Made by a program: the position numbers and the translations under genes
Notes under the pieces: generated by a model
Database searches by the model: none
What the model was told of the DNA's origin: nothing
What the model saw: the letters and a program-made list of their open reading frames with translations, nothing else
Assembly (NCBI GenBank): GCA_018971305.1
Contig: JAGXBC010000001.1
Coordinates: 173,956-237,955 of the forward strand
DNA from: Patescibacteria group bacterium
GTDB taxonomy: Bacteria; Patescibacteriota; Minisyncoccia; UBA6257; 2-01-FULL-56-20
Reading direction: 5' to 3'
Length of the DNA stretch: 64,000 nt
Part shown: in pieces, positions 1 to 64,000 of the stretch
Layout: the number at the start of each line of letters is the position of its first letter
Position numbering within the stretch: the stretch's first letter is position 1

Positions 1-1977
1 ATGGGCGTCGGGAACGTTCTCATCCAGTTCCAGGGCGTATTTCAAAAGAGCCAAAGCTTGAGACGTGTCCCCCTCCAGATATTTTGTCTTGGAAAGAGAA
101 AAATAAACCTCCTGCCGGTTGGGGCTGAGCGAGAGGGCGATGGCTGCTTCTTTTTCGGCTCCGGGCAAATATAGTTTTGGGTCAATCGCCGAGCTTTGGT
201 TATAAACGTCAACGAGCAGATAATGGTTGAAGGCATCCAGGGGATGGGCGTCTCTTACCTTTTCCATCTGTTCGATAGACCACTTAACCTCATCCTCGGG
301 CACGCCGCCGTTATTATTATAAAAATAGGCCTGCGACATATCCGTCGCATAATCGCGGACAAAATTATAGTTATAGGGCGACCATACGCCTATGGCATCA
401 TGGAAATAATTTATACCCTGCTCTACCTTCCCATTGGCTAGATATTGATAGGCCCAATATTCATCGTAAGCCGCCTGGACCGTTAGAATATTGACGAAAT
501 AAACGACTATAGCGGCGGAGACAATTGCCGCATAGATTGCATATCCGGCAATAATTCCTCGTGGTTTTCCTGCGCCACCGTTGTTCTTAAAGTTATAACC
601 ACCAACTTCACCGCTGTCAGAGCTTTCTCGCCAATAAATTCCGTTAAGCAAGCCGAAAAGCATATAGAGCATCAACGCCGGCCCCAAAGTGTCAAATAGA
701 AAAAGATTCTGGACCGCGTAGGCCACGAAGGTGGCGACGGCTATTTGCCCGAAGATATTACGCGAACGCCAAGCCTCCCAAATAAAAGCCACGACTAGCC
801 CTAGAAAAGCCAGGGTAAGAGCAATCCCCCCCGCATTCAAAAGTTCCATAAGGAAATTGTGGGGCTTGTCGAATCTAGTTTCCTGATAATTGAGTTCCAG
901 GGAATGCGGGTCGTAATACTTATTGAAAACTATATTAAAGTTTTCCCAGCCCCAGCCCAGAACCGGCTTATCCAGAAAACCCTTCCAAGCGGCACGGATA
1001 GCGGAAAGACGCGGCTGGAGTTCTTCGCTGGAAAGAGAGACGGAAACATCTTTAAAGCGATTCAGACCGGGAATCCGCGACCAGAAAGAATTGCTCCTCG
1101 TAAACCAAAACCCAGCCCCTCCAACAATAATAAGAACCAGGACTATTCCATACAGCGAACGCTTATTGAGCCACTTGTTAGTAAGGGCAGGTGGTCGGAG
1201 AGTAAAGAGAATTAGTAGAATGAAAAGCCCCATACCCCAGCCGAGAATCGCCCCGCGCGTCTGAGTGAAGAACAGCGCAATAATGGAGGACGCCATGGAC
1301 AAAAACAAAAAAATGATCAGACCAAGATTCTTCTCTGATTTTTTTGCATTATTATTGATTACCCCGCCGATTTTATTCCTGAATTCGTCGAATAACAGAT
1401 ATAAAGCGAAGAAAAAATTGAAAATAAGATAGCCGGCCAAAAAAGAAGGGTTATCGAAAGTAGACCCTGGACGGTAATAACTAGCGGCCGAAGTGTCCAG
1501 CAGTTTTATCCAAGGCATGATCTCCGGAAACTTAACCTGAGAAATGGCGGTGATCGCCACCACGAAAGATGATATAAGTGTGGCATAGAGCAATCTTCGG
1601 TTATCCTTTTTTGTAAAAATAGAAGAGATTATAAGCATAAACGCCACCATATGAATTATAGTTACAACGCCGAAATCCCGCTCGTAACCGGACCAAAAAC
1701 TGTGCGAGGGATCAACTCCAAAAATTGAAGTTATAATAAGAGCGCCCAGAAAAACCGTTATCCCCCAAACAATCGGGGTCAATTTCGGTCTGTAATCTTT
1801 ATTAAATATAACGAGCGCAAGCCATAGAAAAAAAGCTGCTTCCGTTAGCGACTGGAAAAGGGCGGTTTTAGGAATAATCGCCGGATAAACCGTATCGGAT
1901 ATAAAAAACAGCGGCGTTACCGCAACTATGGCAAAGACAAAGAACTTTATTGTGTTTAAAAGATTACGTTCACTCAT
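1..1977 (-). CDS. O-antigen-ligase-like (Wzy_C-type) polytopic membrane protein with TPR-like C-terminal tail; 3' end runs off the window
   Basis: Absent from the ORF track because there is no stop inside the window. My translation from the ATG at 1977 gives MSERNLLNTIKFFVFAIVAVTPLFF... with many hydrophobic helices. The motif KPHNFLMELLNAGGIALTLAFLGL resembles the Wzy_C loop. The frame stays open to base 1. Confidence 0.7.
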   Translation of the reverse strand, partial: MSERNLLNTIKFFVFAIVAVTPLFFISDTVYPAIIPKTALFQSLTEAAFFLWLALVIFNKDYRPKLTPIVWGITVFLGALIITSIFGVDPSHSFWSGYERDFGVVTIIHMVAFMLIISSIFTKKDNRRLLYATLISSFVVAITAISQVKFPEIMPWIKLLDTSAASYYRPGSTFDNPSFLAGYLIFNFFFALYLLFDEFRNKIGGVINNNAKKSEKNLGLIIFLFLSMASSIIALFFTQTRGAILGWGMGLFILLILFTLRPPALTNKWLNKRSLYGIVLVLIIVGGAGFWFTRSNSFWSRIPGLNRFKDVSVSLSSEELQPRLSAIRAAWKGFLDKPVLGWGWENFNIVFNKYYDPHSLELNYQETRFDKPHNFLMELLNAGGIALTLAFLGLVVAFIWEAWRSRNIFGQIAVATFVAYAVQNLFLFDTLGPALMLYMLFGLLNGIYWRESSDSGEVGGYNFKNNGGAGKPRGIIAGYAIYAAIVSAAIVVYFVNILTVQAAYDEYWAYQYLANGKVEQGINYFHDAIGVWSPYNYNFVRDYATDMSQAYFYNNNGGVPEDEVKWSIEQMEKVRDAHPLDAFNHYLLVDVYNQSSAIDPKLYLPGAEKEAAIALSLSPNRQEVYFSLSKTKYLEGDTSQALALLKYALELDENVPDAH

Positions 1978-2049
1978 TTTAGATGTACCGTTTTAATCAA
2001 TATAACAAATGTCGCCGCATATCGGCAATATTTTGTTTTCTCTACCGCA

Positions 2050-2081
2050 ACCAAAAAGACCCCCGAAGGGGCCTTTTTGGT
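2050..2081 (-). terminator. Rho-independent terminator-like hairpin downstream of the large surface-protein gene
   Basis: accaaaaagacccc-cgaa-ggggcctttttggt forms a roughly 14-bp stem with one mismatch. The loop reads UUCG on the minus strand and the flanks are A/T runs. Confidence 0.5.
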
Positions 2082-2124
2082 TCATACGATCTGGCAGTCT
2101 CAAGCCGCCGAACCGTAAGGCAAA

Positions 2125-5100
2125 CTACGTACCCTGAGCGAAGCTCGCCGAATTCAACTGAATCGGGAATAGCTGGCTCGAAGGCAGCGTAATGTTGCTG
2201 TTCGCGGCGCTATCAAGACCATCGGTGTAGAGAACATCCGTGGACCGAGTAGAGACGGTCGCAGCGAGAGACGTCACGTTCTGACCTGTAGAGGCCTGGG
2301 TCTTGGAATCGTTGACCTGCAGTGTCCAGTTCCTCGTCGAGCCGGCAGAAATCTGCTGGCCGTTAGACGTAGAACCGAAGTTGAAGGTAACCGAGCAAGA
2401 ACCCGAGCCGCCAGCGGCAACTGTCTGACATGTCGCAGCCGAGGATGTAGATTGAACCGTTCCAATGGATTGGTTGTTTTCATCCAAGATCTTGATGCCA
2501 TCCAAGAAACCAGTGCCGGAAACTGCGTTACCAGTGAAACTCACAACCATCGTGTTCAGAGCAACCGCACCCGCGCTGTCAGCCGAGAAGCTAAGAGTCG
2601 CGAAGTTGTCGGAAGTGCTCTTGGACCGTCCGGTTGTGGAACCCAAGGCCGTCGCGGCAAACGAAAGTTTGCTCCTCAAGACGGTCTGAGTGTTGCCGGC
2701 AGCAGAAGTGGTTGATACCGAAGACGTGCTGTTGGACGTAGCACCTAAGGCCGTAACAGCCGAACCATTCGCAATGTTGAACTGGTGGTTGGCATTATCC
2801 GTGGCTCCCGAAGAAGCGTAGGAAGAAGCGTCACCTTTCAAAGTAAGCGAGATGGAGTTCGCCTGCGGAACAACGAACGGAGTGGCAAAGTGGAATGTCC
2901 ATGCCCACAAGGCCGTTCCCGAAGTGACAGCCGAGCCGGCCGTGCCAACAGCCGTTGAGCCGTTGTACAAGGTCAGATTGCTGAATGTCGATTTAACGGT
3001 GGAAGTAGAAGAGACCGTGTCGGCGACCGTAAGGTCGGTGACCTTAACGTTTTCCGCGTTCGTGGTTTCCGTAAAGCGGAAGGTAGCCAAAGGATTCTGG
3101 GATGAACCCATCACAATCTGGCCAGCCGGGGCCTGCGAGGAATCGGCAGTTACCGAAACCGTCGCCTGTCCGGCAATCGTAATTCCCTGTCCAGCCGTCG
3201 AGGAACAGGTCAAGGCGTTGTAAGACGTCTGGCCCGTACCAGAGCAGGAAGAAAGGGTTGAGGCCGGGCTTACGGACGCAGCGCCGGACAGAATGTCGGC
3301 GTAGACGTCAACGTAAGTCGTACCGCCCTTCGCAACCGTGAACGGTGTTCCCGAGAACGAGTAGGAACCGCCCGAGGAAACTAACCCTTGGGTAGAACCG
3401 AACTGCGAGCCGTTAATCATAACGTGCAAGTTGCTGAGGAATGCCGTAGCGCCAGCCTTTACCGTCAAGTTGGAAACGGTCACGCCGTCAGCCGATGAGG
3501 CCGTCAAAGCGTAAGAGCCAATCTTAACGTTGGACGAAGGCGAGGCAACGGTCTGGTTGCCCAAAGCCGTGTTCTGCGCCGTCGTGAGCTGTGTGGACTG
3601 GAGCGTCAAAGACGAACCAGTTGCTCCGCCCGAAGAGTTGCTTGCGGACGAAGTCAAACCCTGCAGGTTACTGGTATTGCCAGTCAGAGAGGCAACTACC
3701 GTACCGAAGTCAGCACCAGACTGAATGTCTGCCTTTATAGACAAGACACGGGTCGTGTTCGCCGGAACTATATAGTTGATCGGCGAGGTGCCTGTACCAA
3801 AACAGTCGGTGTAGACACCACCCGTGTAAGAGGTGTTGCTACCACCGCCAACCGTAATATCACAAGTGTTCGTCGTGGCGGAAGGAGGCGTGTTGATGGT
3901 TGTACCCACCTGACCACCCGCGTCATCCGTCAAGGCGACATTTTTGACCTCGTTAGACAAGGTTGTCGTCGAATTGCCGAACGTCATCTTAAAGGTTAAG
4001 AATTTAACCTTAACCGCTTCACCCGCCGCGTAAATTGTGTACTTGGCGAGCGTCACGTTGGACTGTCCAGGAGCCAAGTTTCCAGTCGGCGTATCGGCCG
4101 CCTGAGAAACGGTTATTTGACCCTGCTGGATTGAAACCTGCGTGCCAGTGTTGGACGAGCCGGCGATCGGCACGTTGTACTGGGAGTCCACAGCGTAGAG
4201 ATCGTAAGAGTTCAAGATCTCAAACTGGAAGTTCTTGTTCGGAGAACCCATAACATCGGAGTAAACCTGAATGTTATTGGAGCCCGTGTTCAGAGTCCCT
4301 GGGTTGGACGACATATCAAAGTAGGCAGTTCCATCAGCCCCAACTGAGGCCAAGGTAGTGCCAGCCTGCGTGCCGTTAACCATTATTTTCACGTTGCGGA
4401 GGTCGGCGTTATTGGCCGAACCGATAACCGTGAACTTCAATCCTTTCAGCCAAACTTTGCTGTTGGAGACGCTGAAGTTCCAGGAACCGACAATGTTGTT
4501 CTGAGTACCGGCAGTGTCAGTCGTCGCAATGGAACTGGACGTAATTGTCAAGCTCGCAATGGAAGGATTGGTGACTGTCGTTACCGTGAACGTATTGCCG
4601 CTAAGAGGGAAGGCTCCGGAGGCCGAAACCGCCGCGCCGCCGCTCGTCGCGGAAACATTGCTTGCCGCTGCAATCGCGAATCCGACCGTGTTACCAGCCG
4701 TAAGACCCGTTGAAGGGTCTATGGCAAGCCACAAGGTGCGGGTGGCCCCGGCGTTTACGTTCAAATTCAATCCGGCGAAGTCAATGACTCCGTTGGAGAT
4801 GGAATTGTACTGATAAAGCACCTGGCCGTTTTCAACCAAGTAAGCTCCGGAAATGGAGCTATCGGAGATGACTCCGGTCTTGTTGAATTTCAATTCGGAA
4901 ACCGTAACTGCGCCAGAATTGCCTGCGGTCAAGTTCACGGCCATAACCGGAACGCGAGCCGCGGCAGTTGAAGCACTCGAAATGAGCGCGCCGGCTGATG
5001 GGTTCTGTGAAGACAGAGACACAACTAAACCGGAAGCTGGAGCAGGAACACTCGGAGTACTACTAGTAGAAGGAGTACTGGCCGACAAAGACGCGACGTA

Positions 5101-5520
5101 AGCGCGTGACTTTGCCCCGAAGTAACCGGCAGCCGGGCTAATGCCGTGAGCCGCCTGATACTTCGCAACAGCCGCCTTTGTTAAGGCACCGAAGTATGTT
5201 GATTCATGTCCCGGAGAACCCGCGCCGGACGCCGCAATCTGCGCGCCATTCGCATTCAAGAACTGCTGCAAGGCCTTAACATCGGCTCCGGAACTGCCCA
5301 CGGTGAGGTCGCGGGTATAGTTGTAAGAAGACGACATTGAAGAACCGCTGGCAGAGTTGAGCTGCGATTGGAGTTGCTGAATTTGCGTGAGCAACGCTGC
5401 GATCTGCGCCTGCAAGTCCGTAACGGACTGAGCAGAAGCAACCGGGAGAAGAGCGCCGGAGAACGTTATTAATGTCGTTCCCGCGAGCGCCAAAGAAACT
5501 AATTTCTTTGAGATATTCAT
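2125..5520 (-). CDS. Giant secreted Ser/Thr/Ala/Gly-rich repeat protein with N-terminal peptidoglycan-binding domain (candidate surface/S-layer-like protein)
   Basis: 1131-aa ORF. It has a signal-peptide-like N-terminus (MNISKKLVSLALAGTTLITFSGALLPVASAQS), a coiled stretch (LQAQIAALLTQIQQLQSQLN) and a PG_binding_1-like segment (GADVKALQQFLNANG...AVAKYQAAHGI). About 950 aa of repeated beta-rich modules follow, each roughly 100 aa. Confidence 0.85.
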   Translation of the reverse strand: MNISKKLVSLALAGTTLITFSGALLPVASAQSVTDLQAQIAALLTQIQQLQSQLNSASGSSMSSSYNYTRDLTVGSSGADVKALQQFLNANGAQIAASGAGSPGHESTYFGALTKAAVAKYQAAHGISPAAGYFGAKSRAYVASLSASTPSTSSTPSVPAPASGLVVSLSSQNPSAGALISSASTAAARVPVMAVNLTAGNSGAVTVSELKFNKTGVISDSSISGAYLVENGQVLYQYNSISNGVIDFAGLNLNVNAGATRTLWLAIDPSTGLTAGNTVGFAIAAASNVSATSGGAAVSASGAFPLSGNTFTVTTVTNPSIASLTITSSSIATTDTAGTQNNIVGSWNFSVSNSKVWLKGLKFTVIGSANNADLRNVKIMVNGTQAGTTLASVGADGTAYFDMSSNPGTLNTGSNNIQVYSDVMGSPNKNFQFEILNSYDLYAVDSQYNVPIAGSSNTGTQVSIQQGQITVSQAADTPTGNLAPGQSNVTLAKYTIYAAGEAVKVKFLTFKMTFGNSTTTLSNEVKNVALTDDAGGQVGTTINTPPSATTNTCDITVGGGSNTSYTGGVYTDCFGTGTSPINYIVPANTTRVLSIKADIQSGADFGTVVASLTGNTSNLQGLTSSASNSSGGATGSSLTLQSTQLTTAQNTALGNQTVASPSSNVKIGSYALTASSADGVTVSNLTVKAGATAFLSNLHVMINGSQFGSTQGLVSSGGSYSFSGTPFTVAKGGTTYVDVYADILSGAASVSPASTLSSCSGTGQTSYNALTCSSTAGQGITIAGQATVSVTADSSQAPAGQIVMGSSQNPLATFRFTETTNAENVKVTDLTVADTVSSTSTVKSTFSNLTLYNGSTAVGTAGSAVTSGTALWAWTFHFATPFVVPQANSISLTLKGDASSYASSGATDNANHQFNIANGSAVTALGATSNSTSSVSTTSAAGNTQTVLRSKLSFAATALGSTTGRSKSTSDNFATLSFSADSAGAVALNTMVVSFTGNAVSGTGFLDGIKILDENNQSIGTVQSTSSAATCQTVAAGGSGSCSVTFNFGSTSNGQQISAGSTRNWTLQVNDSKTQASTGQNVTSLAATVSTRSTDVLYTDGLDSAANSNITLPSSQLFPIQLNSASFAQGT

Positions 5521-5692
5521 TTAGTAAGTTTAATTTATTTTCGATTTAATTTATTTTATCGACCTGTTTTTGATTGGGTCGTCGACCTTTTTAATTTAAT
5601 TTGGAATCCACTGGCCTTCGTTTCGACCCCCATATCATCGGTGAGGACAATGTGCGGGGAACAAATAGCCGCGGAGTTGGTTTCTAATTATT

Positions 5693-5716
5693 AAAAAACT
5701 CGCTGTTCAAGGCGAG
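5693..5716 (-). terminator. Rho-independent terminator-like hairpin (minus strand)
   Basis: The minus strand reads ctcgc-cttgaaca-gcgag followed by tttttt. It lies about 220 nt downstream of the stop of the 5935..6615 gene. Confidence 0.4.
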
Positions 5717-5934
5717 GCTGTCTAAGTTTAAAGATAAACCATACAACTATGACCAAAAAATATCATAGCCGCTAGCTTTTATCTTCGTGTCCGTTTTCAC
5801 GAACTGGTCCAGCCTCACACTGAACCTCTATTAAATTCTAGCAGAACCAAGAGCTAAAAGATGTGCATAAACCGACAGAATCAAGCTTTTGGTTAGCAAT
5901 ATATATAACGATGCTAAGGGCGAAAGGTTACCAA

Positions 5935-6615
5935 CTATTGTTGCCTACTTATCGTCCTATAGTAAGTAGACGGCCCACCATTTCCGGCCCTTTCTATGAG
6001 CCCCCGGGAAAGCAAATTTTGCATATCGTAACGCAACGTTCTTTCGCTAACACCAGGCAATATACCCTGTATTTCCTTCAATCGGCAATTGCCGTTTTGC
6101 CGTATTCTTTCCAATATTGCCGATTGCCGCATTTCCGATTTAATATAGTTGCCGCTTCCATTATCTAATTGACCATAATCAGAGTTATCCCGATTAACAG
6201 TGTTTTCAACGGTTAAATCTTTTGCCGTATTATCTTCAGTTGAATTAGTAATAGATGATTTATCGTATCCGGAAAATATATCATCCAATTTTATCTCATC
6301 TATTTTTGCCGGATTATCATATTCGGCAATTGCCGAATTTAGACCATATAATTCAGATATCACCTTATCAGAATTTGCCGGATGGAAAACCCCGACATCA
6401 GCTCCAAATCTTAGCAATCTTTCTAGGTTATCAGATGCCGAAAACATCGCAACCCGATCTTCGGAGGAAAATGCCCCCAAGACGATAAGCGCCGCGTCTT
6501 CCGCTTTATCCCTAAAACTTCCACTATTGACAGAGGACGCCATTCTCCAGACGGCATAGGCAACTTCATATGCTTTCTTTGTTAAAAACTTATCCTGATT
6601 ATTTATCCTGGACAT
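5935..6615 (-). CDS. Hypothetical protein with C-terminal DeoR-type winged-helix HTH
   Basis: 226-aa ORF. The C-terminus (RQSAILERIRQNGNCRLKEIQGILPGVSERTLRYDMQNLLSRGLIER) looks like a DeoR/wHTH DNA-binding domain. The N-terminal part is unrecognised. Confidence 0.6.
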   Translation of the reverse strand: MSRINNQDKFLTKKAYEVAYAVWRMASSVNSGSFRDKAEDAALIVLGAFSSEDRVAMFSASDNLERLLRFGADVGVFHPANSDKVISELYGLNSAIAEYDNPAKIDEIKLDDIFSGYDKSSITNSTEDNTAKDLTVENTVNRDNSDYGQLDNGSGNYIKSEMRQSAILERIRQNGNCRLKEIQGILPGVSERTLRYDMQNLLSRGLIERAGNGGPSTYYRTISRQQ

Positions 6616-6739
6616 TGAGAATCAGTATATTGCCGCAAGGCAAAATATGTCAACAGGCAAAAAATTAATATACCGATGCGGTAACTATTAAAAAATCCCG
6701 CTTGGTATGGGATTTTTATTATATCTCTTTTATTCACCG

Positions 6740-7552
6740 CTATCTGTTGGCGATTTTGAGGATCTCTTCCGCCTTCTTAAGTTTTTCCAGCGTTCCGCAA
6801 TCAAGTCGTCTGCCCGGAAATTCCCAGCCATAAACCCTTCCCTTTATTATAAGCTCTATTTGCAAAGCAACTGCCAGAGGCAAGGCGTCGTCAGCAACCA
6901 TGGGCAACGTATCGGAAACACTTTTTAGATTTCTTAATATTGAAGGGGTTATGATATATCCGCCGACAATAGTGAGATTAGAAGGGGCTTCTTTGGCAAG
7001 GGGTTTTTCCACTATCTCCGTAACCTCGTAGATATTCCCTCCCCATCTATTATTTTTTGCCGCATATGTTTTTACCTTCTTGATCCCCACGACACCAAAA
7101 CGGGAAACTATTTTTTTAGGGACCCTTTCTAAAAGCAACACCGGAGAACGTTGCGATTCGTAGATTCTAATAAGAGATTGTAAAACAGGGGGTTTTTCGA
7201 TAATAATATCGTCACAAAATCTAACGGCGAAGGCCTCGCCACGGAGCAGATCGTAGGCCTGAATAATTGCGTGTCCATTGCCACCCGGAGTAGCCTGTTC
7301 ACGAACGTGAAAGCCCAATTCCGGGAATTTCTTTCCATGGACACGTAAATATTCCTGGAATTTGCCGCGGCCGGAGGGATTAACAATTAAGATAACTTCT
7401 TTTATGCCGCTCAGTACGGCCTCTTCTAAAACGTATTCAATAAGGGGCCTGCCGTTAACTTTTATGAGGTTTTTAGGGATGTGGCGGGTTAAGGGCAACA
7501 GCCGCTTTCCCCTGCCGGCCACAGGCAGAACAAGCTTTGTTATTCTCTTCAT
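6740..7552 (-). CDS. galU: UTP--glucose-1-phosphate uridylyltransferase-like sugar nucleotidyltransferase
   Basis: 270-aa ORF. N-terminal LPVAGRGKRLLPLT...PKNLIKVNGRPLIEYVLEEA nucleotidyltransferase motif and the GalU-like segment VEKPLAKEAPSNLTIVGGYIITP. Confidence 0.75.
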   Translation of the reverse strand: MKRITKLVLPVAGRGKRLLPLTRHIPKNLIKVNGRPLIEYVLEEAVLSGIKEVILIVNPSGRGKFQEYLRVHGKKFPELGFHVREQATPGGNGHAIIQAYDLLRGEAFAVRFCDDIIIEKPPVLQSLIRIYESQRSPVLLLERVPKKIVSRFGVVGIKKVKTYAAKNNRWGGNIYEVTEIVEKPLAKEAPSNLTIVGGYIITPSILRNLKSVSDTLPMVADDALPLAVALQIELIIKGRVYGWEFPGRRLDCGTLEKLKKAEEILKIANR

Positions 7553-7591
7553 GTTTTAAATTCTATAATCTAAATTATATATTCTCAAATC

Positions 7592-8314
7592 TCACAAACC
7601 CCACTGCGCCAACCCTAAAATCACCACCAGGAATGAGAAAAATATGGAAAAAGAAATCAATACCTTATCTTTTATTAATATCCCAGCCGAATAATCGGCA
7701 GCCAGCTCCATAAGCATCGTAGCTGTTAAAAATACCAGGGCCGACTGATAAAAAAAGTTTATAGGCAGAAGGAGGGCGACAAGAGATATCTGCCAGATGA
7801 TAATTGCTGAAATGCCAGCTATTATAGACGGGGGTATTCGAGCGCCGCCCGATGAATCAGGACGGTCAGCAAACCGCAGGAATTCATTGATGAGGAAGAA
7901 AAAAACAGCGGCAATTACAATCATCCAAACAAATCCAGCCACCGTCCCCCAGTTGTCAAATTTTGCAAAGAACTTAATAAAAGTCAAAAACATAATTGCC
8001 AGAACCAAAATCTCGTGAGCGGATTTCCTTCCGATAAAAATCAGGTCTTTGATGCCAAGAATGAGATAGAAAACCAACGACAACAGCACTGCAAACGGCA
8101 ATCCCGCCGGTTCCGCAATAGAGAAAAAAATAAGCACTGCGAAAGGCAGGAGTAACTTGATCGGCCGGAAAAACGGGACAAAATACATATATAAAGCTAT
8201 GAGGAAGAAAATCCAGAATGGCAGAAAAAACCAAGCTGCGCCGAAAATTACAGCCTTCACAACGTGGGCACGCAAGGGAATGGCCTTTTTAATTGTCGTT
8301 ATAAATTTATCCAT
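7592..8314 (-). CDS. Polytopic membrane protein, unknown function
   Basis: The ORF is 7592..8404. The likely start is the internal Met (MDKFITTIKK...) at 8314. Multiple hydrophobic helices. Confidence 0.55.
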   Translation of the reverse strand: MDKFITTIKKAIPLRAHVVKAVIFGAAWFFLPFWIFFLIALYMYFVPFFRPIKLLLPFAVLIFFSIAEPAGLPFAVLLSLVFYLILGIKDLIFIGRKSAHEILVLAIMFLTFIKFFAKFDNWGTVAGFVWMIVIAAVFFFLINEFLRFADRPDSSGGARIPPSIIAGISAIIIWQISLVALLLPINFFYQSALVFLTATMLMELAADYSAGILIKDKVLISFSIFFSFLVVILGLAQWGL

Positions 8315-8494
8315 CCCGTTAAAAAATGAACTCCTTGGCTCTCGACAAGGGACTGCATATGGCAATTGCAACGTGCCGATAGTTAAATGCCAGCCGACGA
8401 GCAATATTTACAACCGGATTCATCTATATAAAAATACCCCTCTATTGAAGAGTTGTAAAATTAACGGTCCACCCGTGCACGATATGAATAAGAT

Positions 8495-11143
8495 CTAATT
8501 GAATACCAAAGAGTCAAGGCGGAAATTTACCTTTACCTTGCTGCCATCTTTCAGTTCCCCGCGGATAATCTTGTCTGCCAATTTATCCAAAATAACCTTC
8601 TGCATTAAGCGCTTAAGGGGGCGCGCTCCATATTCAGCGCTAAAACCTTCTTTAATAAGATATTCGCGGGCAGTTTCGTTCACATCAATTTTAATTTTAT
8701 GGGCATCAAGACGCTTCTGGATCATATCAATCTGGATATCAACTATTTTGCCCAAGTCCTCTTTATTTAGGGGGTTGAAAATCACGATCTCATCTATCCG
8801 GTTCAAAAATTCCGGCCGGAAGCTCTCCCGCAGTGATTCCATAACTTTTTCTTTATAGCCGCCATCCTCGCTATCGCGGCTTATTTCATTATTTGCTGCG
8901 CTGAATCCGAAACGAGACATACCCTTCAAATATTGGCTGCCGACATTTGAGGTCATAATGATTATGGCGTTCTTGAAGTTGACAACCTTGCCTTTGCCGT
9001 CGGTGATGCGCCCGTTATCTAAGATCTGTAGTAACAAATTGAAGACCTCCGGGTGGGCTTTTTCTATTTCATCAAAAAGTATCAAGCTGTATGGCCTGTG
9101 GCGCACTACTTCCGTAAGCTGCCCGCCTTCGTCATAACCGACATAACCCGGTGGCGCTCCAATCAAGCGGCTGGTGGCATGTCTCTCCATATATTCGGAC
9201 ATATCTATGCGCACAAGAGCTTTTTCATCGTTGAACATAAACTCGGCCAGTGCCTTAGCGAGCTCTGTCTTACCGACCCCGGTAGGACCAAGAAACATGA
9301 ATGAACCCAATGGACGATTCTCGTCAGAAAGGCCGGCTCGAGCCCGGCGTAAAGCGTTAGCCACGGCTTTTATGCCGTCCCCTTGGCCGACAACTCGGTT
9401 ATCCAATACATCTTCTATCCTCACGAGCTTGTCGCTTTCTGATTCCAGCATGCGCCGAAGAGGAATACCGGTCCAAACGGAAACCACGGCGGCGACATCC
9501 TCTTTATCCACCGATTCCTTAAGGAACGATTCGTCGGTTGATTTTTTACCCTTCTTGGCGCGAATAGCGCTGAAGTGTTTCTTTTCAAAAGCGGTGAAGT
9601 CTTTTTCGGATTGCGGCAGTTCTCCGTACATTATCTGCGCCGTACGCTCAAGGTTCCCTTCGCGCTCCGCAATTTCGGCTTCACGCTTAAGATTGTCAAC
9701 TTTTTGGCGGAGCTGATGCAGTGTTTCAAACTTGATTTTCTCGGAATGCCAACGCGCGGAAAGCTCGTCATTTGTTTCTTTAAGACCTTTAAGGCCTTTA
9801 TCAATTTCCTTAAGACGCCCGCTGTTGTTTTTTTCTCCCTCTTTACTAAGGGCTTGGCGTTCTACTTCCAAGCGCGTGATATCGCGGCGGATGCCGTCTA
9901 TCTCTTTCGGCAAGCTTTCCGTCTCCAACCTGCGGGCAGCAGCCGCTTCGTCTATCAAATCAACCGCTTTGTCCGGCAAAAATCTATCTGTAATATAGCG
10001 GGATGACAGATTTACCGCCTCAATTATAGCTTCATCCGATATCCGCAAACCGTGATGAATTTCGTATTTTTCCTTTAGGCCTCGCAAAATGGCGATGGAA
10101 TCTTCAATAGACGGCTCTTCAACTATAATCGGCTGAAACCTGCGCTCCAGTGCCGGATCTTTTTCTATATAGCGCTGATATTCGCGGATAGTCGTAGCTC
10201 CGATTGTGTGAAGCTCGCCGCGCGCCAAAGCCGGCTTTAAAAGATTAGAGGCATCTACCGCGCCTTCAGCGGCTCCCGCACCAACGATCGTGTGGATCTC
10301 GTCTATAAAAAGAATTATCTGTCCCGAAGCGTTTTTTATTTCATTAACGAAAGCCTTAAGGCGGTCTTCAAATTCTCCGCGGAATTTAGTACCGGCGATG
10401 AGCGACCCCAGATCTAACATCAAAATTTTCTTATCTTTAAGCGGCTCCGGTACGTCGCCGGAGACTATTCTTTGAGCAAGCCCCTCAACAATGGCGGTCT
10501 TCCCGACTCCGGGTTCTCCGATAAGCGCCGGGTTGTTCTTCGTGCGGCGAGAGAGAACCTGCATCACGCGTCGTAACTCTTCTTCGCGGCCGATGACCGG
10601 ATCAAGTTTTCCGGCCTTAGCTTTTTCGGTTATATCTATAGAATATTTTTCCAGAACCTGGAACTTGCTCTCTGGAGTTTCGTCGGTAATCCGCACGGAG
10701 CCCCTAAGCTGGGCCAATGTCCGCCAAACAGCTTCGCGGCGAACGGCAAACTGGTCTAAAACATTTTTTGCCGCCGAGGGAACCTCTAGAATGGCAAGAA
10801 GCATATGCTCGCAGGAAACAAATTCGTCTTTCTGTTGAGCGGCAACTTTTGCAGCCTGATCCAAAACCTTCATTAACTCCTGGGAAAGATAAAGCTGGCC
10901 TACCGTAGAATTGGCCACAAGCCGCGGCAAGCGGCTCAGTTCCAAATCAACGTTTTCTGCCAATTTTTCTACATTTATTCCTATCCTATTCAGGACAGGA
11001 ATAATTAGAGACGATGGGTCTTCTAATAGTGACGCCAAAAGGTGAAGCGCCTTAAGCTCCCCATGACTTTTCTTGGCCGCAAGTTCCTGGGCGTTCTGCA
11101 AGGCTTCCTGGGCTTTGATTGTGAAACGATGGAAGTTGGGCAT
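8495..11143 (-). CDS. clpB: ATP-dependent chaperone ClpB
   Basis: 882 aa. Clp N-domain, two AAA modules ([15 protein letters not shown] and [15 protein letters not shown]) and a long coiled-coil middle domain between them. Confidence 0.95.
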
Positions 11144-11299
11144 TGATAAAAATTTTCAATTTCCAATTAATCAATTTTAAAAAGTTTGGAAATTGGAACT
11201 TAATTATATTATAGCAATTCTAGCGCAAAACTATCCCATTGTCAATCTAGGTGTTAGATTGCCAATGACACGCCGTCTTCCCTACTCTACGGATATAAT

Positions 11300-12619
11300 C
11301 TATTGCACCGGCCGCTTCTCAAGTTTCACCGACAATACCATTTCCTTTCCATTACGATTTATTTTGATGGTTATCGCATCGCCGACAGAAAACTGAGAAA
11401 TGACGGCGCCAAGAGAATGGTCGCTGTCAATCTTCTGGTTATTAACCTGCAATATTATATCCTCGGCTTCAATGCCGGCTTTGTCTGCCGGAGAACCGAT
11501 AATAACTCCCGGACCGTCGCTTGAACCGCGGACCAGGGCACCATAATCAACGGCTAATTTCTGTGCTTTCGCTATGTCGGGGGTAACGACAATATACCTT
11601 ACGCCCAAATATGGCACAGAAATTTCTCCGCTCACTTTCACGGAACTTATATCCCGCTTCGCTCTGTTTATCGGAATAGCGAAACCGATGCTCTGAGCTC
11701 CCTGAGCTATGGCGGTATTTATGCCGATAACTTGTCCGCTCAAATTCAAAAGCGGTCCGCCGGAATTTCCCGGATTGATAGCGGCATCGGTCTGGATAAC
11801 ATTATCAATAGTTTCAGACCCCAAATCAGGACCGGAAGCCGTAACAGTACGCGCAAGGCCGGATATCACGCCAACGGAAACGGTGTTTCGGAATTCTCCG
11901 AGGGCGTTGCCGATAGCGATGGAAGTCTGGCCCAATTCAACCGCGTCGGAATCTCCGAGTTCAACGGTCGGCAAGCCATGCGCATCTATCTTGAGAACCG
12001 CCAAATCCTGGCTCGGGTCAACAGCCGAAATCTTCGCATTATATTTTTTCCCGTCATTCGTGAAAACCGTGTAAGATGCGGTCTTATCACCGGCAACATG
12101 CTTATTAGTCAGGATCAGGCCGTCGGAAGAAATGATAAATCCAGAACCTCCTCCGACTTCCTGGAGTTGAGTCTTGCCCGTATCGCAAGGCACGCTGAAC
12201 TGAGGGAGATCGTTTCCAAAAAACTGCTGGAATTCCGGCGGCAGATTGCCGAAAGAATTTTGCGGACAATTTTCTATTATCGGGACATTCTTGGAAATTG
12301 TAATGGAGACCACAGCCGGGGACGCTTTCTTAACAGCATCCACGACAGCTTTTTCGTAGTCAACGACCGGCTTATAGGGCGACACACTGTTGTTGTCCGT
12401 AGGCGGAACAGTGCCGGTAGCGTTACCTCCTCCGAACATCTGGGTGCTTGTGGATATTCCGCCCAAGAAGGGAGAAATAAGATTATTGAAAAAATCGTTA
12501 AAAAAATTGGCTTTGGCCGGCTGGGCATTGATAAATCCGCCGAAAAATAAGCCCGTGGCCAGCCCTAATGCCAAAAAACCGAGAAATTTTTTATTTTCCT
12601 TGAAAATTCCCATCTTCAA
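11300..12619 (-). CDS. HtrA/DegP-family serine protease with PDZ domain
   Basis: 439 aa. N-terminal TM/signal segment, trypsin-like motifs (TNKHV, GNSGGPLLN) and a C-terminal PDZ-like segment. Confidence 0.9.
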   Translation of the reverse strand: MKMGIFKENKKFLGFLALGLATGLFFGGFINAQPAKANFFNDFFNNLISPFLGGISTSTQMFGGGNATGTVPPTDNNSVSPYKPVVDYEKAVVDAVKKASPAVVSITISKNVPIIENCPQNSFGNLPPEFQQFFGNDLPQFSVPCDTGKTQLQEVGGGSGFIISSDGLILTNKHVAGDKTASYTVFTNDGKKYNAKISAVDPSQDLAVLKIDAHGLPTVELGDSDAVELGQTSIAIGNALGEFRNTVSVGVISGLARTVTASGPDLGSETIDNVIQTDAAINPGNSGGPLLNLSGQVIGINTAIAQGAQSIGFAIPINRAKRDISSVKVSGEISVPYLGVRYIVVTPDIAKAQKLAVDYGALVRGSSDGPGVIIGSPADKAGIEAEDIILQVNNQKIDSDHSLGAVISQFSVGDAITIKINRNGKEMVLSVKLEKRPVQ

Positions 12620-12742
12620 TAATTTATTACGTTAATAAAATTAAAAAAGTTACATTCTTTATTATACTCGGCAACAAAGATGAAATAAACAATATTTTCC
12701 CGCTTATTCCCCGGGAACGAACCGATCTCTTGGACTAAGCGA

Positions 12743-13930
12743 TTATAAACAATTTTTAATAACAGTTAGCGCATTATCAACCTCTACCTTCGTCGTCGGC
12801 CCGCCTAAACTGAAGCGGATACTCTGCCTCGCGCGTTCCTTTGGATATCCAAGAGCTTCAATCACATAAGAACTATCCACTGCACGGCTGCGGCAGGCGG
12901 AACCGGCGGAAACCGCGAGGCCGGCCAAATCAAATTCAGCAAGCAAGTCCTCGGCTTTGCGACCCGGGAAATAAACATTAATAATATTCGGCAATTTATC
13001 GGCAGAATTTTCCGGACCGTTGATTTCCGCCTGCGAACAAATTTTCTTGAGCTCATCCCAAAAATAATCGCGTAGTTCTAAGATTCTCTTACTTTCTAAT
13101 TCCCGCCTGCCGACAGGCAGGCGCGCGCCTACGCCTATGAGCTCCACTGCTTTAGAAAAACCGACGATTGCCGGCACGTTCTCCGTGCCGCTACGCCAGC
13201 CAAATTCCTGCCCGCCGCCGGTCAGAATCGGAGCGAGGACAGAACCGTTTCTTATGTATAGTGCACCAACTCCTTTTGGTCCGTAAATCTTATGCGCGGA
13301 TAGAGTCATCAAGTCAATTCCAAGTTTTTCGACGCCGCAATCCAAAAACTGCAGCGCCTGCGCCGCGTCCGTATGAAGTAACGGATAAAACTTATCGTTC
13401 CTGAAATCCGAAACGGTCCTAGACAATCGTTCAATATTGTTAACGGCACCAATCTCGTTGTTCGCGTACATAATCGAAACCAAAGCCGTCCGCTCGTTTA
13501 GCTCTCTCGCCAAATCAGCCGGGTCAACAATTCCTCTTTTATCTACCGGCAAACGAACGACTTCAGCTCCGTCTTTTTCTAAATCCTGAGCCGTCTCCAA
13601 AACGGATTCGTGCTCTATACAAGAAATGATGATCTTGGGATTTTTTATATTGTTTCTAACAACCCTTATCGCACCGCGCAAAGCCAAATTATTTGCCTCC
13701 GTAGCGGAACCGGTGAAAATAATCTCTCTAAACTCGGCGCCGATTGCTTTGGCGATAGTCTCCCGCGAGGCATCAACGGCAGACAATGCCTCCTGCCCAA
13801 AAGAATGCAATGACCCGGGATTGCCGAATATATCCCTAAAATACGGCTGCATCGCCTCAAGCACGCGCGGATCCACGGGCGTAGAGGCGGCGTAATCAAA
13901 ATAAAGTCGCATATTCCTTAGAGAATTCAA
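12743..13930 (-). CDS. Cysteine desulfurase (class V aminotransferase, NifS/IscS-like)
   Basis: 395 aa. Contains YFDYAASTP, the PLP-lysine motif SAHKIYGPKGVGALY and GSACRS near the C-terminus. Confidence 0.9.
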   Translation of the reverse strand: MNSLRNMRLYFDYAASTPVDPRVLEAMQPYFRDIFGNPGSLHSFGQEALSAVDASRETIAKAIGAEFREIIFTGSATEANNLALRGAIRVVRNNIKNPKIIISCIEHESVLETAQDLEKDGAEVVRLPVDKRGIVDPADLARELNERTALVSIMYANNEIGAVNNIERLSRTVSDFRNDKFYPLLHTDAAQALQFLDCGVEKLGIDLMTLSAHKIYGPKGVGALYIRNGSVLAPILTGGGQEFGWRSGTENVPAIVGFSKAVELIGVGARLPVGRRELESKRILELRDYFWDELKKICSQAEINGPENSADKLPNIINVYFPGRKAEDLLAEFDLAGLAVSAGSACRSRAVDSSYVIEALGYPKERARQSIRFSLGGPTTKVEVDNALTVIKNCL

Positions 13931-14468
13931 CTTTAATCACCTTCCCGGTCTTCTTGTCGGGAATCATAAAAAATCTCTGCTTGATGTATAGATCATAAAG
14001 CTTTTTCGTAAGTTCAACATCTTTAAGACAATAGGATTTAAGTTCCTCAATCTTGCCTTCTTTATATAAACTGATTGCCTCTGAACCATGGCGGTCTTTT
14101 TTTACACCCAAATTAGCTTCCGACAACCTGGATAAACTTATCCTCTGTCCCGCAGCCATTTCAATCTCCTGGAGCAAATCCACCCGTTCTTTCTCCCAAA
14201 TGTTCTGCATCGGAATACCAAACCTCTGGAAATAAAGATTCAAGACGGGGATATCATAACTATTCATGCTGAAACCGACGATGCGGCTCGCATCGGCAAA
14301 AAGTTCGGCGAGCTGAGACATCTCCGACTCTTCAAAGCAAAAATATTTGTCGCGCATATAGGAATAAACGCCGACTACGGATATTTTGAGAGCCTCAAAA
14401 TTATCCCGGCCAACCCCGGGGTCTGTGAAAAAATTAGATGTTTCTATGTCAAAGACAATCGTGTCCAT
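13896..14468 (-). CDS. RNase H-fold DEDD-type 3'-5' exonuclease-like protein
   Basis: The ORF is 13896..14531. I prefer the internal start MDTIVFDIETSNFF (ATG at 14468), which abuts the upstream stop. FDIET plus a later SMNSYDIPVL resemble DEDD exonuclease motifs. Confidence 0.55.
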   Translation of the reverse strand: MDTIVFDIETSNFFTDPGVGRDNFEALKISVVGVYSYMRDKYFCFEESEMSQLAELFADASRIVGFSMNSYDIPVLNLYFQRFGIPMQNIWEKERVDLLQEIEMAAGQRISLSRLSEANLGVKKDRHGSEAISLYKEGKIEELKSYCLKDVELTKKLYDLYIKQRFFMIPDKKTGKVIKVEFSKEYATLF

Positions 14469-14469
14469 T

Positions 14470-14949
14470 TTATACGTGCCTATCGGCAACGTTGGTCGCC
14501 GCGTAACTTTCCGGCTTGGTTTTAGCTTCAAAATTATTGGCGCGGATCATACCTACGACCTCCTGGATCATAGGGCTCGTAGGGCCGTTCGCGCCGACAT
14601 CGGCATGGATCTCAAACTCAAACTGCACCTCTGGGAATTTTTTCAGCTCCTCAAGCAGATCTTTTGCTATATCTATCGATATCAGGACTTCCTTGATTAT
14701 TCTGTCGCGCAAAGTATGGAGTTTGTCCATCTCGAACCGCCTCCAGAAATATCTGCCGCCGTTCCCCATGCGATGGACAACGATAGCCGTAACAAAATCG
14801 GCCTTATTGTGCGGCAAACGCTCGGAATCGGTTCCGATCGTAACCTTATAGTGATAGCGGTCGTCTTCTTTAATAAAACGGATTAATTCCTGAACAACCT
14901 GTTTAACGGTGAGCTTTAAGCCAAGGGATGAGTTTAAAAATTCTGGCAT
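14470..14949 (-). CDS. YkuK/DUF458-like RNase H-fold protein
   Basis: 159 aa. The TIGTDSE...FVTAIVVHR...HADVG pattern recalls the YkuK family. Confidence 0.55.
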   Translation of the reverse strand: MPEFLNSSLGLKLTVKQVVQELIRFIKEDDRYHYKVTIGTDSERLPHNKADFVTAIVVHRMGNGGRYFWRRFEMDKLHTLRDRIIKEVLISIDIAKDLLEELKKFPEVQFEFEIHADVGANGPTSPMIQEVVGMIRANNFEAKTKPESYAATNVADRHV

Positions 14950-15024
14950 ACTCTGGACTATAAGCCGCGATCATCGATTTTGTCAATAAAAACAGCGCAA
15001 AAACTCATAGGCAGGATTATTAAA

Positions 15025-15915
15025 TCACTTTATCAACCCCGACAATTTTTTAAATTCGACACTTACAATCTTTGGCGTTTTGGCTTCAATATTCAGGCGT
15101 AAAAGAGGCTCGGTATTGGACTCTCGAATATTGAACCACCAATCTTGAAATTCCATCGTAAGACCGTCTAGGTGGGAAACCCTGTTTGTCCGACGCCGAT
15201 AAATATTTTCAATAGTTTTAACCGTACCTCTTTTATTTTTGACGACAAAGTTAGTTTCTTTAATACGATAATATGCCGGCAAAGAATCAAGCCAAGAAGA
15301 AAGTTTTTGCCCGGCCAGATTTAACTCACCCACGGCATTAGCAAAATGGACCATCGCCCTGATACCAGAATCAAAATAACTTTTATTCCGACCGAACTTA
15401 TTTTCAAAATAAATATGCCCGGAGAATTCCACTCCGAGTTTTATATTCTTGGCCTTCATTGTTCTCTTAATAAAATAGTGGCCGACGCGAGATTCAATAA
15501 ATTTAAGCGGAGATTTTTTAACCAGCCAACCCATACGCAGATCAATAAGATACGGAGAAGGAAAATCTCTCGCCAAGAGCAAGGCAACGGCCTCCTGCGG
15601 CACCAGGCGCCCGCGATCGTCCACGAAAAATACCCTGTCTCCGTCGGCATCGAAAATCGCACCGAAGTCCGCTTTTATTTTTTTGACGCGGCTTATTATG
15701 TCGGTCATGGCGCCGCCTGCCCAAGGGTCCGGCCCGTGCGCGGGGAATTTACCGTCCGGACTAGAGTTTATCAAATCTATAAATAATTTATTGCTCTTTA
15801 GCCGGCGCAAAACCGAACCGACCGTACCATTCGATGAGTCGCAAACACAACGCAAATTCGCTTCCAGCTTCAAAAATTTTTTCAGATAATCGGCGTAAAT
15901 CTTGGCGCATTCCAT
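15025..15915 (-). CDS. Phosphoglucomutase/phosphomannomutase, C-terminal fragment (domains II-IV) of a split gene
   Basis: 296 aa. Metal-binding loop FDADGDRVFFVD and sugar-binding GVEFSGHIYF. The gene starts 1 nt after the TAG of the upstream fragment, in a different frame. Confidence 0.8.
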   Translation of the reverse strand: MECAKIYADYLKKFLKLEANLRCVCDSSNGTVGSVLRRLKSNKLFIDLINSSPDGKFPAHGPDPWAGGAMTDIISRVKKIKADFGAIFDADGDRVFFVDDRGRLVPQEAVALLLARDFPSPYLIDLRMGWLVKKSPLKFIESRVGHYFIKRTMKAKNIKLGVEFSGHIYFENKFGRNKSYFDSGIRAMVHFANAVGELNLAGQKLSSWLDSLPAYYRIKETNFVVKNKRGTVKTIENIYRRRTNRVSHLDGLTMEFQDWWFNIRESNTEPLLRLNIEAKTPKIVSVEFKKLSGLIK

Positions 15916-15916
15916 T

Positions 15917-16309
15917 CTATTGGCCGATAACTGATTTTTTAATATCCTCGCCGCTTATCGGCACCGCAGCTGCGCCGACTACCTTCAAACCGTTATATTC
16001 TCCGGGATTATGCGAAGCGGTTATCATTATTCCTCCCGAAGCCCTGAAATAATTGACGAAGAAATAAAGCATCGGCGTAGTAGAGACACCGATGGATATT
16101 ATTTTTATTCCCTTGAATTTTTTGAGACCGGCGATGGCGGCAGCGTAAAGCCGCGGCGAGCTCAAACGCGCGTCGCGCGCCACAACCACTTTTCCTTTTT
16201 TGAAAAATTTCTGTAGGCCACCGACTATCTTTTTAACGTTTTCTTCATTAATGGCATCCGGATATTTACCACGAATATCATAGGCCTTAAAAATTGATTG
16301 CGGAATCAT
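15917..16309 (-). CDS. Phosphoglucomutase/phosphomannomutase, N-terminal fragment (domain I with catalytic Ser loop)
   Basis: 130 aa. Contains FKAYDIRGKYP and the catalytic loop ITASHNPGEYNGLK. Ends in TAG. Confidence 0.8.
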   Translation of the reverse strand: MIPQSIFKAYDIRGKYPDAINEENVKKIVGGLQKFFKKGKVVVARDARLSSPRLYAAAIAGLKKFKGIKIISIGVSTTPMLYFFVNYFRASGGIMITASHNPGEYNGLKVVGAAAVPISGEDIKKSVIGQ

Positions 16310-16391
16310 TGTCTAATTATAGCTCATAATGTCAGGGATGAAATTCTGCCGCTCTTTTTTATTGTGAGAATATAGTAGAATTTACATATAA

Positions 16392-18503
16392 ATGGCAAAA
16401 CGCAACGGTAAGAAAAATAACGACGAAGGCGATAGATATTATTCGCCGAGATCGCCCCGCCTCCACCCCGATGCCAAAAAAAGCGTCTGGGCGATAGCCT
16501 TCGCGGGCTTGGCGATAATTCTCGCACTCGCCGCATTTGATAAGGCAGGACCAGCAGGCGAGCTGGCGTATAAGGCGCTTGTAACCCTCTTGGGCTGGGG
16601 ATATTTTATTTTGCCCGCGGCACTGCTCTTCGCCGCAGGTATGCTGATATTCTCGGAAAGAGAAAAGGTTGTGAGTATGACGCTTTTGGGCTCGGGGCTG
16701 TTCGTTCTCGCGGTTTTAGGGCTTATCGAACTGTTCTCTCCGGGCAACGGCGGCTGGCTCGGATTTATTCTCGGTGCGCTGAAGATTCCCTTCGGCGAAA
16801 CCGCGGCAATAATCATAAACATCATTATCCTTATCATATCCGGGGTCATCGCTTCCAACGTCCCATTGAAATTCAAATGGCCCGAAAAGGAGGCTTCTCC
16901 TCTTATAACCGGCTCGGAAATAAAAACAAAAATTAAAAATCCTGCCGTAGACGAAGAAGCAGGTCAGGAAGCAAGTCCAGAAGAAAGAGAAGAAGAAATT
17001 ATCCCTGCCGTTGAGGCCTATGCCGCCCCGTCTTTAAAAAATAAAAGGGCGGCCGTAACGGCAAAAAAATTCGCGGACTATGTTCCCCCGCCGCTATCGC
17101 TCCTCAAATCTGCGAGCGATAAACCGACTACCGGAGATCTCCTTGCTAACGCCAACGTCATCAAAAGAACTTTGGACAGCTTTGGTATCCCCGTAGAAAT
17201 GGGGGAAATAAATGTTGGACCGGCTGTCACGCGCTATACTCTTAAGCCAGCGGAGGGCGTAAAACTTTCTCGTATTGAGGCGCTGCATAATGACCTGGCA
17301 CTCGCTCTCGCCGCGCACCCCATAAGGATAGAGGCACCGATTCCAGGAAAGTCACTTGTGGGAATTGAGGTCCCTAATAAAGCAGCGGCCTTGGTGCGCC
17401 TCGGAAGCCTGATGGCCTATCCTGAATTCCAAAAATCCGGGCCGCTGGGATTTGTGCTTGGGAGAGATGTTTCCGGGGAACCGGTTTTTGCCGATATAGA
17501 AAAAATGCCGCACATGCTTGTTGCCGGAGCGACAGGAGCCGGGAAATCAATTCTCATCCACTCTCTTTTAGCCTCACTTCTATACAAAAATTCACCGGCG
17601 ACATTGAAGATGATACTCATAGACCCAAAGAGAGTGGAGTTGTCCATATATAACGGCCTGCCGCATCTTGTAAACCCAGTGATAACGGAAAATAAGAAAG
17701 CCGCCGGCGTATTCAAGTGGGCGATAAACGAGATGGAGCGGCGCTACGACTTACTCCTTCACGCCGGCAGCCGGGATATAAAAAGCTACAACGCTAACGG
17801 CGGCAAGGACGACCCGCTCCCCTATCTTCTTATAGTCATAGATGAACTCGCAGACCTTATGGCCTCATATGGCCGCGAAGTTGAGGGCTCAATCGTCCGG
17901 CTCGCACAGATGGCGAGGGCGACAGGATTGCATCTCGTCCTTTCCACACAGCGGCCATCCGTGGAAGTTATAACTGGCCTGATTAAGGCAAATATTACGG
18001 CGCGCATCGCGCTTCAGGTCGCAAGCCAGATAGATTCGCGGACGATCTTGGACACATCCGGAGCCGAAAAACTTTTGGGCCGTGGCGACTTATTATTTAT
18101 TTCCTCGGATCTTTCTAAACCCAAGAGGATCCAGAGTTCATATATAACAGAGGAAGAAGTAAATAAGGTCACGGATTTTATTCGGGAAAATAATCGCAGC
18201 TCTCCCGCAGGAACAGAAGAAGTAAATTTCGAAGTTAAGAACTCCGAAAACGGCGGCGTTCCGGCTAATGGCGAAAATATGTTTGATGAATTTCTTGAGG
18301 ATGATGACGACGAAATGTACGATGAAGCTGTAAACGTTGTCCGCGAAGCTAAAAAGGCTTCAGCCTCTCTTCTGCAGCGCCGCCTTAAACTGGGCTATGC
18401 CCGCGCAGCCCGCCTGCTTGATCTTATGGAAGCGAAGGGTCTTATCGGCCCCGGAGATGGCGCCAAACCTCGGGAAGTATTTATAGACGATCTACCTGAA
18501 TAG
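16392..18503 (+). CDS. ftsK: DNA translocase FtsK/SpoIIIE
   Basis: 703 aa. N-terminal TM helices, a linker, the motor domain (GATGAGKSILIHSLL, LLIVIDELADL) and the C-terminal gamma wHTH (ASASLLQRRLKLGYARAARLLD). Confidence 0.95.
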   Translation: MAKRNGKKNNDEGDRYYSPRSPRLHPDAKKSVWAIAFAGLAIILALAAFDKAGPAGELAYKALVTLLGWGYFILPAALLFAAGMLIFSEREKVVSMTLLGSGLFVLAVLGLIELFSPGNGGWLGFILGALKIPFGETAAIIINIIILIISGVIASNVPLKFKWPEKEASPLITGSEIKTKIKNPAVDEEAGQEASPEEREEEIIPAVEAYAAPSLKNKRAAVTAKKFADYVPPPLSLLKSASDKPTTGDLLANANVIKRTLDSFGIPVEMGEINVGPAVTRYTLKPAEGVKLSRIEALHNDLALALAAHPIRIEAPIPGKSLVGIEVPNKAAALVRLGSLMAYPEFQKSGPLGFVLGRDVSGEPVFADIEKMPHMLVAGATGAGKSILIHSLLASLLYKNSPATLKMILIDPKRVELSIYNGLPHLVNPVITENKKAAGVFKWAINEMERRYDLLLHAGSRDIKSYNANGGKDDPLPYLLIVIDELADLMASYGREVEGSIVRLAQMARATGLHLVLSTQRPSVEVITGLIKANITARIALQVASQIDSRTILDTSGAEKLLGRGDLLFISSDLSKPKRIQSSYITEEEVNKVTDFIRENNRSSPAGTEEVNFEVKNSENGGVPANGENMFDEFLEDDDDEMYDEAVNVVREAKKASASLLQRRLKLGYARAARLLDLMEAKGLIGPGDGAKPREVFIDDLPE

Positions 18504-18524
18504 AGAAGCATTAGGCTAGAAGCT

Positions 18525-18549
18525 CTCCACCCTCAGTGGAGGCTTTTTT
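18525..18549 (+). terminator. Rho-independent terminator of ftsK
   Basis: ctccac-cctca-gtggag followed by gctttttt. Confidence 0.6.
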
Positions 18550-18682
18550 ATTATCTGCCCGCTGATACCCAGCCGCTTGCGGCGGGGATGAAGCGGTGCG
18601 CAGATAATAAACCCCGCCGACGGCGGGGTGAATAACCGCCTTGCTGTAAGCAGATACCGCGCTGCTTGCAGCGCGGTTATTC
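18548..18682. repeat. Cluster of three consecutive inverted repeats / stem-loops in the ftsK-downstream intergenic region
   Basis: 11-bp IR ttattatctgc (18548-58) / gcagataataa (18600-10). Hairpin accccgcc-gac-ggcggggt (18611-29). 10-bp IR gaataaccgc (18630-39) / gcggttattc (18673-82), which competes with the inner hairpin accgcgct...agcgcggt (18656-77). Confidence 0.5.
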
Positions 18683-18683
18683 A

Positions 18684-18713
18684 TTTACAAAAATTTAAAT
18701 ATGGCGGTATAAT
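18684..18713 (+). promoter_or_regulatory. Candidate sigma70-type promoter for the RodZ-like/recA unit
   Basis: TTTACA (18684-89), an 18-nt spacer, then TATAAT (18708-13). It lies about 32 nt upstream of the 18745 start. Confidence 0.3.
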
Positions 18714-18744
18714 CCTTTAGTCAACCAGTTAATAATATTTCCAA

Positions 18745-19416
18745 ATGGAAAACGAAGAATTGAATTTCGCGGAGTTTCTCAGGGAGAGGATAAAAGACAC
18801 GGGAATAAATATTAAAAAACTATCCGATGCCTCGGGGATCGCTGTTAAGCACCTCGAAGGGATGTTAAGCGGCAACCTGGAAAATCTTCCGTCCGCGCCA
18901 TACTTCCGGGGATATTTAATAAGGCTCGGAGAAATTTTGAATTTTGATTTTGAACCTTGGTGGAGCTCCCTAAAAAACAGCGGAGCAATAAAGGGAGCCC
19001 ATGCACCCCTGCCGAAGAATAGGTTCGTCAGGAAGTCCATCCCAAAGATTGCCTGGGTCGGAACATTTGTCGCAATTATTATAATTTATTTTCTATTTCA
19101 GTACTCGCATATTCTGGGCAAGCCGGAAATAACCCTAATTTCTCCATCCGGAAATCCCGCTTTATCCTTAGTCAACCAAGTAGACATAAGCGGTTCCCTG
19201 AATAATGGCGGAACGCTTTATATAAATGGTGAGCAGATAAGCATTAATAAGGATGGTACCTGGTCCAAAATGGTGCTCCTCCAAACGGGCATCAACTCTC
19301 TGAAAATAACCGCCAAAAAATTCTTAGGAGGGGAAACTAGCATCATGGAACAGATAATTTATCAGCCGCAAACAACCTCATCAGCTCCCGCACAGGCATT
19401 TAATCAATACAATTGA
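18745..19416 (+). CDS. RodZ-like HTH protein with single TM anchor
   Basis: 223 aa. N-terminal HTH ([33 protein letters not shown]), a central TM helix ([17 protein letters not shown]) and a C-terminal beta-rich domain. Confidence 0.6.
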
Positions 19417-19448
19417 CAACTTTATCCGTGCGCGTAAAATTAATTCCA

Positions 19449-20495
19449 ATGACACAGGCTCCAAAAAAATCCAAAGAGGAAAACACAAAAGAACTTGACG
19501 GCCTTATCTCCTCCCTTCGGGAAAAATTCGGCGAGGGAGCGATAATGAAGCTCGGCGAAGCGAAACACGTTGACGTATCGGTTGTTCCCACCGGTTCATT
19601 CTCTTTAGACCTTGCACTCGGCGTCGGCGGCCTGCCTCGGGGAAGAATCATTGAGATTTACGGACCGGAATCCAGCGGCAAAACAACTTTGGCTTTGAAT
19701 GTTGTGGCTCAAGCACAACGCCAGGGAGGAAAAACTGCTTTTATTGACGCTGAGCACGCCATGGACCCCGAATACGCAGCGCGCCTGGGAGTTAAGATCA
19801 ATGAACTCTTGATATCCCAGCCCGACAGTGGTGAAGAGGCCCTCAATATTCTAGAAAGCTTAGTGCGTTCGGAAATGATTTCCGTTGTAGTTGTTGACTC
19901 CGTGGCGGCACTCACTCCTAAGGCAGAAATTGAGGGAGAAATGGGAGCTCAACACGTCGGCCGCCAGGCAAGAATGATGGCCCAGGCCCTGCGGAAACTC
20001 ACAGCTCTTGCCGCGAAAACGCAGACGATGGTAATTTTTATAAATCAATTGCGGATGAAAATAGGCGTAATGTTCGGCAACCCGGAAACGACACCTGGAG
20101 GAATGGCCTTAAAATTCGCGGCATCGGTGCGCATTGACGTCCGCCGAATCGCCCAAGTGAAAAAGGGTGAAGAGGTTATGGGAAACCGTGTAAGGGCAAA
20201 GGTTGTAAAAAATAAAGTGGCCCCGCCGTTCCGCCTCGCGGAATTCGACATAATGTTCAACGAAGGAATCTCCTATGAGGCAGACGTACTTAATGCCGGG
20301 ATAAAATACGATGTGGTCAAGAAATCCGGCGCAAGTTATTCTTTCGGCGGAGAAAAACTGGGGACTGGCTTTGATAATGTCCGCGAAAAGCTTAAAGAAG
20401 ATAAAAAAATCGTCAACGAGATAAAGAAGAAAGTGGTGGAGGCTATAAAAACTGGCCCAGCGAAAGAAAAGGAAGAGGATAAGAAAACTTCCTGA
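19449..20495 (+). CDS. recA: Recombinase RecA
   Basis: The ORF is 19413..20495. The likely start is MTQAPKK at 19449. Walker A motif [12 protein letters not shown], plus the FIDAEHA and [22 protein letters not shown] loops. Confidence 0.95.
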
Positions 20496-20517
20496 TAATA
20501 GATGTGTAAATAAAAAT

Positions 20518-20538
20518 GAGGCGCGCTTGCGCCTCTTT
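20518..20538. terminator. Bidirectional terminator hairpin between convergent genes
   Basis: gaggcgc-gctt-gcgcctc flanked by A-run and T-run sequence. Confidence 0.5.
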
Positions 20539-20550
20539 AAATATCCAATC

Positions 20551-21204
20551 TTATTCAAGATAATCTACAACGACAGGCTCTGGCCTTAATTCATTATTTC
20601 CCTTGGCGCCACCGAAAATCCTAAGAGTGCTAAATCCCCTCACAAGCGAATGACCAATCCACCTCCTGTCTACCGGAGAAAATTTGTTCTGATCATCGCC
20701 GTCTTCAAAAAGAAGGCTTAAACCTAAAAATTCAAGCCATTCTTCGTGCCGCATGGCATTCAATCCCAGGTAATGGTAAGACCTCCCCGACGCTATAATA
20801 TATCCGGGGAGAACCAGGTCGCTTTTCGATCTGCTCATAACCGTTCCGAATTCTTGTCGTAATATGCCAATAGCATCGTCTGAAATCGGAATGGAAAAAT
20901 CTAATTGAGGTAAATACATAGCTTCACCGTTCTTATGTCGGGCAACAGAGCATAAGCCGACAACGGTTGACACGCTTAACGCACAATTATCACGTAATAA
21001 AAGCAGCTCTTCCTTAACCGTATCTTTTTTAGAAACGTCTAGCAAAGAATACTTGCGCTCCGATTCGCTTTGCGTCATACCATTCGACTTATAAATAAAA
21101 CAAACTGTTCGTAGGTTGACTAACTCTTTATTCCTTTCGGCAATTTCCAAGACAACGTCGATAGAATGCGCCGTCCCGTTCAGAGGAAGCATATAGACCT
21201 CCAT
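20551..21204 (-). CDS. Hypothetical protein (weak AEP primase-polymerase-like motifs)
   Basis: 217-aa ORF with no family I recognise. See the findings for the motif resemblance (SGRSYHYLG). Confidence 0.5.
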   Translation of the reverse strand: MEVYMLPLNGTAHSIDVVLEIAERNKELVNLRTVCFIYKSNGMTQSESERKYSLLDVSKKDTVKEELLLLRDNCALSVSTVVGLCSVARHKNGEAMYLPQLDFSIPISDDAIGILRQEFGTVMSRSKSDLVLPGYIIASGRSYHYLGLNAMRHEEWLEFLGLSLLFEDGDDQNKFSPVDRRWIGHSLVRGFSTLRIFGGAKGNNELRPEPVVVDYLE

Positions 21205-21270
21205 GATTCAAGGATGTAAATTCGAGCTGTTTAGAATATAACCAATCTGAACCTATGGCGCAATAGTTTT

Positions 21271-22290
21271 CTACAACCTCGATATTGCTTCGTTAAATCC
21301 GCTCTCTGAAGCGCTCATAATTAGATAACCGTTATACCAGCCGTAAACGAAAGCGGCGCCCGGCGAAGAAAATGTCAGTTCGCGCGCTGGCTGACCGCTT
21401 AAAGTTATATCCTTGAATCCATTCGTGTCGGCATTGCCCGGGGAAGTTAAAAAGAATCCGGGAACTTGCGACGATTGTTCGATTTTTGCAACGTCGTCTT
21501 TCAGGAACAACCAATTCTCGGTCGGCTTCAGTTGCAGAATATATCCGGGCCAGGAACCATTTTTATCTTTGTAAACAAACATCGTCGCGTCCGTATTGAA
21601 ATGGGCGAAGAGATAAGCCGGATCCAAAAGCGCCACATCGGCATAATTTAAAAGCTGGATTGCTTCATAGTTATTGCCTTTCTCATCCTCGGCGTTCACT
21701 TCAAAGAAACCTCCGGTACTCGTTGACGGCAAAATTCCTAAAAGTTTTTGGCTGTACGTTTGCAAATCAAAAGAACTTTGGGCCGTGGAACGGATAACAA
21801 GCACAAGCGTTTTATCCGCAGATTTCTTAAAGAACGATTGATGAATAGTACTCCCTGCCGCAGTCACCGATTGATTTGCGCCAGTTTGTTGCTGTGCCGG
21901 CTGTCCTGCCTGATCCTGTTTCTGAATGGTAGCGGGGGCTCCGGTACTGCCACCAGGAGGAGGCAAGATATTATAGAACAAAAATGCTCCGGCACCGATA
22001 GCGCCAATGGCAATGAGTGTGATGAGGGGAATTAAAAAACTATTTTTTTTTATGCCTCCAGCCGGTCCGTTGGTTTCTTCCGTTTGCACCGGACGCACGG
22101 TTGCGACTTTCACGCTTTTGAATCTCGGGCCAGAACCTCCGCTTGCCACCATCGATTCAATATCCGATTGCATCGTACGAATCCTTACCTCGTGCGGCGG
22201 CTCGGGAATGCTCGGGCTTGAATCTTCGGTGTTTGGCGATTGCCCGACACTGCCAGCTGCCCAAAAATTTTCTTGATTGTTTTCTGCCAT
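21271..22290 (-). CDS. Hypothetical membrane-anchored protein with disordered N-terminus
   Basis: 339 aa. A low-complexity N-terminus, one TM helix (FLIPLITLIAIGAIGAGAFLFYNIL) and a globular C-terminal part. Confidence 0.55.
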   Translation of the reverse strand: MAENNQENFWAAGSVGQSPNTEDSSPSIPEPPHEVRIRTMQSDIESMVASGGSGPRFKSVKVATVRPVQTEETNGPAGGIKKNSFLIPLITLIAIGAIGAGAFLFYNILPPPGGSTGAPATIQKQDQAGQPAQQQTGANQSVTAAGSTIHQSFFKKSADKTLVLVIRSTAQSSFDLQTYSQKLLGILPSTSTGGFFEVNAEDEKGNNYEAIQLLNYADVALLDPAYLFAHFNTDATMFVYKDKNGSWPGYILQLKPTENWLFLKDDVAKIEQSSQVPGFFLTSPGNADTNGFKDITLSGQPARELTFSSPGAAFVYGWYNGYLIMSASESGFNEAISRL

Positions 22291-22374
22291 TTGTTTTTAT
22301 TTTAACATCCGGAAACCGATTATCGCCAACGGCACCGATTACTAAAATCCCAGGGATGGTTTAGAATTAAAGTT

Positions 22375-23907
22375 ATGCAGAAACGTTCGGTAATGCTTAT
22401 AATTTTGGACGGTTGGGGAATTGGCAAAGAAGACGATACCAATCCGGTTAACATCGCGAAGCCGGAGACATTTTCCTGGCTACGAAAAAATTTTCCCTTA
22501 ACTAGCCTGCGGGCATCGGGTATTGCAGTAGGTCTCCCCTGGGGAGAAACAGGCAACAGCGAGGTCGGACATTTAACGCTCGGTGCCGGCAAGGTTATAT
22601 ATCAATACTACCCGAAAATCACTATGGCTATTCAAGACGGCAGCTTCTTTGAAAATCCGGTCTTAAAAGATGCCTTCGCCCATGCAAGAAAAAATAGCTC
22701 GGCAGTCAACTTCGCCGGGCTTTTGAGCCGCGGCAACGTCCATGCGGCGCTCGATCATCTGCTAGCTCTTATTGAAATGGGCGAGAAAGAAAACGTGCCG
22801 GTGAAACTTCATCTTTTCGCCGACGGCAAGGACACCCCTCCCAAGAGCGTGCTAAAATTCCTCAAAGAAATTCCCGCGGAAAAAATTGCCACGCTCACCG
22901 GCCGCTATTACGCGATGGACCGCAGCGGAAAATGGCAACTAACTGAACAGGCTTATAACAACCTTGTCGGTAAATCAGGAATAATCGTCGTGAGTCCCGA
23001 CGAAGAGTTGGAAAAGGTTTTCTCCCGCGATCTTTCGGAAGAATATCTACCGCCCTTAAGATTCGGCGCCGGAAGTGAGATAAAAGACGGCGAGTCGCTT
23101 GTCTTCTTCAACTACCGCGAAGACAGCATCCGTCAGACAGCCGAGGCCTTCATTTTAAAAGATTTCAACGAATTCCCGCGTGAAAATTTCCAAGACCTGT
23201 ATATCGCCACATTCACCCATTATGAAGACAAACTTACTGCTCCGGTTGTTTTTGACGGCGACAAAGTAATGGAACCTCTCGGCAAAGTCATAAGTGATGC
23301 CGGGAAAAATCAACTGCGTCTCGCCGAGAGCTATAAATATGCCCACGTAACATTTTTTTTCAACGGCTATAGAGAATCACCTTTCAAAAACGAGTATAGA
23401 ATTTTAATTCCTTCTCTCTCAACCGCCAAACCAGAAGAGCATCCCGAACTCCAAGCCCAGGCCATAACCGACCGCCTGCTGGAAACAATACAAAATCCGG
23501 CATTTGATTTTATTCTTGTCAATTATTCCAACCCGGATACGATGGGACACACTGCCAACTTTGAGGCCGGCGTGGAAGCCGTTCGCACCATAGATAAAGA
23601 ACTCGGCCGCCTTTTAAAATCGGCGATAAACCCGGACATGGCGATTATCATAACTTCCGATCACGGCAATATAGAAGAAATGCTTGATCCAACCACTGGT
23701 TTACCCGAAAGTCAGCACGATCCGAACCCGGTCCCCTTATATCTCATCGCTCCGGAATTCAAGGGGAAAAAATTCTTGAACTGGCAGAATATTGAGAACG
23801 AAACGATGGGCGGACTAGCGGATGTCGCCCCTACCATTTTGGAACTTTTAGGCATCAAACAGCCGCCCGAAATGACGGGTAGAAGCCTATTGGAGGGGTT
23901 AATATAA
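22375..23907 (+). CDS. gpmI: 2,3-bisphosphoglycerate-independent phosphoglycerate mutase
   Basis: 510 aa. Contains LIILDGWGIG, NSEVGHLTLGAG and ITSDHGN. Confidence 0.95.
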   Translation: MQKRSVMLIILDGWGIGKEDDTNPVNIAKPETFSWLRKNFPLTSLRASGIAVGLPWGETGNSEVGHLTLGAGKVIYQYYPKITMAIQDGSFFENPVLKDAFAHARKNSSAVNFAGLLSRGNVHAALDHLLALIEMGEKENVPVKLHLFADGKDTPPKSVLKFLKEIPAEKIATLTGRYYAMDRSGKWQLTEQAYNNLVGKSGIIVVSPDEELEKVFSRDLSEEYLPPLRFGAGSEIKDGESLVFFNYREDSIRQTAEAFILKDFNEFPRENFQDLYIATFTHYEDKLTAPVVFDGDKVMEPLGKVISDAGKNQLRLAESYKYAHVTFFFNGYRESPFKNEYRILIPSLSTAKPEEHPELQAQAITDRLLETIQNPAFDFILVNYSNPDTMGHTANFEAGVEAVRTIDKELGRLLKSAINPDMAIIITSDHGNIEEMLDPTTGLPESQHDPNPVPLYLIAPEFKGKKFLNWQNIENETMGGLADVAPTILELLGIKQPPEMTGRSLLEGLI

Positions 23908-23967
23908 TCCGCTCCATTAAAGAAAATATACATCCGCTTTGCCCGTTTTTTGCTATAATTATATAAA

Positions 23968-24315
23968 GTGAAATTTCTAGCTAAAATCTTTCTCGTCATA
24001 GCCGCTAACGCCGGAGCAATCTGGGCGGCAGCGACTTATGTTCCCGGATTCCATTTCTCCGGGAGCACGATAGAACTCCTTGAGCTCGCCCTTATATTAA
24101 TGGCTCTCAATCTTATATTAAAGCCAATCGTTAAATTACTTCTCGGTCCGATAATTGTCCTCACGCTCGGCATCGGCCTTATAGTAGTAAATGCTTTAAT
24201 GCTTTATATTCTTGACATTTTTTCCAAAAGCATTACGATTGAAACCATTCCTGCGCTAGTTTACGGAACGCTCATCGTCAGCGTTATAAATTTTATTGTT
24301 CACCTTGCGACGTAG
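23968..24315 (+). CDS. Small 4-TM membrane protein (DUF360 / holin-superfamily-IV-like)
   Basis: 115 aa with a GTG start and four hydrophobic helices. The N-terminus resembles the YvlD/DUF360 family. Confidence 0.5.
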   Translation: MKFLAKIFLVIAANAGAIWAAATYVPGFHFSGSTIELLELALILMALNLILKPIVKLLLGPIIVLTLGIGLIVVNALMLYILDIFSKSITIETIPALVYGTLIVSVINFIVHLAT

Positions 24316-24324
24316 GAATCTTTA

Positions 24325-24546
24325 TTGGACATGTTAATCCCAATTCTCCAAATAATTATCGCTCTGGTCTTGGTCGTACTTATATTACTGCAGGAACGTT
24401 CTGCCGGGCTTTCCGGTATTTTTGGCGGCGAAGGCGGCGGGTTCTATCAAACTCGCCGAGGCCTGGAAAAGGTTATTTTTTATTCCACGATAGTGCTTAC
24501 GATTATTTTCGTAGCTCTTGCGATATATCAGCTTATTTACGGTTAA
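24325..24546 (+). CDS. secG: Preprotein translocase subunit SecG
   Basis: 73 aa. Two TM helices flank the SecG signature LLQERSAGLSGIFGG. Confidence 0.8.
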   Translation: MDMLIPILQIIIALVLVVLILLQERSAGLSGIFGGEGGGFYQTRRGLEKVIFYSTIVLTIIFVALAIYQLIYG

Positions 24547-24621
24547 AACCGGCGGCGGATAACGAATTTCATCGCGTACGAACGAATTCGTAAAATTTGC
24601 GCCGGATCAGAAATTCGTTTT

Positions 24622-26271
24622 ATGTATACGCTTAAAAAAATATTCCTTGCGCTCACTGTTAAAGAAAAAGTCGTCTTTGTCGGAGCCGCTATACTCTTTA
24701 TTATCAGCGGTCTTACTCTTTTCGGCCTCGGGCTAGCCAAATCCACGGAGGCCGTACCGGCGGCAGGCGGAAGATATGCTGAGGGAGTTGTGGGCCAGCC
24801 CATCTATATAAATCCCGTAATAGCTTCAAACGAAATAGACAGGGGTTTGGTCAAACTTGTTTTCAGCAACATCCAGGATATTGCGGACAAAATTGACGTT
24901 TCACCGGACGGCAGGATATGGAAAATACGCCTCAAAACCGATCTCCATTGGCAGGACGGAGAGAAGCTCACTAGCGACGACGTTATTTTCACAATCCAAA
25001 AAATACAAGACCAAGAAACCAATTCTCCATTTTTCGGTGAATGGCAGGGGGTGGCGGCTCAACGCTTAAGCGAATTAGAATTGCAACTAAGCCTTGTAAA
25101 CCCCTACGCCTTTTTCTCCGACACCCTCAAGAATCTTTACATTTTACCAAAACACCTTTTCGCAGACGTACCGCCTGCCAACTGGCGACTCTCCGATTAT
25201 AATTTAAAACCCATCGGCAGCGGGCCTTATAAATTCCTCTCTTACGATAAAAGAACCGATGGTTTTATTTATATGTACAGACTTGCCGCCTGGGATAAAT
25301 ACTTCGGAGACAAATCGCTTATCCAAAATTTTGACTTTCAACTATTTTCCAACGCAGACGACCTTATCAATAATTTCAACTCTGGGGCCATTGATGGCAT
25401 TGCCGGAATTGAACCGGCTGAAATCGCGCAGATAAAACGCCCCTACGAAAACATCTCTTTCCGCTTGCCTAACTACTATGCCGTATTCCTCAATCAGTCA
25501 AAAAGCGTTCCGCTTAAGGATGTAGCCGTACGCCAGGCACTGACATTAGCGACTGACAAAGAAAATATCATAAATAGCGTTTTGGGTGGACGTGGCAGTA
25601 TTGATGCCGGTCCGATTCCCGAAGGCGCACCCTACTACAATCCGGGAATAGAAACTGCCACCAACTCCCTCGAACTTGCCTCCGCGACCCTGGATGCCGC
25701 CGGTTGGAAAATTGACGCTTCCGGCACGCGCGAAAAGACCATCGGTAAAACCAAGGTGCCGCTGGAGCTGAACCTCTCGGTACCGCAAATAGATTTTCTG
25801 ACACAGACCGCGGATATTCTGCGGCAAGAATGGCAGCGTGTCGGATTTAAAATCAACATCGTCTCGCAGCCTATTAACGATATAACTGATAACACGATAA
25901 AAAATAGGGACTACGAAATGCTCTTGTTCGGCAATGTTCTCGGCCGGAGTTCAGACCTTTTTTCTTTCTGGCATTCATCGGAAAGATTCTACCCTGGGTT
26001 AAATCTGGCAATTTACAATAATAAAACGGCCGATCCGCTCATTGAGTCAATCAGGCAAAATCTGGATAATACCAATCGAACCGATCAGTTCAACAAACTA
26101 TTAAGTATTATAATGAACGACTATCCCGCGGTTTTTCTCTACTCTCCGGACTACCTATACCTCGCGAGCAAGAATCTTCACGGAGTTGAGAGCGGATTCC
26201 TATCTGATCCATCCGATATCTTCACCACTGCCAATAAATGGTATCTAAAAACAGCAAGGGTGCTAAAATAG
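24622..26271 (+). CDS. ABC transporter substrate-binding protein, family 5 (peptide/nickel type)
   Basis: 549 aa. N-terminal anchor and family-5 SBP-like segments (WQDGEKLTSDDVIFT, GSGPYKF). Confidence 0.8.
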   Translation: MYTLKKIFLALTVKEKVVFVGAAILFIISGLTLFGLGLAKSTEAVPAAGGRYAEGVVGQPIYINPVIASNEIDRGLVKLVFSNIQDIADKIDVSPDGRIWKIRLKTDLHWQDGEKLTSDDVIFTIQKIQDQETNSPFFGEWQGVAAQRLSELELQLSLVNPYAFFSDTLKNLYILPKHLFADVPPANWRLSDYNLKPIGSGPYKFLSYDKRTDGFIYMYRLAAWDKYFGDKSLIQNFDFQLFSNADDLINNFNSGAIDGIAGIEPAEIAQIKRPYENISFRLPNYYAVFLNQSKSVPLKDVAVRQALTLATDKENIINSVLGGRGSIDAGPIPEGAPYYNPGIETATNSLELASATLDAAGWKIDASGTREKTIGKTKVPLELNLSVPQIDFLTQTADILRQEWQRVGFKINIVSQPINDITDNTIKNRDYEMLLFGNVLGRSSDLFSFWHSSERFYPGLNLAIYNNKTADPLIESIRQNLDNTNRTDQFNKLLSIIMNDYPAVFLYSPDYLYLASKNLHGVESGFLSDPSDIFTTANKWYLKTARVLK

Positions 26272-26291
26272 GCAATCATCAAAGGCGCGGC

Positions 26292-26319
26292 TTGACTTTA
26301 CTGCCCTATCTGCTATAAT
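26292..26319 (+). promoter_or_regulatory. Near-consensus sigma70-type promoter upstream of tRNA-Leu / RNase J
   Basis: TTGACT (26292-97), a 16-nt spacer, then TATAAT (26314-19). Confidence 0.35.
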
Positions 26320-26438
26320 GATAATAATCTCAATTAATACCTCCTTTTGCTAATTGACTTCGATGATGGCTTTTAACCAGGCGACATATCTGCTGTTTTA
26401 AGAGAATTCTGCGTGCTTTTTGTTATTAAATTTTCCTT

Positions 26439-26522
26439 GCCCTCCTGGTGGAATTGGCAGACACGTACGCTTCAGGTGCGTATGTCCGCAAGGACGTAGA
26501 GGTTCAAATCCTCTGGAGGGCA
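26439..26522 (+). tRNA. tRNA-Leu (anticodon CAG), type II with long variable arm
   Basis: GCCCTCC...GGAGGGCA acceptor stem, anticodon loop TTCAGGT, variable arm TGTCCGCAAGGACGT and T-loop GGTTCAAATCC. Close to E. coli tRNA-Leu(CAG). No CCA is encoded. Confidence 0.9.
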
Positions 26523-26614
26523 CAAGCGCATCCCGCCGAAACGGGACGATCACAAAATTATAGGGGTTCCAACACCGCTCCCCTAACACAAAATAAAATC
26601 TAAATAAAAAAATT

Positions 26615-28504
26615 ATGCTAAAAAAATCAACGGAACGTCCGCGGATAAAACCTCCGGCCGTGCCGCGTCGTAATCCTCCGGATGCAGGCGGGGCAATTCC
26701 AAAGCGAACCGCTCGTCCGGCACAAACCGGATCACGAGGCGGAAATGGCAACGCCTTTCAACACGCGCGTCATTTTTCGCGCACACGCGAAACTAATCCA
26801 TCTCCGAAACCGGAATACGAAAAAACGGGCGGCGATGAAAATAGCGACAAACTCCGCTTCGTACCCCTTGGCGGACTGGAAGAAGTCGGGAGAAATTCTA
26901 TGTTCTATGAATACAAGAACGAGATCGTCGTGGTAGATCTCGGCCTGCAATTTCCGGAAGAAGAAACTCCGGGAATAGATTATATAATTCCCAACGTCAC
27001 TTATCTTGAAAAGAAAAAAACCAATGTCCAGGCCGTAATTTTGACTCACGCTCACTACGACCACATCGGCGCCGTTCCGCACGTCATAGAAAAACTCGGC
27101 AATCCTCCGATATACACGACATCCATCACGAAAGCGATAATAGAAAAACGCCAATCGGATTTCCCGAACAGTCCGAAACTGAACATTGAGGTCATCAAGA
27201 ATGGAGATAAAATCAAACTCTCTAATTATTTTGAAGCGGAGTTCTTCGGCGTACCGCATACTGTCCCAGAAACTGTCGGAGTTGTTTTAAAAACTCCCAT
27301 AGGAAATATGGTTCACTTCGCCGACTTCAGAATTGAATATGACGAGAAGGGAACCGCTCACGGCCTTGAAGAATTCGAGCGCATCGGCAAACTCGGTATC
27401 CACACATTTACCATAGACAGCACCAATGCCGAAAAAGAAGGAAAAACAATTTCGGAAAAAACCGTTGAGAAAAACCTGGAAGAGATCTTCCGCAAATCAG
27501 ACGGCAGGATAATCGTCGCCACCTTCGCTTCGCTTTTAACCCGCATCGCGGAAATAATAAAAATAGCCGAGAAAATCGGGCGGCGCGTGGCTTTATCCGG
27601 CTATTCAATGAAAACCAACGTACAGATCGCGCAAAACCTCGGCTTTATCAAAGCCAAACAGGGAACGATAATCTCTCTTGATGAAATAAACAAGCATAGG
27701 GACGAGAAACTTCTTATCCTCTCCACCGGCGCCCAAGGCGAAGCGAATGCCAGCTTGATGAAAATAATCAACGGCGAACACCGGCAGGTTAAACTCAAAC
27801 ACGGCGACACGGTTGTGCTTTCGTCTTCCGTAATCCCGGGAAACGAGCGAAGCGTCCAAGTCGTGAAAGATAATCTGGCAAGACAGGGTGCGATAGTCCA
27901 CACTTCGGCATTGATAGACATCCACTCTTCCGGACACGCCCCCAAAGATGACCTGCAACTCGTAATGAAACTTATTAAGCCGAAATTCCTGCTCCCCGTT
28001 CATGGCTACTATTTCATGCGCTCGGCAAACGCCCAGTCGGCGCGGGAAGTTGGCATACCGAAAGAAAACGTCATCTTGATGGACAACGGCCAAGTCGCCG
28101 AACTTGATAAAGACAGTTTCAAAATAACCAAAGAAACCGTTCCGGCGTTTTACGTTATGGTTGACGGCCTTGGCGTCGGCGACGTGGAAGAAGTGGTTCT
28201 CCGCGACAGGCGCGCGCTTGCCGCCGAAGGAATGGTTGTGATTATCACAACCATAGATAAAGACAAAGGTAAATTACTTAAGAGCCCGGACATCATTTCG
28301 CGCGGATTTATTTATCTCAAAGAAAATCAGGAGGTCTTAGATCAGGTGAGAAAAAAGATCCGCGACCTGATGCAGCGCCTGCCGAGCTACCAGCCGATTG
28401 AAGCCGACTATCTGAAAACCCTTATCCGCGATCAAGTAGGACAGTTCCTCTATACTAAAACCAAGAGACGTCCCATGATATTGCCGGTAATAATAGAAAT
28501 CTAG
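26615..28504 (+). CDS. rnj: Ribonuclease J (MBL/beta-CASP) with about 80-aa basic N-terminal extension
   Basis: 629 aa. Contains LRFVPLGGLEEVGRNSMFYEY, LTHAHYDHIGAVP and HSSGHA. The N-terminal 80 aa are Pro/Arg/Lys-rich and low in complexity. Confidence 0.9.
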   Translation: MLKKSTERPRIKPPAVPRRNPPDAGGAIPKRTARPAQTGSRGGNGNAFQHARHFSRTRETNPSPKPEYEKTGGDENSDKLRFVPLGGLEEVGRNSMFYEYKNEIVVVDLGLQFPEEETPGIDYIIPNVTYLEKKKTNVQAVILTHAHYDHIGAVPHVIEKLGNPPIYTTSITKAIIEKRQSDFPNSPKLNIEVIKNGDKIKLSNYFEAEFFGVPHTVPETVGVVLKTPIGNMVHFADFRIEYDEKGTAHGLEEFERIGKLGIHTFTIDSTNAEKEGKTISEKTVEKNLEEIFRKSDGRIIVATFASLLTRIAEIIKIAEKIGRRVALSGYSMKTNVQIAQNLGFIKAKQGTIISLDEINKHRDEKLLILSTGAQGEANASLMKIINGEHRQVKLKHGDTVVLSSSVIPGNERSVQVVKDNLARQGAIVHTSALIDIHSSGHAPKDDLQLVMKLIKPKFLLPVHGYYFMRSANAQSAREVGIPKENVILMDNGQVAELDKDSFKITKETVPAFYVMVDGLGVGDVEEVVLRDRRALAAEGMVVIITTIDKDKGKLLKSPDIISRGFIYLKENQEVLDQVRKKIRDLMQRLPSYQPIEADYLKTLIRDQVGQFLYTKTKRRPMILPVIIEI

Positions 28505-28512
28505 TTAACCAT

Positions 28513-28539
28513 AAAAAAACCGCACAAAATGCGGTTTTT
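28513..28539 (+). terminator. Rho-independent terminator of rnj
   Basis: aaaaaaaccgca-caaaa-tgcggttttta. Confidence 0.7.
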
Positions 28540-28556
28540 ATGTTAGAATTTTAATT

Positions 28557-29549
28557 ATGAAACCAATTCTTGTTTCCGGCATCCAGACTTCAGGCCGATT
28601 GCACCTTGGCAATTATTTGGGCGCCTTAAAAAATTTTGTTGACCTGCAAAATTCGGGAAAGTACGATTGTTATTTTTTCTTAGCCGACTTACATTCATTA
28701 ACCGAGGCGTTCAATCCAGAAGATAAACATAAACAAGTCATTGAACTGGCCGCGGATTTTCTGGCTGCCGGCCTGGACCCCAAGAAATCCGTTATCTTCC
28801 AGCAATCGCAGGTCCCGGCGCATACGGAACTCGGATGGATTTTCAATACGATTACGCCATTCGGAGAATTAAACAGGATGACACAGTTTAAAGAGAAATC
28901 CGACGCGCAAAAAGAAAATGCGAATGTCGGGCTTTTAACTTATCCCACTCTGATGGCCGCCGACATTCTTTTATATGACGCCAAATTTGTGCCGGTTGGC
29001 GACGACCAAAAACAGCATTTGGAACTCACGAGAACTATCGCCCGTAAATTCAACGCCAAATTCGGCGAAACTTTCACGGAGCCACAACCACTATTTACAG
29101 CAGCCACTCGGGTGATGAACCTTGGCGAACCGGAGCGAAAAATGTCCAAGTCGCGCTCGCATCCACAAAACGTGATTTTCGTTGACGACTCGCCGGAAGA
29201 AATTTCCGCCAAAATAAAATCCGCCGTAACAGACTCCGGCTCGGAGGTTAAGTACGACATCAAAAACAAACCCGCAATAAGCAACTTGCTTACTATCTAT
29301 TCCGCCCTAAGCGGAGAAGCCATCCCTAAACTGGAGAAATATTTCACAGGGAAAAAGTATTCAGAGTTCAAAGTTAAGCTTGCAGAGCTGATATCCGATT
29401 ACTTCGCGGATTACCGCAAGAAGAAAAAGTTATTACTCGCCAAACCGCAGACACTTATAACAACGCTCAAATCCGGTTCAGCCAAAGCGGCAAAAGTTGC
29501 CGACAAAAAGATACACGAAGTTAAAAAAATAATAGGATTGGCGATTTAA
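28557..29549 (+). CDS. trpS: Tryptophan--tRNA ligase
   Basis: 330 aa. Contains GIQTSGRLHLGNYLGA (HIGH-type motif) and KMSKS. Confidence 0.95.
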   Translation: MKPILVSGIQTSGRLHLGNYLGALKNFVDLQNSGKYDCYFFLADLHSLTEAFNPEDKHKQVIELAADFLAAGLDPKKSVIFQQSQVPAHTELGWIFNTITPFGELNRMTQFKEKSDAQKENANVGLLTYPTLMAADILLYDAKFVPVGDDQKQHLELTRTIARKFNAKFGETFTEPQPLFTAATRVMNLGEPERKMSKSRSHPQNVIFVDDSPEEISAKIKSAVTDSGSEVKYDIKNKPAISNLLTIYSALSGEAIPKLEKYFTGKKYSEFKVKLAELISDYFADYRKKKKLLLAKPQTLITTLKSGSAKAAKVADKKIHEVKKIIGLAI

Positions 29550-32500
29550 ATCTTCCTTACAGCCAACCAGGAATCCGCGCCGTTAACCTTCGTTTCCGCC
29601 TCCGCTTCAAATTTTTCCGATTTTTTATATTCTATCGCTTCGGCTCCGACCTCAACTTTCAAAACTTTTTCGTACTTGTAGATTGCGAGACGCACTTCCG
29701 CCGGCAACTGGGCCATCAATATCATTTTATCCTTCGGCTTAAGCCCGGATTTTTGCCGCAGCTCCTGAACGGCCCTTATTATCTCCCGCAATATACCCTC
29801 TTCGCGCAGTTCCGGCGTGACAACGGTATCCAGTTCAATTTCTTCCTTAAATCTGGCACTGAAAACAACTTTCTTAATATTCACCTCTTCTGCTAAAATA
29901 CCAAGCAATTCTTTGGGAATCTTCAGCTTTCCGGTTTTAACCCTGAGTTCACCGAGAGGCTGACGGACTTTTATTCCCGCCTCCGCCCGCTTGGCCAATC
30001 CCAAACTAGCCAAACGCCTCACTTCGGCCATTCCTTCCAGTAATTTAGAATTTTGAGTTTTTAATTTTGGTTTTGTCTCCGGCCAATCTTCCAAATGAAC
30101 TGATTCCTGCGTTCCGTTAAGTTCTCCGTAAAGTAATTCCGAAAAGAATGGTGCGAAGGGAGCTGTTAGTTTCGCCGTTTCACGCAGAACCAAGCCGAGT
30201 GTGGCGCAAGCCGAATCAAAATCCTTGGCGCTCTCCGGTTTTTGCAAGCGCCGGCGCGAACGGCGGATATACCAGCGCGACAGATCGTCAACCAACTTCT
30301 CTATAACAAGCGCGGCTTCTCTTATTTCGTATTTATCCAGGTGCTTTGTGGTATCGGCAACAGTTTCTCCGAGCCGAGACAGAATCCATTTGTCCAGAAC
30401 ATTGGTCGAGGATGGAATTTTATCTCCCGAACTTTTCTCGCTCGCATATGTTTTATAAAATACCAAACTGTTCCAAAGAAGCATGTGCATCCTGCGGTAT
30501 GTTTTCGAAATCTCGTTCTCGTCAAAATTTTTTGTCTCGCCCGGAGGATTCACGGTATAGAAATACCAGCGGACGGCATCAACTCCGTATTTATTGATAA
30601 CCTCCCAGGGGTCAACTATATTCCCTTTGGACTTGGACATTTTCTGCCCGTGCTTATCGTTTATCAGCCCCAAAGAAACAACGTTCTTATATGGCGCCGG
30701 GTATCCCAAAGATGTAGCAACTGCAAGCAGGGTGTAAAACCATCCTCGCGTCTGATCCATTGCCTCCGAAATATAATCTGCCGGATAAGCGCGGCTTTTG
30801 TCTATAGCATCCTCATTCTCAAAAGGATAATGCTGCTGAGCGAAAGGCATTGAGCCGGAATCAAACCAGACGTCAGCTACTTCTTTGACCCGTCCTGTTC
30901 TCGCGCCGCATTGCGGGCAGGCAATATGGATACCATCGGCATATGGCTTGTGCAGGTCTATAACTCCAGTACCATCACGGGGCACTATCTTTAGAGTTAA
31001 CTCTCTTGTTTCAGCTACGCCGATAAAATCCTGGCCACGGCTTATTTTTTCCCGTATAGCGCGTTTTTCATCCCATGCTTCCGCCGCGTGCGTAAGCATC
31101 CAGATCGGATACTCATGGCTCACGAGCAGGATATTCTTGCCGCGGTATTTTTTTTCCAATTCCTGCAAAATTTCCCAAACCCGACTGCGCAAATCGCGCA
31201 GGGACTCGCCTCCTTCCGGCTTGCCCTCAAACTTTGATTCGTATGTGGGAAAAAGCTTATGGTAGCGGCTATCACGGCCCCCCTGAAGCATTGAACCCAA
31301 ATCTACCTCGCGCAGACGTTTGTCGAAAACTACTTTTTTGACGCCCAATGCCTCCGCCGCAATCTCGGCTGTTTCTTTTGTCCGGATTATGTCCGAAGAA
31401 ACGATGACGTCTATTTTTTTTCTGCTGCTTTTTAGTTTCTGCAAAAAATTTTTCGCCGACTTTTCCGCGAGCGAGCGGCCGATAACGGTCAAAGTGTTGT
31501 CTTTAGACCAACCGGAATCAATAAAGTGTTCGGCGTTGCTTTTCGCCTCTCCGTGCCGCATAACCCAATAATTATTCCTGGAACCTCCGGCAAGCTTACT
31601 GAGCTCGTCAATGCCTCCCGCCACTTCGCAGTGATTGCATTTTTTGCATTCCCAGATCGGTAACGGCGTTCCCCAGAACCGTTCACGGGAAAAATTCCAA
31701 TCTTTAACCTCACGCAGCCATTCGCCGAAACGCCCCTGTTTTACGTATTCCGGCGTCCAATTGATTTTATTGTTATTGGCTATAAGCTGCTTCCTTAAAC
31801 CGCTCATGGCTACGAACCAGGAATTTCTTGCGTAATATAGAATTGGCGTGCCGCACCGCCAGCAGTAGGGATAATCATGCTTGTAGGGAAGAACTTTCAG
31901 GAGCGAACCGCGCTGTTTTAAATGTTCAACGATGCCAGCCTCGGTTTCCTTGGACTTCGCGAACAGGCCGGAGAAACCAGAAACGTCCTTAGTGAACTTC
32001 CCAACTTCATCAACCGTGTGATACCTCGGTAAGCCGACTTTAAGTCCCAGCTGATAGTCATCTTCGCCGTACATAACCGCAGTGTGGACTACCCCGGTTC
32101 CCTCTGTCGTATTAACAAAATCGGCGTCGTAAACCTTGTACGAACTTGGCGAACGCAATGCCGGAATTTCAAAAAGCGGCTCGTAGCTCAGGCCGATAAG
32201 TTCGTTCCCCTCAAAAATCTCCCTCAGGTCGGGGGCGGAACCAAAAATAGCGGGATTATTCTTAACGGCTTCCTCAGCTACAATCCAACGCTCTATTTTC
32301 CCGTCAATCATCTTCTTCAGTACGGCGTATTTGATGTTTTTACCAACGGCCAAAGCCACATTTCCTGGGAGCGTCCACGGCGTAGTCGTCCAGGATAAAA
32401 CATACGTATCATCTCCCGCCGAGAAATATCCGCCGATTTTCTGCCCCCTCTTCAATTTGAATTTTATATAAACGGAGTCATCAGTAGTTTCTTTGTAACC

Positions 32501-33076
32501 CAAAGCAAGCTCGTGCGAAGAAAGCGACGTGCCGCAGCGCACGCACCAGGGAACTACCTTATGTCCCTTATAAAGAAGTTTTTTTGTCCAAAAGCGCTTT
32601 ATTATCCACCAAAGAGTTTCTATGTAGGAGCTTTCGTAAGTTATGTAAGGGTCTTTCAGGTCCAGCCAAAAGCCCATCCGTTTTGTGAGGCGCTCCCATT
32701 CGTCTTTGTATTCCCAGACGGACTCGCGGCATTTTTTATTGAAGGCCTCAACGCCGTAGTTTTCAATGTCCTTTTTCGTTTTCAGGCCCAATTGTTTTTC
32801 CACCCCTATCTCCACGGGCAATCCGTGCGTGTCCCAGCCGCCTTTTCTCGGAACCAAATAGCCCCGCATCGCCTTGTAGCGTGGGATTATGTCTTTGAAG
32901 GCACGAGCCAGAATATGGTGCACGCCCGGCCTGCCGTTAGCAGTTGGCGGACCCTCGTAAAATATGAACTTTTTAGCGCCTTTCCGCTTAGCGAGAGTTT
33001 TTGCAAAAATGTCGCTTTCGTTCCAAAATTTCAAAACTTTTTCCTCCTCCTTGGGAAGATTGAATTCTTCGGGCAT
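29546..33076 (-). CDS. ileS: Isoleucine--tRNA ligase (type 2) carrying an inserted histidine-phosphatase domain
   Basis: 1176 aa. Contains PPTANGRPGVHHILARA, the editing-domain segment TTPWTLPGNVALAV, KMSKSKGN and WFDSGSMPFAQ. It appears longer than the type-2 IleRS lengths I recall (from memory, not checked), and the roughly 190-aa insert between the two CxxC knuckles can account for the excess. Confidence 0.95.
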   Translation of the reverse strand: MPEEFNLPKEEEKVLKFWNESDIFAKTLAKRKGAKKFIFYEGPPTANGRPGVHHILARAFKDIIPRYKAMRGYLVPRKGGWDTHGLPVEIGVEKQLGLKTKKDIENYGVEAFNKKCRESVWEYKDEWERLTKRMGFWLDLKDPYITYESSYIETLWWIIKRFWTKKLLYKGHKVVPWCVRCGTSLSSHELALGYKETTDDSVYIKFKLKRGQKIGGYFSAGDDTYVLSWTTTPWTLPGNVALAVGKNIKYAVLKKMIDGKIERWIVAEEAVKNNPAIFGSAPDLREIFEGNELIGLSYEPLFEIPALRSPSSYKVYDADFVNTTEGTGVVHTAVMYGEDDYQLGLKVGLPRYHTVDEVGKFTKDVSGFSGLFAKSKETEAGIVEHLKQRGSLLKVLPYKHDYPYCWRCGTPILYYARNSWFVAMSGLRKQLIANNNKINWTPEYVKQGRFGEWLREVKDWNFSRERFWGTPLPIWECKKCNHCEVAGGIDELSKLAGGSRNNYWVMRHGEAKSNAEHFIDSGWSKDNTLTVIGRSLAEKSAKNFLQKLKSSRKKIDVIVSSDIIRTKETAEIAAEALGVKKVVFDKRLREVDLGSMLQGGRDSRYHKLFPTYESKFEGKPEGGESLRDLRSRVWEILQELEKKYRGKNILLVSHEYPIWMLTHAAEAWDEKRAIREKISRGQDFIGVAETRELTLKIVPRDGTGVIDLHKPYADGIHIACPQCGARTGRVKEVADVWFDSGSMPFAQQHYPFENEDAIDKSRAYPADYISEAMDQTRGWFYTLLAVATSLGYPAPYKNVVSLGLINDKHGQKMSKSKGNIVDPWEVINKYGVDAVRWYFYTVNPPGETKNFDENEISKTYRRMHMLLWNSLVFYKTYASEKSSGDKIPSSTNVLDKWILSRLGETVADTTKHLDKYEIREAALVIEKLVDDLSRWYIRRSRRRLQKPESAKDFDSACATLGLVLRETAKLTAPFAPFFSELLYGELNGTQESVHLEDWPETKPKLKTQNSKLLEGMAEVRRLASLGLAKRAEAGIKVRQPLGELRVKTGKLKIPKELLGILAEEVNIKKVVFSARFKEEIELDTVVTPELREEGILREIIRAVQELRQKSGLKPKDKMILMAQLPAEVRLAIYKYEKVLKVEVGAEAIEYKKSEKFEAEAETKVNGADSWLAVRKI
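30992..31579 (-). other. Histidine phosphatase (PGAM/branch-1) domain embedded in IleRS (about aa 500-695)
   Basis: YWVMRHGEAKSN (RHG motif), VSSDIIRTKETAEI, LREVDLG, GGESLRDLRSRV and ILLVSHEYPIWML (second His). The domain is flanked by WECKKCNHC and IACPQCG. Confidence 0.75.
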
Positions 33077-33103
33077 AGATTAAAAATATCACGTTATTCG
33101 TAT

Positions 33104-34072
33104 CTATTCAAAAAATCTGCTGCGTATTTTATGGGTATTGCCATGGCTCAAAAGTCCAAGATAAGCGTTAATCGTCGCTGGCGCTGGGTTGGCTATTACC
33201 ATCTTTAACATTCTTCTTCTCGTCGTTGTCCGAAAAACACGGTGATCAGGAAAATTTATCCACCCCAAAAAATCAACTCCGGACGCAATGGTATTTATGA
33301 AAATTTTATTTGGATGAAGCGTAAGTCGCAATTTATTTTCCAAAAATTCTTTTATTTTTGGAACTAGAGATTCCAGCAATCCGCGGTTCTCCGAGAAAAT
33401 AACGAAGTCGTCCGCATAACGTATATAGTGCCTTGTTTTCAGTTTGTGCTTCACAAACTGGTCAAACTCGTTCATATAAACATTTACAAAGAGTTGTGAA
33501 GTGAGGTTGCCGAGCGGTAAACCTTGTCCAGGCGCGCTTGATGAAAAACTCTCGATAACTCTTTCCAGGAGCCGCAGCGTATCAGCGTCTGGGATATATG
33601 AACGTAGAATATCAAGGAGGACGGCGTGGTCGATGTTGGCAAAAAACTTTTGAATGTCACACCTGAGAACCCAGGAGGTACGCGTATTGTTCTTACTAAT
33701 AATGCGGGCGAACGCGCGAAAACGATTCATTGCGGCATGCGTTCCTTTTCCGACTCGGCATGAGAACGAATCAGCTATGAAAGTTTTATCGAAGAACGGA
33801 TAGAGCACCCGGTAGATGGCGTGATGGAGTAAGCGGTCGCGGACGGTTGCCTTGTGGATATTCCGCGGTTTCGGGTCGCAGATGTTGAATGCTTGATACC
33901 CACCGTGTCGGTACGCACCGTTCAAAATATCCGCGCGAAGTGATAGAATGTTATCCATAAGGCGCGATTGGAACTCCTGCACATCACGTTTCCCGCTCTT
34001 GCCGCGCAAAAATTCCCTCCAGGCCTCAAGCAGGTTTTCCACGCTTATGATTTCCTCAAATTTATGAACCAT
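33104..34072 (-). CDS. DGR-type reverse transcriptase
   Basis: The track ORF is 33104..34264. The likely start is MVHKFEEIISVENLLEAWREF at 34072 (323 aa). RT motifs present are NICDPKPRNIHKATVRDRLLHHA, LGNLTSQLFVNVYM (the DGR-typical xGxxxSQ) and YIRYADDFVIF. No maturase or endonuclease domain. Confidence 0.9.
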   Translation of the reverse strand: MVHKFEEIISVENLLEAWREFLRGKSGKRDVQEFQSRLMDNILSLRADILNGAYRHGGYQAFNICDPKPRNIHKATVRDRLLHHAIYRVLYPFFDKTFIADSFSCRVGKGTHAAMNRFRAFARIISKNNTRTSWVLRCDIQKFFANIDHAVLLDILRSYIPDADTLRLLERVIESFSSSAPGQGLPLGNLTSQLFVNVYMNEFDQFVKHKLKTRHYIRYADDFVIFSENRGLLESLVPKIKEFLENKLRLTLHPNKIFINTIASGVDFLGWINFPDHRVFRTTTRRRMLKMVIANPAPATINAYLGLLSHGNTHKIRSRFFE

Positions 34073-34103
34073 CTTAATTTTCACAATAAAAATTTTCAAG
34101 TAA

Positions 34104-34460
34104 CTCCCCCCCCCCCGACACATCACGCTTCCTATCATCCAACACCTGGTAGCGGCGTACAAAACCTGGCATGAATTTCTGCCGCATGTACCCAAGGATG
34201 CGAGATACTCGTTAGGAACTAAGGTCGACGCTTCGTTTATAGAAACGATTGAAGCGGTATTCACCGCAAGCTATCTCAGTAGAGAGAGTAAACTTCCTTA
34301 TCTCGAAAAAGCTGCCGCGAAACTGGACATGGTTAAATTCTTTCTCCAGATAATCTGGGAAGTCAAGGCGCTCGACAATAAAAAATATATTACACTCTCG
34401 GAAAAGCTGGATGAAATAGGCAGAATGCTCGGCGGATGGCTTAGGAAAATGTCTACTTAA
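34104..34460 (+). CDS. avd: Avd-like four-helix-bundle accessory protein (open frame without ATG/GTG/TTG start; possibly joined to ATG 34064 across the C11 tract)
   Basis: Absent from the ORF track. My plus-strand translation is ...RHITLPIIQHLVAAYKTWHEFLPHVPKDARYSLGTKVDASFIETIEAVFTASYLSRESKLPYLEKAAAKLDMVKFFLQIIWEVKALDNKKYITLSEKLDEIGRMLGGWLRKMST*. The FPK-x-x-RY-x-LG and EIGxMLGGW pattern is typical of Avd / 23S-IVS four-helix-bundle proteins. Confidence 0.7.
   Translation, partial: LPPPRHITLPIIQHLVAAYKTWHEFLPHVPKDARYSLGTKVDASFIETIEAVFTASYLSRESKLPYLEKAAAKLDMVKFFLQIIWEVKALDNKKYITLSEKLDEIGRMLGGWLRKMST
34106..34116. repeat. C11 (G11 on minus strand) homopolymer tract at the avd 5' end / RT 5' leader
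   Basis: Read directly: taact ccccccccccc gaca. The tract separates the ATG-containing frame (ATG 34064) from the conserved avd frame by one nucleotide. Confidence 0.95.
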
Positions 34461-34503
34461 ACCATTCCGCCGGACATCGCCCGTTGTTTTCATTTGCTGC
34501 CAA

Positions 34504-34624
34504 TTACTCGCGACGCGACCGTTGCGATTGAAGTCGTTGTCAAGCCAGTTCCAGTTCAGGTACCAGCGCTCGCCGTTCTGATTGAGGTAGGGAACGTTCC
34601 GGTTGCCGTTCGCGTTCAGCACGA
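34504..34624 (-). repeat. DGR template repeat (TR)
   Basis: The minus strand reads gtgctgAACgcgAACggcAACcggAACgttccctacctcAATcagAACggcgagcgctggtacctgAACtggAACtggcttgacAACgacttcAATcgcAACggtcgcgtcgcgagtaa. It contains nine AAC and three AAT codons in the VR-equivalent frame and pairs with 34964-35084. Confidence 0.85.
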
Positions 34625-34885
34625 ATGTGCGCAAGGCCGTCCGGGCCACCATCCTTCGAGTCACAAACAAAAACCATACTCTCGGGATTGTATCGTATTC
34701 GGAATTTTGAATTCCTTAGCCTCGCACACCAAGTAGCAACAATTATGAAGCGATTAACGAATGCACGCTAGGAGAAAACCCGTCCTCCCCCATTCCGGCA
34801 GACGCCATCGCGGAATTCGATGCGCACAACCTTAGCCGTGCGCATAATATCTACTATCCATAAGGATTATATCAAAAAAATTTAA

Positions 34886-34909
34886 TGGGCCCTAACGAAT
34901 TAGGGCCCA
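34886..34909 (-). terminator. GC-rich UUCG-tetraloop hairpin about 50 nt downstream of the VR / target stop (terminator and/or DGR target-recognition hairpin)
   Basis: The minus strand reads tgggccctaa-ttcg-ttagggccca, a perfect 10-bp stem, followed by ttaaattttttt. Confidence 0.6.
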
Positions 34910-34959
34910 AGGGTTGAGGGTTCAAGCGACACAAAGGATCTGAGTCACAAGAACCAATG

Positions 34960-35580
34960 CTACTTGCTCGCGACGCGACCGTTGCGATTGAAGCCGCAGT
35001 CAAGCCAGCTCCGGCCCAGGTACCAGCGCTCGCCGTTCCGACTGAGGTAGGGAACGTTCCGGTAGCCGTTCGCGTACAGCACGACCAAACCCGGAAAATC
35101 GATGTAAACTTTTCCGAGAAGGGACATGAATACGGGGAATTCATCCTGGTGCTCAACAAGCCAAACGGCCTGCTGGTAACCCAGGACAAGATTCCGGCGG
35201 GACACGAGCCTGCGCTCGTATTCGCTGCCAACGATAGACTTCTCGTCAGAACGCAACAATGTGCCAAGACGGAGAATAACTTCATCGGTTGGCGAAGAGT
35301 CGGACTCGATTTTTTCGATCTGAGAGAACGCCCTGCGGAGTTCCTCGAGTGTCGGCTGCTTCAGGGCTGGAATCCGAACGGCGACATCTTCCATCGTCTT
35401 CCAGAATTCCAACATCTTGATCTCGGCGTTGCCGAGATAGATGTCACGGACGCCTGAAAGGTTGGTGCCGGTTGAAAGCCATTTTACAAAATCGGGCGTG
35501 CAACCATTCCGCTCAAGCGCATGATCGAATTCTGCGGCTTGGCGAGCAAACATGACGGGTTGAGACTTGTCATTAGGCAT
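34960..35580 (-). CDS. DGR variable (target) protein, 206 aa, VR at the extreme C-terminus
   Basis: ORF with a GGAGG RBS (aaaggaggacatgtcATG). The C-terminal ...VVLYANGYRNVPYLSRNGERWYLGRSWLDCGFNRNGRVASK* is encoded by the VR. No signal peptide or TM segment is visible. Confidence 0.85.
   Translation of the reverse strand: MPNDKSQPVMFARQAAEFDHALERNGCTPDFVKWLSTGTNLSGVRDIYLGNAEIKMLEFWKTMEDVAVRIPALKQPTLEELRRAFSQIEKIESDSSPTDEVILRLGTLLRSDEKSIVGSEYERRLVSRRNLVLGYQQAVWLVEHQDEFPVFMSLLGKVYIDFPGLVVLYANGYRNVPYLSRNGERWYLGRSWLDCGFNRNGRVASK
34964..35084 (-). repeat. DGR variable repeat (VR)
   Basis: Aligns to 34504-34624 at offset 460. Inside the core there are 11 mismatches, and 10 of them fall at TR minus-strand adenines (7 A>G, 3 A>T). 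Confidence 0.85.
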
Positions 35581-35600
35581 GACATGTCCTCCTTTTCTAT

Positions 35601-35630
35601 GCGACGTGTTCCAGATTAGGAACGTGTCGC
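35601..35630. promoter_or_regulatory. Imperfect palindrome with duplicated ACACGT upstream of the DGR target gene (candidate operator)
   Basis: The minus strand reads gcgACACGTtcc-taatct-ggaACACGTcgc, located 20-50 nt upstream of the target start codon. Confidence 0.3.
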
Positions 35631-35661
35631 GATGCCACTGGCTCCCCCGATCAAACTGGGT

Positions 35662-35725
35662 TTTGCCATAGCAGAAAACTATCCGATTGCCTAGAGCTTA
35701 TCGAAAGGCTTTCTGCTATGGCAAA
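35662..35725. repeat. Perfect 16-bp inverted repeat with 32-nt spacer between argS stop and DGR target gene
   Basis: tttgccatagcagaaa (35662-77) pairs with tttctgctatggcaaa (35710-25). Confidence 0.9.
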
Positions 35726-35774
35726 TGTAAATAAATCAGGTTTTCAAAGTACGCTACAATTATACACCATATTA

Positions 35775-37475
35775 CTATATTCTGTCAATAGCAGTGATTC
35801 CCAATAAATTCAGCCCTTTTTCTATGATTTTCGCCGTTATATTAATAAGCCCAAGAAGCGCGCTCCGCCGACTGGCGGATTCTTCTTTGAGTACCGGCGT
35901 GGTTTCGTATAAACGGTTAGCCAACACGGCCAGCTTATAAAGATAGTTAGCTAGGTTGCTCGTCTGCAGTGTTTCCCCACTTCGCGCCACTTCGTCGGGA
36001 AATTCAAAAATTTTCCGAGCGAGCGCAAGTTCAACATCAGAATTTAATAATGTAAAGTTCTTGCTTTTAGGTTTTAGAGCTTGGGACTTTCTTAAAATAC
36101 TCTTAAGGCGGGCATACGTGTACTGCAAATACGGCCCGCTGTCTCCGGAAAAATCCAGCATTCTTTTCCAGTCAAAAACGATGTCGGTTGTGCGTCCCTC
36201 CCGCAAATCATTGTATTTCAAGGCTCCAACGGCAACCGCCTCAGCGATTTTATCTTTTTCTTTAGCCGATAATTCTTTATTTTTTTCTTCAACAATCTCC
36301 CTCGCCAGCTTGATAGCCTTACCTAAAACCTCTTTAAGTAATATGGTCCTCCCTTCGCGTGTAGCGAGCTTTTGGCCGCTCTCCCCTAGAACCAAACCGT
36401 ATTTAACGTGCTTGAGTTCAACCCCATCGGCCAATCCAAGAATATTAGTTATGGCGAAAAGCTGTTCAAAGTGCAGAGATTGTTCGTTGCCCACAACATA
36501 TAAAATTTTCTCCGGCTTATATTTTTTGACACGGTATTCAATATTCGCAATATCGCGCGTAAGGTAAAGGGATGCTCCATCCGCTTTTTCTATTAACGCC
36601 GGAGGCAGATTGAACTTATCTAGTTTTATAACTATCGCGCCCTCGCTTTTTACGGCGACGCCGTCTTGCACAAGGCGCGAAACAAGCGGCTTCATATCTT
36701 TCTCAAAAAAGCTTTCGCCTTTCCATTCGTCGAACTCTACACCGAGCTCTTTATATGTTCTCTCGAATTCTTTAAGCGATTCTTTTTTAAACCATTGCCA
36801 AAGCTTGCGGTTTTCCTTATCGCCTTCTTCTAATTTTTTGAATTCTTCCTGGCCCTCCAGCTCCAATCCCGGGCGGGACTTCATCTCGTCGTGAAAGCGG
36901 ACGTAGAGCTTCTGCAATTCCTCTATTGGTTTTTCTTCTATCTTTTTCTTATCGCCCCACATTTTATAGGCGGCGATAAGTTTGCCGAACTGCGTCCCCC
37001 AGTCGCCCAAATAATTCCAGCGGATAACTTTATATCCCAGTGATTCAAAAACATTGGCAAGCGCCGCGCCGATTATCGTTGTCCGCAAATGGCCCACGTG
37101 CATCATCTTCGCGATATTCGGCTGAGAATATTCAACGATAACGGTTTTGCTTTTTCCAATACTTCTCTCGCCATATTTTTTTATATTCTTGGTAACCATG
37201 GCCAATTCGTTTTGCAGCGCTTCAGGTGAAAACCAAAAGTTTATAAATCCCGGCGCAGCGGCTTCAACTTTTTGGAAAAACCCAGCCGGCGCAGCGGCAC
37301 TAATTTTCTGCACCAATTCCCTGGCCAGTTCAAGAGGATTTTTCTTTTCCCGCTTAGCCAAAACCATAGCCAAGTTCGTGGAATAATGGCCGAAGTTTTC
37401 TTGTTCCGGAACTGTAACGCTAAAATCTCTGCCATCGGAAAACTCGGATAAAATTTTTATTATCTTATCTTTCAT
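35775..37475 (-). CDS. argS: Arginine--tRNA ligase
   Basis: The ORF is 35775..37502. The probable start is MKDKIIKIL. Contains SQPNIAKMMHVGHLRTTIIG (HIGH-type motif), the DALR anticodon-binding C-terminus and the terminal ...ITAIDRI. Confidence 0.95.
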   Translation of the reverse strand: MKDKIIKILSEFSDGRDFSVTVPEQENFGHYSTNLAMVLAKREKKNPLELARELVQKISAAAPAGFFQKVEAAAPGFINFWFSPEALQNELAMVTKNIKKYGERSIGKSKTVIVEYSQPNIAKMMHVGHLRTTIIGAALANVFESLGYKVIRWNYLGDWGTQFGKLIAAYKMWGDKKKIEEKPIEELQKLYVRFHDEMKSRPGLELEGQEEFKKLEEGDKENRKLWQWFKKESLKEFERTYKELGVEFDEWKGESFFEKDMKPLVSRLVQDGVAVKSEGAIVIKLDKFNLPPALIEKADGASLYLTRDIANIEYRVKKYKPEKILYVVGNEQSLHFEQLFAITNILGLADGVELKHVKYGLVLGESGQKLATREGRTILLKEVLGKAIKLAREIVEEKNKELSAKEKDKIAEAVAVGALKYNDLREGRTTDIVFDWKRMLDFSGDSGPYLQYTYARLKSILRKSQALKPKSKNFTLLNSDVELALARKIFEFPDEVARSGETLQTSNLANYLYKLAVLANRLYETTPVLKEESASRRSALLGLINITAKIIEKGLNLLGITAIDRI

Positions 37476-37557
37476 TACCATTAAGAATAATATAAAAAGC
37501 AATAATTGTCGCAGAAAACAAAAACCGCCGCTTTTATGCGACGGTGGATTCCCAAGG

Positions 37558-37794
37558 TCAGCGAAACTTCAAGCCGTATTTAAAAAGAAAGTCGTGCATA
37601 ACCAATACGCAAATCAGAGCGCTAACTAAACCGGCTGGACCAGATATTCCGACGAAAGCTGCTGAAATCTGGTGTTGAACCTTGCATTCCGTTGCCACTT
37701 GAGAAAATTTCCCCTGTAAATAGGCGAAATATCCTCCGTATACCAAAATCGCGCAAACAATCCATATCACAACAAATAAAACGGTCATATTCAC
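37558..37794 (-). CDS. Small two-TM membrane protein, unknown function
   Basis: 78-aa ORF with two hydrophobic helices. Confidence 0.45.
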   Translation of the reverse strand: MNMTVLFVVIWIVCAILVYGGYFAYLQGKFSQVATECKVQHQISAAFVGISGPAGLVSALICVLVMHDFLFKYGLKFR

Positions 37795-37866
37795 CTCTCA
37801 AACGTATTTCTGATGATCATACTACATCGCGTGCGACCACGGGTCAAACAGCTTATAATTTAATAA

Positions 37867-38310
37867 ATGAAAACAATCGCGGAAAACCGCCGGGCGCGGT
37901 TTGACTATGAAATATTGGAAACAATGGAAGCGGGCGTGGAGCTGCGCGGTTTTGAAGTTAAAAGCGCCAAAGCAGGAGGTTTTAATCTGGCTGGAAGCTA
38001 CGCTATTCTGAGAAACGGGCAGGCCTGGCTTATTAACTCTCAAATTCCACCATATCAGCCCAAAAACACTCCGGATGGCTATGATCCCTCCCGCTCTCGC
38101 CGCCTGCTCTTACACACATCGGAAATCATCTCCTTGGCAGGAAAACTTAAAGATAAATCGGTTCACCTGATTCCATTACGTACTTATATAAAAAATAATT
38201 TGGTAAAGATTGAACTCGGACTTGCGCGTTCACGAAAAAAATCCGACAAGAGGGAACTTATTAAAAAGCGCTCCGCAGAAAGAGAAATGATGCGGGCTAC
38301 CTCAAGGTAA
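37867..38310 (+). CDS. smpB: SsrA-binding protein SmpB
   Basis: 147 aa. Contains IAENRRARFDYEILETMEAGVELRGFEVKS and a basic C-terminal tail. Confidence 0.95.
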   Translation: MKTIAENRRARFDYEILETMEAGVELRGFEVKSAKAGGFNLAGSYAILRNGQAWLINSQIPPYQPKNTPDGYDPSRSRRLLLHTSEIISLAGKLKDKSVHLIPLRTYIKNNLVKIELGLARSRKKSDKRELIKKRSAEREMMRATSR

Positions 38311-38311
38311 A

Positions 38312-38839
38312 ATGATTATCGTCTTTACGGGTAACGGCAAGGGAAAAACCACGGCATCTCTCGGCCAAATGGTTCGGGTTTTGGGGCGTGGTAAAAAAGC
38401 GCTGATGATCCAATTTATCAAAGGCCCTTGGCGTTCTGGCGAGGATGAGTTCGCCGCCAAATTCCAGATTCCAGATTCAATATTCCATATAGAAAAAATG
38501 GGGCTCGGCTTCGTTGGAATCCTAGGGGATAAACTTCCGCGCGAAGAACACGAAAAAGCAGCTGAGAAAGCAATCGCACATTTCGAAGAGGAATCGCGCT
38601 CCGGCAAGTGGCATTTGATTATATTAGATGAAATTAATGTGGCGGTGTCTCTCGGGCTCTTGAGCGCCGCGCGTGTAGTTGAAGCCGTAAAAAATTATCC
38701 CGAAAACAGAATCTTAATGCTGACCGGCCGCAACGCTCCGCAGGAATTCCTCGACCTTGCGGACCTTGCCACGGAAATGCGGGAAATAAAACACCCCTTC
38801 CAAAGCGGCGAACGGGCGAAGTTTACGGTGGAATTTTAA
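38312..38839 (+). CDS. Cob(I)yrinic acid a,c-diamide adenosyltransferase-like (CobO/BtuR family)
   Basis: 175 aa. Contains VFTGNGKGKTTASLGQ, IQFIKG, LDEINVAV and LTGRNAP...IKHPF. Starts 1 nt after the smpB stop. Confidence 0.8.
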   Translation: MIIVFTGNGKGKTTASLGQMVRVLGRGKKALMIQFIKGPWRSGEDEFAAKFQIPDSIFHIEKMGLGFVGILGDKLPREEHEKAAEKAIAHFEEESRSGKWHLIILDEINVAVSLGLLSAARVVEAVKNYPENRILMLTGRNAPQEFLDLADLATEMREIKHPFQSGERAKFTVEF

Positions 38840-38910
38840 CGGGTGGCGAACCCCATACAAAAGAAAATGCCCGGGTTCTTTTCCGGGCTTTATGATTTTG
38901 CTCATAGAAA

Positions 38911-39057
38911 CTATTTCATCTTGGCCGACGTAGCAGCAGAACCGGCCTCGCGATTGACGACCTTAGCGCAACCATTGCAGAAGATCTTCTCTTGACCCTC
39001 AAGGCATTTACCACATTTGTGGCAAACCTTCTTTTGCGGCGACGCTTTCGTTTCCAT
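38911..39057 (-). CDS. Small Zn-ribbon-like Cys-rich protein (48 aa)
   Basis: Absent from the track (under 60 aa). Sequence METKASPQKKVCHKCGKCLEGQEKIFCNGCAKVVNREAGSAATSAKMK*. A strong RBS gggaggttctgATG precedes it. The Cys pattern is CxxCxxC...CxxC. Confidence 0.45.
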   Translation of the reverse strand: METKASPQKKVCHKCGKCLEGQEKIFCNGCAKVVNREAGSAATSAKMK

Positions 39058-39236
39058 CAGAACCTCCCTTCGCACTATGAGTTGGATACATCTTAATATA
39101 TATACGAGAAGAAGTCAATATTAGAAACGGTAGGCCAAAAACAAAGTTGTCATAAGATTAGAACAACGGTTTTGGTAAATACGATTTCTGCGTAAAAAAG
39201 GCTGCATATAGCCGCAGGGAGAAGATAAATAAAACA

Positions 39237-39644
39237 CTAACCACGTTGATGGATCACGTACTTTGCTGTAATCTTCTCACATTTCAGAACCTCTCCTACC
39301 ACGACAACGAATACACGCCTTTCGAAGTCCGTGAATTGTTTGATTCCCAACTCCGTTACGCCCTTGTAGTGGATGTCGAACGTAACTTCCCGACCAGAAC
39401 TGATAAACCTAATATCAGTGAATCTCTCCTCGGGAGATTGGTTATCCAAAACTCTGATCAGCCTTCTAAGCTCTACCGCATCAAGGTTATACGACCTGAA
39501 ACAATTACTGCATCCTTCCTCATGGTAGCGCAATGTTGCCCTTAATGGCTCATCGGGACAAACAGAGAACGTTAACCTACATCCTTCCTTTCGTAAAATA
39601 AATTCTGTGTTTGAATTAATTCCGCCGTTGCGATCAACTATCAT
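39237..39644 (-). CDS. Hypothetical protein
   Basis: 135-aa ORF with no recognisable family. Confidence 0.45.
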   Translation of the reverse strand: MIVDRNGGINSNTEFILRKEGCRLTFSVCPDEPLRATLRYHEEGCSNCFRSYNLDAVELRRLIRVLDNQSPEERFTDIRFISSGREVTFDIHYKGVTELGIKQFTDFERRVFVVVVGEVLKCEKITAKYVIHQRG

Positions 39645-39769
39645 TTTTCCCTCCGATATTCTTTTATGGCTATAATACTAATGCGAGTATAGTTGATATA
39701 TTTTAGAGCGTCAATTTGGATAACCCTAAGAAATTATCAATGGCGAGAATTTCCAATTATAATAAATGA

Positions 39770-40852
39770 ATGCGCGGAATTAATATTTTTAGCCGAGGTG
39801 AAGATTTCTACAATAGTATTGAGAGCGAAATGGCCCGGGCCGAGAAAGAAATCCTCATTAATGTTTACGCGTTCCAAAACGATTCGGTTGGAAAAAGATT
39901 TATTGAAATAATAAAGAGAAAATTAAGGAGTGGCATAACCGTAAGAGTGATAATTGACGGCTTGGGAACCAGGCGCAATGGAGACGAGATAGCGCGCGCG
40001 CTTGCAGGATACGGAGATGTCGTGCGCATATTCCGTCCGCGAGGCGGATATTTCTGGCACAATCCCAAAATGTCCTTGCGCCGCGACCATGCAAGAATAT
40101 TTTTGGTAGACAAAAAAATTCTCGGCGTAGGCGGCATATGCATCGGCGACATCTATAACGAACGGCAGGACATAGCCGCGCTCGTTTCCGCTGAAGATAC
40201 AAGTAGTGTCATTGATTATTTTGATTATCTCTGGATGCTTGCCGGCAATAAAAATGGCGACCCAGAAGCACTGGTACCAAAACAGCTTTCCTCTCCCTTC
40301 TCTCTCGCCCCCGAAGTTAAAGCGCTTATCTCGGGACCATTGGAAGCAGAACAGGCAATCTATAGATGGGCCCTAGAGCGGATAATTACCGCAGAAAGAC
40401 AAATCGTTATCGTATCGGCATGGTTTCTCCCAACCACAGAGCTCATTAAAGCTCTTTGCGATGCCAAGGAACGAGGGGTGGACATTTCTATTATCACCCC
40501 ATCCCACACAGACAAACGCTGGTACGACGAATTCCGCGGCGCGGCCATACCGAAGCTATTAAAAAAAGGAATACGCTGGTACGGTGCGCACGAATATTTC
40601 CATCAAAAATTCTTTTTCGTTGACGATGACTGGTGCTTGGGAAGCGCAAATTTTGATATGGTAAGCATGAACAGGAATTACGAACTCAACATCTGCGGCC
40701 ATGGCGGAGAGGTGCTCAAAGAACTCCAAAATAATTTCCAGGCGCTCGTTAAAAACAGCAGACCGATAGGATATACCAGAGTGAGCTTATTTGTAAAAAC
40801 AGTTAGAGTGTTTGCCTATCGGTTATTTGAGACGTTGATAGTAACGCGGTGA
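39770..40852 (+). CDS. Phospholipase D / cardiolipin-synthase-like protein (one canonical and one degenerate HKD motif)
   Basis: 360 aa. The C-terminal motif HQKFFFVDDDWCLGSANFD is a canonical HxKx4D...GSxN. The N-terminal equivalent is DHARIFLVDKKILGVGGICIG (HxR). Confidence 0.7.
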   Translation: MRGINIFSRGEDFYNSIESEMARAEKEILINVYAFQNDSVGKRFIEIIKRKLRSGITVRVIIDGLGTRRNGDEIARALAGYGDVVRIFRPRGGYFWHNPKMSLRRDHARIFLVDKKILGVGGICIGDIYNERQDIAALVSAEDTSSVIDYFDYLWMLAGNKNGDPEALVPKQLSSPFSLAPEVKALISGPLEAEQAIYRWALERIITAERQIVIVSAWFLPTTELIKALCDAKERGVDISIITPSHTDKRWYDEFRGAAIPKLLKKGIRWYGAHEYFHQKFFFVDDDWCLGSANFDMVSMNRNYELNICGHGGEVLKELQNNFQALVKNSRPIGYTRVSLFVKTVRVFAYRLFETLIVTR

Positions 40853-41051
40853 TGTGGAGCGTATCGGCCTGCCTGCCGGCTGGCAGGGACAACCGACAAA
40901 CTCTGGTACGTGGTATTTATGAGATGTTGATTAATACAGTATAAGTCTTATAAACCCATAGTATAGTAACGTTCATAGCGTGCGTGACGTTAATGAAAAA
41001 AATAAGCCCTGCTCCGATTCGGATAGATACAGGGCCATTGAATAACGATGG

Positions 41052-41546
41052 TTAATTACGAGGACGAAGAAGAACTGTTAGGGCTCGATAGTAATGGTTA
41101 TTACTACGGTCGGCGATGCCTTCGGCCAAAGCAACGTAATACGCCGACTTACCGTAGTAAGTTTCCGCCAAAATAATCATTAATGCTTCATCGAGTAACT
41201 CTGGGAACCCGGAGAAGGAGAAGATATGGTCGTTGGTTAATCTGATCGCTCCGCCCCACTGTCCTGCTTCGGGATTCCTGCTCTCATAGCTCGAACAGTA
41301 GATTAAGGGTCTCGATGCCAGTCGTTGCGCCTTTTCTTTACAAAGTTGCATATACTTCTCGGCCTTCTCGACTGCAACTTCACCGATTTGGGTTGGTTCG
41401 AAGAAGGGCTTACCGTTTCCGTCCGCAAGGCAGAAATATCCACCCCTTCGATTGCCCACTTCTTGGTTGTTTTTGAATAGGAAATTTACATCGCCGACGA
41501 GCGAAACCAAAGTGCCTCGCAGTTTCTCAAATTCATCCCTTAACAT
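41052..41546 (-). CDS. Hypothetical protein (weak GlcG/DUF336-like resemblance)
   Basis: The ORF is 41052..41588. I prefer the start MLRDEFEKL, which is preceded by a gaggagg RBS. WGGAIRL...FSFSGFPELLDEALM loosely resembles the GGxxI...GVSG...DE pattern of DUF336. Confidence 0.4.
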   Translation of the reverse strand: MLRDEFEKLRGTLVSLVGDVNFLFKNNQEVGNRRGGYFCLADGNGKPFFEPTQIGEVAVEKAEKYMQLCKEKAQRLASRPLIYCSSYESRNPEAGQWGGAIRLTNDHIFSFSGFPELLDEALMIILAETYYGKSAYYVALAEGIADRSNNHYYRALTVLLRPRN

Positions 41547-41700
41547 CGTTGTCCTCCTCATCGAACTGTGCTGCCGACATTTTACCACTTGACTACCAAC
41601 TAGTCAAGGATATGGTTCAATTCCAGTAATCTCTCCCTCTGTTTTTGACCATTTTTGCGATTTTGGGGAAACCGAAAATAAGTTAGGTAAATAAAGAACG

Positions 41701-41720
41701 AACTCCTATTTCTAGGAGTT
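41701..41720 (-). terminator. Terminator-like hairpin just 3' of tmRNA
   Basis: aactccta-tttc-taggagtt is a perfect 8-bp stem. The loop reads GAAA on the minus strand, and T-rich sequence follows. Confidence 0.5.
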
Positions 41721-41732
41721 CAATTCTGTGTC

Positions 41733-42049
41733 GGTGGAGATGGGCGGAATTGAACCGCCGTCTAAGGATTGCGCCGCTGAACCATCTACGAACGTATTTC
41801 AGTTAAGAACTGAACAAAAGCGATTCTAATTTTCGCTCCAATGCAGAATCATCCATCGGAACTACGCCTCCTTATATAAGACCGGTATTAACCTAAGAGG
41901 TCCAGATTAGCCGATCCTCCGGTGTTACGCGTAAGCGAATGCCGGAGCCGCAACTTTTGAGTTGGCAGTTATTGTTTTTTCGCGAGTTTAACGAGTCCGC
42001 CCTCGGTCCGCAAATTCAGAACGCATCCTTATCGAAGCCGATCATCCCC
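41733..42049 (-). ncRNA. ssrA: tmRNA (ssrA), about 317 nt, predicted tag ANSKVAAPAFAYA
   Basis: The 5' end GGGGATGATCGGCTTCGA pairs with the 3' end ...GGTTCAATTCCGCCCATCTCCACC, including a G3:U pair. The tag frame is ...aaaaaacaataact GCC AAC TCA AAA GTT GCG GCT CCG GCA TTC GCT TAC GCG TAA (41966..41925), which parallels the E. coli resume context. Confidence 0.85.
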
Positions 42050-42165
42050 GTATTCAATTTTCAATTAGATTATATCAATATTGTCAGAGAAAGTCAAGAA
42101 AGTCGGGCTTTGTTATAATGAATAAGACGCAATCGTAAAGGTCGTAATACTAAAAAATCATAGAA

Positions 42166-42384
42166 ATGGACAATTCAAATATGTCTTCCGGGAACGGAAT
42201 GGTTTGCCGCTGTCCGCACCACAAGATGGTTCCTCTTCTTGTGGTCCTCTTTGGACTCGCCTTCCTCCTTGAAGCTCTTGGCACATTGAGTGCGAGCTTC
42301 GTGAACATCGCCTGGCCGGTTCTCGTGATACTGGCTGGAGGTATGAAATTGATGAAAGGGATGTGCAAATGTTGCGCTAATTAA
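42166..42384 (+). CDS. Small two-TM protein with terminal Cys clusters (CRCPHH ... CKCC)
   Basis: 72-aa ORF followed by a strong terminator. Confidence 0.5.
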   Translation: MDNSNMSSGNGMVCRCPHHKMVPLLVVLFGLAFLLEALGTLSASFVNIAWPVLVILAGGMKLMKGMCKCCAN

Positions 42385-42393
42385 GGAATAAAC

Positions 42394-42424
42394 TCCCCCC
42401 GCCTACGGCGAGGGGGGATTTTTT
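42394..42424 (+). terminator. Rho-independent terminator
   Basis: tccccccgcc-tac-ggcgagggggga followed by tttttt. Confidence 0.75.
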
Positions 42425-42440
42425 ATTATTATTCCTAATT

Positions 42441-43010
42441 CTATTTGTCCTCAACTATTTTTTGCACATTCGCCCGCCGCAAAAGCTCTTCTTGTAATTT
42501 TTCGGCGACGTCTTTATCAAGTGCCGGCAGAATTCCTTCTGATTGCCCCGTGCCATCTTTGGCGTCTTCATGCCCGGCAGTAAGAATCACGAGTCGGCTC
42601 AAACCCCACAAGCGATAAGTTATGCTCCGCTCTATGGTTACATCCTGAATCTGGCGATAGGGAATGGCCACTTGCTCCTGGCTAAAAATTCCCCGTTTTA
42701 CCTTAAGCGAATCGACATCCAACATATATTTGTAAGTTACATAAAAAAGCCAGCTTATAAAGAAAGTCATGCCGGCAACCACTGCGAAAAGGCCCAGGCC
42801 GTAAAACCCTATTAACCTCAAATTAACCATATAACCAAAAACGTTTTTTATACCATCGCCGCCGGTTCCGCTTGCGAGAAGAACGAATATGGAGACCAGT
42901 AATATGACGAGCGACACAGTACTCTTCCCTGAAAGAAAAAGCCAAAGAGTTTTTTTGCCCAGATTTCTATATTGTCCTATCCCAAAAGCGACATCATTCT
43001 CGTTATCCAT
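42441..43010 (-). CDS. Membrane protein with bacterial PH (bPH_2 / YdbS-YdbT-like) domain
   Basis: 189 aa. Two TM helices followed by LKVKRGIFSQEQVAIPYRQIQDVTIERSITYRLWGLSRLVILTAG. Confidence 0.7.
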   Translation of the reverse strand: MDNENDVAFGIGQYRNLGKKTLWLFLSGKSTVSLVILLVSIFVLLASGTGGDGIKNVFGYMVNLRLIGFYGLGLFAVVAGMTFFISWLFYVTYKYMLDVDSLKVKRGIFSQEQVAIPYRQIQDVTIERSITYRLWGLSRLVILTAGHEDAKDGTGQSEGILPALDKDVAEKLQEELLRRANVQKIVEDK

Positions 43011-43118
43011 AAATTACATTATAACATCCGGCCTTAATCTCGTTTTGACAAAACCGGGGTGTTCGGCTTACAATGATAAGCGCGCAACGAAATAGGAACC
43101 TGTTAAAATAAACCCATA

Positions 43119-43622
43119 ATTAAACCCAAAATCAACAGCCAAATAACCGCCCCGGAATTAAGGGTGGTGGACGAGAAGGGCCAGAACTTAGGCGTTCTAA
43201 AACGCGAGGAGGCGCTTGCGCTCGTAAAACCCGGTAGCGGCGTAGATCTCATAGAAATAGCTCCGAGTGCCAAACCGCCCGTAGCTCGGCTTATGAGCTA
43301 CGACAAATACCGATACGAAAGGGAAAAGCAGGAAAAGAAAGAGCGTATGGCGCAAAAGACAAGTGGTCCGAAGCAGGTACAGATAAGCGCCCGGGCGGCT
43401 CAAAACGACCTATTAATAAAATCCCGCCAGGCAGATAAATTCCTAGGTGAAGAGCATCCAGTGGAAATTCAAATGCGTTTGCGGGGCCGGGAGAAATATA
43501 ACAAGGATTGGGCTCGACAAAAATTAAACGAATTTATGAAAATGATCACTGTGGAATATAGGGTGATAGGCGAACCAAAATTCGGAGGCCGAGGCATGAT
43601 GGCACAGATAACTAAAAAATAA
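43119..43622 (+). CDS. infC: Translation initiation factor IF-3 (probable AUU/AUA start)
   Basis: The track starts the ORF at GTG 43164. The frame is open from 43107, and the conserved N-terminus (KPKINSQITAPELRVVDEKG) lies upstream of that GTG. The only start candidates there are ATA 43116 and ATT 43119. Confidence 0.85.
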   Translation: MKPKINSQITAPELRVVDEKGQNLGVLKREEALALVKPGSGVDLIEIAPSAKPPVARLMSYDKYRYEREKQEKKERMAQKTSGPKQVQISARAAQNDLLIKSRQADKFLGEEHPVEIQMRLRGREKYNKDWARQKLNEFMKMITVEYRVIGEPKFGGRGMMAQITKK

Positions 43623-43630
43623 TTACGATA

Positions 43631-43798
43631 ATGAAAAAAAGCGTATCCAAAAGATTCAAGCTGACCAAAAACGGAAAACTCGTCAGACGGTCAATGTCCG
43701 TTAACCATTTTCGCACCAGAAAAAGCACGAAGAATGTCCGCCAAAAACGGCAAACACGGGGAATCGATTACCCTAATAAAAAAATAATGAACTACTAA
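43631..43798 (+). CDS. rpmI: 50S ribosomal protein L35
   Basis: Absent from the track (55 aa). Sequence MKKSVSKRFKLTKNGKLVRRSMSVNHFRTRKSTKNVRQKRQTRGIDYPNKKIMNY*. It lies between infC and rplT. Confidence 0.85.
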   Translation: MKKSVSKRFKLTKNGKLVRRSMSVNHFRTRKSTKNVRQKRQTRGIDYPNKKIMNY

Positions 43799-43802
43799 AT
43801 CC

Positions 43803-44147
43803 ATGCCAAGAGTTAAACGCGGAATAATAGCCCATAAAAGACGGGAGAAAGTTCTTAAATACACAAAAGGGTTCCGTTGGGGACGGAAATCAAAAGAGCG
43901 CGCCGCCAAGGAAGCCCTGCTTCACGCCTGGACACACTCCTTCCAGGGACGCAAAGAAAAAAAGCGTGTCTATCGCCAGCTTTGGAACGTCCAGATAAGC
44001 GCATCTTCCCGCGCCGAAGGCCTTAGTTACAGCAAGTTGATTGCCGCGCTAAAGAAAAAGAATGTCCGCCTAGACCGAAAGATTCTGGCCGAACTAGCCA
44101 AAAACGAACCTATTGTTTTTAAGAAAGTGGTTGAATTCGTAAAATAA
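43803..44147 (+). CDS. rplT: 50S ribosomal protein L20
   Basis: 114 aa, beginning MPRVKRGIIAHKRREKVLKYTKGFRWGRKS. Confidence 0.95.
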   Translation: MPRVKRGIIAHKRREKVLKYTKGFRWGRKSKERAAKEALLHAWTHSFQGRKEKKRVYRQLWNVQISASSRAEGLSYSKLIAALKKKNVRLDRKILAELAKNEPIVFKKVVEFVK

Positions 44148-44205
44148 TTATCGGTTTTCAGATAAAATAAATAAAAATCGCGCCGGGCAATAAGCTCTGC
44201 GCGTT

Positions 44206-44793
44206 TTATTTTGGCTTGGCGGATGGATCGTAAATCCCCACAGGCACAAACTTAGGCAGGATCTTCTTTATAACGAAAATAAATTTCTTCTGTTTTCTGA
44301 TTACGCTCCGCAATTCCCGAAGAGCTTCGTGTTCTTCCCGCGTTTTAGTTTTTTCTATTCCCTCAATGTTCGGGGTAACGATCACGAAGCATCCATACTT
44401 TGATTCGCATAAAAGGTCGCCGCCGCCGATACTAACAAAATTCTCCAGCCAATTATTCGGCGGAAGAACCGGATTGTCAGCTGTTCTTTGAAGCATCCTC
44501 ATTGTCGTTCCACATGATTCTCCTCTGAAGATATCCGAGTCCGTCAACTTGCGGAATATACGCAGTGCATTCCGATGTATTAAAAGGTTCCTTTGGGCAC
44601 AAAGATAGAAAATCAATTTATGAAAAGTTTCGTCGTCATCCACCAAAAAGGCGGCGGACTCTTCCTTAAATCGTTTTTCAAAATATATCTTAATGGAAAC
44701 CCAGTATATTAACGCTAAGATCGGTGCGCCAGCATATAAATAGATAAAACAGACAAGGGCAACGAAAACAAGGATCCAAATCCACCACGTCAT
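44206..44793 (-). CDS. Hypothetical membrane-anchored protein
   Basis: 195-aa ORF. N-terminal TM helices and an unrecognised globular C-terminal domain. Confidence 0.45.
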   Translation of the reverse strand: MTWWIWILVFVALVCFIYLYAGAPILALIYWVSIKIYFEKRFKEESAAFLVDDDETFHKLIFYLCAQRNLLIHRNALRIFRKLTDSDIFRGESCGTTMRMLQRTADNPVLPPNNWLENFVSIGGGDLLCESKYGCFVIVTPNIEGIEKTKTREEHEALRELRSVIRKQKKFIFVIKKILPKFVPVGIYDPSAKPK

Positions 44794-44877
44794 CTTCCTA
44801 CCCCCCCAATCAAAATTGCTATATTAAGGCTAACAATCCTTACAGTTTATGCAATTTTCGCCGATTAACTATCTTTC

Positions 44878-45342
44878 TCAGGCACGACGGCCATATCTCG
44901 CGGAAGGACCACGCATTCTGGCTCGCAAAAAGTCGTAGGCCTGCCTTAAGACCTTTTGGCTGTCTTTATACTTACCTAAAATTCTTTGGGCGTCCCTGAA
45001 TAAAAACCAGCCGTATCCTTGATGCTCAAAAGAAATTCTTACGTCTTTTTTGGAAGATTCCGCCAGATAAAAAATTACCACTTTAAATATGCTCTGCCCG
45101 GATTTTTTGAAGTAAAACCTCTCATAAGCCTGGAATCCCGGTATTAGGCGCAGGTCGTGCCCGGAAAGTCCGGCCTCCTCCCTCGTCTCGCGAAGCGCGG
45201 CCGCTAAACTCTCTTCTTCCGATTCAATATGCCCCTTGGGAAAATTCCAATAACTGCCACCGTGATATAGAATCAAAAACTTGGGACCTTCCTTGGTCCT
45301 CCTATAGGCGATTATTCCTGCCGATATCTCTTGTTTTGTCAT
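44878..45342 (-). CDS. NUDIX hydrolase
   Basis: 154 aa with the Nudix box GHIESEEESLAAALRETREEAGL. Confidence 0.85.
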   Translation of the reverse strand: MTKQEISAGIIAYRRTKEGPKFLILYHGGSYWNFPKGHIESEEESLAAALRETREEAGLSGHDLRLIPGFQAYERFYFKKSGQSIFKVVIFYLAESSKKDVRISFEHQGYGWFLFRDAQRILGKYKDSQKVLRQAYDFLRARMRGPSARYGRRA

Positions 45343-47069
45343 TTTAGAAATTCTAACATTTTTGCCACGGGCCAGGCATTAATAATGTCTTTTCTCTCGG
45401 CCCAACCGCGACGCGCCTGCGCAATGCCATATTCCAGATAAGGAAAGTGCGCGGGCGAATGAGCATCGGAGTCGATGGACATTTTCACCCCCATCTCCAC
45501 GCACTTTCTAATATGGTCGTCTTTCAAATCTAAGCGGTCGGGGTAGGCATCTATTTCCATTATTGTTCCGGTTTTTTTAGCCGCCTTTATTAATTCATCC
45601 ATATCAACTTCATAAGCTTCGCGGCGATTAATAATGCGTCCTGTTGGATGGAAAATAATATCAACATTTTTATTTTCCATCGCCCGCTTAATACGCGCGG
45701 TCTGCTCAGCGCGCGGCAAGTTAAAATAGGAGTGGACCGAGGCACCAACGACATCCAGCTTTGCCAAAATATTGTCCGGCAGATCAAGTGATCCGTCCTT
45801 TAAAATATCGCACTCGCTACCCTTCAGAATTTTGATTTTTCCGGCAAACTTCTTGTTTAGACGATCTATCTCGGCCATCTGCTTTAGAATCCTTTTTTCG
45901 TCCAGACCGTGCGTCATAGCCAGGCGCTTTGTGTGATCGGTTATAACTATATATTCAAGTCCATTTTTTCTAGCCGCAAGCGCCATATTCTCTATAGAAG
46001 CAGAACCGTCCGTCCATTCCGTCTGCACCTGCAAATCGCCACGGAGATCGTTATAGCCGACAAGCACCGGCAGGGCGTGTTTCCTAGCCAGCTCTATCTC
46101 GCCAGTGTTCTCGCGCATCTCCGGCTCAATATAATCCATACCGAGAGCTTTATATAGCTCTTCTTCGTTTTTGCCGGCAACCTGTTTTTTCCTTTTAAAC
46201 AATCCGTATTCGTTCAATTTATAACCCTTAGAGATGGCGATTTTGCGCAGAGCTACGTTATGGTCTTTGGAGCCGGTAAAATAATTAAGCGCCGCGCCAT
46301 ACGAGTTCGCCCTAACTACACGCAGATCAATATCCATTCCTGATTTTATTTTAATGGAAGATTTGGTCGCTCCATGCGCATGAACTTGTGCCACCTCCGG
46401 CATCTCAACAAAATAATCCATTATCGGCGCCGGTTTTTTTGAAACTACGAGAATGTCCGCATCTCCTATTGTTTCCTTGCTACGCCGAGTTGATCCGGCG
46501 ACTATTGTTTTTTCCACGCCCGGTAAAGAACGCAGACGCTCTTCAATCGTTTCTATAGTGGGCATAACAGAACCCAACACGAACCGCCCGCCCGATTTCT
46601 TTACGAATTCAATTCCCTTTAGGATATTCTCTTCGCTTTTCTTTCCAAAACCATCAAGGCGAGAAATTTTTCCCGCACGCGCCGCTTTTTCCAAATCAGC
46701 AATACCCTTAATTCCTAACTTTTGATAAAGCTTTTTTATGGACTTCGGCCCAAGACCCTCTATCCCCCCGAACTCTTCTAGCCTAACGGGTGTTTTCTTT
46801 TTTATATCTTCGTAATATTTACAACGCCCGGTTTTGATTATCTCCTCTATTTTTTCTGCGATAGACACGCCAACTCCAGGAATTTCTTCAAGCGCCTTTA
46901 GTCCGCCTTTTTCATAAATATCCCTCGCTTCTTCTTCCAGCCCGCCTATAATCTCCGCGACTTTTTCGTAAGCGCGCGGCTTAAAGGGCACGTCCTGCAT
47001 TTCCAGGTAAATAGATATCTCCGAGAGTATTTCCGCGATAATTCTATTAGTAATCTGATCTCTGGACAT
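45339..47069 (-). CDS. polX: Family X DNA polymerase with C-terminal PHP domain (PolX)
   Basis: The ORF is 45339..47102. The likely start is MSRDQITNRI. HhH motifs, the pol-beta core GSTRRSKETIGDADILV and the PHP segment ITDHT...HSY...DSDAH. Confidence 0.9.
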   Translation of the reverse strand: MSRDQITNRIIAEILSEISIYLEMQDVPFKPRAYEKVAEIIGGLEEEARDIYEKGGLKALEEIPGVGVSIAEKIEEIIKTGRCKYYEDIKKKTPVRLEEFGGIEGLGPKSIKKLYQKLGIKGIADLEKAARAGKISRLDGFGKKSEENILKGIEFVKKSGGRFVLGSVMPTIETIEERLRSLPGVEKTIVAGSTRRSKETIGDADILVVSKKPAPIMDYFVEMPEVAQVHAHGATKSSIKIKSGMDIDLRVVRANSYGAALNYFTGSKDHNVALRKIAISKGYKLNEYGLFKRKKQVAGKNEEELYKALGMDYIEPEMRENTGEIELARKHALPVLVGYNDLRGDLQVQTEWTDGSASIENMALAARKNGLEYIVITDHTKRLAMTHGLDEKRILKQMAEIDRLNKKFAGKIKILKGSECDILKDGSLDLPDNILAKLDVVGASVHSYFNLPRAEQTARIKRAMENKNVDIIFHPTGRIINRREAYEVDMDELIKAAKKTGTIMEIDAYPDRLDLKDDHIRKCVEMGVKMSIDSDAHSPAHFPYLEYGIAQARRGWAERKDIINAWPVAKMLEFLK

Positions 47070-47076
47070 TGTCGGT

Positions 47077-47757
47077 TTAACGATTTTTGTCCAAAGGCAC
47101 ACTTAGTTTCGCGGAAGGACCATCCTTAGGGATAACAGTGGCTAGGGGGGTTGTTTGTTTCGGCAAAATAAGGTCTGGGGCCATTATCAGCAAAACCGCC
47201 GATAACGCAGAAAATATTCCGGCGAAGATGAAAACCGCCGGGAACCCCCAGGAGTTAGCGATAATTCCCCCGACAAATCCGCTTACACCGGCCGAAACTC
47301 CGGCCGCCGTACTATCCAATGCCCAATCAAAAGAAATCCTGTCTTTATCCAAGTGCCGCGAGAAAATAGCCGGCCAGGAGGCGGCGTAGAGAGCGAAACC
47401 AATAGCGTGAATAATCTGAACCAAATATAATTGCCAGATCTCTTTTACGAGAGCGAAAGAAATTGCCGAAAAGGCGGCAAGCAATAAGCCAAATATCAGA
47501 GCGTAGAAATCATCTTTCTCTCCCGGTGTCTTATCTAAATAATTGGCGAGTGGAAGTTGTAGCAACGATTTGAGAAGCCAATAAATAGCGGCCGAGGCCC
47601 CAACGGTTATCAGAGTGGCTCCGGCTATATTCTGAATTATAAATATGGAAAATACGGGTTCGATCAAACCCCAGCCGGCCAAAAGGGTTAAATCAGACAA
47701 AATAAAATACTTTACGAGGCGGCCAACTTTTATGTCCAGGCTTATTCTTATTTTCAT
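47077..47757 (-). CDS. Six-TM MFS-like half-transporter
   Basis: 226 aa with about six hydrophobic helices. The DKTPGEKDD loop resembles the MFS loop 2-3. Confidence 0.55.
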   Translation of the reverse strand: MKIRISLDIKVGRLVKYFILSDLTLLAGWGLIEPVFSIFIIQNIAGATLITVGASAAIYWLLKSLLQLPLANYLDKTPGEKDDFYALIFGLLLAAFSAISFALVKEIWQLYLVQIIHAIGFALYAASWPAIFSRHLDKDRISFDWALDSTAAGVSAGVSGFVGGIIANSWGFPAVFIFAGIFSALSAVLLIMAPDLILPKQTTPLATVIPKDGPSAKLSVPLDKNR

Positions 47758-47860
47758 CCCGTTAGAAAATTAAAGCCTGCGCCGGTCGACTCCGGGCCCC
47801 CGATTACTTGGTCGGTTGTTTTATCGTTACCTATTAGCATTATTAATTTTCTAACTGGAT

Positions 47861-50413
47861 TCATGCCTTTGTTTCGCCGATCTCATTAAATTGTATTTCT
47901 TCTCCGACAGAAGAAACCTTTATATGGCTGCCGCGATTTACTGTTTTTTTCAATATCTTCTGCGCGAGCGGGGCACGAAGCTTTTCATCTATCACTCGGC
48001 GCAGAGGCCTCGCACCGAATGCAGGATCATAACCAAGCTTAACAAGCTCACTAATCAGAGAGTCGTCGAATTCCATCTTTATACCCTGCTCGGCTACCAT
48101 GGCCGCGACATCCTGCAGATTAATTGAGACTATCTTAGCCAGATCTACCGGAAGAAGATTTTTAAAAATAACGATGCGCGAGAATCTATTGATAAGTTCC
48201 GGCTTAAAAACATCGGTTAATCTTTTCTTTAGATATTCCGATATTTCCGACATGGACTGTCCTTTATTCAGAGCATCGTTGATGATATCCGAATGGGCGT
48301 TGGACGTGGCGATAATAACCGTATTTTGAAAATCAACCACTCTTCCCAAGTTGTCGGTCAGGCGGCCATCATCCAAAACCTGCAGAAAAAGGTTGAGTAT
48401 GTCCGGAAATGCTTTTTCAAACTCATCCAAAAGCACCAAGCTGTATGGTTTCTGTAAAATCGCATCTGTGAGCGTACCGTTCACGCTGCCATCCGGTGAA
48501 CCGATAAATCTGTAGAAACTTTGCTTGTCTTGGTATTCCGTCATATCAAAACGCACCATCGCTTTTTCCGAGCCGAACTGAACGCGCGCCAGAATCTTAG
48601 CGAGCTCGGTTTTGCCGACGCCGGTAGGGCCAACAAAGAGAAAACTGGAAATCGGGCCGCCGGCGCGAGAAAGGCCGCTTCTATATTCTCGTAAAGATTC
48701 GGATACGGCGCGCACGGCTTCTTCCTGATCGATTAGACGTTCGTGAATAATATTCTCCAGGTTCAAAAGTTGTTTAGCTTCGTCACCGGACGCCTCGTGG
48801 ATAGGAATATTCACCTTAGCCTCTGCCACCCTGATAACCTGCTCCGGGCCAAGAACTTTTTCTCCCCTTCTTTTTACGTCTACTACAGCGCTTTTCAATA
48901 GTTCCTCGGCGCTTGCCGGTAAAAATTTATTGCGAAAATATTTTTTAGCGAGAATCACGGATTTCTTTACGGCGCCGAAACTAATGGTAACGCCAAACTG
49001 CTTCTCCAACAGCAACCCATCGTAACTCAAGATTTTTTCGGCTTCGTCTTCCTTTATTTCATTAACTCTGATAATTTCAAATGCGCCGGCGAAATCGCTT
49101 CTCGGCTCAATGAACTGCTTAAACTCTTTGGGATATGTAGCACCAATTATAGGAAAAGAATTATTCATAATTATCGGCATCAGCTCATCGGCGGCGGAAA
49201 GGTATGCCGTACCCGAGGTCCGCACTAAATTATGAATGTCCGCGATATAGATTATAATATTGCCGGCAGTTATGATCTCCTCAATAATTTTCTTCAGCCG
49301 CTGATTCAACTCTTCCGGCGGCGCTCCCGCAACCAAGCTACCAAGCTCCAATCCCACAAGCCTCTTGTCGAAAAGTGCCTGTGGCACTTCGTCTTTGGAT
49401 AATTTATAAGCCAAGTGGGCAACCAATGTTTCCTTGCCTATACCGGATTCACCTATCAGCAAGGCATTAGGGTTTATCGGCCGAGCCAATGTATCTATTA
49501 ATCGTTCCAATTCTTCTTTATGACCGATAAGAAACCCCGCGCGTCCCTGCCTGGCTAAATCGGTGAAATCGGTGGAATATCTATCTAGAGTAGGAGTCGG
49601 TCTTGAAGTCCAATCCCTGTTCATGATTCTGTGCCTTGACCGAACCGGTCCCGACACAAAACCGGCTACGCTGCCGGGCAAACGTCCGAACGAAGAACTC
49701 TTACTTAAGGAGCTGAAAATCAATGCTCTTTCCAGGTCCCCGGCATCAATCCCGAAGATTCCGAATATCCTCTTCAAAGATTCGTTTTCTATTAGGGGGA
49801 GGGAAGAAAATAGGTCGCTTAATTCTATGAATGCGTGTCCCGACTCCAACGCCCGATTCAGAGCGCTAACCGTTAAAAGTTCCACGTTCCCGAGGAGAGA
49901 TTCTTGTGTCGGACCCACTCCTTCGCCCCTGCCGCTGGCGGATAAAAATTCTTCGATTTTCTGCCTGAATTCATCAAAGGGAATATCAAGGCGCCTCAAG
50001 CCGCTTTCTATTTCAGAAAAATTAAGAAGCTGGCGCGCCAGTTCCAAAAAGAAATCGTGCCGAGTGATTAGGCTACTATCGAAAGATTTTTCTATTATCC
50101 CGAATGCCTTCGGCCTAAGAAATAAGGCCAGATTAACCCTTCCCTTTCTGGGGAATTCTGTAAGCGGCTTATCCGCCTGCCTCAGGTGCATTACTCTGTC
50201 TAGTAAGAATAAAATCAGAAATATACCGAAGAAACGCATCCAGGTTAAATCAGACAAAATAAATGTCGCGGTTGCGGCGGCAAGAACCAGGTATCCAATG
50301 TAGCTCAAAATCCTCACCAAAAATCTGCCTGGCCAGCTCATCCGCAGGCGCGGGTCGTTGAAGGAAAGTTTTAATTCCTGAGCTCTTTTTGTTTTAGAAA
50401 TTTCTTGCTGCAT
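47861..50413 (-). CDS. Membrane-anchored Clp/Hsp100-like double-AAA+ protein with degenerate first ATPase module
   Basis: 850 aa. N-terminal TM helices (FLVRILSYIGYLVLAAATATFIL, FFGIFLILFLL). D1 has Walker A GESGIGKET and Walker B IYIADIH, both non-canonical. D2 is canonical ([32 protein letters not shown]). There is no ClpB-type coiled-coil M-domain. Confidence 0.85.
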   Translation of the reverse strand: MQQEISKTKRAQELKLSFNDPRLRMSWPGRFLVRILSYIGYLVLAAATATFILSDLTWMRFFGIFLILFLLDRVMHLRQADKPLTEFPRKGRVNLALFLRPKAFGIIEKSFDSSLITRHDFFLELARQLLNFSEIESGLRRLDIPFDEFRQKIEEFLSASGRGEGVGPTQESLLGNVELLTVSALNRALESGHAFIELSDLFSSLPLIENESLKRIFGIFGIDAGDLERALIFSSLSKSSSFGRLPGSVAGFVSGPVRSRHRIMNRDWTSRPTPTLDRYSTDFTDLARQGRAGFLIGHKEELERLIDTLARPINPNALLIGESGIGKETLVAHLAYKLSKDEVPQALFDKRLVGLELGSLVAGAPPEELNQRLKKIIEEIITAGNIIIYIADIHNLVRTSGTAYLSAADELMPIIMNNSFPIIGATYPKEFKQFIEPRSDFAGAFEIIRVNEIKEDEAEKILSYDGLLLEKQFGVTISFGAVKKSVILAKKYFRNKFLPASAEELLKSAVVDVKRRGEKVLGPEQVIRVAEAKVNIPIHEASGDEAKQLLNLENIIHERLIDQEEAVRAVSESLREYRSGLSRAGGPISSFLFVGPTGVGKTELAKILARVQFGSEKAMVRFDMTEYQDKQSFYRFIGSPDGSVNGTLTDAILQKPYSLVLLDEFEKAFPDILNLFLQVLDDGRLTDNLGRVVDFQNTVIIATSNAHSDIINDALNKGQSMSEISEYLKKRLTDVFKPELINRFSRIVIFKNLLPVDLAKIVSINLQDVAAMVAEQGIKMEFDDSLISELVKLGYDPAFGARPLRRVIDEKLRAPLAQKILKKTVNRGSHIKVSSVGEEIQFNEIGETKA

Positions 50414-50741
50414 AGATTAAGATGGCTGCGGGAATCAAAAGCCAGATACCATACATGGCCAAAAATATCGCCGCCACAAACATATAAATAACACCGCCTA
50501 TTAAAATTCTCCCGGAGCGGAATATAAAACCAAGCAGTCTGCCGACGACCGTGTAGTCTTTATATAGCGGTTGAAACAGATAATGGAAGGTTATCCTGAT
50601 GGCAAAGGTTTTATCCAGATTCTCCAGGGTGGAAATGAATTTGTGGGCGAACGAACGCGTGCCGTCAACGTACCAATGATGGAAAAAATCTCCAAGGCGG
50701 TAGAAAAACCTGGCCGTCAGATATGTTAGGGCGAAGTTCAT
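50394..50741 (-). CDS. Small membrane protein, overlaps the start of the AAA+ gene
   Basis: 115-aa ORF with a hydrophobic C-terminal half and a 20-nt overlap with 47861..50413. Confidence 0.45.
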   Translation of the reverse strand: MNFALTYLTARFFYRLGDFFHHWYVDGTRSFAHKFISTLENLDKTFAIRITFHYLFQPLYKDYTVVGRLLGFIFRSGRILIGGVIYMFVAAIFLAMYGIWLLIPAAILIYAARNF

Positions 50742-50760
50742 ATATTTACATTATAGCAAC

Positions 50761-50787
50761 AAAAAGGGACAGATATAATCTGTCCCC
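50761..50787 (-). terminator. Rho-independent terminator
   Basis: The minus strand reads ggggacagattatatctgtccc followed by ttttt. Confidence 0.65.
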
Positions 50788-50791
50788 GGTA

Positions 50792-51382
50792 TTATTCGGA
50801 TAAGGGCAACCGATATCTTCCGGTCTCCTCATTTAGGCGAAAACCCGAGCGTTTTGCGGTAACATCGTAGTGCATATACATACGCTCCCTAACCCCACCG
50901 GTTTCCAACTTATACCAAGGACTTTGTTCGGAGCTAATAATTTCAATCAGTCGGACACCATAAGATTTTGACCAATCAACAACTATCGCTACCAACATTC
51001 TTTCCCACCTGATTGCACTAAGATAATCCTTCACAAAAGGAGATCCCTGTATCTGTTGTATTGTTAGTGTCTTGGAATTACAATCAAAATCGAAACCAAT
51101 CAAGGCTATCGGAGATGCCATCAATAAATTTTTTCTGACGACAAGTAAAAAGTTATACTCGGCATCAAGATATATAGCCGGAGAAACCAATCCAGAAACG
51201 AAGCTTGCGGAATAATAATTGGATTTGCCTGCAGTGCCCCGCCTCTCGGAAAAGAGACGGTAATGGTATGCCTGCGATTGGCCAGGTTTCAAAAAACGCT
51301 TCAGATAGAAACCAATATCAATATCATCAGCCTCTCTATAGACATCAATGTTATTGAGACCAGCCAAAACATTCTTCACCAA
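50792..51382 (-). CDS. Hypothetical protein
   Basis: 196-aa ORF with a TTG start. No confident family assignment. Confidence 0.45.
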   Translation of the reverse strand: MVKNVLAGLNNIDVYREADDIDIGFYLKRFLKPGQSQAYHYRLFSERRGTAGKSNYYSASFVSGLVSPAIYLDAEYNFLLVVRKNLLMASPIALIGFDFDCNSKTLTIQQIQGSPFVKDYLSAIRWERMLVAIVVDWSKSYGVRLIEIISSEQSPWYKLETGGVRERMYMHYDVTAKRSGFRLNEETGRYRLPLSE

Positions 51383-51461
51383 GAGTCACCCCCCGTCCGC
51401 AAAAAGATAATTCAATAAACTTTCTATTTTATAAACCTAGTTATGAATAAAGTAAAGACTC

Positions 51462-52109
51462 TTAAAACAATTTCTGCGGCGGTTTTTTTGTTGCGATTTT
51501 TTTGGCTTTAGCCTCCGGCATGGGCGGCATAGCGGTCAGCGCCTCGGCGACTAATTCCCCTGAAACGACTTTCGGCAGCTTCTTCATGTCTTCGCGGAAA
51601 GTTTCCATCATCTGCGTGGAGCGCAATGCCGCGGCCGGATGATAAACCGGGAAAATCAAGCGGTCGTCTATCTTAAAGACACGTCCGTGGTCGCGCGTAA
51701 TCTTCGCAAGCGGCAAGAAATAATTCATTGAGAAGCGGCCGAGGCAAACTATAACTTTCGGATTTATAATGTCTATCTGCCTCGTAAGGTATGGCTTATA
51801 TTTTTCTATTTCTTCTGGCAGAGGGTCGCGGTTGTCTGGCGGTCGGCGCTTAACTATATTTGTAATATAAACGTCTTTCCGCTCCCAGCCAATTTCTTGT
51901 ATGAGTTTATCCAAAAGCTGTCCGCCCCGCCCGACAAACGGGCGGCCCAAACGGTCCTCGTTGAATCCTGGCGCTTCCCCTACAAACATAACTCGGCAAT
52001 CCGGATTGCCTTCGCCAAAAACAAGATTTGATTCGCGTAGCGGCAACGAGACATTGGCGATAATCTCTTTTTCTAAGTCCCTAAGCGCTCCTGATTTTTC
52101 CATATCCAT
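51462..52109 (-). CDS. Uracil-DNA glycosylase, family 4
   Basis: GEGNPDCRVMFVGEAPGFNEDRLGRPFVGRGGQLL and the later HPAAALR. The longer track ORF start (52163) would overlap the hupB terminator, so an internal Met is preferred. Confidence 0.85.
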   Translation of the reverse strand: MDMEKSGALRDLEKEIIANVSLPLRESNLVFGEGNPDCRVMFVGEAPGFNEDRLGRPFVGRGGQLLDKLIQEIGWERKDVYITNIVKRRPPDNRDPLPEEIEKYKPYLTRQIDIINPKVIVCLGRFSMNYFLPLAKITRDHGRVFKIDDRLIFPVYHPAAALRSTQMMETFREDMKKLPKVVSGELVAEALTAMPPMPEAKAKKIATKKPPQKLF

Positions 52110-52146
52110 ATTATATATCAACAACCCAAATAAACTTATTGCCATC

Positions 52147-52176
52147 AAAAAACCGCCCCTCACGAGCGGTTTTTTT
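52147..52176. terminator. Bidirectional-looking terminator downstream of hupB
   Basis: aaaaaaccgc-ccctcacga-gcggtttttt. Confidence 0.6.
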
Positions 52177-52200
52177 CTTTGTGCACAAAGAAAAACGGTG

Positions 52201-52485
52201 TTAGTTCAAAATCGCCTCTTTGGCGGCTTTGGCTACACGGAATTTAACAACTGTCTTGGCCTTGATCTGGATCTGCTCTCCAGTCGCCGGATTTCGCCCC
52301 ATGCGAGCCGCACGGTGCTTCTTGACCAACTTGCCGAATCCCGGAAGAGAGAATTCACCGGCGGATTTGACCTGGCCGTAAGCGATACTGGCAAGCGTTT
52401 CCAAAAAAGCTCCTGCCTGCTTTTTGGACACCTCGGATTTCTCAGCGAGCTGGCCCAAAAGCTCTGACTTTGTCATTTTTGCCAT
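52201..52485 (-). CDS. hup: DNA-binding protein HU
   Basis: 94 aa. Sequence MTKSELLGQLAEKSEVSKKQA...GFGKLVKKHRAARMGRNPATGEQIQIKA. Confidence 0.9.
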   Translation of the reverse strand: MAKMTKSELLGQLAEKSEVSKKQAGAFLETLASIAYGQVKSAGEFSLPGFGKLVKKHRAARMGRNPATGEQIQIKAKTVVKFRVAKAAKEAILN

Positions 52486-52566
52486 GGCTTTATTTTTTAA
52501 TTTTATTATCGACTTTTATGTATTTATTATAGCAAAAACGCCCAAATAGCAAAAACCGCCTTCTTG

Positions 52567-52638
52567 TGCCCCCGCGAGGAATTGAACCTCGATCACCTCC
52601 TTCGGAGGGAGATATTCTATCCGTTGAACTACGAGGGC
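52567..52638 (-). tRNA. tRNA-Arg (anticodon CCG)
   Basis: The minus strand reads GCCCTCGTAGTTCAACGGATAGAATATCTCCCTCCGAAGGAGGTGATCGAGGTTCAATTCCTCGCGGGGGCA. Anticodon loop CTCCGAA and T-loop GGTTCAATTCC. Confidence 0.9.
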
Positions 52639-52646
52639 AATTGGTC

Positions 52647-53768
52647 TTATCCTACGATAAAATAGTAGATTTCGTAAGCCGCCGCCAAAATAAATATCGC
52701 AGATGCCAAATGAAATAATAGCTTCTTAATTCCCGGGGGATCCAAGACTTTTTTACCGACAAGAACTATAAATAAGTACTGCAAGCTAACAAACACCCCG
52801 CCGACAAGCCCGATGACTTTTAAGAAATTATTCAATCCGAGGAGAAAAAGCATTGGTGGCAAAAAGGCGACCAACACCAATCCATATAGCGGCTTCCAAC
52901 TTAAATCTGATTCCAGGGAATTCTTGATTTCCAACCCTATCGGCAAGTAAGAAGTCCAGATGGCAGATAATCCCAGAACGCCGATTATTATAATTTTAAA
53001 GCGTTGCCAACCGACAAGAGCGGAAATCGTATCGGGAGTTATAAAAAGTACCGAGCCCAGAATCCCCATCACGAACATTAAGTAAAGAAGGGCTGTGCCT
53101 GTCGTACCGCAGATCATTGCCAGATAGGGTTGACCAGGAATGGTTAAGTTTTTCTTTGCGTCCTCCTCAATCCCATAAACAGGTTCAATTGCCGTCCAGC
53201 CAGCCAAAGAAAAAAATATTGCGCCGAAGGGCAGAAAAATATTTTTCACGTCAAATATTTTTAATTGAGCAAGAGCACCGGATGGATTAGATGTAAAAAA
53301 AATAAAAACTATGGCGGCGGCCATAAGTGCTATCCCTCCGGTTTCAAGGAGAACACTACGACGCTCCTTGAATAAGAATGGAGTGGTGGCCAAGAGCCAG
53401 AATATCAACGTAGCGGCAACAGGTGAGAGGTTTGGAAATAAAATCTTAATAAATTGGCTGCCAAGGATTAGATAGACAACGAGCGTAAGAACAAGGCCAG
53501 CTAGAACCACAAAAATCCCGAAACCGAAAGCGTAGGAACCCAAATAGGTTCTGATTAAACCCAATAAACGGTTCTTTTCTCTTATTTTCTCCAGAACCCG
53601 GAAATAAATAAAATGGACCAGGATAATAATAATGGAGAAAATGCATAAATAAAAAAGCCCGGTTAGCCAGCCGGACACCGCAAAAACATAGGGTAGCGCA
53701 AAAATCCCCGCCCCAAGTGTTGTCGCCGCAACAATCCCGGATTCTTTAATAAAGCCGCCGAGGCGCAT
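52647..53768 (-). CDS. Amino-acid permease-like transporter (aromatic amino acid/Trp-Tyr permease-like)
   Basis: 373 aa with about 11 TM helices. The N-terminal TTLGAGIFALPYVFAVSGW is typical of this permease group. Confidence 0.65.
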   Translation of the reverse strand: MRLGGFIKESGIVAATTLGAGIFALPYVFAVSGWLTGLFYLCIFSIIIILVHFIYFRVLEKIREKNRLLGLIRTYLGSYAFGFGIFVVLAGLVLTLVVYLILGSQFIKILFPNLSPVAATLIFWLLATTPFLFKERRSVLLETGGIALMAAAIVFIFFTSNPSGALAQLKIFDVKNIFLPFGAIFFSLAGWTAIEPVYGIEEDAKKNLTIPGQPYLAMICGTTGTALLYLMFVMGILGSVLFITPDTISALVGWQRFKIIIIGVLGLSAIWTSYLPIGLEIKNSLESDLSWKPLYGLVLVAFLPPMLFLLGLNNFLKVIGLVGGVFVSLQYLFIVLVGKKVLDPPGIKKLLFHLASAIFILAAAYEIYYFIVG

Positions 53769-54034
53769 CAGGCAAGTAGATACACCAAATCTCCCTCACG
53801 AACCTTGCCATCGACTTTAATGCCGACTTCTTGCCCCTTCTTCGCAGAGGCAATACCTTTATGGTCGTACTGCATTGATTTTATCGCTTCTTCAAGATCT
53901 GTAGTGGCTCCTTTAAAATGAACCTTTGTGCCAACCTCAACTTTTTTACTGAATTTTACTATAGCCACGCTCAGGTTGCCATAAAAATGGGTAACTGTGC
54001 CGATCGGTTTCTGTTCTTTTTTATTCTTGGGCAT
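53768..54034 (-). CDS. Small EF-Tu-domain-2-like beta-barrel protein
   Basis: 88 aa. IGTVTHFYGNLSVAIVKFSKKVEVGTKVHFKG...GQEVGIKVDGKVREGDLVY resembles translation-factor beta-barrel domains. Confidence 0.45.
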   Translation of the reverse strand: MPKNKKEQKPIGTVTHFYGNLSVAIVKFSKKVEVGTKVHFKGATTDLEEAIKSMQYDHKGIASAKKGQEVGIKVDGKVREGDLVYLLA

Positions 54035-54067
54035 AAAAATAAATCATTGATCCGACCTTTTGGGAAT

Positions 54068-54664
54068 TTATTCCTCAAGGCCTTTTTCTTCCTTCTTTAT
54101 CAATTCAATGACTTTTCCCAAAAGCGCTGCCGGGTCGCTCTCAAAAACAACCTTTCCTGTGCCGCGGTGCGCTCCCTCTAAAATATCCTGCAGCATATCG
54201 CTTATTCCTCCGCTGCCCAAAAGTACCCCTTGAGGTTTTTTATCTTCAAAGGCAATCGTGAATTCATTCAGCGTCCCTGTCCTGCCGCAAATAGTTATGA
54301 CTGCGTCGGCGGAACGAGTCAGGAGAAGGTTCCTGCCGGCGTAATCAAATCCGGTATAAACAATAAGATCGTGATAATCCAGTGGCAGGTGGTAGCTTTT
54401 TACGTGAGCTATTTTAGAGGCCGCCGGCGAGAGACCGATTACGATACCGCCGGCTTCCTTAGCCCCTTTAGCAGACCAAAAAGGAATTCCAGTGGTTGCC
54501 CCGGTCACAACTATCATATCCATCTCGGCTATAAGTCTGCCAATCTCCTCGGCCTTCTCGGCCGCCTCTTTTGAACAGATATCGGTTTCTGCCGCCCCGG
54601 AAATACAGATCTTATACTTCGGCTGATAAGTGTTGTCTCCGTGAGAATGATTGTCTTGAGGCAT
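54068..54664 (-). CDS. TIGR00725/LOG-like Rossmann-fold protein
   Basis: 198 aa. Contains ICISGAA, VVTGATTGIP, GGIVIGLSP and ICGRTGTLNEFTIAF. Confidence 0.65.
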   Translation of the reverse strand: MPQDNHSHGDNTYQPKYKICISGAAETDICSKEAAEKAEEIGRLIAEMDMIVVTGATTGIPFWSAKGAKEAGGIVIGLSPAASKIAHVKSYHLPLDYHDLIVYTGFDYAGRNLLLTRSADAVITICGRTGTLNEFTIAFEDKKPQGVLLGSGGISDMLQDILEGAHRGTGKVVFESDPAALLGKVIELIKKEEKGLEE

Positions 54665-54696
54665 TTGTTTAATTATAACACCAAATCCGCGACTAT

Positions 54697-56046
54697 TTAT
54701 AAATTGACGCTTTCGCCGAATTTTTCCGGAACGAACGCTTGAACAGCCAGATCATCTACGATTTTCCGGGCCAAGGCGTCGCTTGATTCTTTTTCCCCCT
54801 GCACAACAAAAACTTTTTTTAGGGTTTTCCTCATCGCGGAAATCCATCCCAAAAGATGGGGCTGGTCAGCGTGCGCGGAATAACCAGGAATAACTCTTTT
54901 TTTGCAGCGCACAGCTACTTTTTCTCCAAAAATTTTCACCTCTTCTTTGCCATCTAGAATTTCTCTGCCCAAAGAGCCATGTGCCTGGTAACCGACAAAA
55001 AGAACCATGCTTTTGGGATCGGGGAGATAGCGCATCTCGTGGTGTAAAATACGACCGCCATGAGACATTCCCGAGCCAGCGATAATAACCTTCGGGGACG
55101 GCACGTTATTTATTCCTTTCGATTGCTCGGTGGTCAGGGTTAATCTCAATTCCGGAAAATTTAAAATATCGTCGCCAGATTTTGCCACCGCCAAAGTTTC
55201 TTTATTGAAGCTGCTTTCGTACTTCTTATAAATGGCCGTAAGTTTTATCGCCAGCGGACTGTCAATAAAAACAGGAACGCGCGGAATCCGCCCCTCCGAG
55301 AATAATTGATGCAAATGGAAAAGCAATTCCTGCGTACGCTCCATGGCAAAAGTAGGTATCATAAGCGTGCCTCCGGACTTCACCGTGTCTTCAATCGCAT
55401 CTTCCAACTGTTCCTTTCTTTTGTCGACGCCCTCGTGAATCCTGTCTCCGTAAGTGGATTCCACTAAACAATAATCGGCATCTGTTATCTTCTCCAGGGG
55501 CTGGATGATTGGTGCGGGAGAATTCCCAAGATCTCCGGAAAAAACCACCGACTTGTTCTCGGCCTCAATTTTTATGAATGCGGAACCCAAGATATGCCCG
55601 GCATCATAAAATTCCGCCCGGAACGGCCCTACCTCTACGGCTTCGTGATAGGAGCGTTTCTGCCAAAGTTTCATAACGCTGTTTACATCATCCACATTAT
55701 AAAGCGGCGGTTTTTTCTCGCGCTTCGCTTCGTCGTCCAGAATATGTTCGGAGTCCAAGAGTAGAAGTTCGGCGAAGTCTTTTGTCGCCGGAGTAGAATA
55801 AATCGTTCCGCGAAAACCGTCTTTCCAAAGTTTCGGCAGGCGACCAATGTGGTCTATATGCGAATGGGTTATGAAAACCGCCTTGATTTCTTTGGGATTA
55901 TAGGGAAATGGTTCAAAATTTTGTTTTTCGGCATAATGACTGCCCTGGTGCAAACCACAATCAACAAGGATTCTTTGTCCTCTCGACTCAAGCATGTAAT
56001 TGGAACCGGTCACCTCGCCCACGCCCCCGTAAAAAGTTAGCTTCAT
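54697..56046 (-). CDS. MBL-fold beta-CASP RNA-metabolising hydrolase (CPSF-like)
   Basis: 449 aa. Contains GGVGEVTGSNYMLE, ITHSHIDHIGRLP and the beta-CASP and C-terminal GYSAHADQ motifs. Confidence 0.85.
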   Translation of the reverse strand: MKLTFYGGVGEVTGSNYMLESRGQRILVDCGLHQGSHYAEKQNFEPFPYNPKEIKAVFITHSHIDHIGRLPKLWKDGFRGTIYSTPATKDFAELLLLDSEHILDDEAKREKKPPLYNVDDVNSVMKLWQKRSYHEAVEVGPFRAEFYDAGHILGSAFIKIEAENKSVVFSGDLGNSPAPIIQPLEKITDADYCLVESTYGDRIHEGVDKRKEQLEDAIEDTVKSGGTLMIPTFAMERTQELLFHLHQLFSEGRIPRVPVFIDSPLAIKLTAIYKKYESSFNKETLAVAKSGDDILNFPELRLTLTTEQSKGINNVPSPKVIIAGSGMSHGGRILHHEMRYLPDPKSMVLFVGYQAHGSLGREILDGKEEVKIFGEKVAVRCKKRVIPGYSAHADQPHLLGWISAMRKTLKKVFVVQGEKESSDALARKIVDDLAVQAFVPEKFGESVNL

Positions 56047-56372
56047 AGATATTATTATTGCATATTATCGACGGTTTGCCGATATCCTTTAGCTCGTGCT
56101 AATATAAACCACAGTAAACAGCCATCGCGGAGGGAAACCTTGCTCCAACAGGAAGATGCGACCACAACGGCAGAATCACGAATAGACGAATCGGAAGAAG
56201 CACCCGAGACACTGGATTACGGCGATAACCAGAAAAAACAAAAGCAGCCACGCGACAGGACCAGAATTCAACCGAAGCCAAATCGCGCCCGCCCGTTTGT
56301 GTTCTGCACACAAAGAAAGTAGCGTTGCGAATTAACCGCCTACTTATTTAACCCCAATCAAGGCCCACCCAC

Positions 56373-57662
56373 TCAGGTGCGGCCATTTTTATTTTCATTC
56401 AAGACCTCTTCAAGGATTGCCCTCTCGTTCCAGGGAATTTTTCTGCCGTTCGCAACATGTATCCAATCCTCACTACCCTTGCCGGTGGCAATAATGGTGT
56501 CACCATTACCAGCCAGACCGACAGCCGCCTTGATTGCCTCGCGCCTGTCGGGAATTTCTCTTGTCACAAGCGACTTGCCGTCCGGAATCCCGGATTTTAT
56601 CTCCGATAGAATCTGCCCGGGGTTCTCGTCGTAAGGGTCTTCGTCCGTCAAAAATATCTCGTCACAGAATTCGGCGGCTACTCTTCCCATCTCCGGACGC
56701 TTCCATTTATCGCGTCCTCCACCGGCAGCACCCAGCACACAAATAAACCTGGAACCCTTAACTGCTTCGACTCGCAATGCTTCATAAATCTTACGCAACG
56801 AATCTGGCGTATGGGCATAATCTACTACGACGGAAAATGGTCTCCTTTGCAGGAACTCCGCTCTTCCCTGAACCCCACGGAAATTCAGCAAAGCTTCTTC
56901 TATTATCTTTTCGGGAATCCCCAGACTATGCGCCACTGCAGCCGCCGCAGCAACGTTATCCCTGTTAAAATCGCTTGGTAAAAACTTGGGGGGCTCGGTT
57001 GCTACAGCTAAGCGGGCCGGGTTGAATTTTGGAAAAACCCTTTCGCTTTCCTCCGTCTCCCGGGAAAAAACGATCGGATTGAACTTTGCGAGTTTCTCTA
57101 AAAAAAATCCGGAATTCTCGTCTTCGCTGTTTATAAAAATTCTTCCCCCACGGACGCCGACGTAATTTAAGAATCCAAGTTTGGCCCTTCGATAATTTTT
57201 AAAAGAACCGTGCGACTCTATGTGTTCCGGTGACAGGTTTGTCAGGACGCCGGCGTTCCAATTTATAAATCTGTGGCGATATAAAACCGCCCCCTGGGAA
57301 GTAACTTCAACCAAGGCATATTTACATCCGGCTCTGACTGCGTCCGATAAAAAGCGCTGGATATAAAACCTCCCGGGCATAGTGTTGCCGAAATTACTTT
57401 TCTTGCTCTGCTCGCCCATCTTCACCCGCAGGGAAGACATCAGCGCCGTCTTTTTACCTGCGGCTTCTAAAATCGCGTTCAGAAGTTCCAGCGTTGTTGT
57501 TTTTCCTTTAGTCCCCGTGACACCGATGACAAAAATTATCTTACCGGGAAAACCGTAGAACAAGGCAGCGCAAACTGCCCAAAGAAAATGGTACAGAGAT
57601 ACTAATCCCGGTACGCGATAGAGAGCCCTAATTAAAGGGAAACGTTTTATTTTGTCCAGCAC
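56373..57662 (-). CDS. Mur ligase family protein (MurE-like)
   Basis: 429 aa. ATP-binding segment VIGVTGTKGKTTT, then EVTSQG and DYAHTPDSL. Confidence 0.75.
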   Translation of the reverse strand: MLDKIKRFPLIRALYRVPGLVSLYHFLWAVCAALFYGFPGKIIFVIGVTGTKGKTTTLELLNAILEAAGKKTALMSSLRVKMGEQSKKSNFGNTMPGRFYIQRFLSDAVRAGCKYALVEVTSQGAVLYRHRFINWNAGVLTNLSPEHIESHGSFKNYRRAKLGFLNYVGVRGGRIFINSEDENSGFFLEKLAKFNPIVFSRETEESERVFPKFNPARLAVATEPPKFLPSDFNRDNVAAAAAVAHSLGIPEKIIEEALLNFRGVQGRAEFLQRRPFSVVVDYAHTPDSLRKIYEALRVEAVKGSRFICVLGAAGGGRDKWKRPEMGRVAAEFCDEIFLTDEDPYDENPGQILSEIKSGIPDGKSLVTREIPDRREAIKAAVGLAGNGDTIIATGKGSEDWIHVANGRKIPWNERAILEEVLNENKNGRT

Positions 57663-57686
57663 GTTGATTCTTGCTTTCTCAATTAA

Positions 57687-58265
57687 TTATTTACCGCCCA
57701 AAATACTAAGCGCCTCTTTGAGCCGTGCTTCCAAGCCGACAACCTTTTCGCCAACTTTAGATAAAGCTGCTTTGGCGACGTCCCGCTTGTAACCCAAGCT
57801 TACGAGCGTTTCCACTAAATCCGAATCTGATTCCATTTTTTGAACAACAGCACCGGATTCTTTTGCTTGGACCTTGCTTTTTAAATCCAAAATTATCCGC
57901 TCGGCGGTTTTGCGGCCGATGCCCGATGCACGCGTCAAAAGGTCGGGCCGATTTTCTTTTATGGCCGCTGATAAATTTTTAATTTCTGCTATCTCCAGTA
58001 CGGATAATGCCGACTTCGGTCCAACGCCAGATACTGAAATTAAAAGTTCAAAAAAACCGAGCTCAACTTCATCTAAAAATCCGTATAGCTCCAAACCATC
58101 CTCGCGCATATGGAGATGGCAAAAAAACTTAACTTCGCCTCCGAGGGGGGGAAGTTTCCCTAAATTCCGCGCGTTGGTAAAAATCTTCAATCCCAAACCG
58201 GCAGCGTCAACCACCGCAAACTGTCCGCTCTTTGCCGTTAATTTTCCCGACAAGCTGTAAATCAT
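57687..58265 (-). CDS. ruvA: Holliday junction branch migration protein RuvA
   Basis: 192 aa. Contains MIYSLSGKL, LISVSGVGPKSALSVL and GIGRKTAERIILDLK. Confidence 0.9.
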   Translation of the reverse strand: MIYSLSGKLTAKSGQFAVVDAAGLGLKIFTNARNLGKLPPLGGEVKFFCHLHMREDGLELYGFLDEVELGFFELLISVSGVGPKSALSVLEIAEIKNLSAAIKENRPDLLTRASGIGRKTAERIILDLKSKVQAKESGAVVQKMESDSDLVETLVSLGYKRDVAKAALSKVGEKVVGLEARLKEALSILGGK

Positions 58266-58394
58266 CCTTATAATTATAAGTTAACGAGGCCGAAAGTTCA
58301 TCTGCGGTATTTTTCTTAAAACCCTTGACACCGATAGGAAATCTGAGCCATTCTTTAACCAGGATTAATATTTAAATACCGTACGGAGGCATGC

Positions 58395-59045
58395 ATGAAA
58401 GACGGACAGATAGGCGAATTCCTAAAACAACGGTGCCGGGAGGAACAATTGCGGCGTGCATTTGCAGATACTTATAGGCAAATCGGCATTGATCTGCTGG
58501 ATAAGTATATGAGCGCCAATATGGACGACCCAACGAAAGAATTGCTCAAAAACACCAATGATGCTTTAGGCAGAATGATTTTATTTTCTGGGAATAATAG
58601 TGGCAGGATAATGCAGGTAGACAAGAGAACGCTACTCGACCTTCTCTTTATCTACAAAACGTACAAAGAAGTGTATCAATATTTTTTTGATACGTACGAA
58701 ACCCTGCCGAACAACGTCATCAGGAAAAAGTGGGGCAGAGCGAGCATGGAACAAGTGGCTAAGTTCGCAGAATCTCGCCTTGAAACATTACAGGCAGATC
58801 TGAAAGATATGGAATCAATAATTTCCGCGACTATTTATATTGATGGGGAAACGATGGAAGAAATGCAGGCATCTTTAACCTGGTTATACTACACAGTATT
58901 CGGAGAAAACGACGAAAATGCCTTCATTAGTACATTCCGTCGGCAAATGATTATTTTGAACAGCGAGGTGGTTCAAGTCGCTGCCAAACAAAGAATTTTA
59001 ACTGCCGAACTTCTCGGCGGTGGTCCCAAGATAGGCAACGCCTAG
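58395..59045 (+). CDS. Hypothetical protein
   Basis: 216-aa ORF, predicted helical, followed by a strong terminator. Confidence 0.45.
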   Translation: MKDGQIGEFLKQRCREEQLRRAFADTYRQIGIDLLDKYMSANMDDPTKELLKNTNDALGRMILFSGNNSGRIMQVDKRTLLDLLFIYKTYKEVYQYFFDTYETLPNNVIRKKWGRASMEQVAKFAESRLETLQADLKDMESIISATIYIDGETMEEMQASLTWLYYTVFGENDENAFISTFRRQMIILNSEVVQVAAKQRILTAELLGGGPKIGNA

Positions 59046-59056
59046 ATTATTAAGTG

Positions 59057-59088
59057 TGTGACCGTTAAAAAACGGTCACATTTATTTT
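59057..59088 (+). terminator. Rho-independent terminator
   Basis: tgtgaccgtt-aaaa-aacggtcaca (perfect 10-bp stem) followed by tttatttt. Confidence 0.8.
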
Positions 59089-59154
59089 GGGCTTGCAATT
59101 TTCCATTATATCCATATACTATATTCTGTATTCTAAATTATATATTTTAAACCA

Positions 59155-59409
59155 ATGCCAATTACAGCCTCAGCGAAAAAGGCCTGGCGCCAGTCAAAAA
59201 CCAGGCGCGTCAAAAATCTCGTAAAGAAAGAGGTTTATAAAAAACTCGTAAGCCGATATAGAAAGTTTGTAACGGGCAAAAACATTGAGGAGGCGAAAAA
59301 AATCCTGCCCGCAACTTATAAAGCCCTTGATAAGGCGGCGAAGGCTAATATTATTTCTAAGAACAAGGCCAATAGATTGAAATCGCGTCTTACAAAACTA
59401 GCTAAATAA
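59155..59409 (+). CDS. rpsT: 30S ribosomal protein S20
   Basis: 84 aa, beginning MPITASAKKAWRQSKTRRVKN. Confidence 0.9.
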   Translation: MPITASAKKAWRQSKTRRVKNLVKKEVYKKLVSRYRKFVTGKNIEEAKKILPATYKALDKAAKANIISKNKANRLKSRLTKLAK

Positions 59410-59416
59410 AATAATG

Positions 59417-59446
59417 AACGGCTGCCGTAGTGGACGGCCGTTTTTT
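59417..59446 (+). terminator. Rho-independent terminator of rpsT
   Basis: aacggc...gccgtt followed by tttt. Confidence 0.65.
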
Positions 59447-59490
59447 ATATAGGATTTATTATCGCGCTTACGGCAAAACAAAGCCAAGAC

Positions 59491-60282
59491 TCAACCGATT
59501 ACCAAATCAACCAGAGCTTCTTCATAATCCATTTTTCCGGACTTAACTTTCAAATCGTATTCCGCCATTCTTGGAATTTTTTCATGCCATTGCGAAGCAA
59601 GAATGTTAAAAATCTTCGCCGGTGGATCTCCTATTGCCAAAATCTTCTCCAGAGCAGCAAGCCTGTTTGCCACGCTGGCGCCCTTGAGGCCGCTTATAAT
59701 AAACCAGTAGTTCGGAGCTACTTCTAGGTCAAGATTTTTAAAATCTTTCACGTCCACTTCCCCCTTCTGCATATTACTGATTTTCTGGAGTTCTGTTATG
59801 AGTCCCCAGGTATTTTCCCGATAAGCATCAGCTAAAAATTGAGCAGCGGGACCAGTAAGCGATAAACCGATATTTTGGGCCTCTTTTTTCACATAAGTTT
59901 CCCATTCATATCCAGTTAAATGGACGAATTCTTCAACTTTTGCCTGCTGTTCTAAAAGAAAGGCGAATGCCCGGCGCGGTGCCTTGCGTTCAGAAAATAA
60001 AAACGCTGTGGTTCTCTCTAAAACAAGCGGCGGAAATTCCTTAATGAAATACTTTTCGTTTTTCTCGTTTAATTCGCTTAGGTTTTCAACTATAATCAGC
60101 TTCTTGGGCTCAAAAAGCGACTCGCTCCGCGCGAATGATTTCAGTTCCTCTGGTGCAGCGGAATCTTCCAAATCAAAAATACCCAGGCTCAGGTTAGAGT
60201 ATTTTTTTTTGAATTCATTTACATACCATCTCTTCCTTTCTCCCCGGCGATAATCGTCCGGACCGTATAAGAAAATAATCAT
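59491..60282 (-). CDS. holA: DNA polymerase III delta subunit-like (HolA)
   Basis: 263 aa. The MIIFLYGPDDY start and the overall length and pattern fit short HolA proteins. Confidence 0.6.
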   Translation of the reverse strand: MIIFLYGPDDYRRGERKRWYVNEFKKKYSNLSLGIFDLEDSAAPEELKSFARSESLFEPKKLIIVENLSELNEKNEKYFIKEFPPLVLERTTAFLFSERKAPRRAFAFLLEQQAKVEEFVHLTGYEWETYVKKEAQNIGLSLTGPAAQFLADAYRENTWGLITELQKISNMQKGEVDVKDFKNLDLEVAPNYWFIISGLKGASVANRLAALEKILAIGDPPAKIFNILASQWHEKIPRMAEYDLKVKSGKMDYEEALVDLVIG

Positions 60283-60287
60283 TATTG

Positions 60288-61949
60288 TTATATTCTCGGC
60301 TTCGTTTTATATTTTGCGGCAGCCTTGATAAATTCCACAAATAAGGGGTGAGGAGATAATGGGCGCGATTTAAGCTCCGGATGGAACTGCGTTCCCAAAA
60401 AAAACGGGTGTTGTTCGCGCGACAATTCTGCTATTTCCATCAGACGGCCGTCGGGAGAATGGCCGGAAAATTCCAGGCCACTTTTTTCCAGTTTAACTAT
60501 ATAATCTGGATTTACTTCGTAGCGGTGCCGATGGCGCTCTGAAATCTTATTTGTACCGTAGGCGCCGATCGCAATTGTTTTCTTATCCAGAATGGCCGGA
60601 TAAGCCCCAAGACGCATTGTCCCACCATAATTTTTTTCGGCCATCAGCTTTTTCTGCTCCGGAAGAATATCAATAATTGGGTGTTTTGTTTTAGGGTCGA
60701 TCTCGGTCGTATTAGCATCTTTTAATTTCAGGACATTGCGCGCGAACTCCACGACTGCCAATTGCATTCCATAGCAGAGACCAAAGTACGGGATTTTGTG
60801 CTCGCGGCAATACTCTATTACTTTTAGCTTTCCTTTGATGCCACGGCTGCCAAAACCTCCGGGCACAATAATTCCATTATAATCACCCAACTTTTTAAGT
60901 TCGCCGGCGCCTTTTTCAAACTTTCCTGCGTCCAACCACTCTATTTCCGGATTACATTTTAAAGCTGCGGAGGCGTGTTTAACGGCCTCAATCACAGAAA
61001 TATAAGAATCGGTTAAGACAAAATTCCCGGATTCAAAATACTTTCCCACAATACCGATTTTCAAAGTTCTTTTGGCATTCCGCATAGCCGAAACAAGCCG
61101 CCTCCATTGCTTCAAATCCCTGTGTCCGAATCTTAACGAAAGTTTGCCCAATATTCTGTCCCCCAAGTTATCTTTTTCAAAGTTGATTGGCACTTCATAA
61201 ATATTTTTAACATCCGGAGCGGAAATAACATTTCCATGGTCAAGACTGCACATGAATTCTATTTTGTCTTTTCTTTTTTTATCCAGAGGAACTGGCGCCC
61301 TGGCTAAAATAACATCCGGATGTAAACCCACCGAATTCAAACTTCTCACGGCGTGCTGAGTCGGTTTGGTTTTTAGTTCCGTGCCCCCGGCCCCGAGTGC
61401 CGGCAAAAAACTCACAAGAACCAAGGCCACGTTGTGAGGATATTTTAGTTTAAGCATCCTGATCGCTTCCAAAAAAAGTATGTTCTCGTATTCACCGACC
61501 GTTCCCCCCACTTCCGTAATCACGATTTCGGCATTATTTTGAGAAGCAGCTGTGTTTATTCTATCTATAACCTCTAACGGTATGCGCGGGACGACTTCCA
61601 CCTGCTTGCCGCCGTATCCCAAGTTGCGCTCACGGGTGATAACAGACAAATAAATACTGCCGGTTGTCATATAATTGGCACGCGTAAGATCCCGATTTAA
61701 AAATCTTTCGTAATTACCCATATCCTGATCGCACTCCGTACCATCATCCAAAACAAAAACCTCGCCGTGCTCTGTCGGATTCATCGTTCCGGCATCAACG
61801 TTCACGTAGGGGTCTATCTTTATGGCAGTAACTTTAAAACCCCGCGACTGCAAAATTTTTCCGATAGAAGCCGACGCCACGCCCTTGCCTACTCCGGACA
61901 TCACTCCGCCGACAACGAAAACATATTTAGGATTTTTTATTTTTGGCAT
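60288..61949 (-). CDS. pyrG: CTP synthase
   Basis: 553 aa. Contains KYVFVVGGVMSGVGKG, GLCYGMQ and HRHRYE. Confidence 0.95.
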   Translation of the reverse strand: MPKIKNPKYVFVVGGVMSGVGKGVASASIGKILQSRGFKVTAIKIDPYVNVDAGTMNPTEHGEVFVLDDGTECDQDMGNYERFLNRDLTRANYMTTGSIYLSVITRERNLGYGGKQVEVVPRIPLEVIDRINTAASQNNAEIVITEVGGTVGEYENILFLEAIRMLKLKYPHNVALVLVSFLPALGAGGTELKTKPTQHAVRSLNSVGLHPDVILARAPVPLDKKRKDKIEFMCSLDHGNVISAPDVKNIYEVPINFEKDNLGDRILGKLSLRFGHRDLKQWRRLVSAMRNAKRTLKIGIVGKYFESGNFVLTDSYISVIEAVKHASAALKCNPEIEWLDAGKFEKGAGELKKLGDYNGIIVPGGFGSRGIKGKLKVIEYCREHKIPYFGLCYGMQLAVVEFARNVLKLKDANTTEIDPKTKHPIIDILPEQKKLMAEKNYGGTMRLGAYPAILDKKTIAIGAYGTNKISERHRHRYEVNPDYIVKLEKSGLEFSGHSPDGRLMEIAELSREQHPFFLGTQFHPELKSRPLSPHPLFVEFIKAAAKYKTKPRI

Positions 61950-62743
61950 TTGCTACAGAAAAAAGACGAGCGCCCGCCCACCTTTATTCTCTTTATTTTA
62001 ACACCACAACGAAAACATTTCTCGCCCTCCCGGCCATAGACAGTATGTGATTCCTGATAACCGCCGGATGAGCCGTCTACCCTCTTATAATCACGGAGGG
62101 TGGAACCGCCTTGTTTGATAGCCTCCCGCAAAATCTTCTTTATCGCAGCCACAAGCCGGGCCGCCTCCGTTTTATTTAAGCTACCAGCCTTTCTCAACGG
62201 CTTTATTTTGGCTAGCCATAACGATTCATCCGCATAAATATTGCCTATACCAGCAACCAAGTGCTGATCCAAAAGTGCCAATTTTATAGCACGGGAAGAA
62301 TTTTTGAACGCCGCCATCAGGAAGGCAACGTTAAAACCGGAGGACAACGGCTCAATCCCGAGTCGCGGCAACAATTCCTTGTTCTTTAGCCAATTGATAG
62401 TTCCGAAACGTCGTACGTCCACGAAGCGCAGAATTGAGCCATCGTGAAAATGAAAACGGGCCCGTTCGTGTTTGCCGATATCCTTACCATTGTTGTTCGA
62501 AGCCTGATCGTCAAAAAGTAATTCCCCCGTCATACGAAGATGCACAATACAGCGCATCCCCTTGTCTGTTTCGCAGACGATATATTTTCCCCGCCTGCCA
62601 ACCGATACAAAACTCAAGGGCAGAGAAAGGCGCGGTTTTGAAATTCTTTTCTTATCCGAAATAGAAAAGCGGCGCAGTTTTTTTCCTAAAACCCTGCGCC
62701 GTAAACCGCGAACAATTGTTTCTACCTCAGGAAGTTCTGGCAT
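61937..62743 (-). CDS. mutM: Formamidopyrimidine-DNA glycosylase (Fpg/MutM)
   Basis: 268 aa. The MPELPEVE N-terminus and the C-terminal zinc finger CFRCGVKIKRIKVGGRSSFFCSKCQ. Confidence 0.9.
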   Translation of the reverse strand: MPELPEVETIVRGLRRRVLGKKLRRFSISDKKRISKPRLSLPLSFVSVGRRGKYIVCETDKGMRCIVHLRMTGELLFDDQASNNNGKDIGKHERARFHFHDGSILRFVDVRRFGTINWLKNKELLPRLGIEPLSSGFNVAFLMAAFKNSSRAIKLALLDQHLVAGIGNIYADESLWLAKIKPLRKAGSLNKTEAARLVAAIKKILREAIKQGGSTLRDYKRVDGSSGGYQESHTVYGREGEKCFRCGVKIKRIKVGGRSSFFCSKCQK

Positions 62744-62761
62744 TATGAAAATTTAACAAAA

Positions 62762-63994
62762 TCATTCTTCCAGCGCCATCTCGTGCTGCGGCACAGAATT
62801 AATATCTGTAGCGATAGTAAAATGGAAAACGCTGCCGCGTCCCGGCTCGGAATCCACCCAGATTTTGCCGCCATGAGCCTGCACGATATTTTTCACAATA
62901 TACAAACCCAAGCCGGTACCCTCCGTTTGCGTCTTAACGGCGTTACTTGCCCTGTAAAACTTTTTGAAAAGATTGTCTATGTCAGCAGGAGCGATGCCGA
63001 TACCAGTATCTTTAACGCTAATTTCGAGGAACGGCCCGTCGGAAACCTTTTCCACCCTGACAATAACTTCTCCGTTCTCCGTATTGTAGCGAACTGAGTT
63101 CTCAATAAGATTATCCAGGGCACGAGATAATTTCGTCCGATCGATAAATGGCTGAGGTAGATCGTTTTTAGGTTTTTCGAAATATATCTTTATTCCCGCG
63201 CGCTCGGACATCGGCATAACGGTTCCGAGAACTTCATTAATGAACTGCACAATATCTACTTGTTCAAACTTATAGCCAAAATGTCCCTCTTCTATCTTCG
63301 CTACATCCAATAAATCCTCCACAACTTGGAAAAGGTTGCGCCCCGCCGTTAGTGCGGTTTCCACTATAGTTTTGGCGTTTTCGTTCAAACTCTCGTCACT
63401 AGCCAATGATTGTAAGGCCCAATTAATATCGGTTACCGGCGTACGTAACTGATGAGACGCAACGGTCAAAAATTCCCCCTTGGATTTTATAAGTGATATT
63501 TCCCTGGTGCGATCGCGGATTATTTTCATAAAACCGAGAAGTTCGTTCAGTTCTCCGCGGACAGGAATCGTCGAAACCCTCAGCTCCAGTTCGGGGTCGG
63601 TAAAGGATATATCAACAATTTGCGGGTACTCACCCACGCGCGAACGGCTGATAACCGTAGGCGCGAGCGACGAGAAAATAACCTGAGCCAAAAGTTTTTT
63701 GGATTCATTGCCCACATCCTGGGGCTGGAACTTCTGCCCAACGATATCCTCCGACTTCGTTTTAAATAAATTCTCAGCCGCCGGATTAAAAAATAAAATA
63801 TTGAAGTCGTGGTCGTAAACAACAAGGGCGTCGTCCAGGCCAAGCAATATATTCGCGAGTTCGCTTTTTTCCAGGCGGCCGGCGCGCTCACTTTTCGCGG
63901 CTCTATATATAAGGGCAAATGAAATCCCTCCGGTAACCATAAGCAGTCCGCCCTCGATAAACGCCACAAGTGCCGGCAAGAATATAAAACCCAA
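62762..63994 (-). CDS. Sensor histidine kinase (PAS + HisKA + HATPase_c); 5' end may extend beyond the window
   Basis: 410 aa. The H-box ASHQLRTP, N-box NLIENSVRYN and G-boxes DTGIGI / GTGLGL. The frame is still open at base 64000. Confidence 0.85.
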   Translation of the reverse strand: MGFIFLPALVAFIEGGLLMVTGGISFALIYRAAKSERAGRLEKSELANILLGLDDALVVYDHDFNILFFNPAAENLFKTKSEDIVGQKFQPQDVGNESKKLLAQVIFSSLAPTVISRSRVGEYPQIVDISFTDPELELRVSTIPVRGELNELLGFMKIIRDRTREISLIKSKGEFLTVASHQLRTPVTDINWALQSLASDESLNENAKTIVETALTAGRNLFQVVEDLLDVAKIEEGHFGYKFEQVDIVQFINEVLGTVMPMSERAGIKIYFEKPKNDLPQPFIDRTKLSRALDNLIENSVRYNTENGEVIVRVEKVSDGPFLEISVKDTGIGIAPADIDNLFKKFYRASNAVKTQTEGTGLGLYIVKNIVQAHGGKIWVDSEPGRGSVFHFTIATDINSVPQHEMALEE

Positions 63995-64000
63995 TATGAA

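Follow-up and report, generated by a model that had tools for sequence, protein, structure and literature searches.

A branch-1 histidine phosphatase domain nested in the zinc hairpin of type-2 isoleucyl-tRNA synthetases from Paceibacteria-type Patescibacteria

The ileS gene in the stretch of Patescibacteria DNA analyzed here (64,000 nucleotides, hereafter the window) encodes a type-2 isoleucyl-tRNA synthetase (IleRS) in which a branch-1 histidine phosphatase is nested in frame between the two CxxC halves of the zinc knuckle. A first-pass annotation had proposed this architecture, and profile, alignment to the Thermus thermophilus enzyme (1ILE) and homologues agreed on it; far from being a singularity, the insertion is a clade-wide trait of Paceibacteria-type Patescibacteria. 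The reading that we favor, with a probability of about 50%, is that the protein would be a bifunctional IleRS carrying an independent PhoE-like phosphomonoesterase captured from an operon neighbor. The features on which the argument is built are the following.

29546-33076, minus strand: ileS, 1176-aa type-2 IleRS with the nested domain (open reading frame, TIGR00392, Pfam, AF2 model, Foldseek)
31595-33076, minus strand: IleRS N-terminal part, aa 1-494, aligned to 1ILE residues 7-478; first Rossmann half, CP1/editing domain and connective peptide until the first zinc-knuckle half
32915-32926, minus strand: GVHH, aa 51-54, the class I HIGH motif in its swapped GXHH form (sequence)
31637-31648, minus strand: first zinc-knuckle half, C477-K-K-C480; C477 and C480 invariant in 120 homologues
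30962-31594, minus strand: nested insert, aa 495-705, a complete histidine-phosphatase domain with short linkers (boundaries from 1ILE and locus L085)
31052-31567, minus strand: match to Pfam His_Phos_1 (PF00300), aa 504-675, E=4.4e-29, 102 bits
31550-31558, minus strand: catalytic R507-H508-G509, with H508 the predicted phospho-acceptor; R and H invariant in 120/120 homologues
31382-31384, minus strand: R565, second phosphate-binding arginine (RTKETA); invariant in the 120 homologues and in 416/417 domain copies
31307-31309, minus strand: E590, predicted general acid (LREVDLG); at least 90% conserved
31115-31117, minus strand: H654, second active-site histidine; invariant in the 120 homologues and in 416/417 domain copies
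30908-30919, minus strand: second zinc-knuckle half, C720-P-Q-C723; C720 and C723 invariant in the 120 homologues
29546-30961, minus strand: IleRS C-terminal part, aa 706-1176, aligned to 1ILE residues 488-821; second Rossmann half (WFDSG, DQTRGWF, KMSKS), anticodon-binding (Anticodon_1) and type-2 C-terminal (DUF5915) domains
30629-30643, minus strand: KMSKS, aa 812-816 (sequence)
35775-37502, minus strand: argS, arginyl-tRNA synthetase (ArgRS) of 575 aa (Pfam Arg_tRNA_synt_N, tRNA-synt_1d and DALR_1)
22375-23907: cofactor-independent phosphoglycerate mutase (iPGM_N and Metalloenzyme), about 6 kb from ileS

The host protein is the only IleRS-like region of the 64-kb window and scored 855.5 bits with the type-2 IleRS model TIGR00392, the cutoff of which is 621.4. 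Its IleRS part matched the Pfam families tRNA-synt_1, Anticodon_1 (aa 895-1041) and DUF5915 (aa 1048-1175), the T. thermophilus editing domain (1WK8) matched aa 192-404, identifying CP1, and all of the class I signatures are there, namely KMSKS, WFDSGS (aa 737-742), DQTRGWF and HIGH in its swapped GVHH form. The AF2 model of the full-length product (pLDDT 92.1, pTM 0.87) gave Foldseek target TM scores of 0.79 to PmIleRS2 and 0.89 to 1ILE, with yeast IleRS falling within 0.79-0.89, and T. thermophilus IleRS is the closest solved relative. GVHH fits the motif of the GXHH IleRS2 subclass, in which G/A-X-H-H replaces H-X-G-H; the homologue consensus at this site is PGIHH, H54 being invariant and H53 at least 90% conserved (n=120). 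The swapped motif is known to be functional in IleRS2 and to confer mupirocin hyper-resistance, a millimolar Ki for mupirocin being the hallmark of such enzymes, and for the T. thermophilus lineage (Deinococcus-Thermus) a return from an ancestral GXHH state has been described (Brkic et al. 2023, PMC10485003). The window synthetase is like these IleRS2 in carrying GVHH in place of HXGH, but no inserted domain is described in that work, and mupirocin resistance is putative here; with the models for the mupirocin-resistant MupA/MupB proteins (NF000257/8) it scored 768 and 766 against a cutoff of 1900.

Alignment to 1ILE placed residues 4-494 of the query on 7-478 and residues 706-1035 on 488-821, from which it follows that about 211 residues, consisting of a phosphatase of about 195 aa and short linkers, replace about 10. 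An insert-free IleRS from the candidate phyla radiation (CPR), found in locus L085, reads CDKCKKKVVVGSIKELEKLSSVKVTDLHKHFIDKIEFSCSC at the matching place, and because its sequence is uninterrupted there the insert can be placed exactly at the tip of the hairpin, with 240 residues separating C480 from C720. The GC content of the insert (0.487) is very near that of the N-terminal (0.483) and C-terminal (0.470) IleRS parts, so there is no compositional discontinuity at its borders. All the motifs quoted in the first-pass annotation were found within 1-2 residues of where it had put them (WECKKC 475-480, RHGEAKSN 507-514, IIRTKETA 563-570, LREVDLG 588-594, GGESL 622-626, VSHEYP 652-657, IACPQCG 718-724, WFDSGS 737-742 and KMSKS 812-816). 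The span it had proposed, 30992-31579, corresponds to aa 500-695 of one uninterrupted open reading frame, as it had said, and lies within an insert that is in fact slightly wider at both ends. Its statement that the phosphatase is embedded in the catalytic core did not hold, since the insert is hosted by a zinc hairpin that belongs to the connective-peptide region preceding helix alpha3, and not by the Rossmann core itself. This region before helix alpha3 has been named CP2 (Brkic et al. 2023, PMC10485003) and CP2/CP3 (Chen et al. 2024, PMC11685878). The full-length pTM of 0.87 suggests that the predicted placement of the phosphatase is defined rather than floppy.

In the case of the phosphatase itself, the PF00300 match far exceeds the gathering score of 21.7 and covers positions 2-168 of the 194 in the profile. 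R507, H508, R565, E590 and H654 align with the catalytic motifs of PhoE, R565 with the corresponding arginine of its sgRAleTA stretch and E590, for which D is the main alternative, with the glutamate of RLREIhLG. Among 417 copies of the domain the R-H-R-E/D-H set is unbroken in nearly all, RHG being kept in the non-truncated copies with a single R-to-K change, and after H654 this clade has E (SHE) where the family usually has G. The model of the domain alone (pLDDT 93.5, pTM 0.91) adopts the alpha/beta fold of the superfamily (Foldseek probability 1.00), and its top matches were PspA (4IJ6), Rv2419c, PhoE, TIGAR and CobC. The nearest solved structures are short phosphatase-type members and not mutases: PhoE/YhfR (1EBB, 1H2E), PspA iPSP1 (4IJ5/4IJ6), Rv2419c GpgP (4PZ9) and CobC (6NRU, 6E4B), with profile E values of 1e-19 to 1e-12 and TM scores of 0.70-0.76 to the nested domain. 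They share with it six motifs and the R-H-R-E-H set, and differ in being free-standing, only 22-26% identical and usually HG where the nested clade has SHE. None of the NCBIfam equivalog cutoffs was reached by the nested domain, CobC (TIGR03162) giving 51 against 162.9 and PspA (NF045917) 49 against 350. The best NCBIfam match of the phosphatase part was PRK07238 (E=3.7e-23), the Rv2228c-type RNase H/acid phosphatase, in which a CobC-like phosphatase is also covalently joined to a nucleic-acid enzyme; in that type, however, the fusion is end to end and with another partner, and the insert, at 82 bits, is far under the cutoff of 326.

Analysis of related sequences pointed to a domain maintained as an enzyme. 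PF00300 was present in 120/120 of the closest homologues (56-66% identity), drawn from NCBI, JGI, ENA and Logan assemblies, and at least 337 loci in GTDB species representatives, confirmed by tblastn, encode the nested form; the best 80 of the 337 are all open reading frames of 1150-1350 aa with the domain at an identical position. The first-pass annotation had allowed that the extra residues might be a common lineage-specific insertion unrelated to phosphatases; common and lineage-specific it is, but the insert is a phosphatase. Mean column conservation was 0.64 in the insert and 0.61-0.79 in the IleRS domains, and judging from this parity and from the retention of the catalytic residues the nested domain is held under purifying selection. 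In current databases the only name given to the nested-form proteins is "class I tRNA ligase family protein".

A free-standing homologue of the insert (187-196 aa, about 40% identity, at least 317 clusters) exists in some Patescibacteria, Staskawiczbacteria among them, and in loci L084-L087 and L090-L096 it sits between argS and ileS. In seven organisms the order is pyrH-argS-hp-ileS-recO, hp being the phosphatase gene, with gaps of 1-4 nt, and the IleRS of the genomes with a free-standing hp is of 931-968 aa with an uninterrupted zinc hairpin. These genes were confirmed on long contigs, whereas several matches of about 200 aa in the representative library were fragments on contigs of 1-2 kb and not free-standing genes. 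The window has argS upstream of ileS; among 80 nested-form loci, 59 also have it upstream, within about 2.5 kb and mostly in the orientation of ileS, and none of them has a separate hp gene. The free-standing form, annotated as histidine phosphatase family protein or PhoE, has the subfamily and the neighborhood of the nested domain and differs in being a separate gene instead of part of IleRS. The nested domain probably descends from it, and we consider an origin by capture of a neighboring gene likely. Under this scenario the free-standing gene between argS and ileS would have been captured into ileS, the separate copy would have been lost, argS would be the ancestral upstream partner in the operon, and the nested copy would have been kept since then by purifying selection.

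Placing these results into a single model, a housekeeping type-2 IleRS of a Paceibacteria-type Patescibacterium hosts at the tip of its zinc hairpin a PhoE/PspA/CobC-like phosphatase, and the one polypeptide would have two independent catalytic centers. The synthetase side keeps all that is needed for isoleucine activation, transfer and editing (GVHH, KMSKS, WFDSG/DQTRGWF, CP1 and the anticodon domains), and on the phosphatase side H508 would be the nucleophile, R507, R565 and H654 would hold the phosphate and E590 would be the acid. That the nested phosphatase is catalytically active is very probable. Its reaction would most likely be the hydrolysis of a small phosphomonoester, either a phosphorylated metabolite or a nucleotide, with no part in the chemistry of aminoacylation; we put the chances of a small-molecule substrate handled independently of the IleRS reaction at about even.

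Examination of IleRS from other CPR lineages, in records named Gracilibacteria, Peregrinibacteria or Peribacteria, identified the domain at no fewer than three other internal sites. One follows the second CxxC, another falls in the stretch from WFDSG to DQxRGW, and a third is where KMSKS/SC-fold meets the anticodon domain; the latter two are far from the hairpin in sequence. Such variety of internal sites indicates that the phosphatase is independent of a precise geometry. There are up to 4 copies of it per protein, and in 0/274 near-full-length IleRS is it terminal. GNAT, P-loop kinase (AAA_33), serine-hydrolase (esterase-like) or HAD domains occur in the IleRS of some relatives, AAA_33 and the phosphatase being found together in some CPR enzymes, and in P0343 a non-homologous HAD phosphatase (HAD_2) fills the equivalent place. 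The subfamily has also been joined to ArgRS (P0195) and, in one case, to TsaC/Sua5 (P0171). We rejected the latter as a recurrent architecture, as only one 3.7-kb contig shows it, and scanning metagenomes for this fusion yielded only matches to the phosphatase half, all of them argS-hp-ileS or nested forms.

Precedents for such an arrangement can be found among synthetases. The curated family ileS_w_GNAT (NCBIfam NF040702) has a foreign enzyme domain inside CPR IleRS, and several of its proteins hold His_Phos_1 too, but the window protein has no GNAT Pfam match and gave 332.7 bits against the cutoff of 1999. The CP1 editing domain of the class Ia synthetases IleRS, ValRS and LeuRS is likewise an autonomous hydrolase nested in the connective-peptide region of the Rossmann-fold catalytic domain with the core left intact; CP1 occurs in all of these enzymes, where it deacylates mischarged tRNA, whereas the nested phosphatase, downstream of it in sequence, has an unrelated fold and is clade-restricted. 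In LysX the partner enzyme consumes the product of the synthetase, Lys-tRNA, and is fused terminally, unlike the nested phosphatase of the window. LysX (LysRS fused to MprF), mentioned in PMC5388404, is nonetheless, like other synthetases with added catalytic domains, a synthetase covalently joined to a second enzyme, as here.

Some of these observations hint at a link to aminoacylation tighter than co-expression: nesting at 4 or more (at least 4) ancient, separately inherited sites; a placement that is never terminal, when the free gene lies 1-10 nt upstream of ileS and a simple N-terminal fusion would be easy; the HAD of P0343; and the fusions to ArgRS and TsaC/Sua5. It is therefore possible, though we hold it only tentatively, that CPR IleRS is a scaffold whose extra catalytic site is functionally coupled to tRNA charging, in which case the phosphatase, kinase, GNAT and HAD modules may act on the tRNA 3' end, on a by-product or on an IleRS-directed inhibitor. 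The first-pass annotation had named a phosphorylated nucleotide, a tRNA end and a signaling nucleotide as candidate substrates.

In the case of a by-product, the phosphatase would remove a phosphorylated product or side-product of the reaction ATP -> X-AMP + PPi, such as PPi, AMP, other nucleotides or fragments of Ap4A-type side-products, and tethering would put it at the source. The fusion of the subfamily to three enzymes that release PPi from ATP (IleRS, ArgRS and TsaC/Sua5), the position of the free gene between argS and ileS, the use of the same place by HAD_2 and the adjoining genes for nucleotide phosphohydrolases, NUDIX (L084, L087), CYTH (L094/L095) and HIT (L090), are all consistent with it, and CobC-type relatives act on a nucleotide-like 5'-phosphate. 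However, gene adjacency alone explains the ArgRS fusion, the TsaC fusion was not recovered in the metagenome scan, the adjoining hydrolase genes are anecdotal, AMP hydrolysis would be wasteful of nucleotides in salvage-dependent organisms, and we know of no branch-1 histidine phosphatase acting as a pyrophosphatase. Overall we regard this as unlikely.

A third catalytic site, one that serves the tRNA 3' end by taking a 2'/3'-phosphate or pyrophosphate off tRNA damaged or modified by toxins and so restoring charging, would agree with nesting in the region that is also home to the CP1 domain acting on the tRNA end, with a domain always internal and with its fusion to another tRNA-binding enzyme, ArgRS. 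Kinase and phosphatase are also paired in RNA end-healing enzymes (Pnkp), as AAA_33 and the phosphatase are in some CPR IleRS. Against this, we found in the open-access literature and bioRxiv no enzyme of the histidine phosphatase superfamily acting on RNA ends, the alpha3-beta4 loop and SC-fold/anticodon-junction sites are not near the CCA-handling region in sequence, the free-standing form is without a tRNA-binding module, and up to four copies in a protein are hard to square with a precise docking site. Such a role appears slightly less likely still.

The swapped GXHH motif, the mupirocin hyper-resistance motif of IleRS2, suggests a history of inhibitor pressure on the window IleRS, and the phosphatase, like the GNAT, kinase and esterase-like domains of relatives, could be a protection tethered to the target that inactivates IleRS antibiotics or mimics of the aminoacyl-adenylate. 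GNAT, P-loop kinase and serine-hydrolase domains are typical drug-modifying classes, and the GNAT enzymes MccE/RimL detoxify aminoacyl-adenylate mimics. Yet ArgRS, too, has this domain joined to it, a free gene also encodes it, and no phosphorylated inhibitor of IleRS is known to us; such protection is improbable. Neither the window protein nor the free-standing homologue matched any family among the PADLOC defense models, which likewise speaks against it, and a defense-system component was rejected on this ground.

Slightly more doubtful is control of IleRS by the domain, be it as a protein phosphatase, as a regulatory module or as a non-catalytic sensor of a phosphate ligand; along the lines of SixA, PGAM5 or Sts, it would take phosphate off IleRS or one of its partners. 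The histidine phosphatase superfamily includes protein phosphatases, one relative bears the JGI label "phosphohistidine phosphatase SixA" and kinase domains stand alongside in some relatives; but profile and fold searches alike had small-molecule phosphatases as their best matches, the SixA family is absent among the top NCBIfam matches, and a purely binding role fits poorly with so strict a conservation of all the catalytic residues.

Phosphoglycerate mutase (PGM) has gone undetected in a number of shallow parcubacterial clades (Jaffe et al. 2020, PMC7304191), and the domain belongs to the PGAM superfamily, such that it might be the missing glycolytic enzyme carried on an essential gene. We rejected this very improbable role because the genome has its own cofactor-independent PGM, and because the models of the cofactor-dependent enzymes (GpmA, GpmB and archaeal dPGM) scored far under cutoff (NF038349 61.7 against 225, NF002901 56.3 against 261, NF002339 35.8 against 316), the fold neighbors being also short phosphatase-type members. 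Finally, an assembly chimera and also a pseudogene or end-to-end fusion, both of which the first-pass annotation had dismissed, are contradicted by the intact IleRS motifs, by the continuous reading frame and GC content and by the same architecture in hundreds of independent assemblies, and an intein or other removable element by the lack of intein-type junction residues in the insert and by conservation to the same degree as the IleRS domains, leaving these explanations with next to no probability.

In open-access papers and bioRxiv our search turned up no account of a phosphatase domain within IleRS or any other synthetase, and a community catalogue from 2024, devoted to the domain superfamilies of synthetases, makes no mention of one. 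Synthetases are among the best-catalogued enzymes, and yet, in a bacterial radiation that ranks with the largest and the least understood, the IleRS of at least 337 species-representative genomes has kept an intact-looking phosphatase, with repeated nesting at different internal sites, sometimes multiplied or together with kinase or acetyltransferase domains. For annotation, the extra length and the GXHH motif are relevant to studies of IleRS phylogeny and of mupirocin resistance. If the activity were coupled to charging, it would represent a new level at which tRNA or aminoacylation is maintained, and the extra catalytic site would amount to a previously unrecognized repair, quality-control or self-protection activity inside a synthetase. 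If it is uncoupled, IleRS in these Patescibacteria would be a clear natural case of the capture of an operon neighbor via nested insertion, after which an evolutionary ratchet operated in reduced genomes.

The first-pass annotation had placed a phosphatase domain between the zinc-knuckle halves of an isoleucyl-tRNA synthetase (IleRS), and this nesting proved to be real, although it is wider than had been seen there, with other insertion sites, several copies per protein and other CPR lineages involved. The proposed span (30992-31579) falls inside one minus-strand ORF with no frame interruption, and all the motifs quoted for it were found, each at most one or two residues from its reported position. 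The gene and its relevant parts are:

29546-33076, minus strand: ileS, type-2 IleRS with nested phosphatase, a single uninterrupted ORF of 1176 aa
30962-31594, minus strand: nested insert, aa 495-705, bounded by comparison with the Thermus thermophilus IleRS structure 1ILE and the IleRS of locus L085
32915-32926, minus strand: GVHH, the swapped class I HIGH motif, aa 51-54 of IleRS (clade consensus PGIHH)

The whole protein is identified as isoleucine-tRNA ligase (NCBIfam TIGR00392, 855.5 bits, cutoff 621.4), and Pfam matches its tRNA-synt_1 domain in two stretches with the histidine phosphatase domain His_Phos_1 (PF00300) between them, at aa 504-675 (E = 4.4e-29; 102 bits for a gathering score of 21.7), a match far beyond chance. 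The wide separation claimed for the CxxC pairs was also recovered, C477/C480 and C720/C723 being 240 residues apart. Alignment to 1ILE pairs residues 4-494 of the query with 7-478 and residues 706-1035 with 488-821, so that about 211 residues stand in place of about 10, and because the insert-free CPR IleRS of L085 has the hairpin sequence ...CDKCKKKVVVGSIKELEKLSSVKVTDLHKHFIDKIEFSCSC..., the insert occupies precisely the tip of a zinc hairpin about 40 residues long. In PmIleRS2, a type-2 IleRS, the CP1 and CP2 insertions separate the two parts of the catalytic core, residues 40-168 and 513-632 (Brkic et al. 2023, PMC10485003); the insertion point aligns near residue 478 of that protein and, judged by this alignment, belongs to the connective peptide, outside the Rossmann core proper. 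The region around it is CP2, named CP2/CP3 in Chen et al. 2024 (PMC11685878). A structure alignment search found this position empty in every solved IleRS compared, and the full-length model (pLDDT 92.1, pTM 0.87; 82-98 in the blocks of the insert) superposes on type-2 IleRS structures.

PF00300 is present in all of the 120 closest cluster representatives, which are 1155-1271 aa long, 56-66% identical and drawn from NCBI, JGI, ENA and Logan. A search with one clade-specific peptide pattern through the GTDB species, each represented by one genome, yielded 337 tblastn-confirmed loci of the nested form, the best 80 of which all lie in ORFs of some 1150-1350 aa and have RHG close to residue 500. 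As written in the database records, the taxa include Paceibacterota, Parcubacteria, Minisyncoccia, Liptonbacteria, Wolfebacteria, Nomurabacteria, Campbellbacteria and Magasanikbacteria, among others; many of the GTDB representatives, loci L001, L006, L009 and L011 among them, bear the title 'uncultured Candidatus Saccharibacteria bacterium', which we suspect to be the submitter's umbrella name and not a real placement. Alignment of the 120 sequences showed C477, C480, C720, C723, R507, H508, R565, E624, R632 and H654 to be invariant and E590 to be conserved in at least 90%, with a mean column conservation of 0.64 in the insert and 0.61-0.79 in the IleRS domains; read from these columns, the phosphatase catalytic residues are under strong purifying selection. 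The insert has a GC content of 0.487, in keeping with the 0.483 and 0.470 of the gene parts on either side. A chimera, a pseudogene and an intein are all dismissed by the 120 homologues, the 337 loci, the invariant catalytic residues, the unbroken ORF and the matching GC.

Profile comparison of the insert with solved structures gave PhoE/YhfR (1e-19), PspA phosphoserine phosphatase (1.6e-19), CobC (4e-16) and also Rv2419c, with R507/H508, R565, E590 and H654 aligned on the matching catalytic motifs of PhoE. The closest solved folds of the domain-only model (pLDDT 93.5) were PspA, Rv2419c, 'mycobacterial hydrolases', PhoE, TIGAR and CobC (TM 0.70-0.76), that is, short phosphatase-type members rather than the longer mutases. 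None of the NCBIfam equivalog cutoffs for dPGM, GpmB, CobC and PspA was reached, which together with the profile and fold matches indicates a superfamily member without a characterised specificity class. By these likenesses the guest domain is classed as a PhoE/PspA/CobC-like histidine phosphatase, in which the residue after the second histidine is Glu ('SHE') in the Paceibacteria-type clade, whereas Gly is usual in the superfamily.

When the insert alone was searched against 1.84 billion cluster representatives, 5191 matches had E values up to 1e-3 and 494 had values up to 1e-10; of the top 150, almost all those longer than 260 aa are IleRS, and some matches of about 200 aa are fragments. Genuine free-standing phosphatase genes (hp) encode 187-196 aa about 40% identical to the insert, and at least 317 clusters match a free-standing hp at E ≤ 1e-15, named 'histidine phosphatase family protein' and coming from Patescibacteria, including Staskawiczbacteria. 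The hp gene stands directly upstream of ileS in every context read (seven organisms) and directly downstream of argS in most of them, the gaps being 1-4 nt and the gene order pyrH-argS-hp-ileS-x-recO; the exceptions are one organism with a CYTH gene between hp and ileS and one in which a NUDIX gene and a hypothetical gene separate argS from hp. The IleRS of hp-bearing genomes has 931-968 aa. Small genes for NUDIX, CYTH or HIT nucleotide phosphohydrolases lie beside hp or no more than a few kb from it (L084 6915-7361, L087 499-948, L094 5070-5660, L095 3939-4529, L090 56-505). Among 80 loci of the nested form, 59 have argS upstream of ileS at a distance of up to about 2.5 kb, mostly on the same strand, and none of these 59 has a separate hp gene. 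The simplest history of the nested domain is an ancestral argS-hp-ileS cluster from which hp would have been captured into the ileS hairpin, the free copy then being lost. The same subfamily is fused to the ArgRS C-terminus (P0195; L082/L083 8001-10070, 689 aa; two assemblies, apparently one organism) and once to TsaC/Sua5 (L089 977-2140, 387 aa; a single 3.7-kb contig), the latter fusion not being recovered in a metagenome scan.

In the window, argS and ileS are separated by a diversity-generating retroelement (DGR), whose repeats are 89% identical with 10 of 11 mismatches on template adenines:

35775-37502, minus strand: argS, upstream of ileS
33104-35580, minus strand: DGR, between argS and ileS
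33104-34264, minus strand: DGR reverse transcriptase (RVT_1, E = 2.6e-23)
34498-34624, minus strand: DGR template repeat
34958-35084, minus strand: DGR variable repeat, at the 3' end of the target gene
34960-35580, minus strand: DGR target gene, 206 aa, no Pfam match

Further genes of the window are:

28557-29549, plus strand: trpS, TrpRS, 330 aa, convergent with ileS
26615-28504, plus strand: RNase J, just upstream of trpS
22375-23907, plus strand: cofactor-independent phosphoglycerate mutase (iPGM; Metalloenzyme and iPGM_N, 510 aa), about 6 kb from ileS
8495-11143 and 47861-50413, minus strand: two ClpB-like AAA+ genes
2125-5520, minus strand: ORF of 1131 aa, whose sole Pfam match is a short peptidoglycan-binding PG_binding_1 (aa 77-128)

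The stop codons of trpS and ileS overlap (29546-29549), and a stretch of 9 kb holds the genes of three class I synthetases, argS, ileS and trpS. The second ClpB-like gene has no Pfam match to Clp_N, nor to AAA in its first half, and could be a paralogue that has diverged or been truncated. Neither a second IleRS nor other phosphatases were found within the 64 kb.

The GXHH signature, linked in IleRS2 to mupirocin hyper-resistance (Brkic et al. 2023, PMC10485003), occurs in all Paceibacteria-type homologues examined, whereas Gracilibacteria/Peregrinibacteria-type IleRS with nested phosphatases have the canonical HYGH. These latter proteins (from records named Gracilibacteria, Peregrinibacteria and Peribacteria) carry the same domain elsewhere, at internal sites assigned in the large set from motif landmarks, with alignment checks for representative proteins only:

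first site: after the second CxxC
second site: between WFDSG and DQxRGW
third site: between the KMSKS/SC-fold region and the anticodon-binding domain

In some CPR IleRS the domain occurs two or three times, or four times or more (P0190, P0194, P0212, P0263, P0168; L081 6001-10260), the copies being located in the zinc hairpin, at the first two sites just listed and ahead of the anticodon domain. Terminal copies are absent from all 274 near-full-length IleRS that carry the domain. The copies cluster by insertion site and those of one protein share only 27-36% identity, which shows the insertions to be old and separately inherited; practically all of the 417 copies keep an intact R-H-R-E/D-H, among them 53 of 53 at the third site. 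Other guests in some of these IleRS, up to 1859 aa long (P0282, P0343, P0359, P0365, P0333, P0344), include GNAT (the NCBIfam 'ileS_w_GNAT' type), an AAA_33/AAA_18/Zeta-like P-loop kinase, a serine hydrolase/abhydrolase, a DUF559 endonuclease-like domain and an IS200-type Y1 transposase, and one protein has a HAD_2 phosphatase at the usual place of the histidine phosphatase.

Nested catalytic domains are known in synthetases from the CP1 editing domain, and LysX is a synthetase fused to another enzyme. The NCBI-curated IleRS-with-GNAT family is an earlier case of a guest enzyme domain in IleRS. We found no description of a phosphatase in IleRS or any other synthetase in open-access papers and bioRxiv, nor is one included in the 2024 catalogue of synthetase domain superfamilies; the sequences were already public and the domain tagged by automatic pipelines, one JGI product name being 'isoleucyl-tRNA synthetase/phosphohistidine phosphatase SixA/...'.

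One chain holds the motifs of two complete catalytic modules. With a probability of roughly one half, we infer that the phosphatase is active, with phospho-H508 as its intermediate, and would act on a small phosphomonoester, apart from isoleucine activation and transfer. The spread of insertion sites argues against one exact spatial relation to the IleRS active site, and at least two sites are far in sequence from the CCA-handling region. Clearance of by-products for adenylate-forming enzymes is unlikely; the nucleotide-phosphohydrolase genes near hp could be a faint sign of such a nucleotide-by-product theme, or coincidental. A tRNA-3'-end phosphatase, conceivable by analogy with CP1 editing, seems rather improbable, and the literature search found no precedent for it. 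Detoxification of inhibitors has little probability and regulation at the protein level the least of these. A 'missing PGM', an idea that arose from Jaffe et al. 2020 (PMC7304191), is rejected since the iPGM gene near ileS makes the nested PGAM-like domain unnecessary as a glycolytic mutase.

The architecture and the pattern of its evolution are surprising as well as firmly established, and the origin from an operon neighbour and the tolerance of several nesting sites count as shown. Recurrent nesting, the missing N-terminal fusion (the easy event), the HAD phosphatase at an analogous place in one protein and the fusions to ArgRS and, on one contig and not reproduced, to TsaC/Sua5 count against a purely neutral view and keep the rival functions alive, whereas the varied guest domains, including mobile-element types, and the viable free-standing form in Staskawiczbacteria fit capture and an evolutionary ratchet in reduced genomes prone to drift.

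Follow-up and report, generated by a model that had tools for sequence, protein, structure and literature searches.

The diversity-generating retroelements (DGRs) of the Patescibacteria (CPR) were reportedly first surveyed by Paul et al. in 2017. They correspond to DGR clade 2 of Roux et al. 2021 (PMC8144416) and to the "B3" architecture of Wu et al. 2018 (PMC5758913). These elements are chromosomal, with a target gene carrying the VR, the TR, an inverted avd gene, and the reverse transcriptase (RT) gene in succession, and their small targets lack Pfam domains. A second point of reference is the DGR of Bordetella phages BPP-1 and BMP-1 (mtd-avd-TR-brt), which shares with the locus described here adenine mutagenesis, a VR at the C terminus of a C-type-lectin fold, and a GC-rich IMH-like element. 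The RNP of the phage DGR requires the RNA that flanks the TR on the transcript (Handa et al., bioRxiv 10.1101/2023.10.23.563531). Also among the closest known systems are DGR variable proteins with C-type-lectin/FGE folds, such as Treponema denticola TvpA. Outside DGRs, contingency loci include poly-G/C tracts in genes of Campylobacter and Neisseria, a poly-C tract in the fim promoters of Bordetella, and a (TA)n tract in the promoter shared by the divergent Haemophilus influenzae genes hifA and hifB.

We analyzed a 64-kb stretch of Patescibacteria DNA (hereafter, the window), in which a DGR cassette is flanked by ileS (29546-33076) and argS (35775-37502). An earlier note on this DNA had described the cassette as inserted between these genes; the phrase is supported as a location and not as an insertion event. 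Few of the relatives have ileS or argS nearby, and genomic context thus varies among them. All four components claimed in that note are present, and the TR/VR pair, the RT, bAvd, and the C-type-lectin-fold target each passed the tests applied. The cassette order (i.e., target gene with a 3' VR, template RNA gene, inverted avd, and RT) is usual for the CPR clade: the TR is followed by an inverted avd that adjoins the RT, as in the B3 architecture, and the source records are Patescibacteria MAGs. The locus is very probably a complete chromosomal DGR of a clade confined to the Patescibacteria. It is an ordinary, routine member of that known clade, in which nothing sets the individual element apart, and as one more CPR DGR it has small value as a catalogue entry. 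Two features shared across the clade, a repeat tract at the avd/RT junction and a structured leader RNA, appear undescribed; neither is mentioned in the CPR DGR literature compared, a body of work that lies apart from the survey of Paul et al. 2017. We propose, at slightly less than even confidence, that DGRs of this clade are phase-variable via the junction repeat and use the undescribed five-helix leader as an RT-Avd scaffold.

The RT gene (33104..34084, minus strand) encodes 326 aa from a GTG at 34084, which is the NCBI-annotated start and is homologous to the MKIQLxHKF start of the relatives, or 322 aa from an ATG at 34072. As claimed earlier, it lies on the same strand as the TR and VR, and its ORF reads LGNLTSQ and YADD, which correspond to the motif-4 [ILV]GxxxSQ and YxDD signatures of DGR RTs. 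The ORF matches Pfam RVT_1 (1.6e-23), and its best PDB match is 8ub7_A (1.1e-46, 163 bits; next match, 6e-21, 78 bits), a 328-aa chain named "Reverse transcriptase" that we take to be the bRT of the Bordetella phage bRT-Avd-RNA work. Identity to the BMP-1 RT is 33% (E=5e-45), and both elements include an Avd. There is a vanishingly small probability that the enzyme is instead a retron, group II intron, or defence (DRT/Abi) RT beside an unrelated duplication. Its top NCBIfam match is indeed a group II intron RT/maturase model, and the NCBI protein name follows this match; however, the score is 143 bits against a cut-off of 300, and all retron, group II, and DRT models in NCBIfam fall far under their cut-offs. 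The wide margin by which 8ub7_A is the closest solved structure, the LGNLTSQ motif, the adjacent Avd, the adenine-specific TR/VR mismatches, and the occurrence of the same cassette in 111 relatives all argue for a DGR RT, and neither intron RNA domains nor an Rfam match was found at the locus.

An independent repeat search recovered the TR (34498..34624, minus strand) and the VR (34958..35084, minus strand) at a constant offset of 460 with 89% identity over 127 nt; the pair and offset agree with the earlier note, and the extent is slightly longer than the 121 nt given there. Over the core (34507-34624), re-alignment on the minus strand reproduced exactly 11 mismatches, 10 of them at TR adenines (7 A>G and 3 A>T) and the eleventh a T>C. 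Substitutions thus affect 10 of the 29 adenines and 1 of the 89 other bases of the 118-nt core (Fisher one-sided p=1.9e-6), which bears out the claimed bias. The substituted VR positions are 35076, 35064, 35042, 35039, 35016, 35015, 35009, 34998, 34997, and 34994 (minus strand). The VR comprises the last 40 codons plus stop of the target gene (ORF 35580..34960), in line with the roughly 40 residues claimed. In this frame the TR reads VLNANGNRNVPYLNQNGERWYLNWNWLDNDFNRNGRVASNW, with 9 AAC and 3 AAT codons and all 32 adenines at codon positions 1 and 2, a design that had been recognized correctly; the VR reads VLYANGYRNVPYLSRNGERWYLGRSWLDCGFNRNGRVASK* (stop included). At its 3' end, the VR carries a GC-rich 14-mer, GGTCGCGTCGCGAG (34967..34980, minus strand; TR copy, 34507-34520), past which VR and TR differ at three of six bases (TR 34506, 34503, and 34501) before similarity is lost after 34498. 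The 14-mer and its diverged flank resemble IMH and IMH*, with a possible function by analogy with phage BPP-1 (PMC5758913). The target gene (34960..35580, minus strand; 206 aa) has an AAGGAGG Shine-Dalgarno sequence upstream, and the confident structural model of its product comprises three N-terminal helices and a C-type-lectin-like C-terminal domain bearing the VR. No signal peptide is evident on inspection of the protein by eye, and the target, a small C-type-lectin-fold protein, is probably cytoplasmic.

The Avd-like gene does lie between TR and RT, as previously noted, but its strand is the plus strand, opposite to that of the RT, TR, and VR, and it stands head-to-head with the RT. This orientation differs from that of the co-directional avd, TR, and brt of the Bordetella phage element. 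The avd body (34122..34460, plus strand) spans 112 codons plus stop from the NCBI-annotated start, an ATC. Its product scores 56.6 bits against Pfam bAvd (cut-off, 40) and 77.1 bits against NCBIfam DivGenRetAVD, slightly short of the cut-off of 80; the latter match covers the whole profile (positions 1-104 of 104). There is no in-frame ATG, GTG, or TTG start for avd in the window because a run of 11 C residues puts the gene one base out of frame with an upstream ATG (34064..34066, plus strand). When the run is C10, this ATG opens a 131-aa avd ORF (MDE2015099.1, 131 aa, in the C10 record); a 112-aa protein is also recorded at NCBI. The ATG is the reverse complement of RT codon 3, and the avd and RT ORFs overlap head-to-head by 9 nt. 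The description of the element as active-looking needs a caveat, since C11 leaves the window avd without a canonical start; in addition, the VR is identical across all five available assemblies of the genome (window included), and there is thus no direct sign of current activity in this element. The NCBIfam Avd score below its cut-off, and the lack of a hairpin and U tract after the TR (see below), also count against this particular element.

Directly 5' of the TR on the minus strand lies a structured RNA domain of ~215 nt (34627..34842), for which RNAalifold predicted five helices from a 60-locus alignment: P1 (34842-34834 with 34831-34823), P2 (34792-34782 with 34779-34769), P3 (34729-34718 with 34638-34627), P4 (34714-34711 with 34705-34702), and P5 (34688-34680 with 34659-34651). 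A conserved unpaired segment, CGAATACGATACA (34701-34689, minus strand), lies within the domain. In the alignment, 96.4% of leader cells are paired, versus 70.8% in shuffles and 38-49% with slid partners, and 34 of 40 leader pairs show compensatory changes; the observed values were reached by none of 500 shuffles. The leader RNA has no Rfam match. Upstream, an extended -10-like element, TTGATATAAT (34866..34875, minus strand), matches the TGnTAnAAT block of the alignment consensus and is likely to drive transcription of the template RNA. Past the TR, a hairpin followed by a U tract occurs within 75 nt in 95 of 100 relatives; it is missing there in the window and in L011, L015, L043, and L067. 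In the window, GGCGGAATGG can alternatively pair with the antisense of the avd C-terminal codons. A stem-loop just 3' of the TR is a flanking RNA element in DGRs (Handa et al., bioRxiv 10.1101/2023.10.23.563531) and a feature of many of them, although not a strictly defining one. The layout differs from that of the Bordetella phage, whose functional flanking RNA is mainly a ~140-nt spacer 3' of the TR, whereas here the large structured RNA is 5' of it; the hairpin and U tract that end the TR RNA of most CPR relatives likewise set them apart from the phage element. The covarying leader is a specific candidate, open to testing, for the RNA bound by a non-phage RT-Avd complex, and an RNA family model with which to detect template RNAs could be built from it.

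We infer every biochemical step of the mechanism by analogy, drawing it from the Bordetella phage element. A discrete minus-strand RNA consisting of the ~215-nt leader and then the 127-nt TR would be transcribed. An RT-Avd complex would bind this RNA, copy the TR into cDNA, and misincorporate opposite adenines. The cDNA would then replace the VR, with the IMH-like 14-mer as the 3' bound, and up to 12 AAC/AAT codons, together with other A-containing codons, would be recoded in the ligand-binding face of the target.

In each of two collections, the matched stretches included at least 469 close RT relatives, almost all of them from Patescibacteria. RT relatives among the CPR DGRs share 60-73% identity. 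The avd gene is head-to-head with the RT in 152 of 153 related loci. A TR/VR signature was found in 111 of the 165 loci retrieved, and 92% of the 2,138 TR/VR mismatches in these 111 loci fall at TR adenines. Some relatives are nearly identical outside the VR: over 6.5 kb, the 21-22 positions that distinguish L029 from L121 and L123 all fall in the VR, and most differences between L107 and L108 are in the VR or just after it. The differences in both groups argue for DGR activity in the clade.

The homopolymer at the avd/RT junction (C11 on the avd strand, G11 on the RT strand; 34106..34116) is the sole G/C run of at least 8 nt in the window. On the avd strand, the run is followed after 5 nt by the avd ATC (34122) and after 11 nt by the first conserved codon of avd; on the RT strand, the RT GTG follows after 21 nt. 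Of 153 related loci, 137 have a G/C run at the junction that is 6-16 nt long, and 10 of the other 16 carry (GT)7-12, (CT)10, or (CTGG)9 at or beside the same junction. About 95% of relatives carry a slippage-prone junction repeat. Its units in the relatives are 1, 2, or 4 nt long and never 3 nt, and 132 such repeats occur in the junction windows, compared with 7 in the ~880 kb outside them. The repeat is absent from five phage DGRs in which avd and RT are co-directional, and none was found in the Bordetella phage locus.

Tract length is also polymorphic. Across ~44 kb, the window differs from four further assemblies of its genome only by having C11 in place of C10; tract length is likewise the sole difference between L059 and L148 (4.1 kb) and between L094 and L095 (2.2 kb), so that three of eight groups with identical flanks (these two pairs and the window group) differ only in the tract, with sequencing error possible. 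We consider it rather unlikely that C10/C11 is a sequencing or assembly artefact in an element that is either constitutively competent or decaying via an avd frameshift. Runs of 10-11 identical bases are prone to error on every platform, and the lengths of the two NCBI contigs are exactly one base apart; an error of this kind would count against a switch. Because the other ~44 kb are identical, the assemblies may represent the same clonal population or possibly share reads. However, C10 appears in three Logan assemblies from three separate runs and in one NCBI record, C11 appears in one NCBI record, and one Logan contig ends exactly at the C run. In the two further identical-flank pairs, as well as in two (GT)n pairs of 99% identity, tract length is the sole or main difference. 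An artefact cannot explain the conservation of the tract, because its presence is kept across assemblies of many independent studies (including RIFCSP and GW2011 MAG records).

The junction repeat has several properties of a contingency locus, i.e., a unit length not divisible by three, length polymorphism, and in-frame and out-of-frame states with an intact ORF (in all GTDB loci checked, avd contains no stop past the tract). We judge the chances to be evenly balanced that it is a contingency (phase-variation) tract gating Avd, and in some relatives the RT, and thereby turning diversification on or off. C10 would allow an ATG-initiated 131-aa Avd, and C11, as in the window, would leave avd without a canonical start; strand slippage between such states would gate adenine-directed retro-mutagenesis and yield subpopulations with diversification on or off. 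In common with known contingency loci, the tract is a short non-triplet repeat at a gene 5' end or between divergent genes, its presence is conserved while its length and even repeat type vary, its length is the only difference between otherwise identical genomes, and both frame states occur with the ORF intact. Known loci differ in that they control a surface antigen or a restriction enzyme, whereas the gated function here would be the machinery of another hypermutation system, with switching predicted from sequence; moreover, the tract is intergenic in many relatives and lacks recognizable promoter hexamers around it.

The intergenic position bears on an unlikely alternative, in which the tract is a non-B-DNA-forming spacer that absorbs or senses negative supercoiling between the divergent genes and couples avd and RT transcription; that length variation is a tolerated by-product, as this would entail, is unlikely to the same degree. 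Triplex DNA can arise from poly(G).poly(C) and (CT)n, and Z-DNA from (GT)n. In about half of the loci, the first conserved Avd codon, 7-11 nt past the tract, is a TTG or ATG (TTG in 33 of 64, compared with 18% of Leu codons elsewhere in avd), and most RTs start 13-21 nt on its other side. In most loci the tract therefore lies between the probable starts, which suits a spacer and counts against a switch; it cannot act by frameshift where it is intergenic in this way. All repeat types are G/C-containing non-B formers, although (CTGG)n is not a classic non-B motif, and A/T runs and (AT)n are absent from the site although the genomes are AT-rich. Less compatible with a spacer are the 35 of 127 non-redundant loci in which a canonical avd start is absent altogether unless the frame shifts, the approximately 25 loci without a canonical RT start after the tract, and several loci with an ATG 3-13 nt before the tract and one base off the avd frame, which is a classic phase-variable layout. 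In addition, no promoter hexamers at usable spacing flank the tract.

In the 127 loci, the upstream ATG shares the avd frame in 34, is offset from it by one base in 58, and by two bases in 34. The in-frame fraction (27%) is near the one-third expected by chance, as a spacer would predict and contrary to expectation for a switch. The commonest state, one base too long, is that of the window and of L107/L108. The latter two have diversified VRs although they are out of frame, again an observation against a switch and one that suits restoration of the frame during expression. It is very unlikely, in our view, that the avd frame is instead restored in expression, by RNA polymerase slippage or +1 ribosomal frameshifting on CCC-C proline codons, with the one-base-too-long state as a programmed low-output setting that limits Avd (itself equally improbable). 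CCC-C is well known to be prone to +1 frameshifting, and RNA polymerase tends to slip on long homopolymers, but the (GT)n, (CT)n, and (CTGG)n tracts that occupy this site in other loci are not known to direct recoding, tract length differs in DNA between otherwise identical assemblies, and the +1 excess is modest in counts that ignore phylogeny.

To our knowledge, the control of DGR activity is largely unknown outside the Bordetella phage. The genomes of Patescibacteria are very small and encode few regulators. If the tract is a true switch, a cell lineage could toggle targeted hypermutation of a binding protein at high frequency without a dedicated regulator. This would account for the many metagenomic DGRs that seem intact but have static VRs, and tract length and frame would provide a sequence-only marker predicting diversifying populations.

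Signals resembling transcription boundaries surround the target gene on the minus strand. A promoter-like TTGACA-18-TATAAT with 12 of 12 matches lies upstream (35759..35788), identified in a consensus scan by sequence match alone, and an intrinsic-terminator-like hairpin with a T run follows the gene (34886..34909).

An independent repeat search of the window recovered a 127-nt repeat pair at 34498-34624 and 34958-35084, with an offset of 460 and 89% identity. On the minus strand, the core of the pair (34507-34624) contains 11 mismatches, of which 10 fall where the 34.5-kb copy has an adenine (7 A>G and 3 A>T) and 1 is T>C; on re-alignment, these counts were exactly those reported in the earlier note, which had described a diversity-generating retroelement (DGR) from the sequence. 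Substitutions affect 10 of the 29 adenines of the core and 1 of its 89 other bases (Fisher p = 1.9e-6). In the frame of the variable repeat (VR), the 127-nt template repeat (TR) has its 32 adenines exclusively in codon position 1 or 2 (in-frame codons include 9 AAC and 3 AAT), and every A substitution between TR and VR alters the amino acid. Alignment and translation also bore out the proposal that the diverged copy encodes the last ~40 residues of the target protein, with the VR corresponding to the last 40 codons of the minus-strand ORF 35580..34960. Both repeats end in a GC-rich 14-mer, GGTCGCGTCGCGAG, beyond which the TR and VR copies part ways; the IMH and IMH* elements of DGRs likewise diverge after a shared end, and the 14-mer may, by analogy, be considered IMH-like. 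The target gene is preceded by a perfect promoter consensus (TTGACA-18-TATAAT, 35759-35788) and followed by a terminator-like hairpin. Its leader, between this promoter and the target start at 35580, contains an inverted repeat (35662-35725; 26-nt arms, 85% complementary) that could form a regulatory hairpin or serve as an attenuator and that gave only spurious miRNA matches in Rfam.

The reverse transcriptase (RT; minus strand, 34072 or 34084 to 33104) carries an RVT_1 domain with the motifs LGNLTSQ and YADD. Its NCBI-annotated start is the GTG at 34084, four codons further upstream (MKIKMVHKF), in agreement with the MKIQLxHKF start found in most RT relatives. Among solved structures, 8ub7_A is the closest (163 bits, E = 1e-46; next RT, 78 bits); we take this 328-aa chain, whose entry name is "Reverse transcriptase", to be the Bordetella phage bRT studied in complex with Avd and RNA. 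Scores against retron, group II, and defense-RT models were all far under the cut-offs. A 319,837-bp contig of Patescibacteria MAG GCA_028865265.1 codes for the same RT protein, and another NCBI record (319,838 bp) has the same genes. No same-species contigs were found in the JGI metagenome collection (top RT identity, 73%). Among the matched stretches, at least 469 RT relatives were present in each of the GTDB genome and JGI metagenome sets, at 60-73% identity and nearly all labeled CPR. We pooled 165 fetched loci, 153 of which had enough flank to judge the orientation of avd, the accessory variability determinant gene; avd is head-to-head with the RT gene in 152 of these. The TR lies between the target and avd in 111 of the 165 loci, with the VR a median of 338 nt upstream, and TR adenines account for 92% of the 2,138 TR/VR mismatches in these 111 loci. 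Because this layout and TR/VR pattern are common to the relatives and the layout was described by Wu et al. 2018 (PMC5758913), the window element is an ordinary member of a known CPR DGR clade.

The clade is active, as near-identical relatives show directly by their recent diversification. L029 (1598-1697) differs from L121 and L123 at 21 to 22 positions, all within the VR, and is otherwise identical to them over 6.5 kb; L107 (1974-2065) and L108, from different assemblies, differ mostly in or just after the VR. For the window element, the earlier interpretation of a full, active-looking DGR was supported, but the VR is identical across two NCBI and three Logan assemblies, with no sign of diversification, and avd here has no canonical start.

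An Avd-like gene is present between the TR and RT, as the earlier note had proposed, but its strand and frame state required revision. Avd is encoded on the plus strand, opposite the RT, in a frame that reads LPPPRHITLPIIQHL...RKMST*; a 152-aa minus-strand ORF (34212-34670), considered as a possible avd on the RT strand, is merely the TR running into antisense avd. The Avd protein matches Pfam bAvd above threshold and aligns with the NCBIfam DGR-Avd profile over its full length, with a score of 77.1 bits, slightly below the cut-off of 80. No ATG, GTG, or TTG occurs in this frame between the preceding stop and the avd body. A run of 11 C (34106-34116; G11 on the RT strand), the sole G/C run of ≥8 within the 64-kb window, stands between an ATG at 34064 and the Avd frame, which are offset by one base. 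The run is C10 in the other NCBI record and in three contigs from Logan (SRR32006840, SRR32006849, and SRR32006850), and this state yields a 131-aa Avd, the first 9 nt of which overlap the RT start head-to-head. Run length is the only difference among the assemblies over all comparable sequence (~44 kb), and sequencing error may account for this 10/11 difference taken alone. The 112-aa Avd had no exact match to any contig on record. An ATG complementary to RT codon 3 was rejected as a general avd start, being in frame in ~6 loci versus ~18 and ~24 in the other frames (70-locus GTDB set). The SRR32006850 contig (L083) ends right after its G10 run (locus end, 6465-6475), consistent with branching of the assembly graph or a fall in coverage at this point.

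Across the clade, 137 of 153 loci have a G run of 6 to 16 nt (mode, 10) no more than 140 nt upstream of the RT. The 16 loci without a G run include six with (GT)7-12, one with (CT)10, and one with (CTGG)9 at the same position; among these 16, L037 has (GT)8 adjoining the avd start and L141 has an interrupted run, G5AG4. The 150-nt junction windows of 150 loci contain 132 such repeats, versus 7 in the remaining ~880 kb, and no repeat of this kind is present in five phage DGRs whose avd and RT are co-directional. Tract length differs in three of eight locus groups with 100% identical 800-nt flanks, and the loci in each of those three groups are otherwise identical over 2.2 to 13 kb. Two 99%-identical pairs also differ in the tract, i.e., (GT)9 versus (GT)8 and (GT)10 versus (GT)7. 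Always occupied by a slippage-prone repeat, whose type and length vary, the junction site bears the hallmark of a contingency locus. This variation at one site counts against a sequence-specific role for poly-G: an RNA element of that kind is ruled out by the other repeat types at the same site. A Shine-Dalgarno sequence for the RT is ruled out by the distance to the RT start (mostly 13 to 21 nt), and a sigma-70 promoter with the tract as spacer was rejected, as neither visual inspection nor a scan gave consistent hexamers. In a literature search that did not cover Paul et al. 2017, no paper was found linking DGRs to a homopolymer or simple-repeat tract or to Avd phase variation. The junction repeat is a clade-wide feature for which we found no earlier description, and its function is inferred.

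The tract is always open in the Avd frame, encoding PPP, HTHT, RERE, or ASQP, and lies 2 to 7 codons ahead of the first conserved Avd residues. Of 127 non-redundant loci, 34 have an in-frame upstream ATG whose reading frame runs open into the tract; in 58 loci such an ATG is off by one base and in 34 by two. No canonical avd start of any kind is found in 35 of the 127, and in several loci an ATG 3 to 13 nt before the tract is exactly one base out of frame. These observations favor a frame switch. Other features argue against such a switch as the general mechanism. The first conserved Avd codon is TTG or ATG in 35 of 64 loci, with TTG making up 18% of Leu codons elsewhere in avd. This codon lies 7 to 11 nt beyond the tract, and most RT starts lie 13 to 21 nt on the opposite side, so that in many loci the tract is the center of a 35- to 50-nt divergent intergenic region. 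Moreover, ~25 loci have no canonical RT start after the tract, and in L107 and L108 avd is one base out of frame, yet the VRs are diversified. The best reading is that a hypermutable tract would gate Avd, and sometimes the RT, by frame where an ORF crosses the tract, as in the window genome, and by leader or spacing effects in other loci. Less likely rivals are that the tract is a non-B-DNA spacer sensitive to supercoiling, or that slippage of the polymerase or ribosome recodes the avd frame.

The gap between VR and TR is tightly conserved in length (interquartile range, 325 to 358 nt) and contains conserved blocks. In an alignment of the RNA 5' of the TR (A3), a conserved extended -10-like box, TTGATATAAT (34875-34866, minus strand), is followed downstream by five helices (P1 to P5) backed by 60 diverse loci (34627-34875 in the window, minus strand). 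Helix cells are paired in 96.4% of cases versus 70.8% when shuffled and 38 to 49% with partners slid, compensatory changes occur in 34 of 40 helix pairs, and the covariation score is 0.77 versus 0.27 when shuffled and 0.13 to 0.19 with partners slid; none of 500 shuffles attained the observed values. A 12-bp long-range helix closes 2 to 3 nt ahead of the TR, and an unpaired, invariant-looking CGAATACGATACA lies between P4 and P5. Rfam gave no match to the template-RNA region beyond spurious miRNA matches on a hairpin. This five-helix domain is likely the RT-Avd scaffold of the clade. Handa et al. (bioRxiv 10.1101/2023.10.23.563531) reported that, in the phage element, TR-flanking RNA wraps around RT-Avd, and predicted that many DGRs, CPR ones included, have stem-loops 3' of the TR; since just 40 nt upstream of the TR were examined in that study, the large 5' leader RNA, a clade-wide feature, looks undescribed.

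On the 3' side, a GC-rich hairpin with a U tract occurs ≤75 nt after the TR in 95 of 100 relatives (L004-L075 loci), and may act as a terminator, bind Avd as a stem-loop, or do both. Its prevalence indicates that the template RNA is a discrete transcript and rules out TR-RT co-transcription as a general rule. The hairpin and U tract are absent after the TR in the window (34400-34497), L011, L015, L043, and L067, and co-transcription is possible in the window, where the segment after the TR can instead base-pair with antisense sequence of the LGGW codons at the C-terminal end of avd.

No phage or mobile-element genes were found near the DGR, which lies between ileS and argS in an ordinary housekeeping context; ileS or argS is nearby in only ~10% of relatives, and the position beside these genes is not conserved. 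The 1176-aa ileS product (29546-33076, minus strand) has a histidine-phosphatase domain (PF00300, phosphoglycerate-mutase-like) between two tRNA-synt_1 segments, which is an unusual fusion. The window also contains a tmRNA gene (tag ANSKVAAPAFAYA) with smpB a few kilobases off (41733-42049 and 37867-38310), tRNA-Leu(CAG) at 26439, and tRNA-Arg(CCG) at 52566. Among the relatives, the 6.7-kb loci L027 and L119 are identical except for three substitutions within 22 nt (L027, 1003-1024), ~740 nt upstream of the annotated VR, a cluster that could reflect a second variable site or have arisen by chance. One genome, MAG CAWINB01 (Doudnabacteria), carries two DGR cassettes of the clade (L051 and L070), both of which contain a G11 tract; in L070, runs of (AG)7 and C9 also occur 1.6 to 1.9 kb downstream of the RT start.

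Follow-up and report, generated by a model that had tools for sequence, protein, structure and literature searches.

[quoted passage not shown] (2018, Nucleic Acids Res 46:11, PMC5758913). Many natural DGRs have been classed as "inactive" in surveys, and the consulted parts of Roux et al. (2021, PMC8144416) neither give a mechanism nor ever mention Avd. The locus described below lies in a 64,000-nt stretch of a Patescibacteria genome (hereafter the window). It resembles the B3 DGRs of CPR (PMC5758913) and the CPR "DGR clade 2" (PMC8144416) in gene order and strands, in its Patescibacteria host, and in a small target without a recognisable domain. It differs in carrying a repeat and a disrupted frame in avd, neither of which is mentioned in the parts of the two descriptions consulted here.

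The locus can also be compared with Avd-bRT of Bordetella phage BPP-1 (4DWL; cryo-EM 8UB7), with which it shares an Avd four-helix bundle, the bAvd and DivGenRetAVD profiles, and adenine-specific TR/VR differences (VR, variable repeat). However, BPP-1 has the order avd-TR-brt on one strand (architecture B1), and the sequence identity is just 17-18%. In BPP-1, Avd is a pentamer that binds RT, and both are needed for cDNA synthesis. To our knowledge, a requirement for Avd is known only from this phage DGR; by analogy, Avd would be required at the B3 locus as well. We know of no repeat in the leader of BPP-1 avd.

With respect to the repeat itself, the closest systems are the phase-variable poly-G/C tracts of Campylobacter jejuni, Neisseria meningitidis, Haemophilus, Bordetella, and Mycobacterium tuberculosis (glpK). 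Phase-variable repeats usually sit at N-terminal positions that tolerate changes in length. The likeness extends to a 7-12-nt G/C homopolymer early in the coding region, alleles in all three frames among strains, length differences between otherwise identical genomes, and repeat-free alleles locked ON. The known targets, however, are surface structures, restriction-modification systems, and metabolic genes, whereas here the gene encodes an accessory factor of hypermutation in uncultivated CPR bacteria. CCC-C and poly-proline stalls are also shift-prone. Both +1 frameshifting at such sites and transcriptional slippage on homopolymers recall the present case, in which a C run encodes PPP and the commonest out-of-frame state is +1 base; unlike them, the avd copies vary in offset, often being in frame or -1, some have (CA)n in place of the C run, and no stimulator adjoins the tract. 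Our search of the literature on DGRs, repeats, frameshift, phase variation, and Patescibacteria found no paper tying a repeat to avd; Paul et al. (2017, Nat Microbiol) may mention one.

Architecture of the DGR Locus

The locus is a DGR of architecture B3, the standard type of CPR/Patescibacteria (table 1): an RT gene stands beside a TR/VR pair whose differences are concentrated at adenines, the VR forms the 3' end of the target gene, and the order is target/VR, TR, opposite-strand avd, and RT. The RT protein matched RVT_1 in a profile search (E 1.6e-23). The 127-nt TR and VR lie 334 nt apart and adjoin RT, and their alignment contains 11 differences, 10 of them at TR adenines and one T>C. The VR makes up the last ~40 codons of the 206-aa target ORF. 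A profile search of the target protein gave no Pfam or NCBIfam match, and an Rfam scan of the window returned nothing in the DGR region.

Table 1. Coordinates of the DGR Features in the Window
Feature	Position	Strand	Remarks	Basis
avd gene	34064..34460	+	131 aa if the tract is C10; in the window a +1 shift inside the tract interrupts the frame	
avd start codon ATG	34064..34066	+	opens the disordered leader MNHLNFHNKNFQVTPPPR, 21-22 residues; leader motif conserved in homologues	
TAA in the downstream avd frame	34101..34103	+	closes the avd frame just 5' of the tract in the C11 allele	
Poly-C simple-sequence repeat	34106..34116	+	exactly C11; codes for PPP(R), a conserved part of the Avd leader; proposed phase-variation switch	
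avd stop codon	34458-34460	+		
DGR reverse transcriptase	33104..34084	-	322 aa from ATG 34072; NCBI start GTG 34084 gives 326 aa	
Template repeat (TR), about 127 nt	about 34498..34624	-	end ~38 nt from the avd stop, which is on the opposite strand	TR/VR alignment
Variable repeat (VR)	about 34958..35084	-	3' end of the target gene	TR/VR alignment
DGR target gene	34960..35580	-	ORF of 206 aa; 197 aa in the public record	
Terminator-like hairpin and T-run	34886..34909	-	3' of the target gene	consensus scan only
Promoter-like site 5' of TR	34846..34875	-	9/12 consensus matches	consensus scan only
Promoter-like site within the RT coding region	33921..33949	+	9/12 matches, TG-extended; ~115 nt 5' of the avd ATG	consensus scan only

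As had been predicted, TR, VR, target gene, and RT all lie on the minus strand and avd on the plus strand. The coordinates given in the original prediction (ATG 34064, RT ATG 34072, TAA 34101, C11 at 34106-34116, and the shared atgaaccat) were all correct when read against the window. The RT start codon ATG occupies 34072-34070 of the minus strand, so that atgaaccat (34064-34072) is common to the RT and avd starts; with the GTG start chosen by NCBI, the head-to-head overlap is 21 nt. The suggestion that this layout falls outside known arrangements was not borne out, because it is the published B3 type (PMC5758913) and RT is head-to-head with avd in 72 of the 80 related genome loci scored for RT/avd geometry. 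The starts abut or overlap in these relatives, and the commonest single overlap, with script-picked starts, is 21 nt. The same 72 loci and the published type led us to reject inversion or misassembly as the cause of the opposite-strand avd. A TR-to-RT transcript would indeed be antisense to avd, which follows from the B3 geometry; this feature is therefore not peculiar to the locus and extends to the whole B3 class. The promoter-like site 5' of TR is a candidate start of such a TR(-RT) transcript, and the site within RT is a candidate avd promoter.

The avd Reading Frame and Its Poly-C Tract

The avd frame of the window reads LPPPRHITLPIIQHLV...RKMST* from position 34104. As predicted, no ATG, GTG, or TTG follows the TAA in this frame before Met-89, 43 codons from the stop (ORF 34329-34460). 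The frame of ATG 34064 reads MNHLNFHNKNFQVTPPPPTHH... and reaches a stop after 36 codons, and removal of one C fuses it to the avd frame. In the C10 version, ATG 34064 opens an intact Avd of 131 aa with the N-terminus M..LNFH..TPPPR..LPIIQHL. Homologues keep the motif M..LNFH..(T/S)PPPR..LPIIQHL, which marks the C10 frame as the functional avd frame. The missing avd start in the window is due to a single extra C in the tract.

By the profile and structure checks that had been proposed, the plus-strand frame is a true Avd. It matched the whole model (1-104) of NCBIfam NF033474 DivGenRetAVD with an E value of 1e-21 and 76.6-77.1 bits, just below the NCBI equivalog cut-off of 80 bits, and Pfam PF22296 bAvd with 56.6 bits (cut-off 40). 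The AlphaFold (AF2) model, with a pLDDT of 87.8, is a four-helix bundle that matches Bordetella phage Avd 4DWL on superposition (TM 0.87, rmsd 1.8 Å); the chains of 8UB7 match too. The pLDDT is low for residues 1-22, ahead of helix 1, which begins at residue 23. The repeat thus lies in a disordered N-terminal leader, where the model suggests that changes in length would be tolerated.

The tract covers avd codons 15-18, of which 15-17 are the PPP codons, written as an uninterrupted C run. It is separated from the VR by only about 0.85-1.0 kb. CCC makes up 21.5% of proline codons in the window and 31.5% in avd cores. The C11 tract is the sole C or G run of at least 8 nt in the 64 kb, the next longest being 7.

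The same strain has C10 in four other records: GCA_028865265.1, a second NCBI assembly with the same 131-aa Avd, and the Logan assemblies SRR32006849 and SRR32006840. They differ from the window by 0 mismatches and 1 gap over 20,396, 12,969, 9,203, and 5,239 nt. The expectation that loss of one C would give an ATG-initiated avd is therefore realised in these four records, all of which carry the intact gene. The C11 of the window may be a real out-of-frame (OFF) allele, against which it counts that 4 of the 5 records give C10, or it may be a consensus miscall from a mixed read set.

The Repeat in Related avd Copies

Of the 154 related avd copies that we surveyed, 136 had either C6-12 or (CA)n at the PPP codon position. 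The C run was at least 6 nt long in 129 copies and at least C8 in 116, and 7 copies had (CA)n instead. The majority of the repeat-bearing copies (80, or 59%) were out of frame at the repeat, while 56 were in frame (ON). In contrast, the repeat-free copies, including those with interrupted C-rich stretches, comprised 17 ON and 1 nominal OFF, the latter being an N10 scaffold gap at the site. When copies at least 95% identical were collapsed into 129 clusters, the association between repeat and frame state was significant (Fisher's exact p = 2e-4). The dereplicated allele counts were 48.5 ON, 38 +1, and 15.5 -1, so that ON was the largest single class among the 108 C-tract clusters. The excess of +1 over -1 alleles (38 vs 15.5, binomial p = 0.004) is not predicted by a symmetric switch. 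No stop codon was found in any of the 154 avd cores, and the frame breaks in relatives appear to sit at the repeat only.

Repeat length also varied between close relatives. It differed within 5 of 17 groups of near-identical loci, defined by 600-nt flanks at least 97% identical, and the flanks were 100% identical across each pair that differed in repeat length. One polymorphic pair differed by a (CA) unit, with 17 nt in the ON and 19 nt in the OFF allele. Moreover, the uninterrupted run is kept across lineages with just 50-72% Avd identity, and the repeat seems to be conserved as DNA, beyond conservation at the protein level. Only about 5 other C/G runs of at least 8 nt occurred in 648 kb of related loci (L005:6782, L033:10129, L075:8184, and L076:841 and 6967); none was in avd and they had no common context.

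The anatomy of the locus, the conservation of the repeat, the spectrum of ON and OFF alleles, and the length polymorphism between otherwise identical sequences are direct observations. With a repeat in its 5' coding region, length polymorphism, and in- and out-of-frame alleles with an intact remainder, avd would class as a phase-variable gene of the simple-sequence-repeat kind. The poly-C run, conserved but of varying length in more than 100 related elements, thus has the look of an on/off switch of targeted hypermutation that has not been described before.

Proposed On/Off Switch of Avd

Our favoured reading, held with modest confidence, is that slippage at the repeat switches Avd, and hence DGR mutagenesis, on and off in a standard B3 DGR whose avd is initiated at ATG 34064. 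Translation from this ATG would give the disordered leader of ~21 residues and then the four-helix bundle. The PPP-encoding C run would act as a hypermutable simple-sequence repeat, in which slipped-strand mispairing adds or removes a single base (a single CA unit in the (CA)n lineages) and thereby moves the bundle into or out of frame with the start codon. In the window strain, C10 would be the ON allele and C11 (+1) the OFF allele, from which Avd could not be made because there is no canonical start before Met-89. As Avd is presumed to be required with RT for cDNA synthesis, as in BPP-1, mutagenic retrohoming would stop in OFF cells and their VR would be frozen, while the VR of ON cells would diversify.

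A wider proposal, which we advance more tentatively and rate at slightly under an even chance, is that the repeat in the avd leader is a stochastic and heritable DGR switch across a large CPR clade. Most cells would then carry a frozen receptor, a slipping minority would re-diversify it, and tract length between C8 and C12 would tune the readiness to switch. We infer that populations often switch in both directions and that DGR activity depends on the state of the repeat. Among the explanations listed in the original prediction, slippage-based phase variation is the one that the comparative data favour at the level of the clade.

Repeat State and VR Variation

Five strains sampled many times were looked up via their RT, three of them OFF and two ON. 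In the OFF strains the VR was identical in the 11 records read for a Minisyncoccia strain with C8 (19 contigs on record), in the 4 records shown for a Jorgensenbacteria strain with C9 (+1; 15 contigs on record), and in the 5 records shown for a Harrisonbacteria strain with C8 (7 contigs on record). In the ON strains, Giovannonibacteria CP066687 (C10) and the P0214 strain (C9), the VR differed by 2-19 nt, and contigs broke at VR or TR. Thus, an unchanged VR was found in 3 of 3 OFF strains and a variable VR in 2 of 2 ON strains, while three other OFF groups were variable.

These three groups (L025/L126/L127, L034/L142, and L033/L145), which are OFF by consensus and show VR differences between samples, speak against the switch. 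All three have a TTG at Leu-22, a post hoc observation, and this codon could serve as a downstream initiation site. The window strain also speaks against the switch, as its VR is identical in 5 of 5 records, although 4 of them are ON. Furthermore, each of three strains shows a single, stable OFF allele in its many samples and runs, which could equally be the mark of inactivated DGRs and not of a switch.

Alternative Explanations

Neutral decay, in which PPP merely happens to be written as a C run that mutates often and the OFF copies are DGRs being lost, without selection for any switch, would account for these three strains with fixed OFF alleles and an unchanged VR, and for the invariant VR of the window strain. 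A second frameshift, at a T7 run inside the avd core of one strain (L196-L205), also fits this explanation. Nevertheless, all 154 cores are free of stops though 52% (80/154) are out of frame at the repeat, which points to purifying selection still acting on avd and hence to its expression from time to time. Decay also fails to account for an uninterrupted run that persists even though Avd identity falls to 50-72% and CCC usage is 21-31%, for an independent repeat type, (CA)n, at the same site, and for repeat-free copies that are all in frame. We regard it as unlikely.

Programmed recoding is, in our judgment, improbable to a similar extent. Here the out-of-frame state, mostly +1, would be normal, and a low dose of Avd would be made by +1 slippage of tRNA-Pro on CCC-C or by slippage of RNA polymerase. 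In its favour, +1 alleles outnumber -1 alleles by a factor of 2.5, two loci whose tracts are 3 nt apart (L010 with C7 and L012 with C10) have the same +1 offset, and the VR varies in the L025 group though all three of its records are +1. However, a single conserved frame offset was not found across orthologues; in-frame copies are the largest class and -1 alleles exist too. The (CA)n repeats at the same site are not ribosomal slip sites, and the VR of the +1 Jorgensenbacteria strain did not vary in the four records read. Neither a stop nor another stimulator stands beside the tract, the stop of the ATG frame lying mostly 17-18 codons 3' of it (22-23 in the window), and +1 frameshifting stimulated by a stop codon was rejected on this ground. 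The programmed frameshifting of Avd that had been suggested is thus weakly disfavoured.

It seems quite unlikely that the pattern across the clade is purely a technical artefact, with the length of long C runs called wrongly in Illumina assemblies, every avd gene in frame in reality, and a repeat of no regulatory significance. For the window record, simple assembly error, also raised in the original prediction, stands in part, given the four C10 records and two NCBI contig versions whose lengths differ by exactly 1 nt (319,837 vs 319,838), which would fit one having been polished from the other. In addition, 3 of the 5 polymorphic groups may stem from overlapping read sets that were assembled differently, and scaffold L071 is gapped exactly at the tract. 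Such error is unlikely to extend to the out-of-frame alleles across the clade. The same out-of-frame length recurs in independent assemblies and runs of three strains (C8 in 11 records, C9 in 4, and C8 in 5), and 59% of repeat-bearing copies being out of frame is far over any plausible consensus error rate. A difference of one 2-nt (CA) unit is not a homopolymer error either, and an artefact leaves unexplained both the spelling of PPP as CCCCCCCCC in most lineages and the (CA)n that takes its place in others.

It is very improbable that the tract works through the other strand, where a run of G's or (TG)n in the leader of either the RT mRNA or the TR-RT RNA would act through RNA structure, protein binding, or antisense control of avd, and the avd frame would be affected only secondarily. 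Read on that strand, the tract does lie 22-44 nt 5' of the RT start, and by geometry any TR-RT transcript, for which there is a promoter-like site 5' of TR, contains it antisense to avd. However, C/G runs and CA/TG repeats share slippage alone, the tract is always within the avd leader at the PPP codons, the one promoter-like site close to the RT start does not include it in its -35/-10 spacer, and no Rfam family matches the region.

Implications and Annotation of avd

If slippage at the repeat does switch Avd, a repeat in an accessory gene would be a simple genetic answer to how DGR-rich CPR bacteria restrain a DGR after a useful variant has arisen, and a mutable switch would govern a mutator. 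Tract length modulo 3 would then predict the activity state of DGRs in metagenomes from sequence only, and "polishing" of such tracts would remove biological information. In more than half of these elements, avd is expected to be missed or truncated by gene callers and DGR finders. The annotation of GCA_028865265.1 calls a 131-aa bAvd gene at the site. In the window record, the NCBI model of avd is a protein of 112 aa (MBU6500401.1) that begins MTLPIIQ, with the in-frame ATC at 34122 as its start. Non-canonical or downstream initiation was rejected as a general explanation for the window, where the frame has no ATG, GTG, or TTG between the TAA and Met-89.

The avd Frame and Its DGR

The window holds a complete diversity-generating retroelement (DGR) in a Patescibacteria (CPR) genome, flanked by ileS, argS, smpB and the tmRNA. 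Re-reading of the window sequence bore out all coordinates of the original prediction, which had described a plus-strand Avd-like frame without a start codon behind a C tract. The first ATG, GTG or TTG of this downstream frame (LPPPRHITLPIIQHLV...RKMST*) is a Met 43 codons before its stop, and the frame opened by the ATG at 34064 (MNHLNFHNKNFQVTPPPPTHH...) ends after 36 codons. As predicted, deletion of one C joined the two frames in conceptual translation. The C11 run (11 C's) is the only C/G run of at least 8 in the 64-kb window.

Features of the DGR and its surroundings (window coordinates)
Feature	Position	Strand	Basis or remark
ileS, 1176 aa	29546-33076	-	precomputed Pfam matches
ATG opening avd	34064	+	window sequence
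RT ATG	34072	-	atgaaccat common to both starts
Reverse transcriptase (RT), 322 aa	from ATG 34072	-	RVT_1 match
TAA in downstream avd frame	34101-34103	+	window sequence
Uninterrupted C11 run	34106-34116	+	window sequence
avd stop	34458-34460	+	window sequence
Template repeat (TR)	about 34624-34498	-	repeat comparison
Variable repeat (VR)	about 35084-34958	-	at 3' end of target ORF
DGR target ORF, 206 aa		-	without known domain
Sigma-70 consensus	35759-35788	-	consensus scan
smpB	37867-38310	+
tmRNA	41732-42049	-	121 bits
tRNA	52567-52638	-

As had been proposed, the downstream frame encodes a genuine Avd: it matched Pfam bAvd at 56.6 bits (cut-off 40) and the whole NCBIfam DivGenRetAVD model with an E value of 1e-21 (77 bits; the equivalog cut-off is 80), and a four-helix fold was predicted for it. 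The AlphaFold model of the repaired 131-aa Avd (pLDDT 87.8) contained helices at residues 23-41, 44-69, 73-99 and 105-130 after a disordered leader (residues 1-22), and superposed on Bordetella phage Avd 4DWL (TM 0.87, rmsd 1.8 Å) as well as on the Avd chains in 8UB7, a DGR ribonucleoprotein. The TR and VR differed at 10 TR adenines and by one T>C. The latter, at about 34553 (TR) and 35013 (VR), is not at an adenine; Wu et al. (2018; PMC5758913) describe non-A substitutions as frequent in CPR DGRs.

Tract Length in the Window Strain

An exact-protein look-up with the RT retrieved the same contig in GCA_028865265.1 (JAGWKQ010000001.1, 319,837 nt), where the tract is C10, avd is annotated as an uninterrupted gene of 131 aa, and the tract is the only difference from the window over 12,969 and 20,396 nt. 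The independent Logan assemblies of public runs SRR32006849 and SRR32006840 were also C10 and otherwise identical to the window over 9,203 and 5,239 nt, VR included. Three NCBI accessions represented this Avd in the protein collection, two of 131 aa from the 319,837-nt contig (MDE2015099.1 and MDE2226527.1) and one of 112 aa from a 319,838-nt contig, the window's version (MBU6500401.1); the last begins MTLPIIQ, coinciding with an in-frame ATC at 34122. The suspected single extra C behind the missing start was thus confirmed by an in-frame C10 in four of five same-strain records, with no other difference. The C10 product (MNHLNFHNKNFQVTPPPRHITLPIIQHL...) matched homologue N-termini such as MDNKLNFHKNFSKEAPPRFNLPIIQHL and MNSPVTPPRHLTLPIIQHL (consensus PPPRxxLPIIQHL), which identifies the ATG at 34064 as the real avd start and the C run as the coding sequence of the conserved PPP. 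For a tract that is in frame at C10, the frameshifted C11 of the window represents either a minority allele or a miscalled consensus. The VR was identical in all five records although four are ON (avd core in frame with the upstream start codon; OFF alleles are offset by +1 or -1).

A Repeat Shared by Related avd Genes

From 160 related loci, 154 avd copies were classified. The majority (129) carried a C run of 6-12 (modal C9-C10), with 54 in frame and 75 out; seven had a (CA)n repeat of 17-27 nt (two in frame, five out), and 18 had no repeat (17 in frame, one out). In this lone exception, L071 (MGJF01000003.1), a scaffold gap of 10 N occupies precisely the repeat site, some 20 nt before the LPIIQ codons of avd; assembly seems to have broken down at the repeat. 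After dereplication at 95% identity, repeat presence was associated with the out-of-frame state (Fisher p = 2e-4, 129 clusters), and the C-tract alleles comprised 48.5 ON, 38 +1 and 15.5 -1, with 6 not classed. Stop codons were found in none of the 154 avd cores. Because CCC makes up only 21.5% of Pro codons in window ORFs and 31.5% in avd cores, codon usage fails to account for the C run. Only about five C/G runs of at least 8 occurred elsewhere in 648 kb of related DNA. Some repeat-free copies were interrupted C-rich sequences (e.g., ACC CCA CCA CCC CCG in L045), all of them in frame. The locus L082 (CAVYJB010000001.1) has two avd copies 1.6 kb apart (4085-4432 and 5694-6062), and the leader site of both is occupied by C11.

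Grouping of loci by at least 97% identity of 600-nt flanks gave 17 groups, and repeat length differed in five of them, across pairs with 100% identical flanks: the window's C11 (OFF) versus C10 (ON) in L001; C8 (ON) in L026/L129 versus C9 (OFF) in L134/L137; C10 in L033 versus C11 in L145, two different OFF frames; 17 nt of (CA) (ON) in L157 versus 19 nt (OFF) in L042; and C9 (ON) in L156/L041 versus C10 (OFF) in L060. Repeat aside, most within-group differences in full-locus alignments fell within the VR, a stretch of roughly 100 nt located 0.85-1.0 kb downstream. For several discordant pairs (Hainich samples; two NCBI contig versions), the source is probably different assemblies of overlapping read sets, and mixed reads at the tract would yield such pairs. 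One SPRUCE Minisyncoccia contig of about 308 kb (L009/L092/L166/L167) was recovered from different samples at 307,902, 307,903, 307,904 and 308,631 nt; its DGR locus is identical in all four, so that genome must have further indel-variable sites outside the DGR.

Tract State and VR Turnover

Five strains were found through their RT proteins on many independently assembled contigs, the selection being blind to tract state.

Tract state and VR in five strains
Strain (RT protein)	Tract	Records	VR
SPRUCE-peat Minisyncoccia (P0171)	C8, -1 OFF	11 records, 19 contigs on record	whole locus 100% identical, 9 aligned
Jorgensenbacteria (P0145)	C9, +1 OFF	4/15 contigs	identical
Harrisonbacteria (P0146)	C8, -1 OFF	5/7 contigs	identical
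Giovannonibacteria CP066687 (P0192)	C10, ON	6/13 contigs	2-19 differences; contigs break at VR/TR
P0214 strain	C9, ON	7/11 contigs	6-19 differences; contigs break at VR/TR

The VR was unchanged in all three OFF strains and variable in both ON strains, which is suggestive of a link between tract state and DGR activity. However, there are counter-examples in which the VR varies with an OFF consensus: L025/L126/L127 (C10, +1), L034/L142 (C10, -1) and L033/L145. Post hoc, all three groups were seen to have TTG at Leu-22, where the Avd profile begins, suggesting that leaky downstream initiation there may sustain VR turnover. TTG or ATG stands exactly at Leu-22 in 20 of 80 OFF alleles (L025, L033, L034 and 17 other loci), and in 27 of 80 no canonical start precedes residue 32, the window's first being Met-89. 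In L196-L205 (RT P0228), the avd core is frameshifted at a T7 run in 10 of 10 contigs (AAGTTTTTTTCCAAATAG versus KFFLQI in relatives); co-occurring sub-strains nevertheless differ from one another by 11-19 nt in the VR. The TR is usually regarded as invariant; among samples of one strain, L189 differed from L190/L191/L194 by five substitutions within the TR (1240-1368), at locus positions 1264-1342.

Proposed Phase Variation of avd and Its Alternatives

Repeat-mediated phase variation of avd, with the tract as a biological switch, is the best-supported reading, and on comparative sequence grounds we hold it with moderate confidence. By slipped-strand mispairing, the C run or CA repeat would change in length and so bring the Avd bundle into or out of the reading frame of the start codon. 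In the Bordetella phage system, the RT needs Avd to make cDNA; by analogy, loss of Avd would here prevent cDNA synthesis, and the VR would then be frozen until the tract slipped back. Slippage-based phase variation was among the options of the original prediction and is now favoured by the clade comparison, although the C11 of the window may itself be a consensus miscall. Repeat-mediated contingency loci are known in Campylobacter, Neisseria, Haemophilus, and M. tuberculosis. Like them, avd has two repeat chemistries at one site, alleles in all three frames, repeat-free alleles locked ON and an otherwise intact gene, and its repeat lies in a leader predicted to be disordered and tolerant of 3-nt changes.

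Programmed +1 recoding to yield Avd would fit the +1 alleles outnumbering the -1 alleles 2.5-fold, but it is unlikely: in-frame and -1 alleles are numerous, CA repeats occur at the same site, and the tract lacks a stimulator. A neutral hotspot plus decay, with which the fixed OFF strains agree, is just as doubtful, for avd cores are intact and the uninterrupted run persists across 50-72% Avd identity. Homopolymer assembly error, another of the earlier options, is plausible for the window record alone; as a pure artefact throughout it is improbable, since out-of-frame lengths recur in up to 11 independent assemblies. That the complementary G run functions in the RT or TR RNA is highly improbable, no positive evidence having been found for it.

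The DGR, its Avd and their layout are known already, as is repeat-mediated phase variation. What is apparently undescribed is their combination: across more than 100 CPR lineages, a hypermutation system whose accessory gene carries a conserved and hypermutable repeat. No description of a repeat in avd was found in the literature searched, which was incomplete, or in the accessible text of two large DGR surveys (PMC5758913, PMC8144416).

Head-to-Head Layout and Neighbouring Genes

The arrangement that had seemed odd is ordinary. It is the published B3 type, defined as TR-(avd)-RT with parentheses for the reverse strand and found for 90% of the CPR DGR set according to Wu et al. (2018; PMC5758913). 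Among 80 loci obtained by running a profile of Avd homologues on GTDB species representatives, 72 had the RT (full or partial) on the opposite strand, head-to-head with avd. Start codons of avd and RT abut or overlap in related loci, a 21-nt overlap (ATG-N15-CAT) being the most frequent single value among script-picked starts. The NCBI annotation of the window record begins the RT at GTG 34084 (326 aa, MBU6500400.1), also giving a 21-nt overlap, and the RT probably starts there (VKIKMVHKFEE) rather than at ATG 34072. By this geometry, transcription from TR into RT would produce RNA antisense to avd in the whole B3 class.

Promoter-like matches at the DGR were weak in a consensus scan. A perfect sigma-70 consensus (TTGACA-18 nt-TATAAT) lies at the argS 3' end, with the DGR target gene some 180 nt downstream of it. 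In the ileS product, PF00300 His_Phos_1 is placed between two tRNA-synt_1 segments, an insertion that would be uncommon for an aminoacyl-tRNA synthetase. The tmRNA is about 3.4 kb from smpB, and one tRNA is also present.
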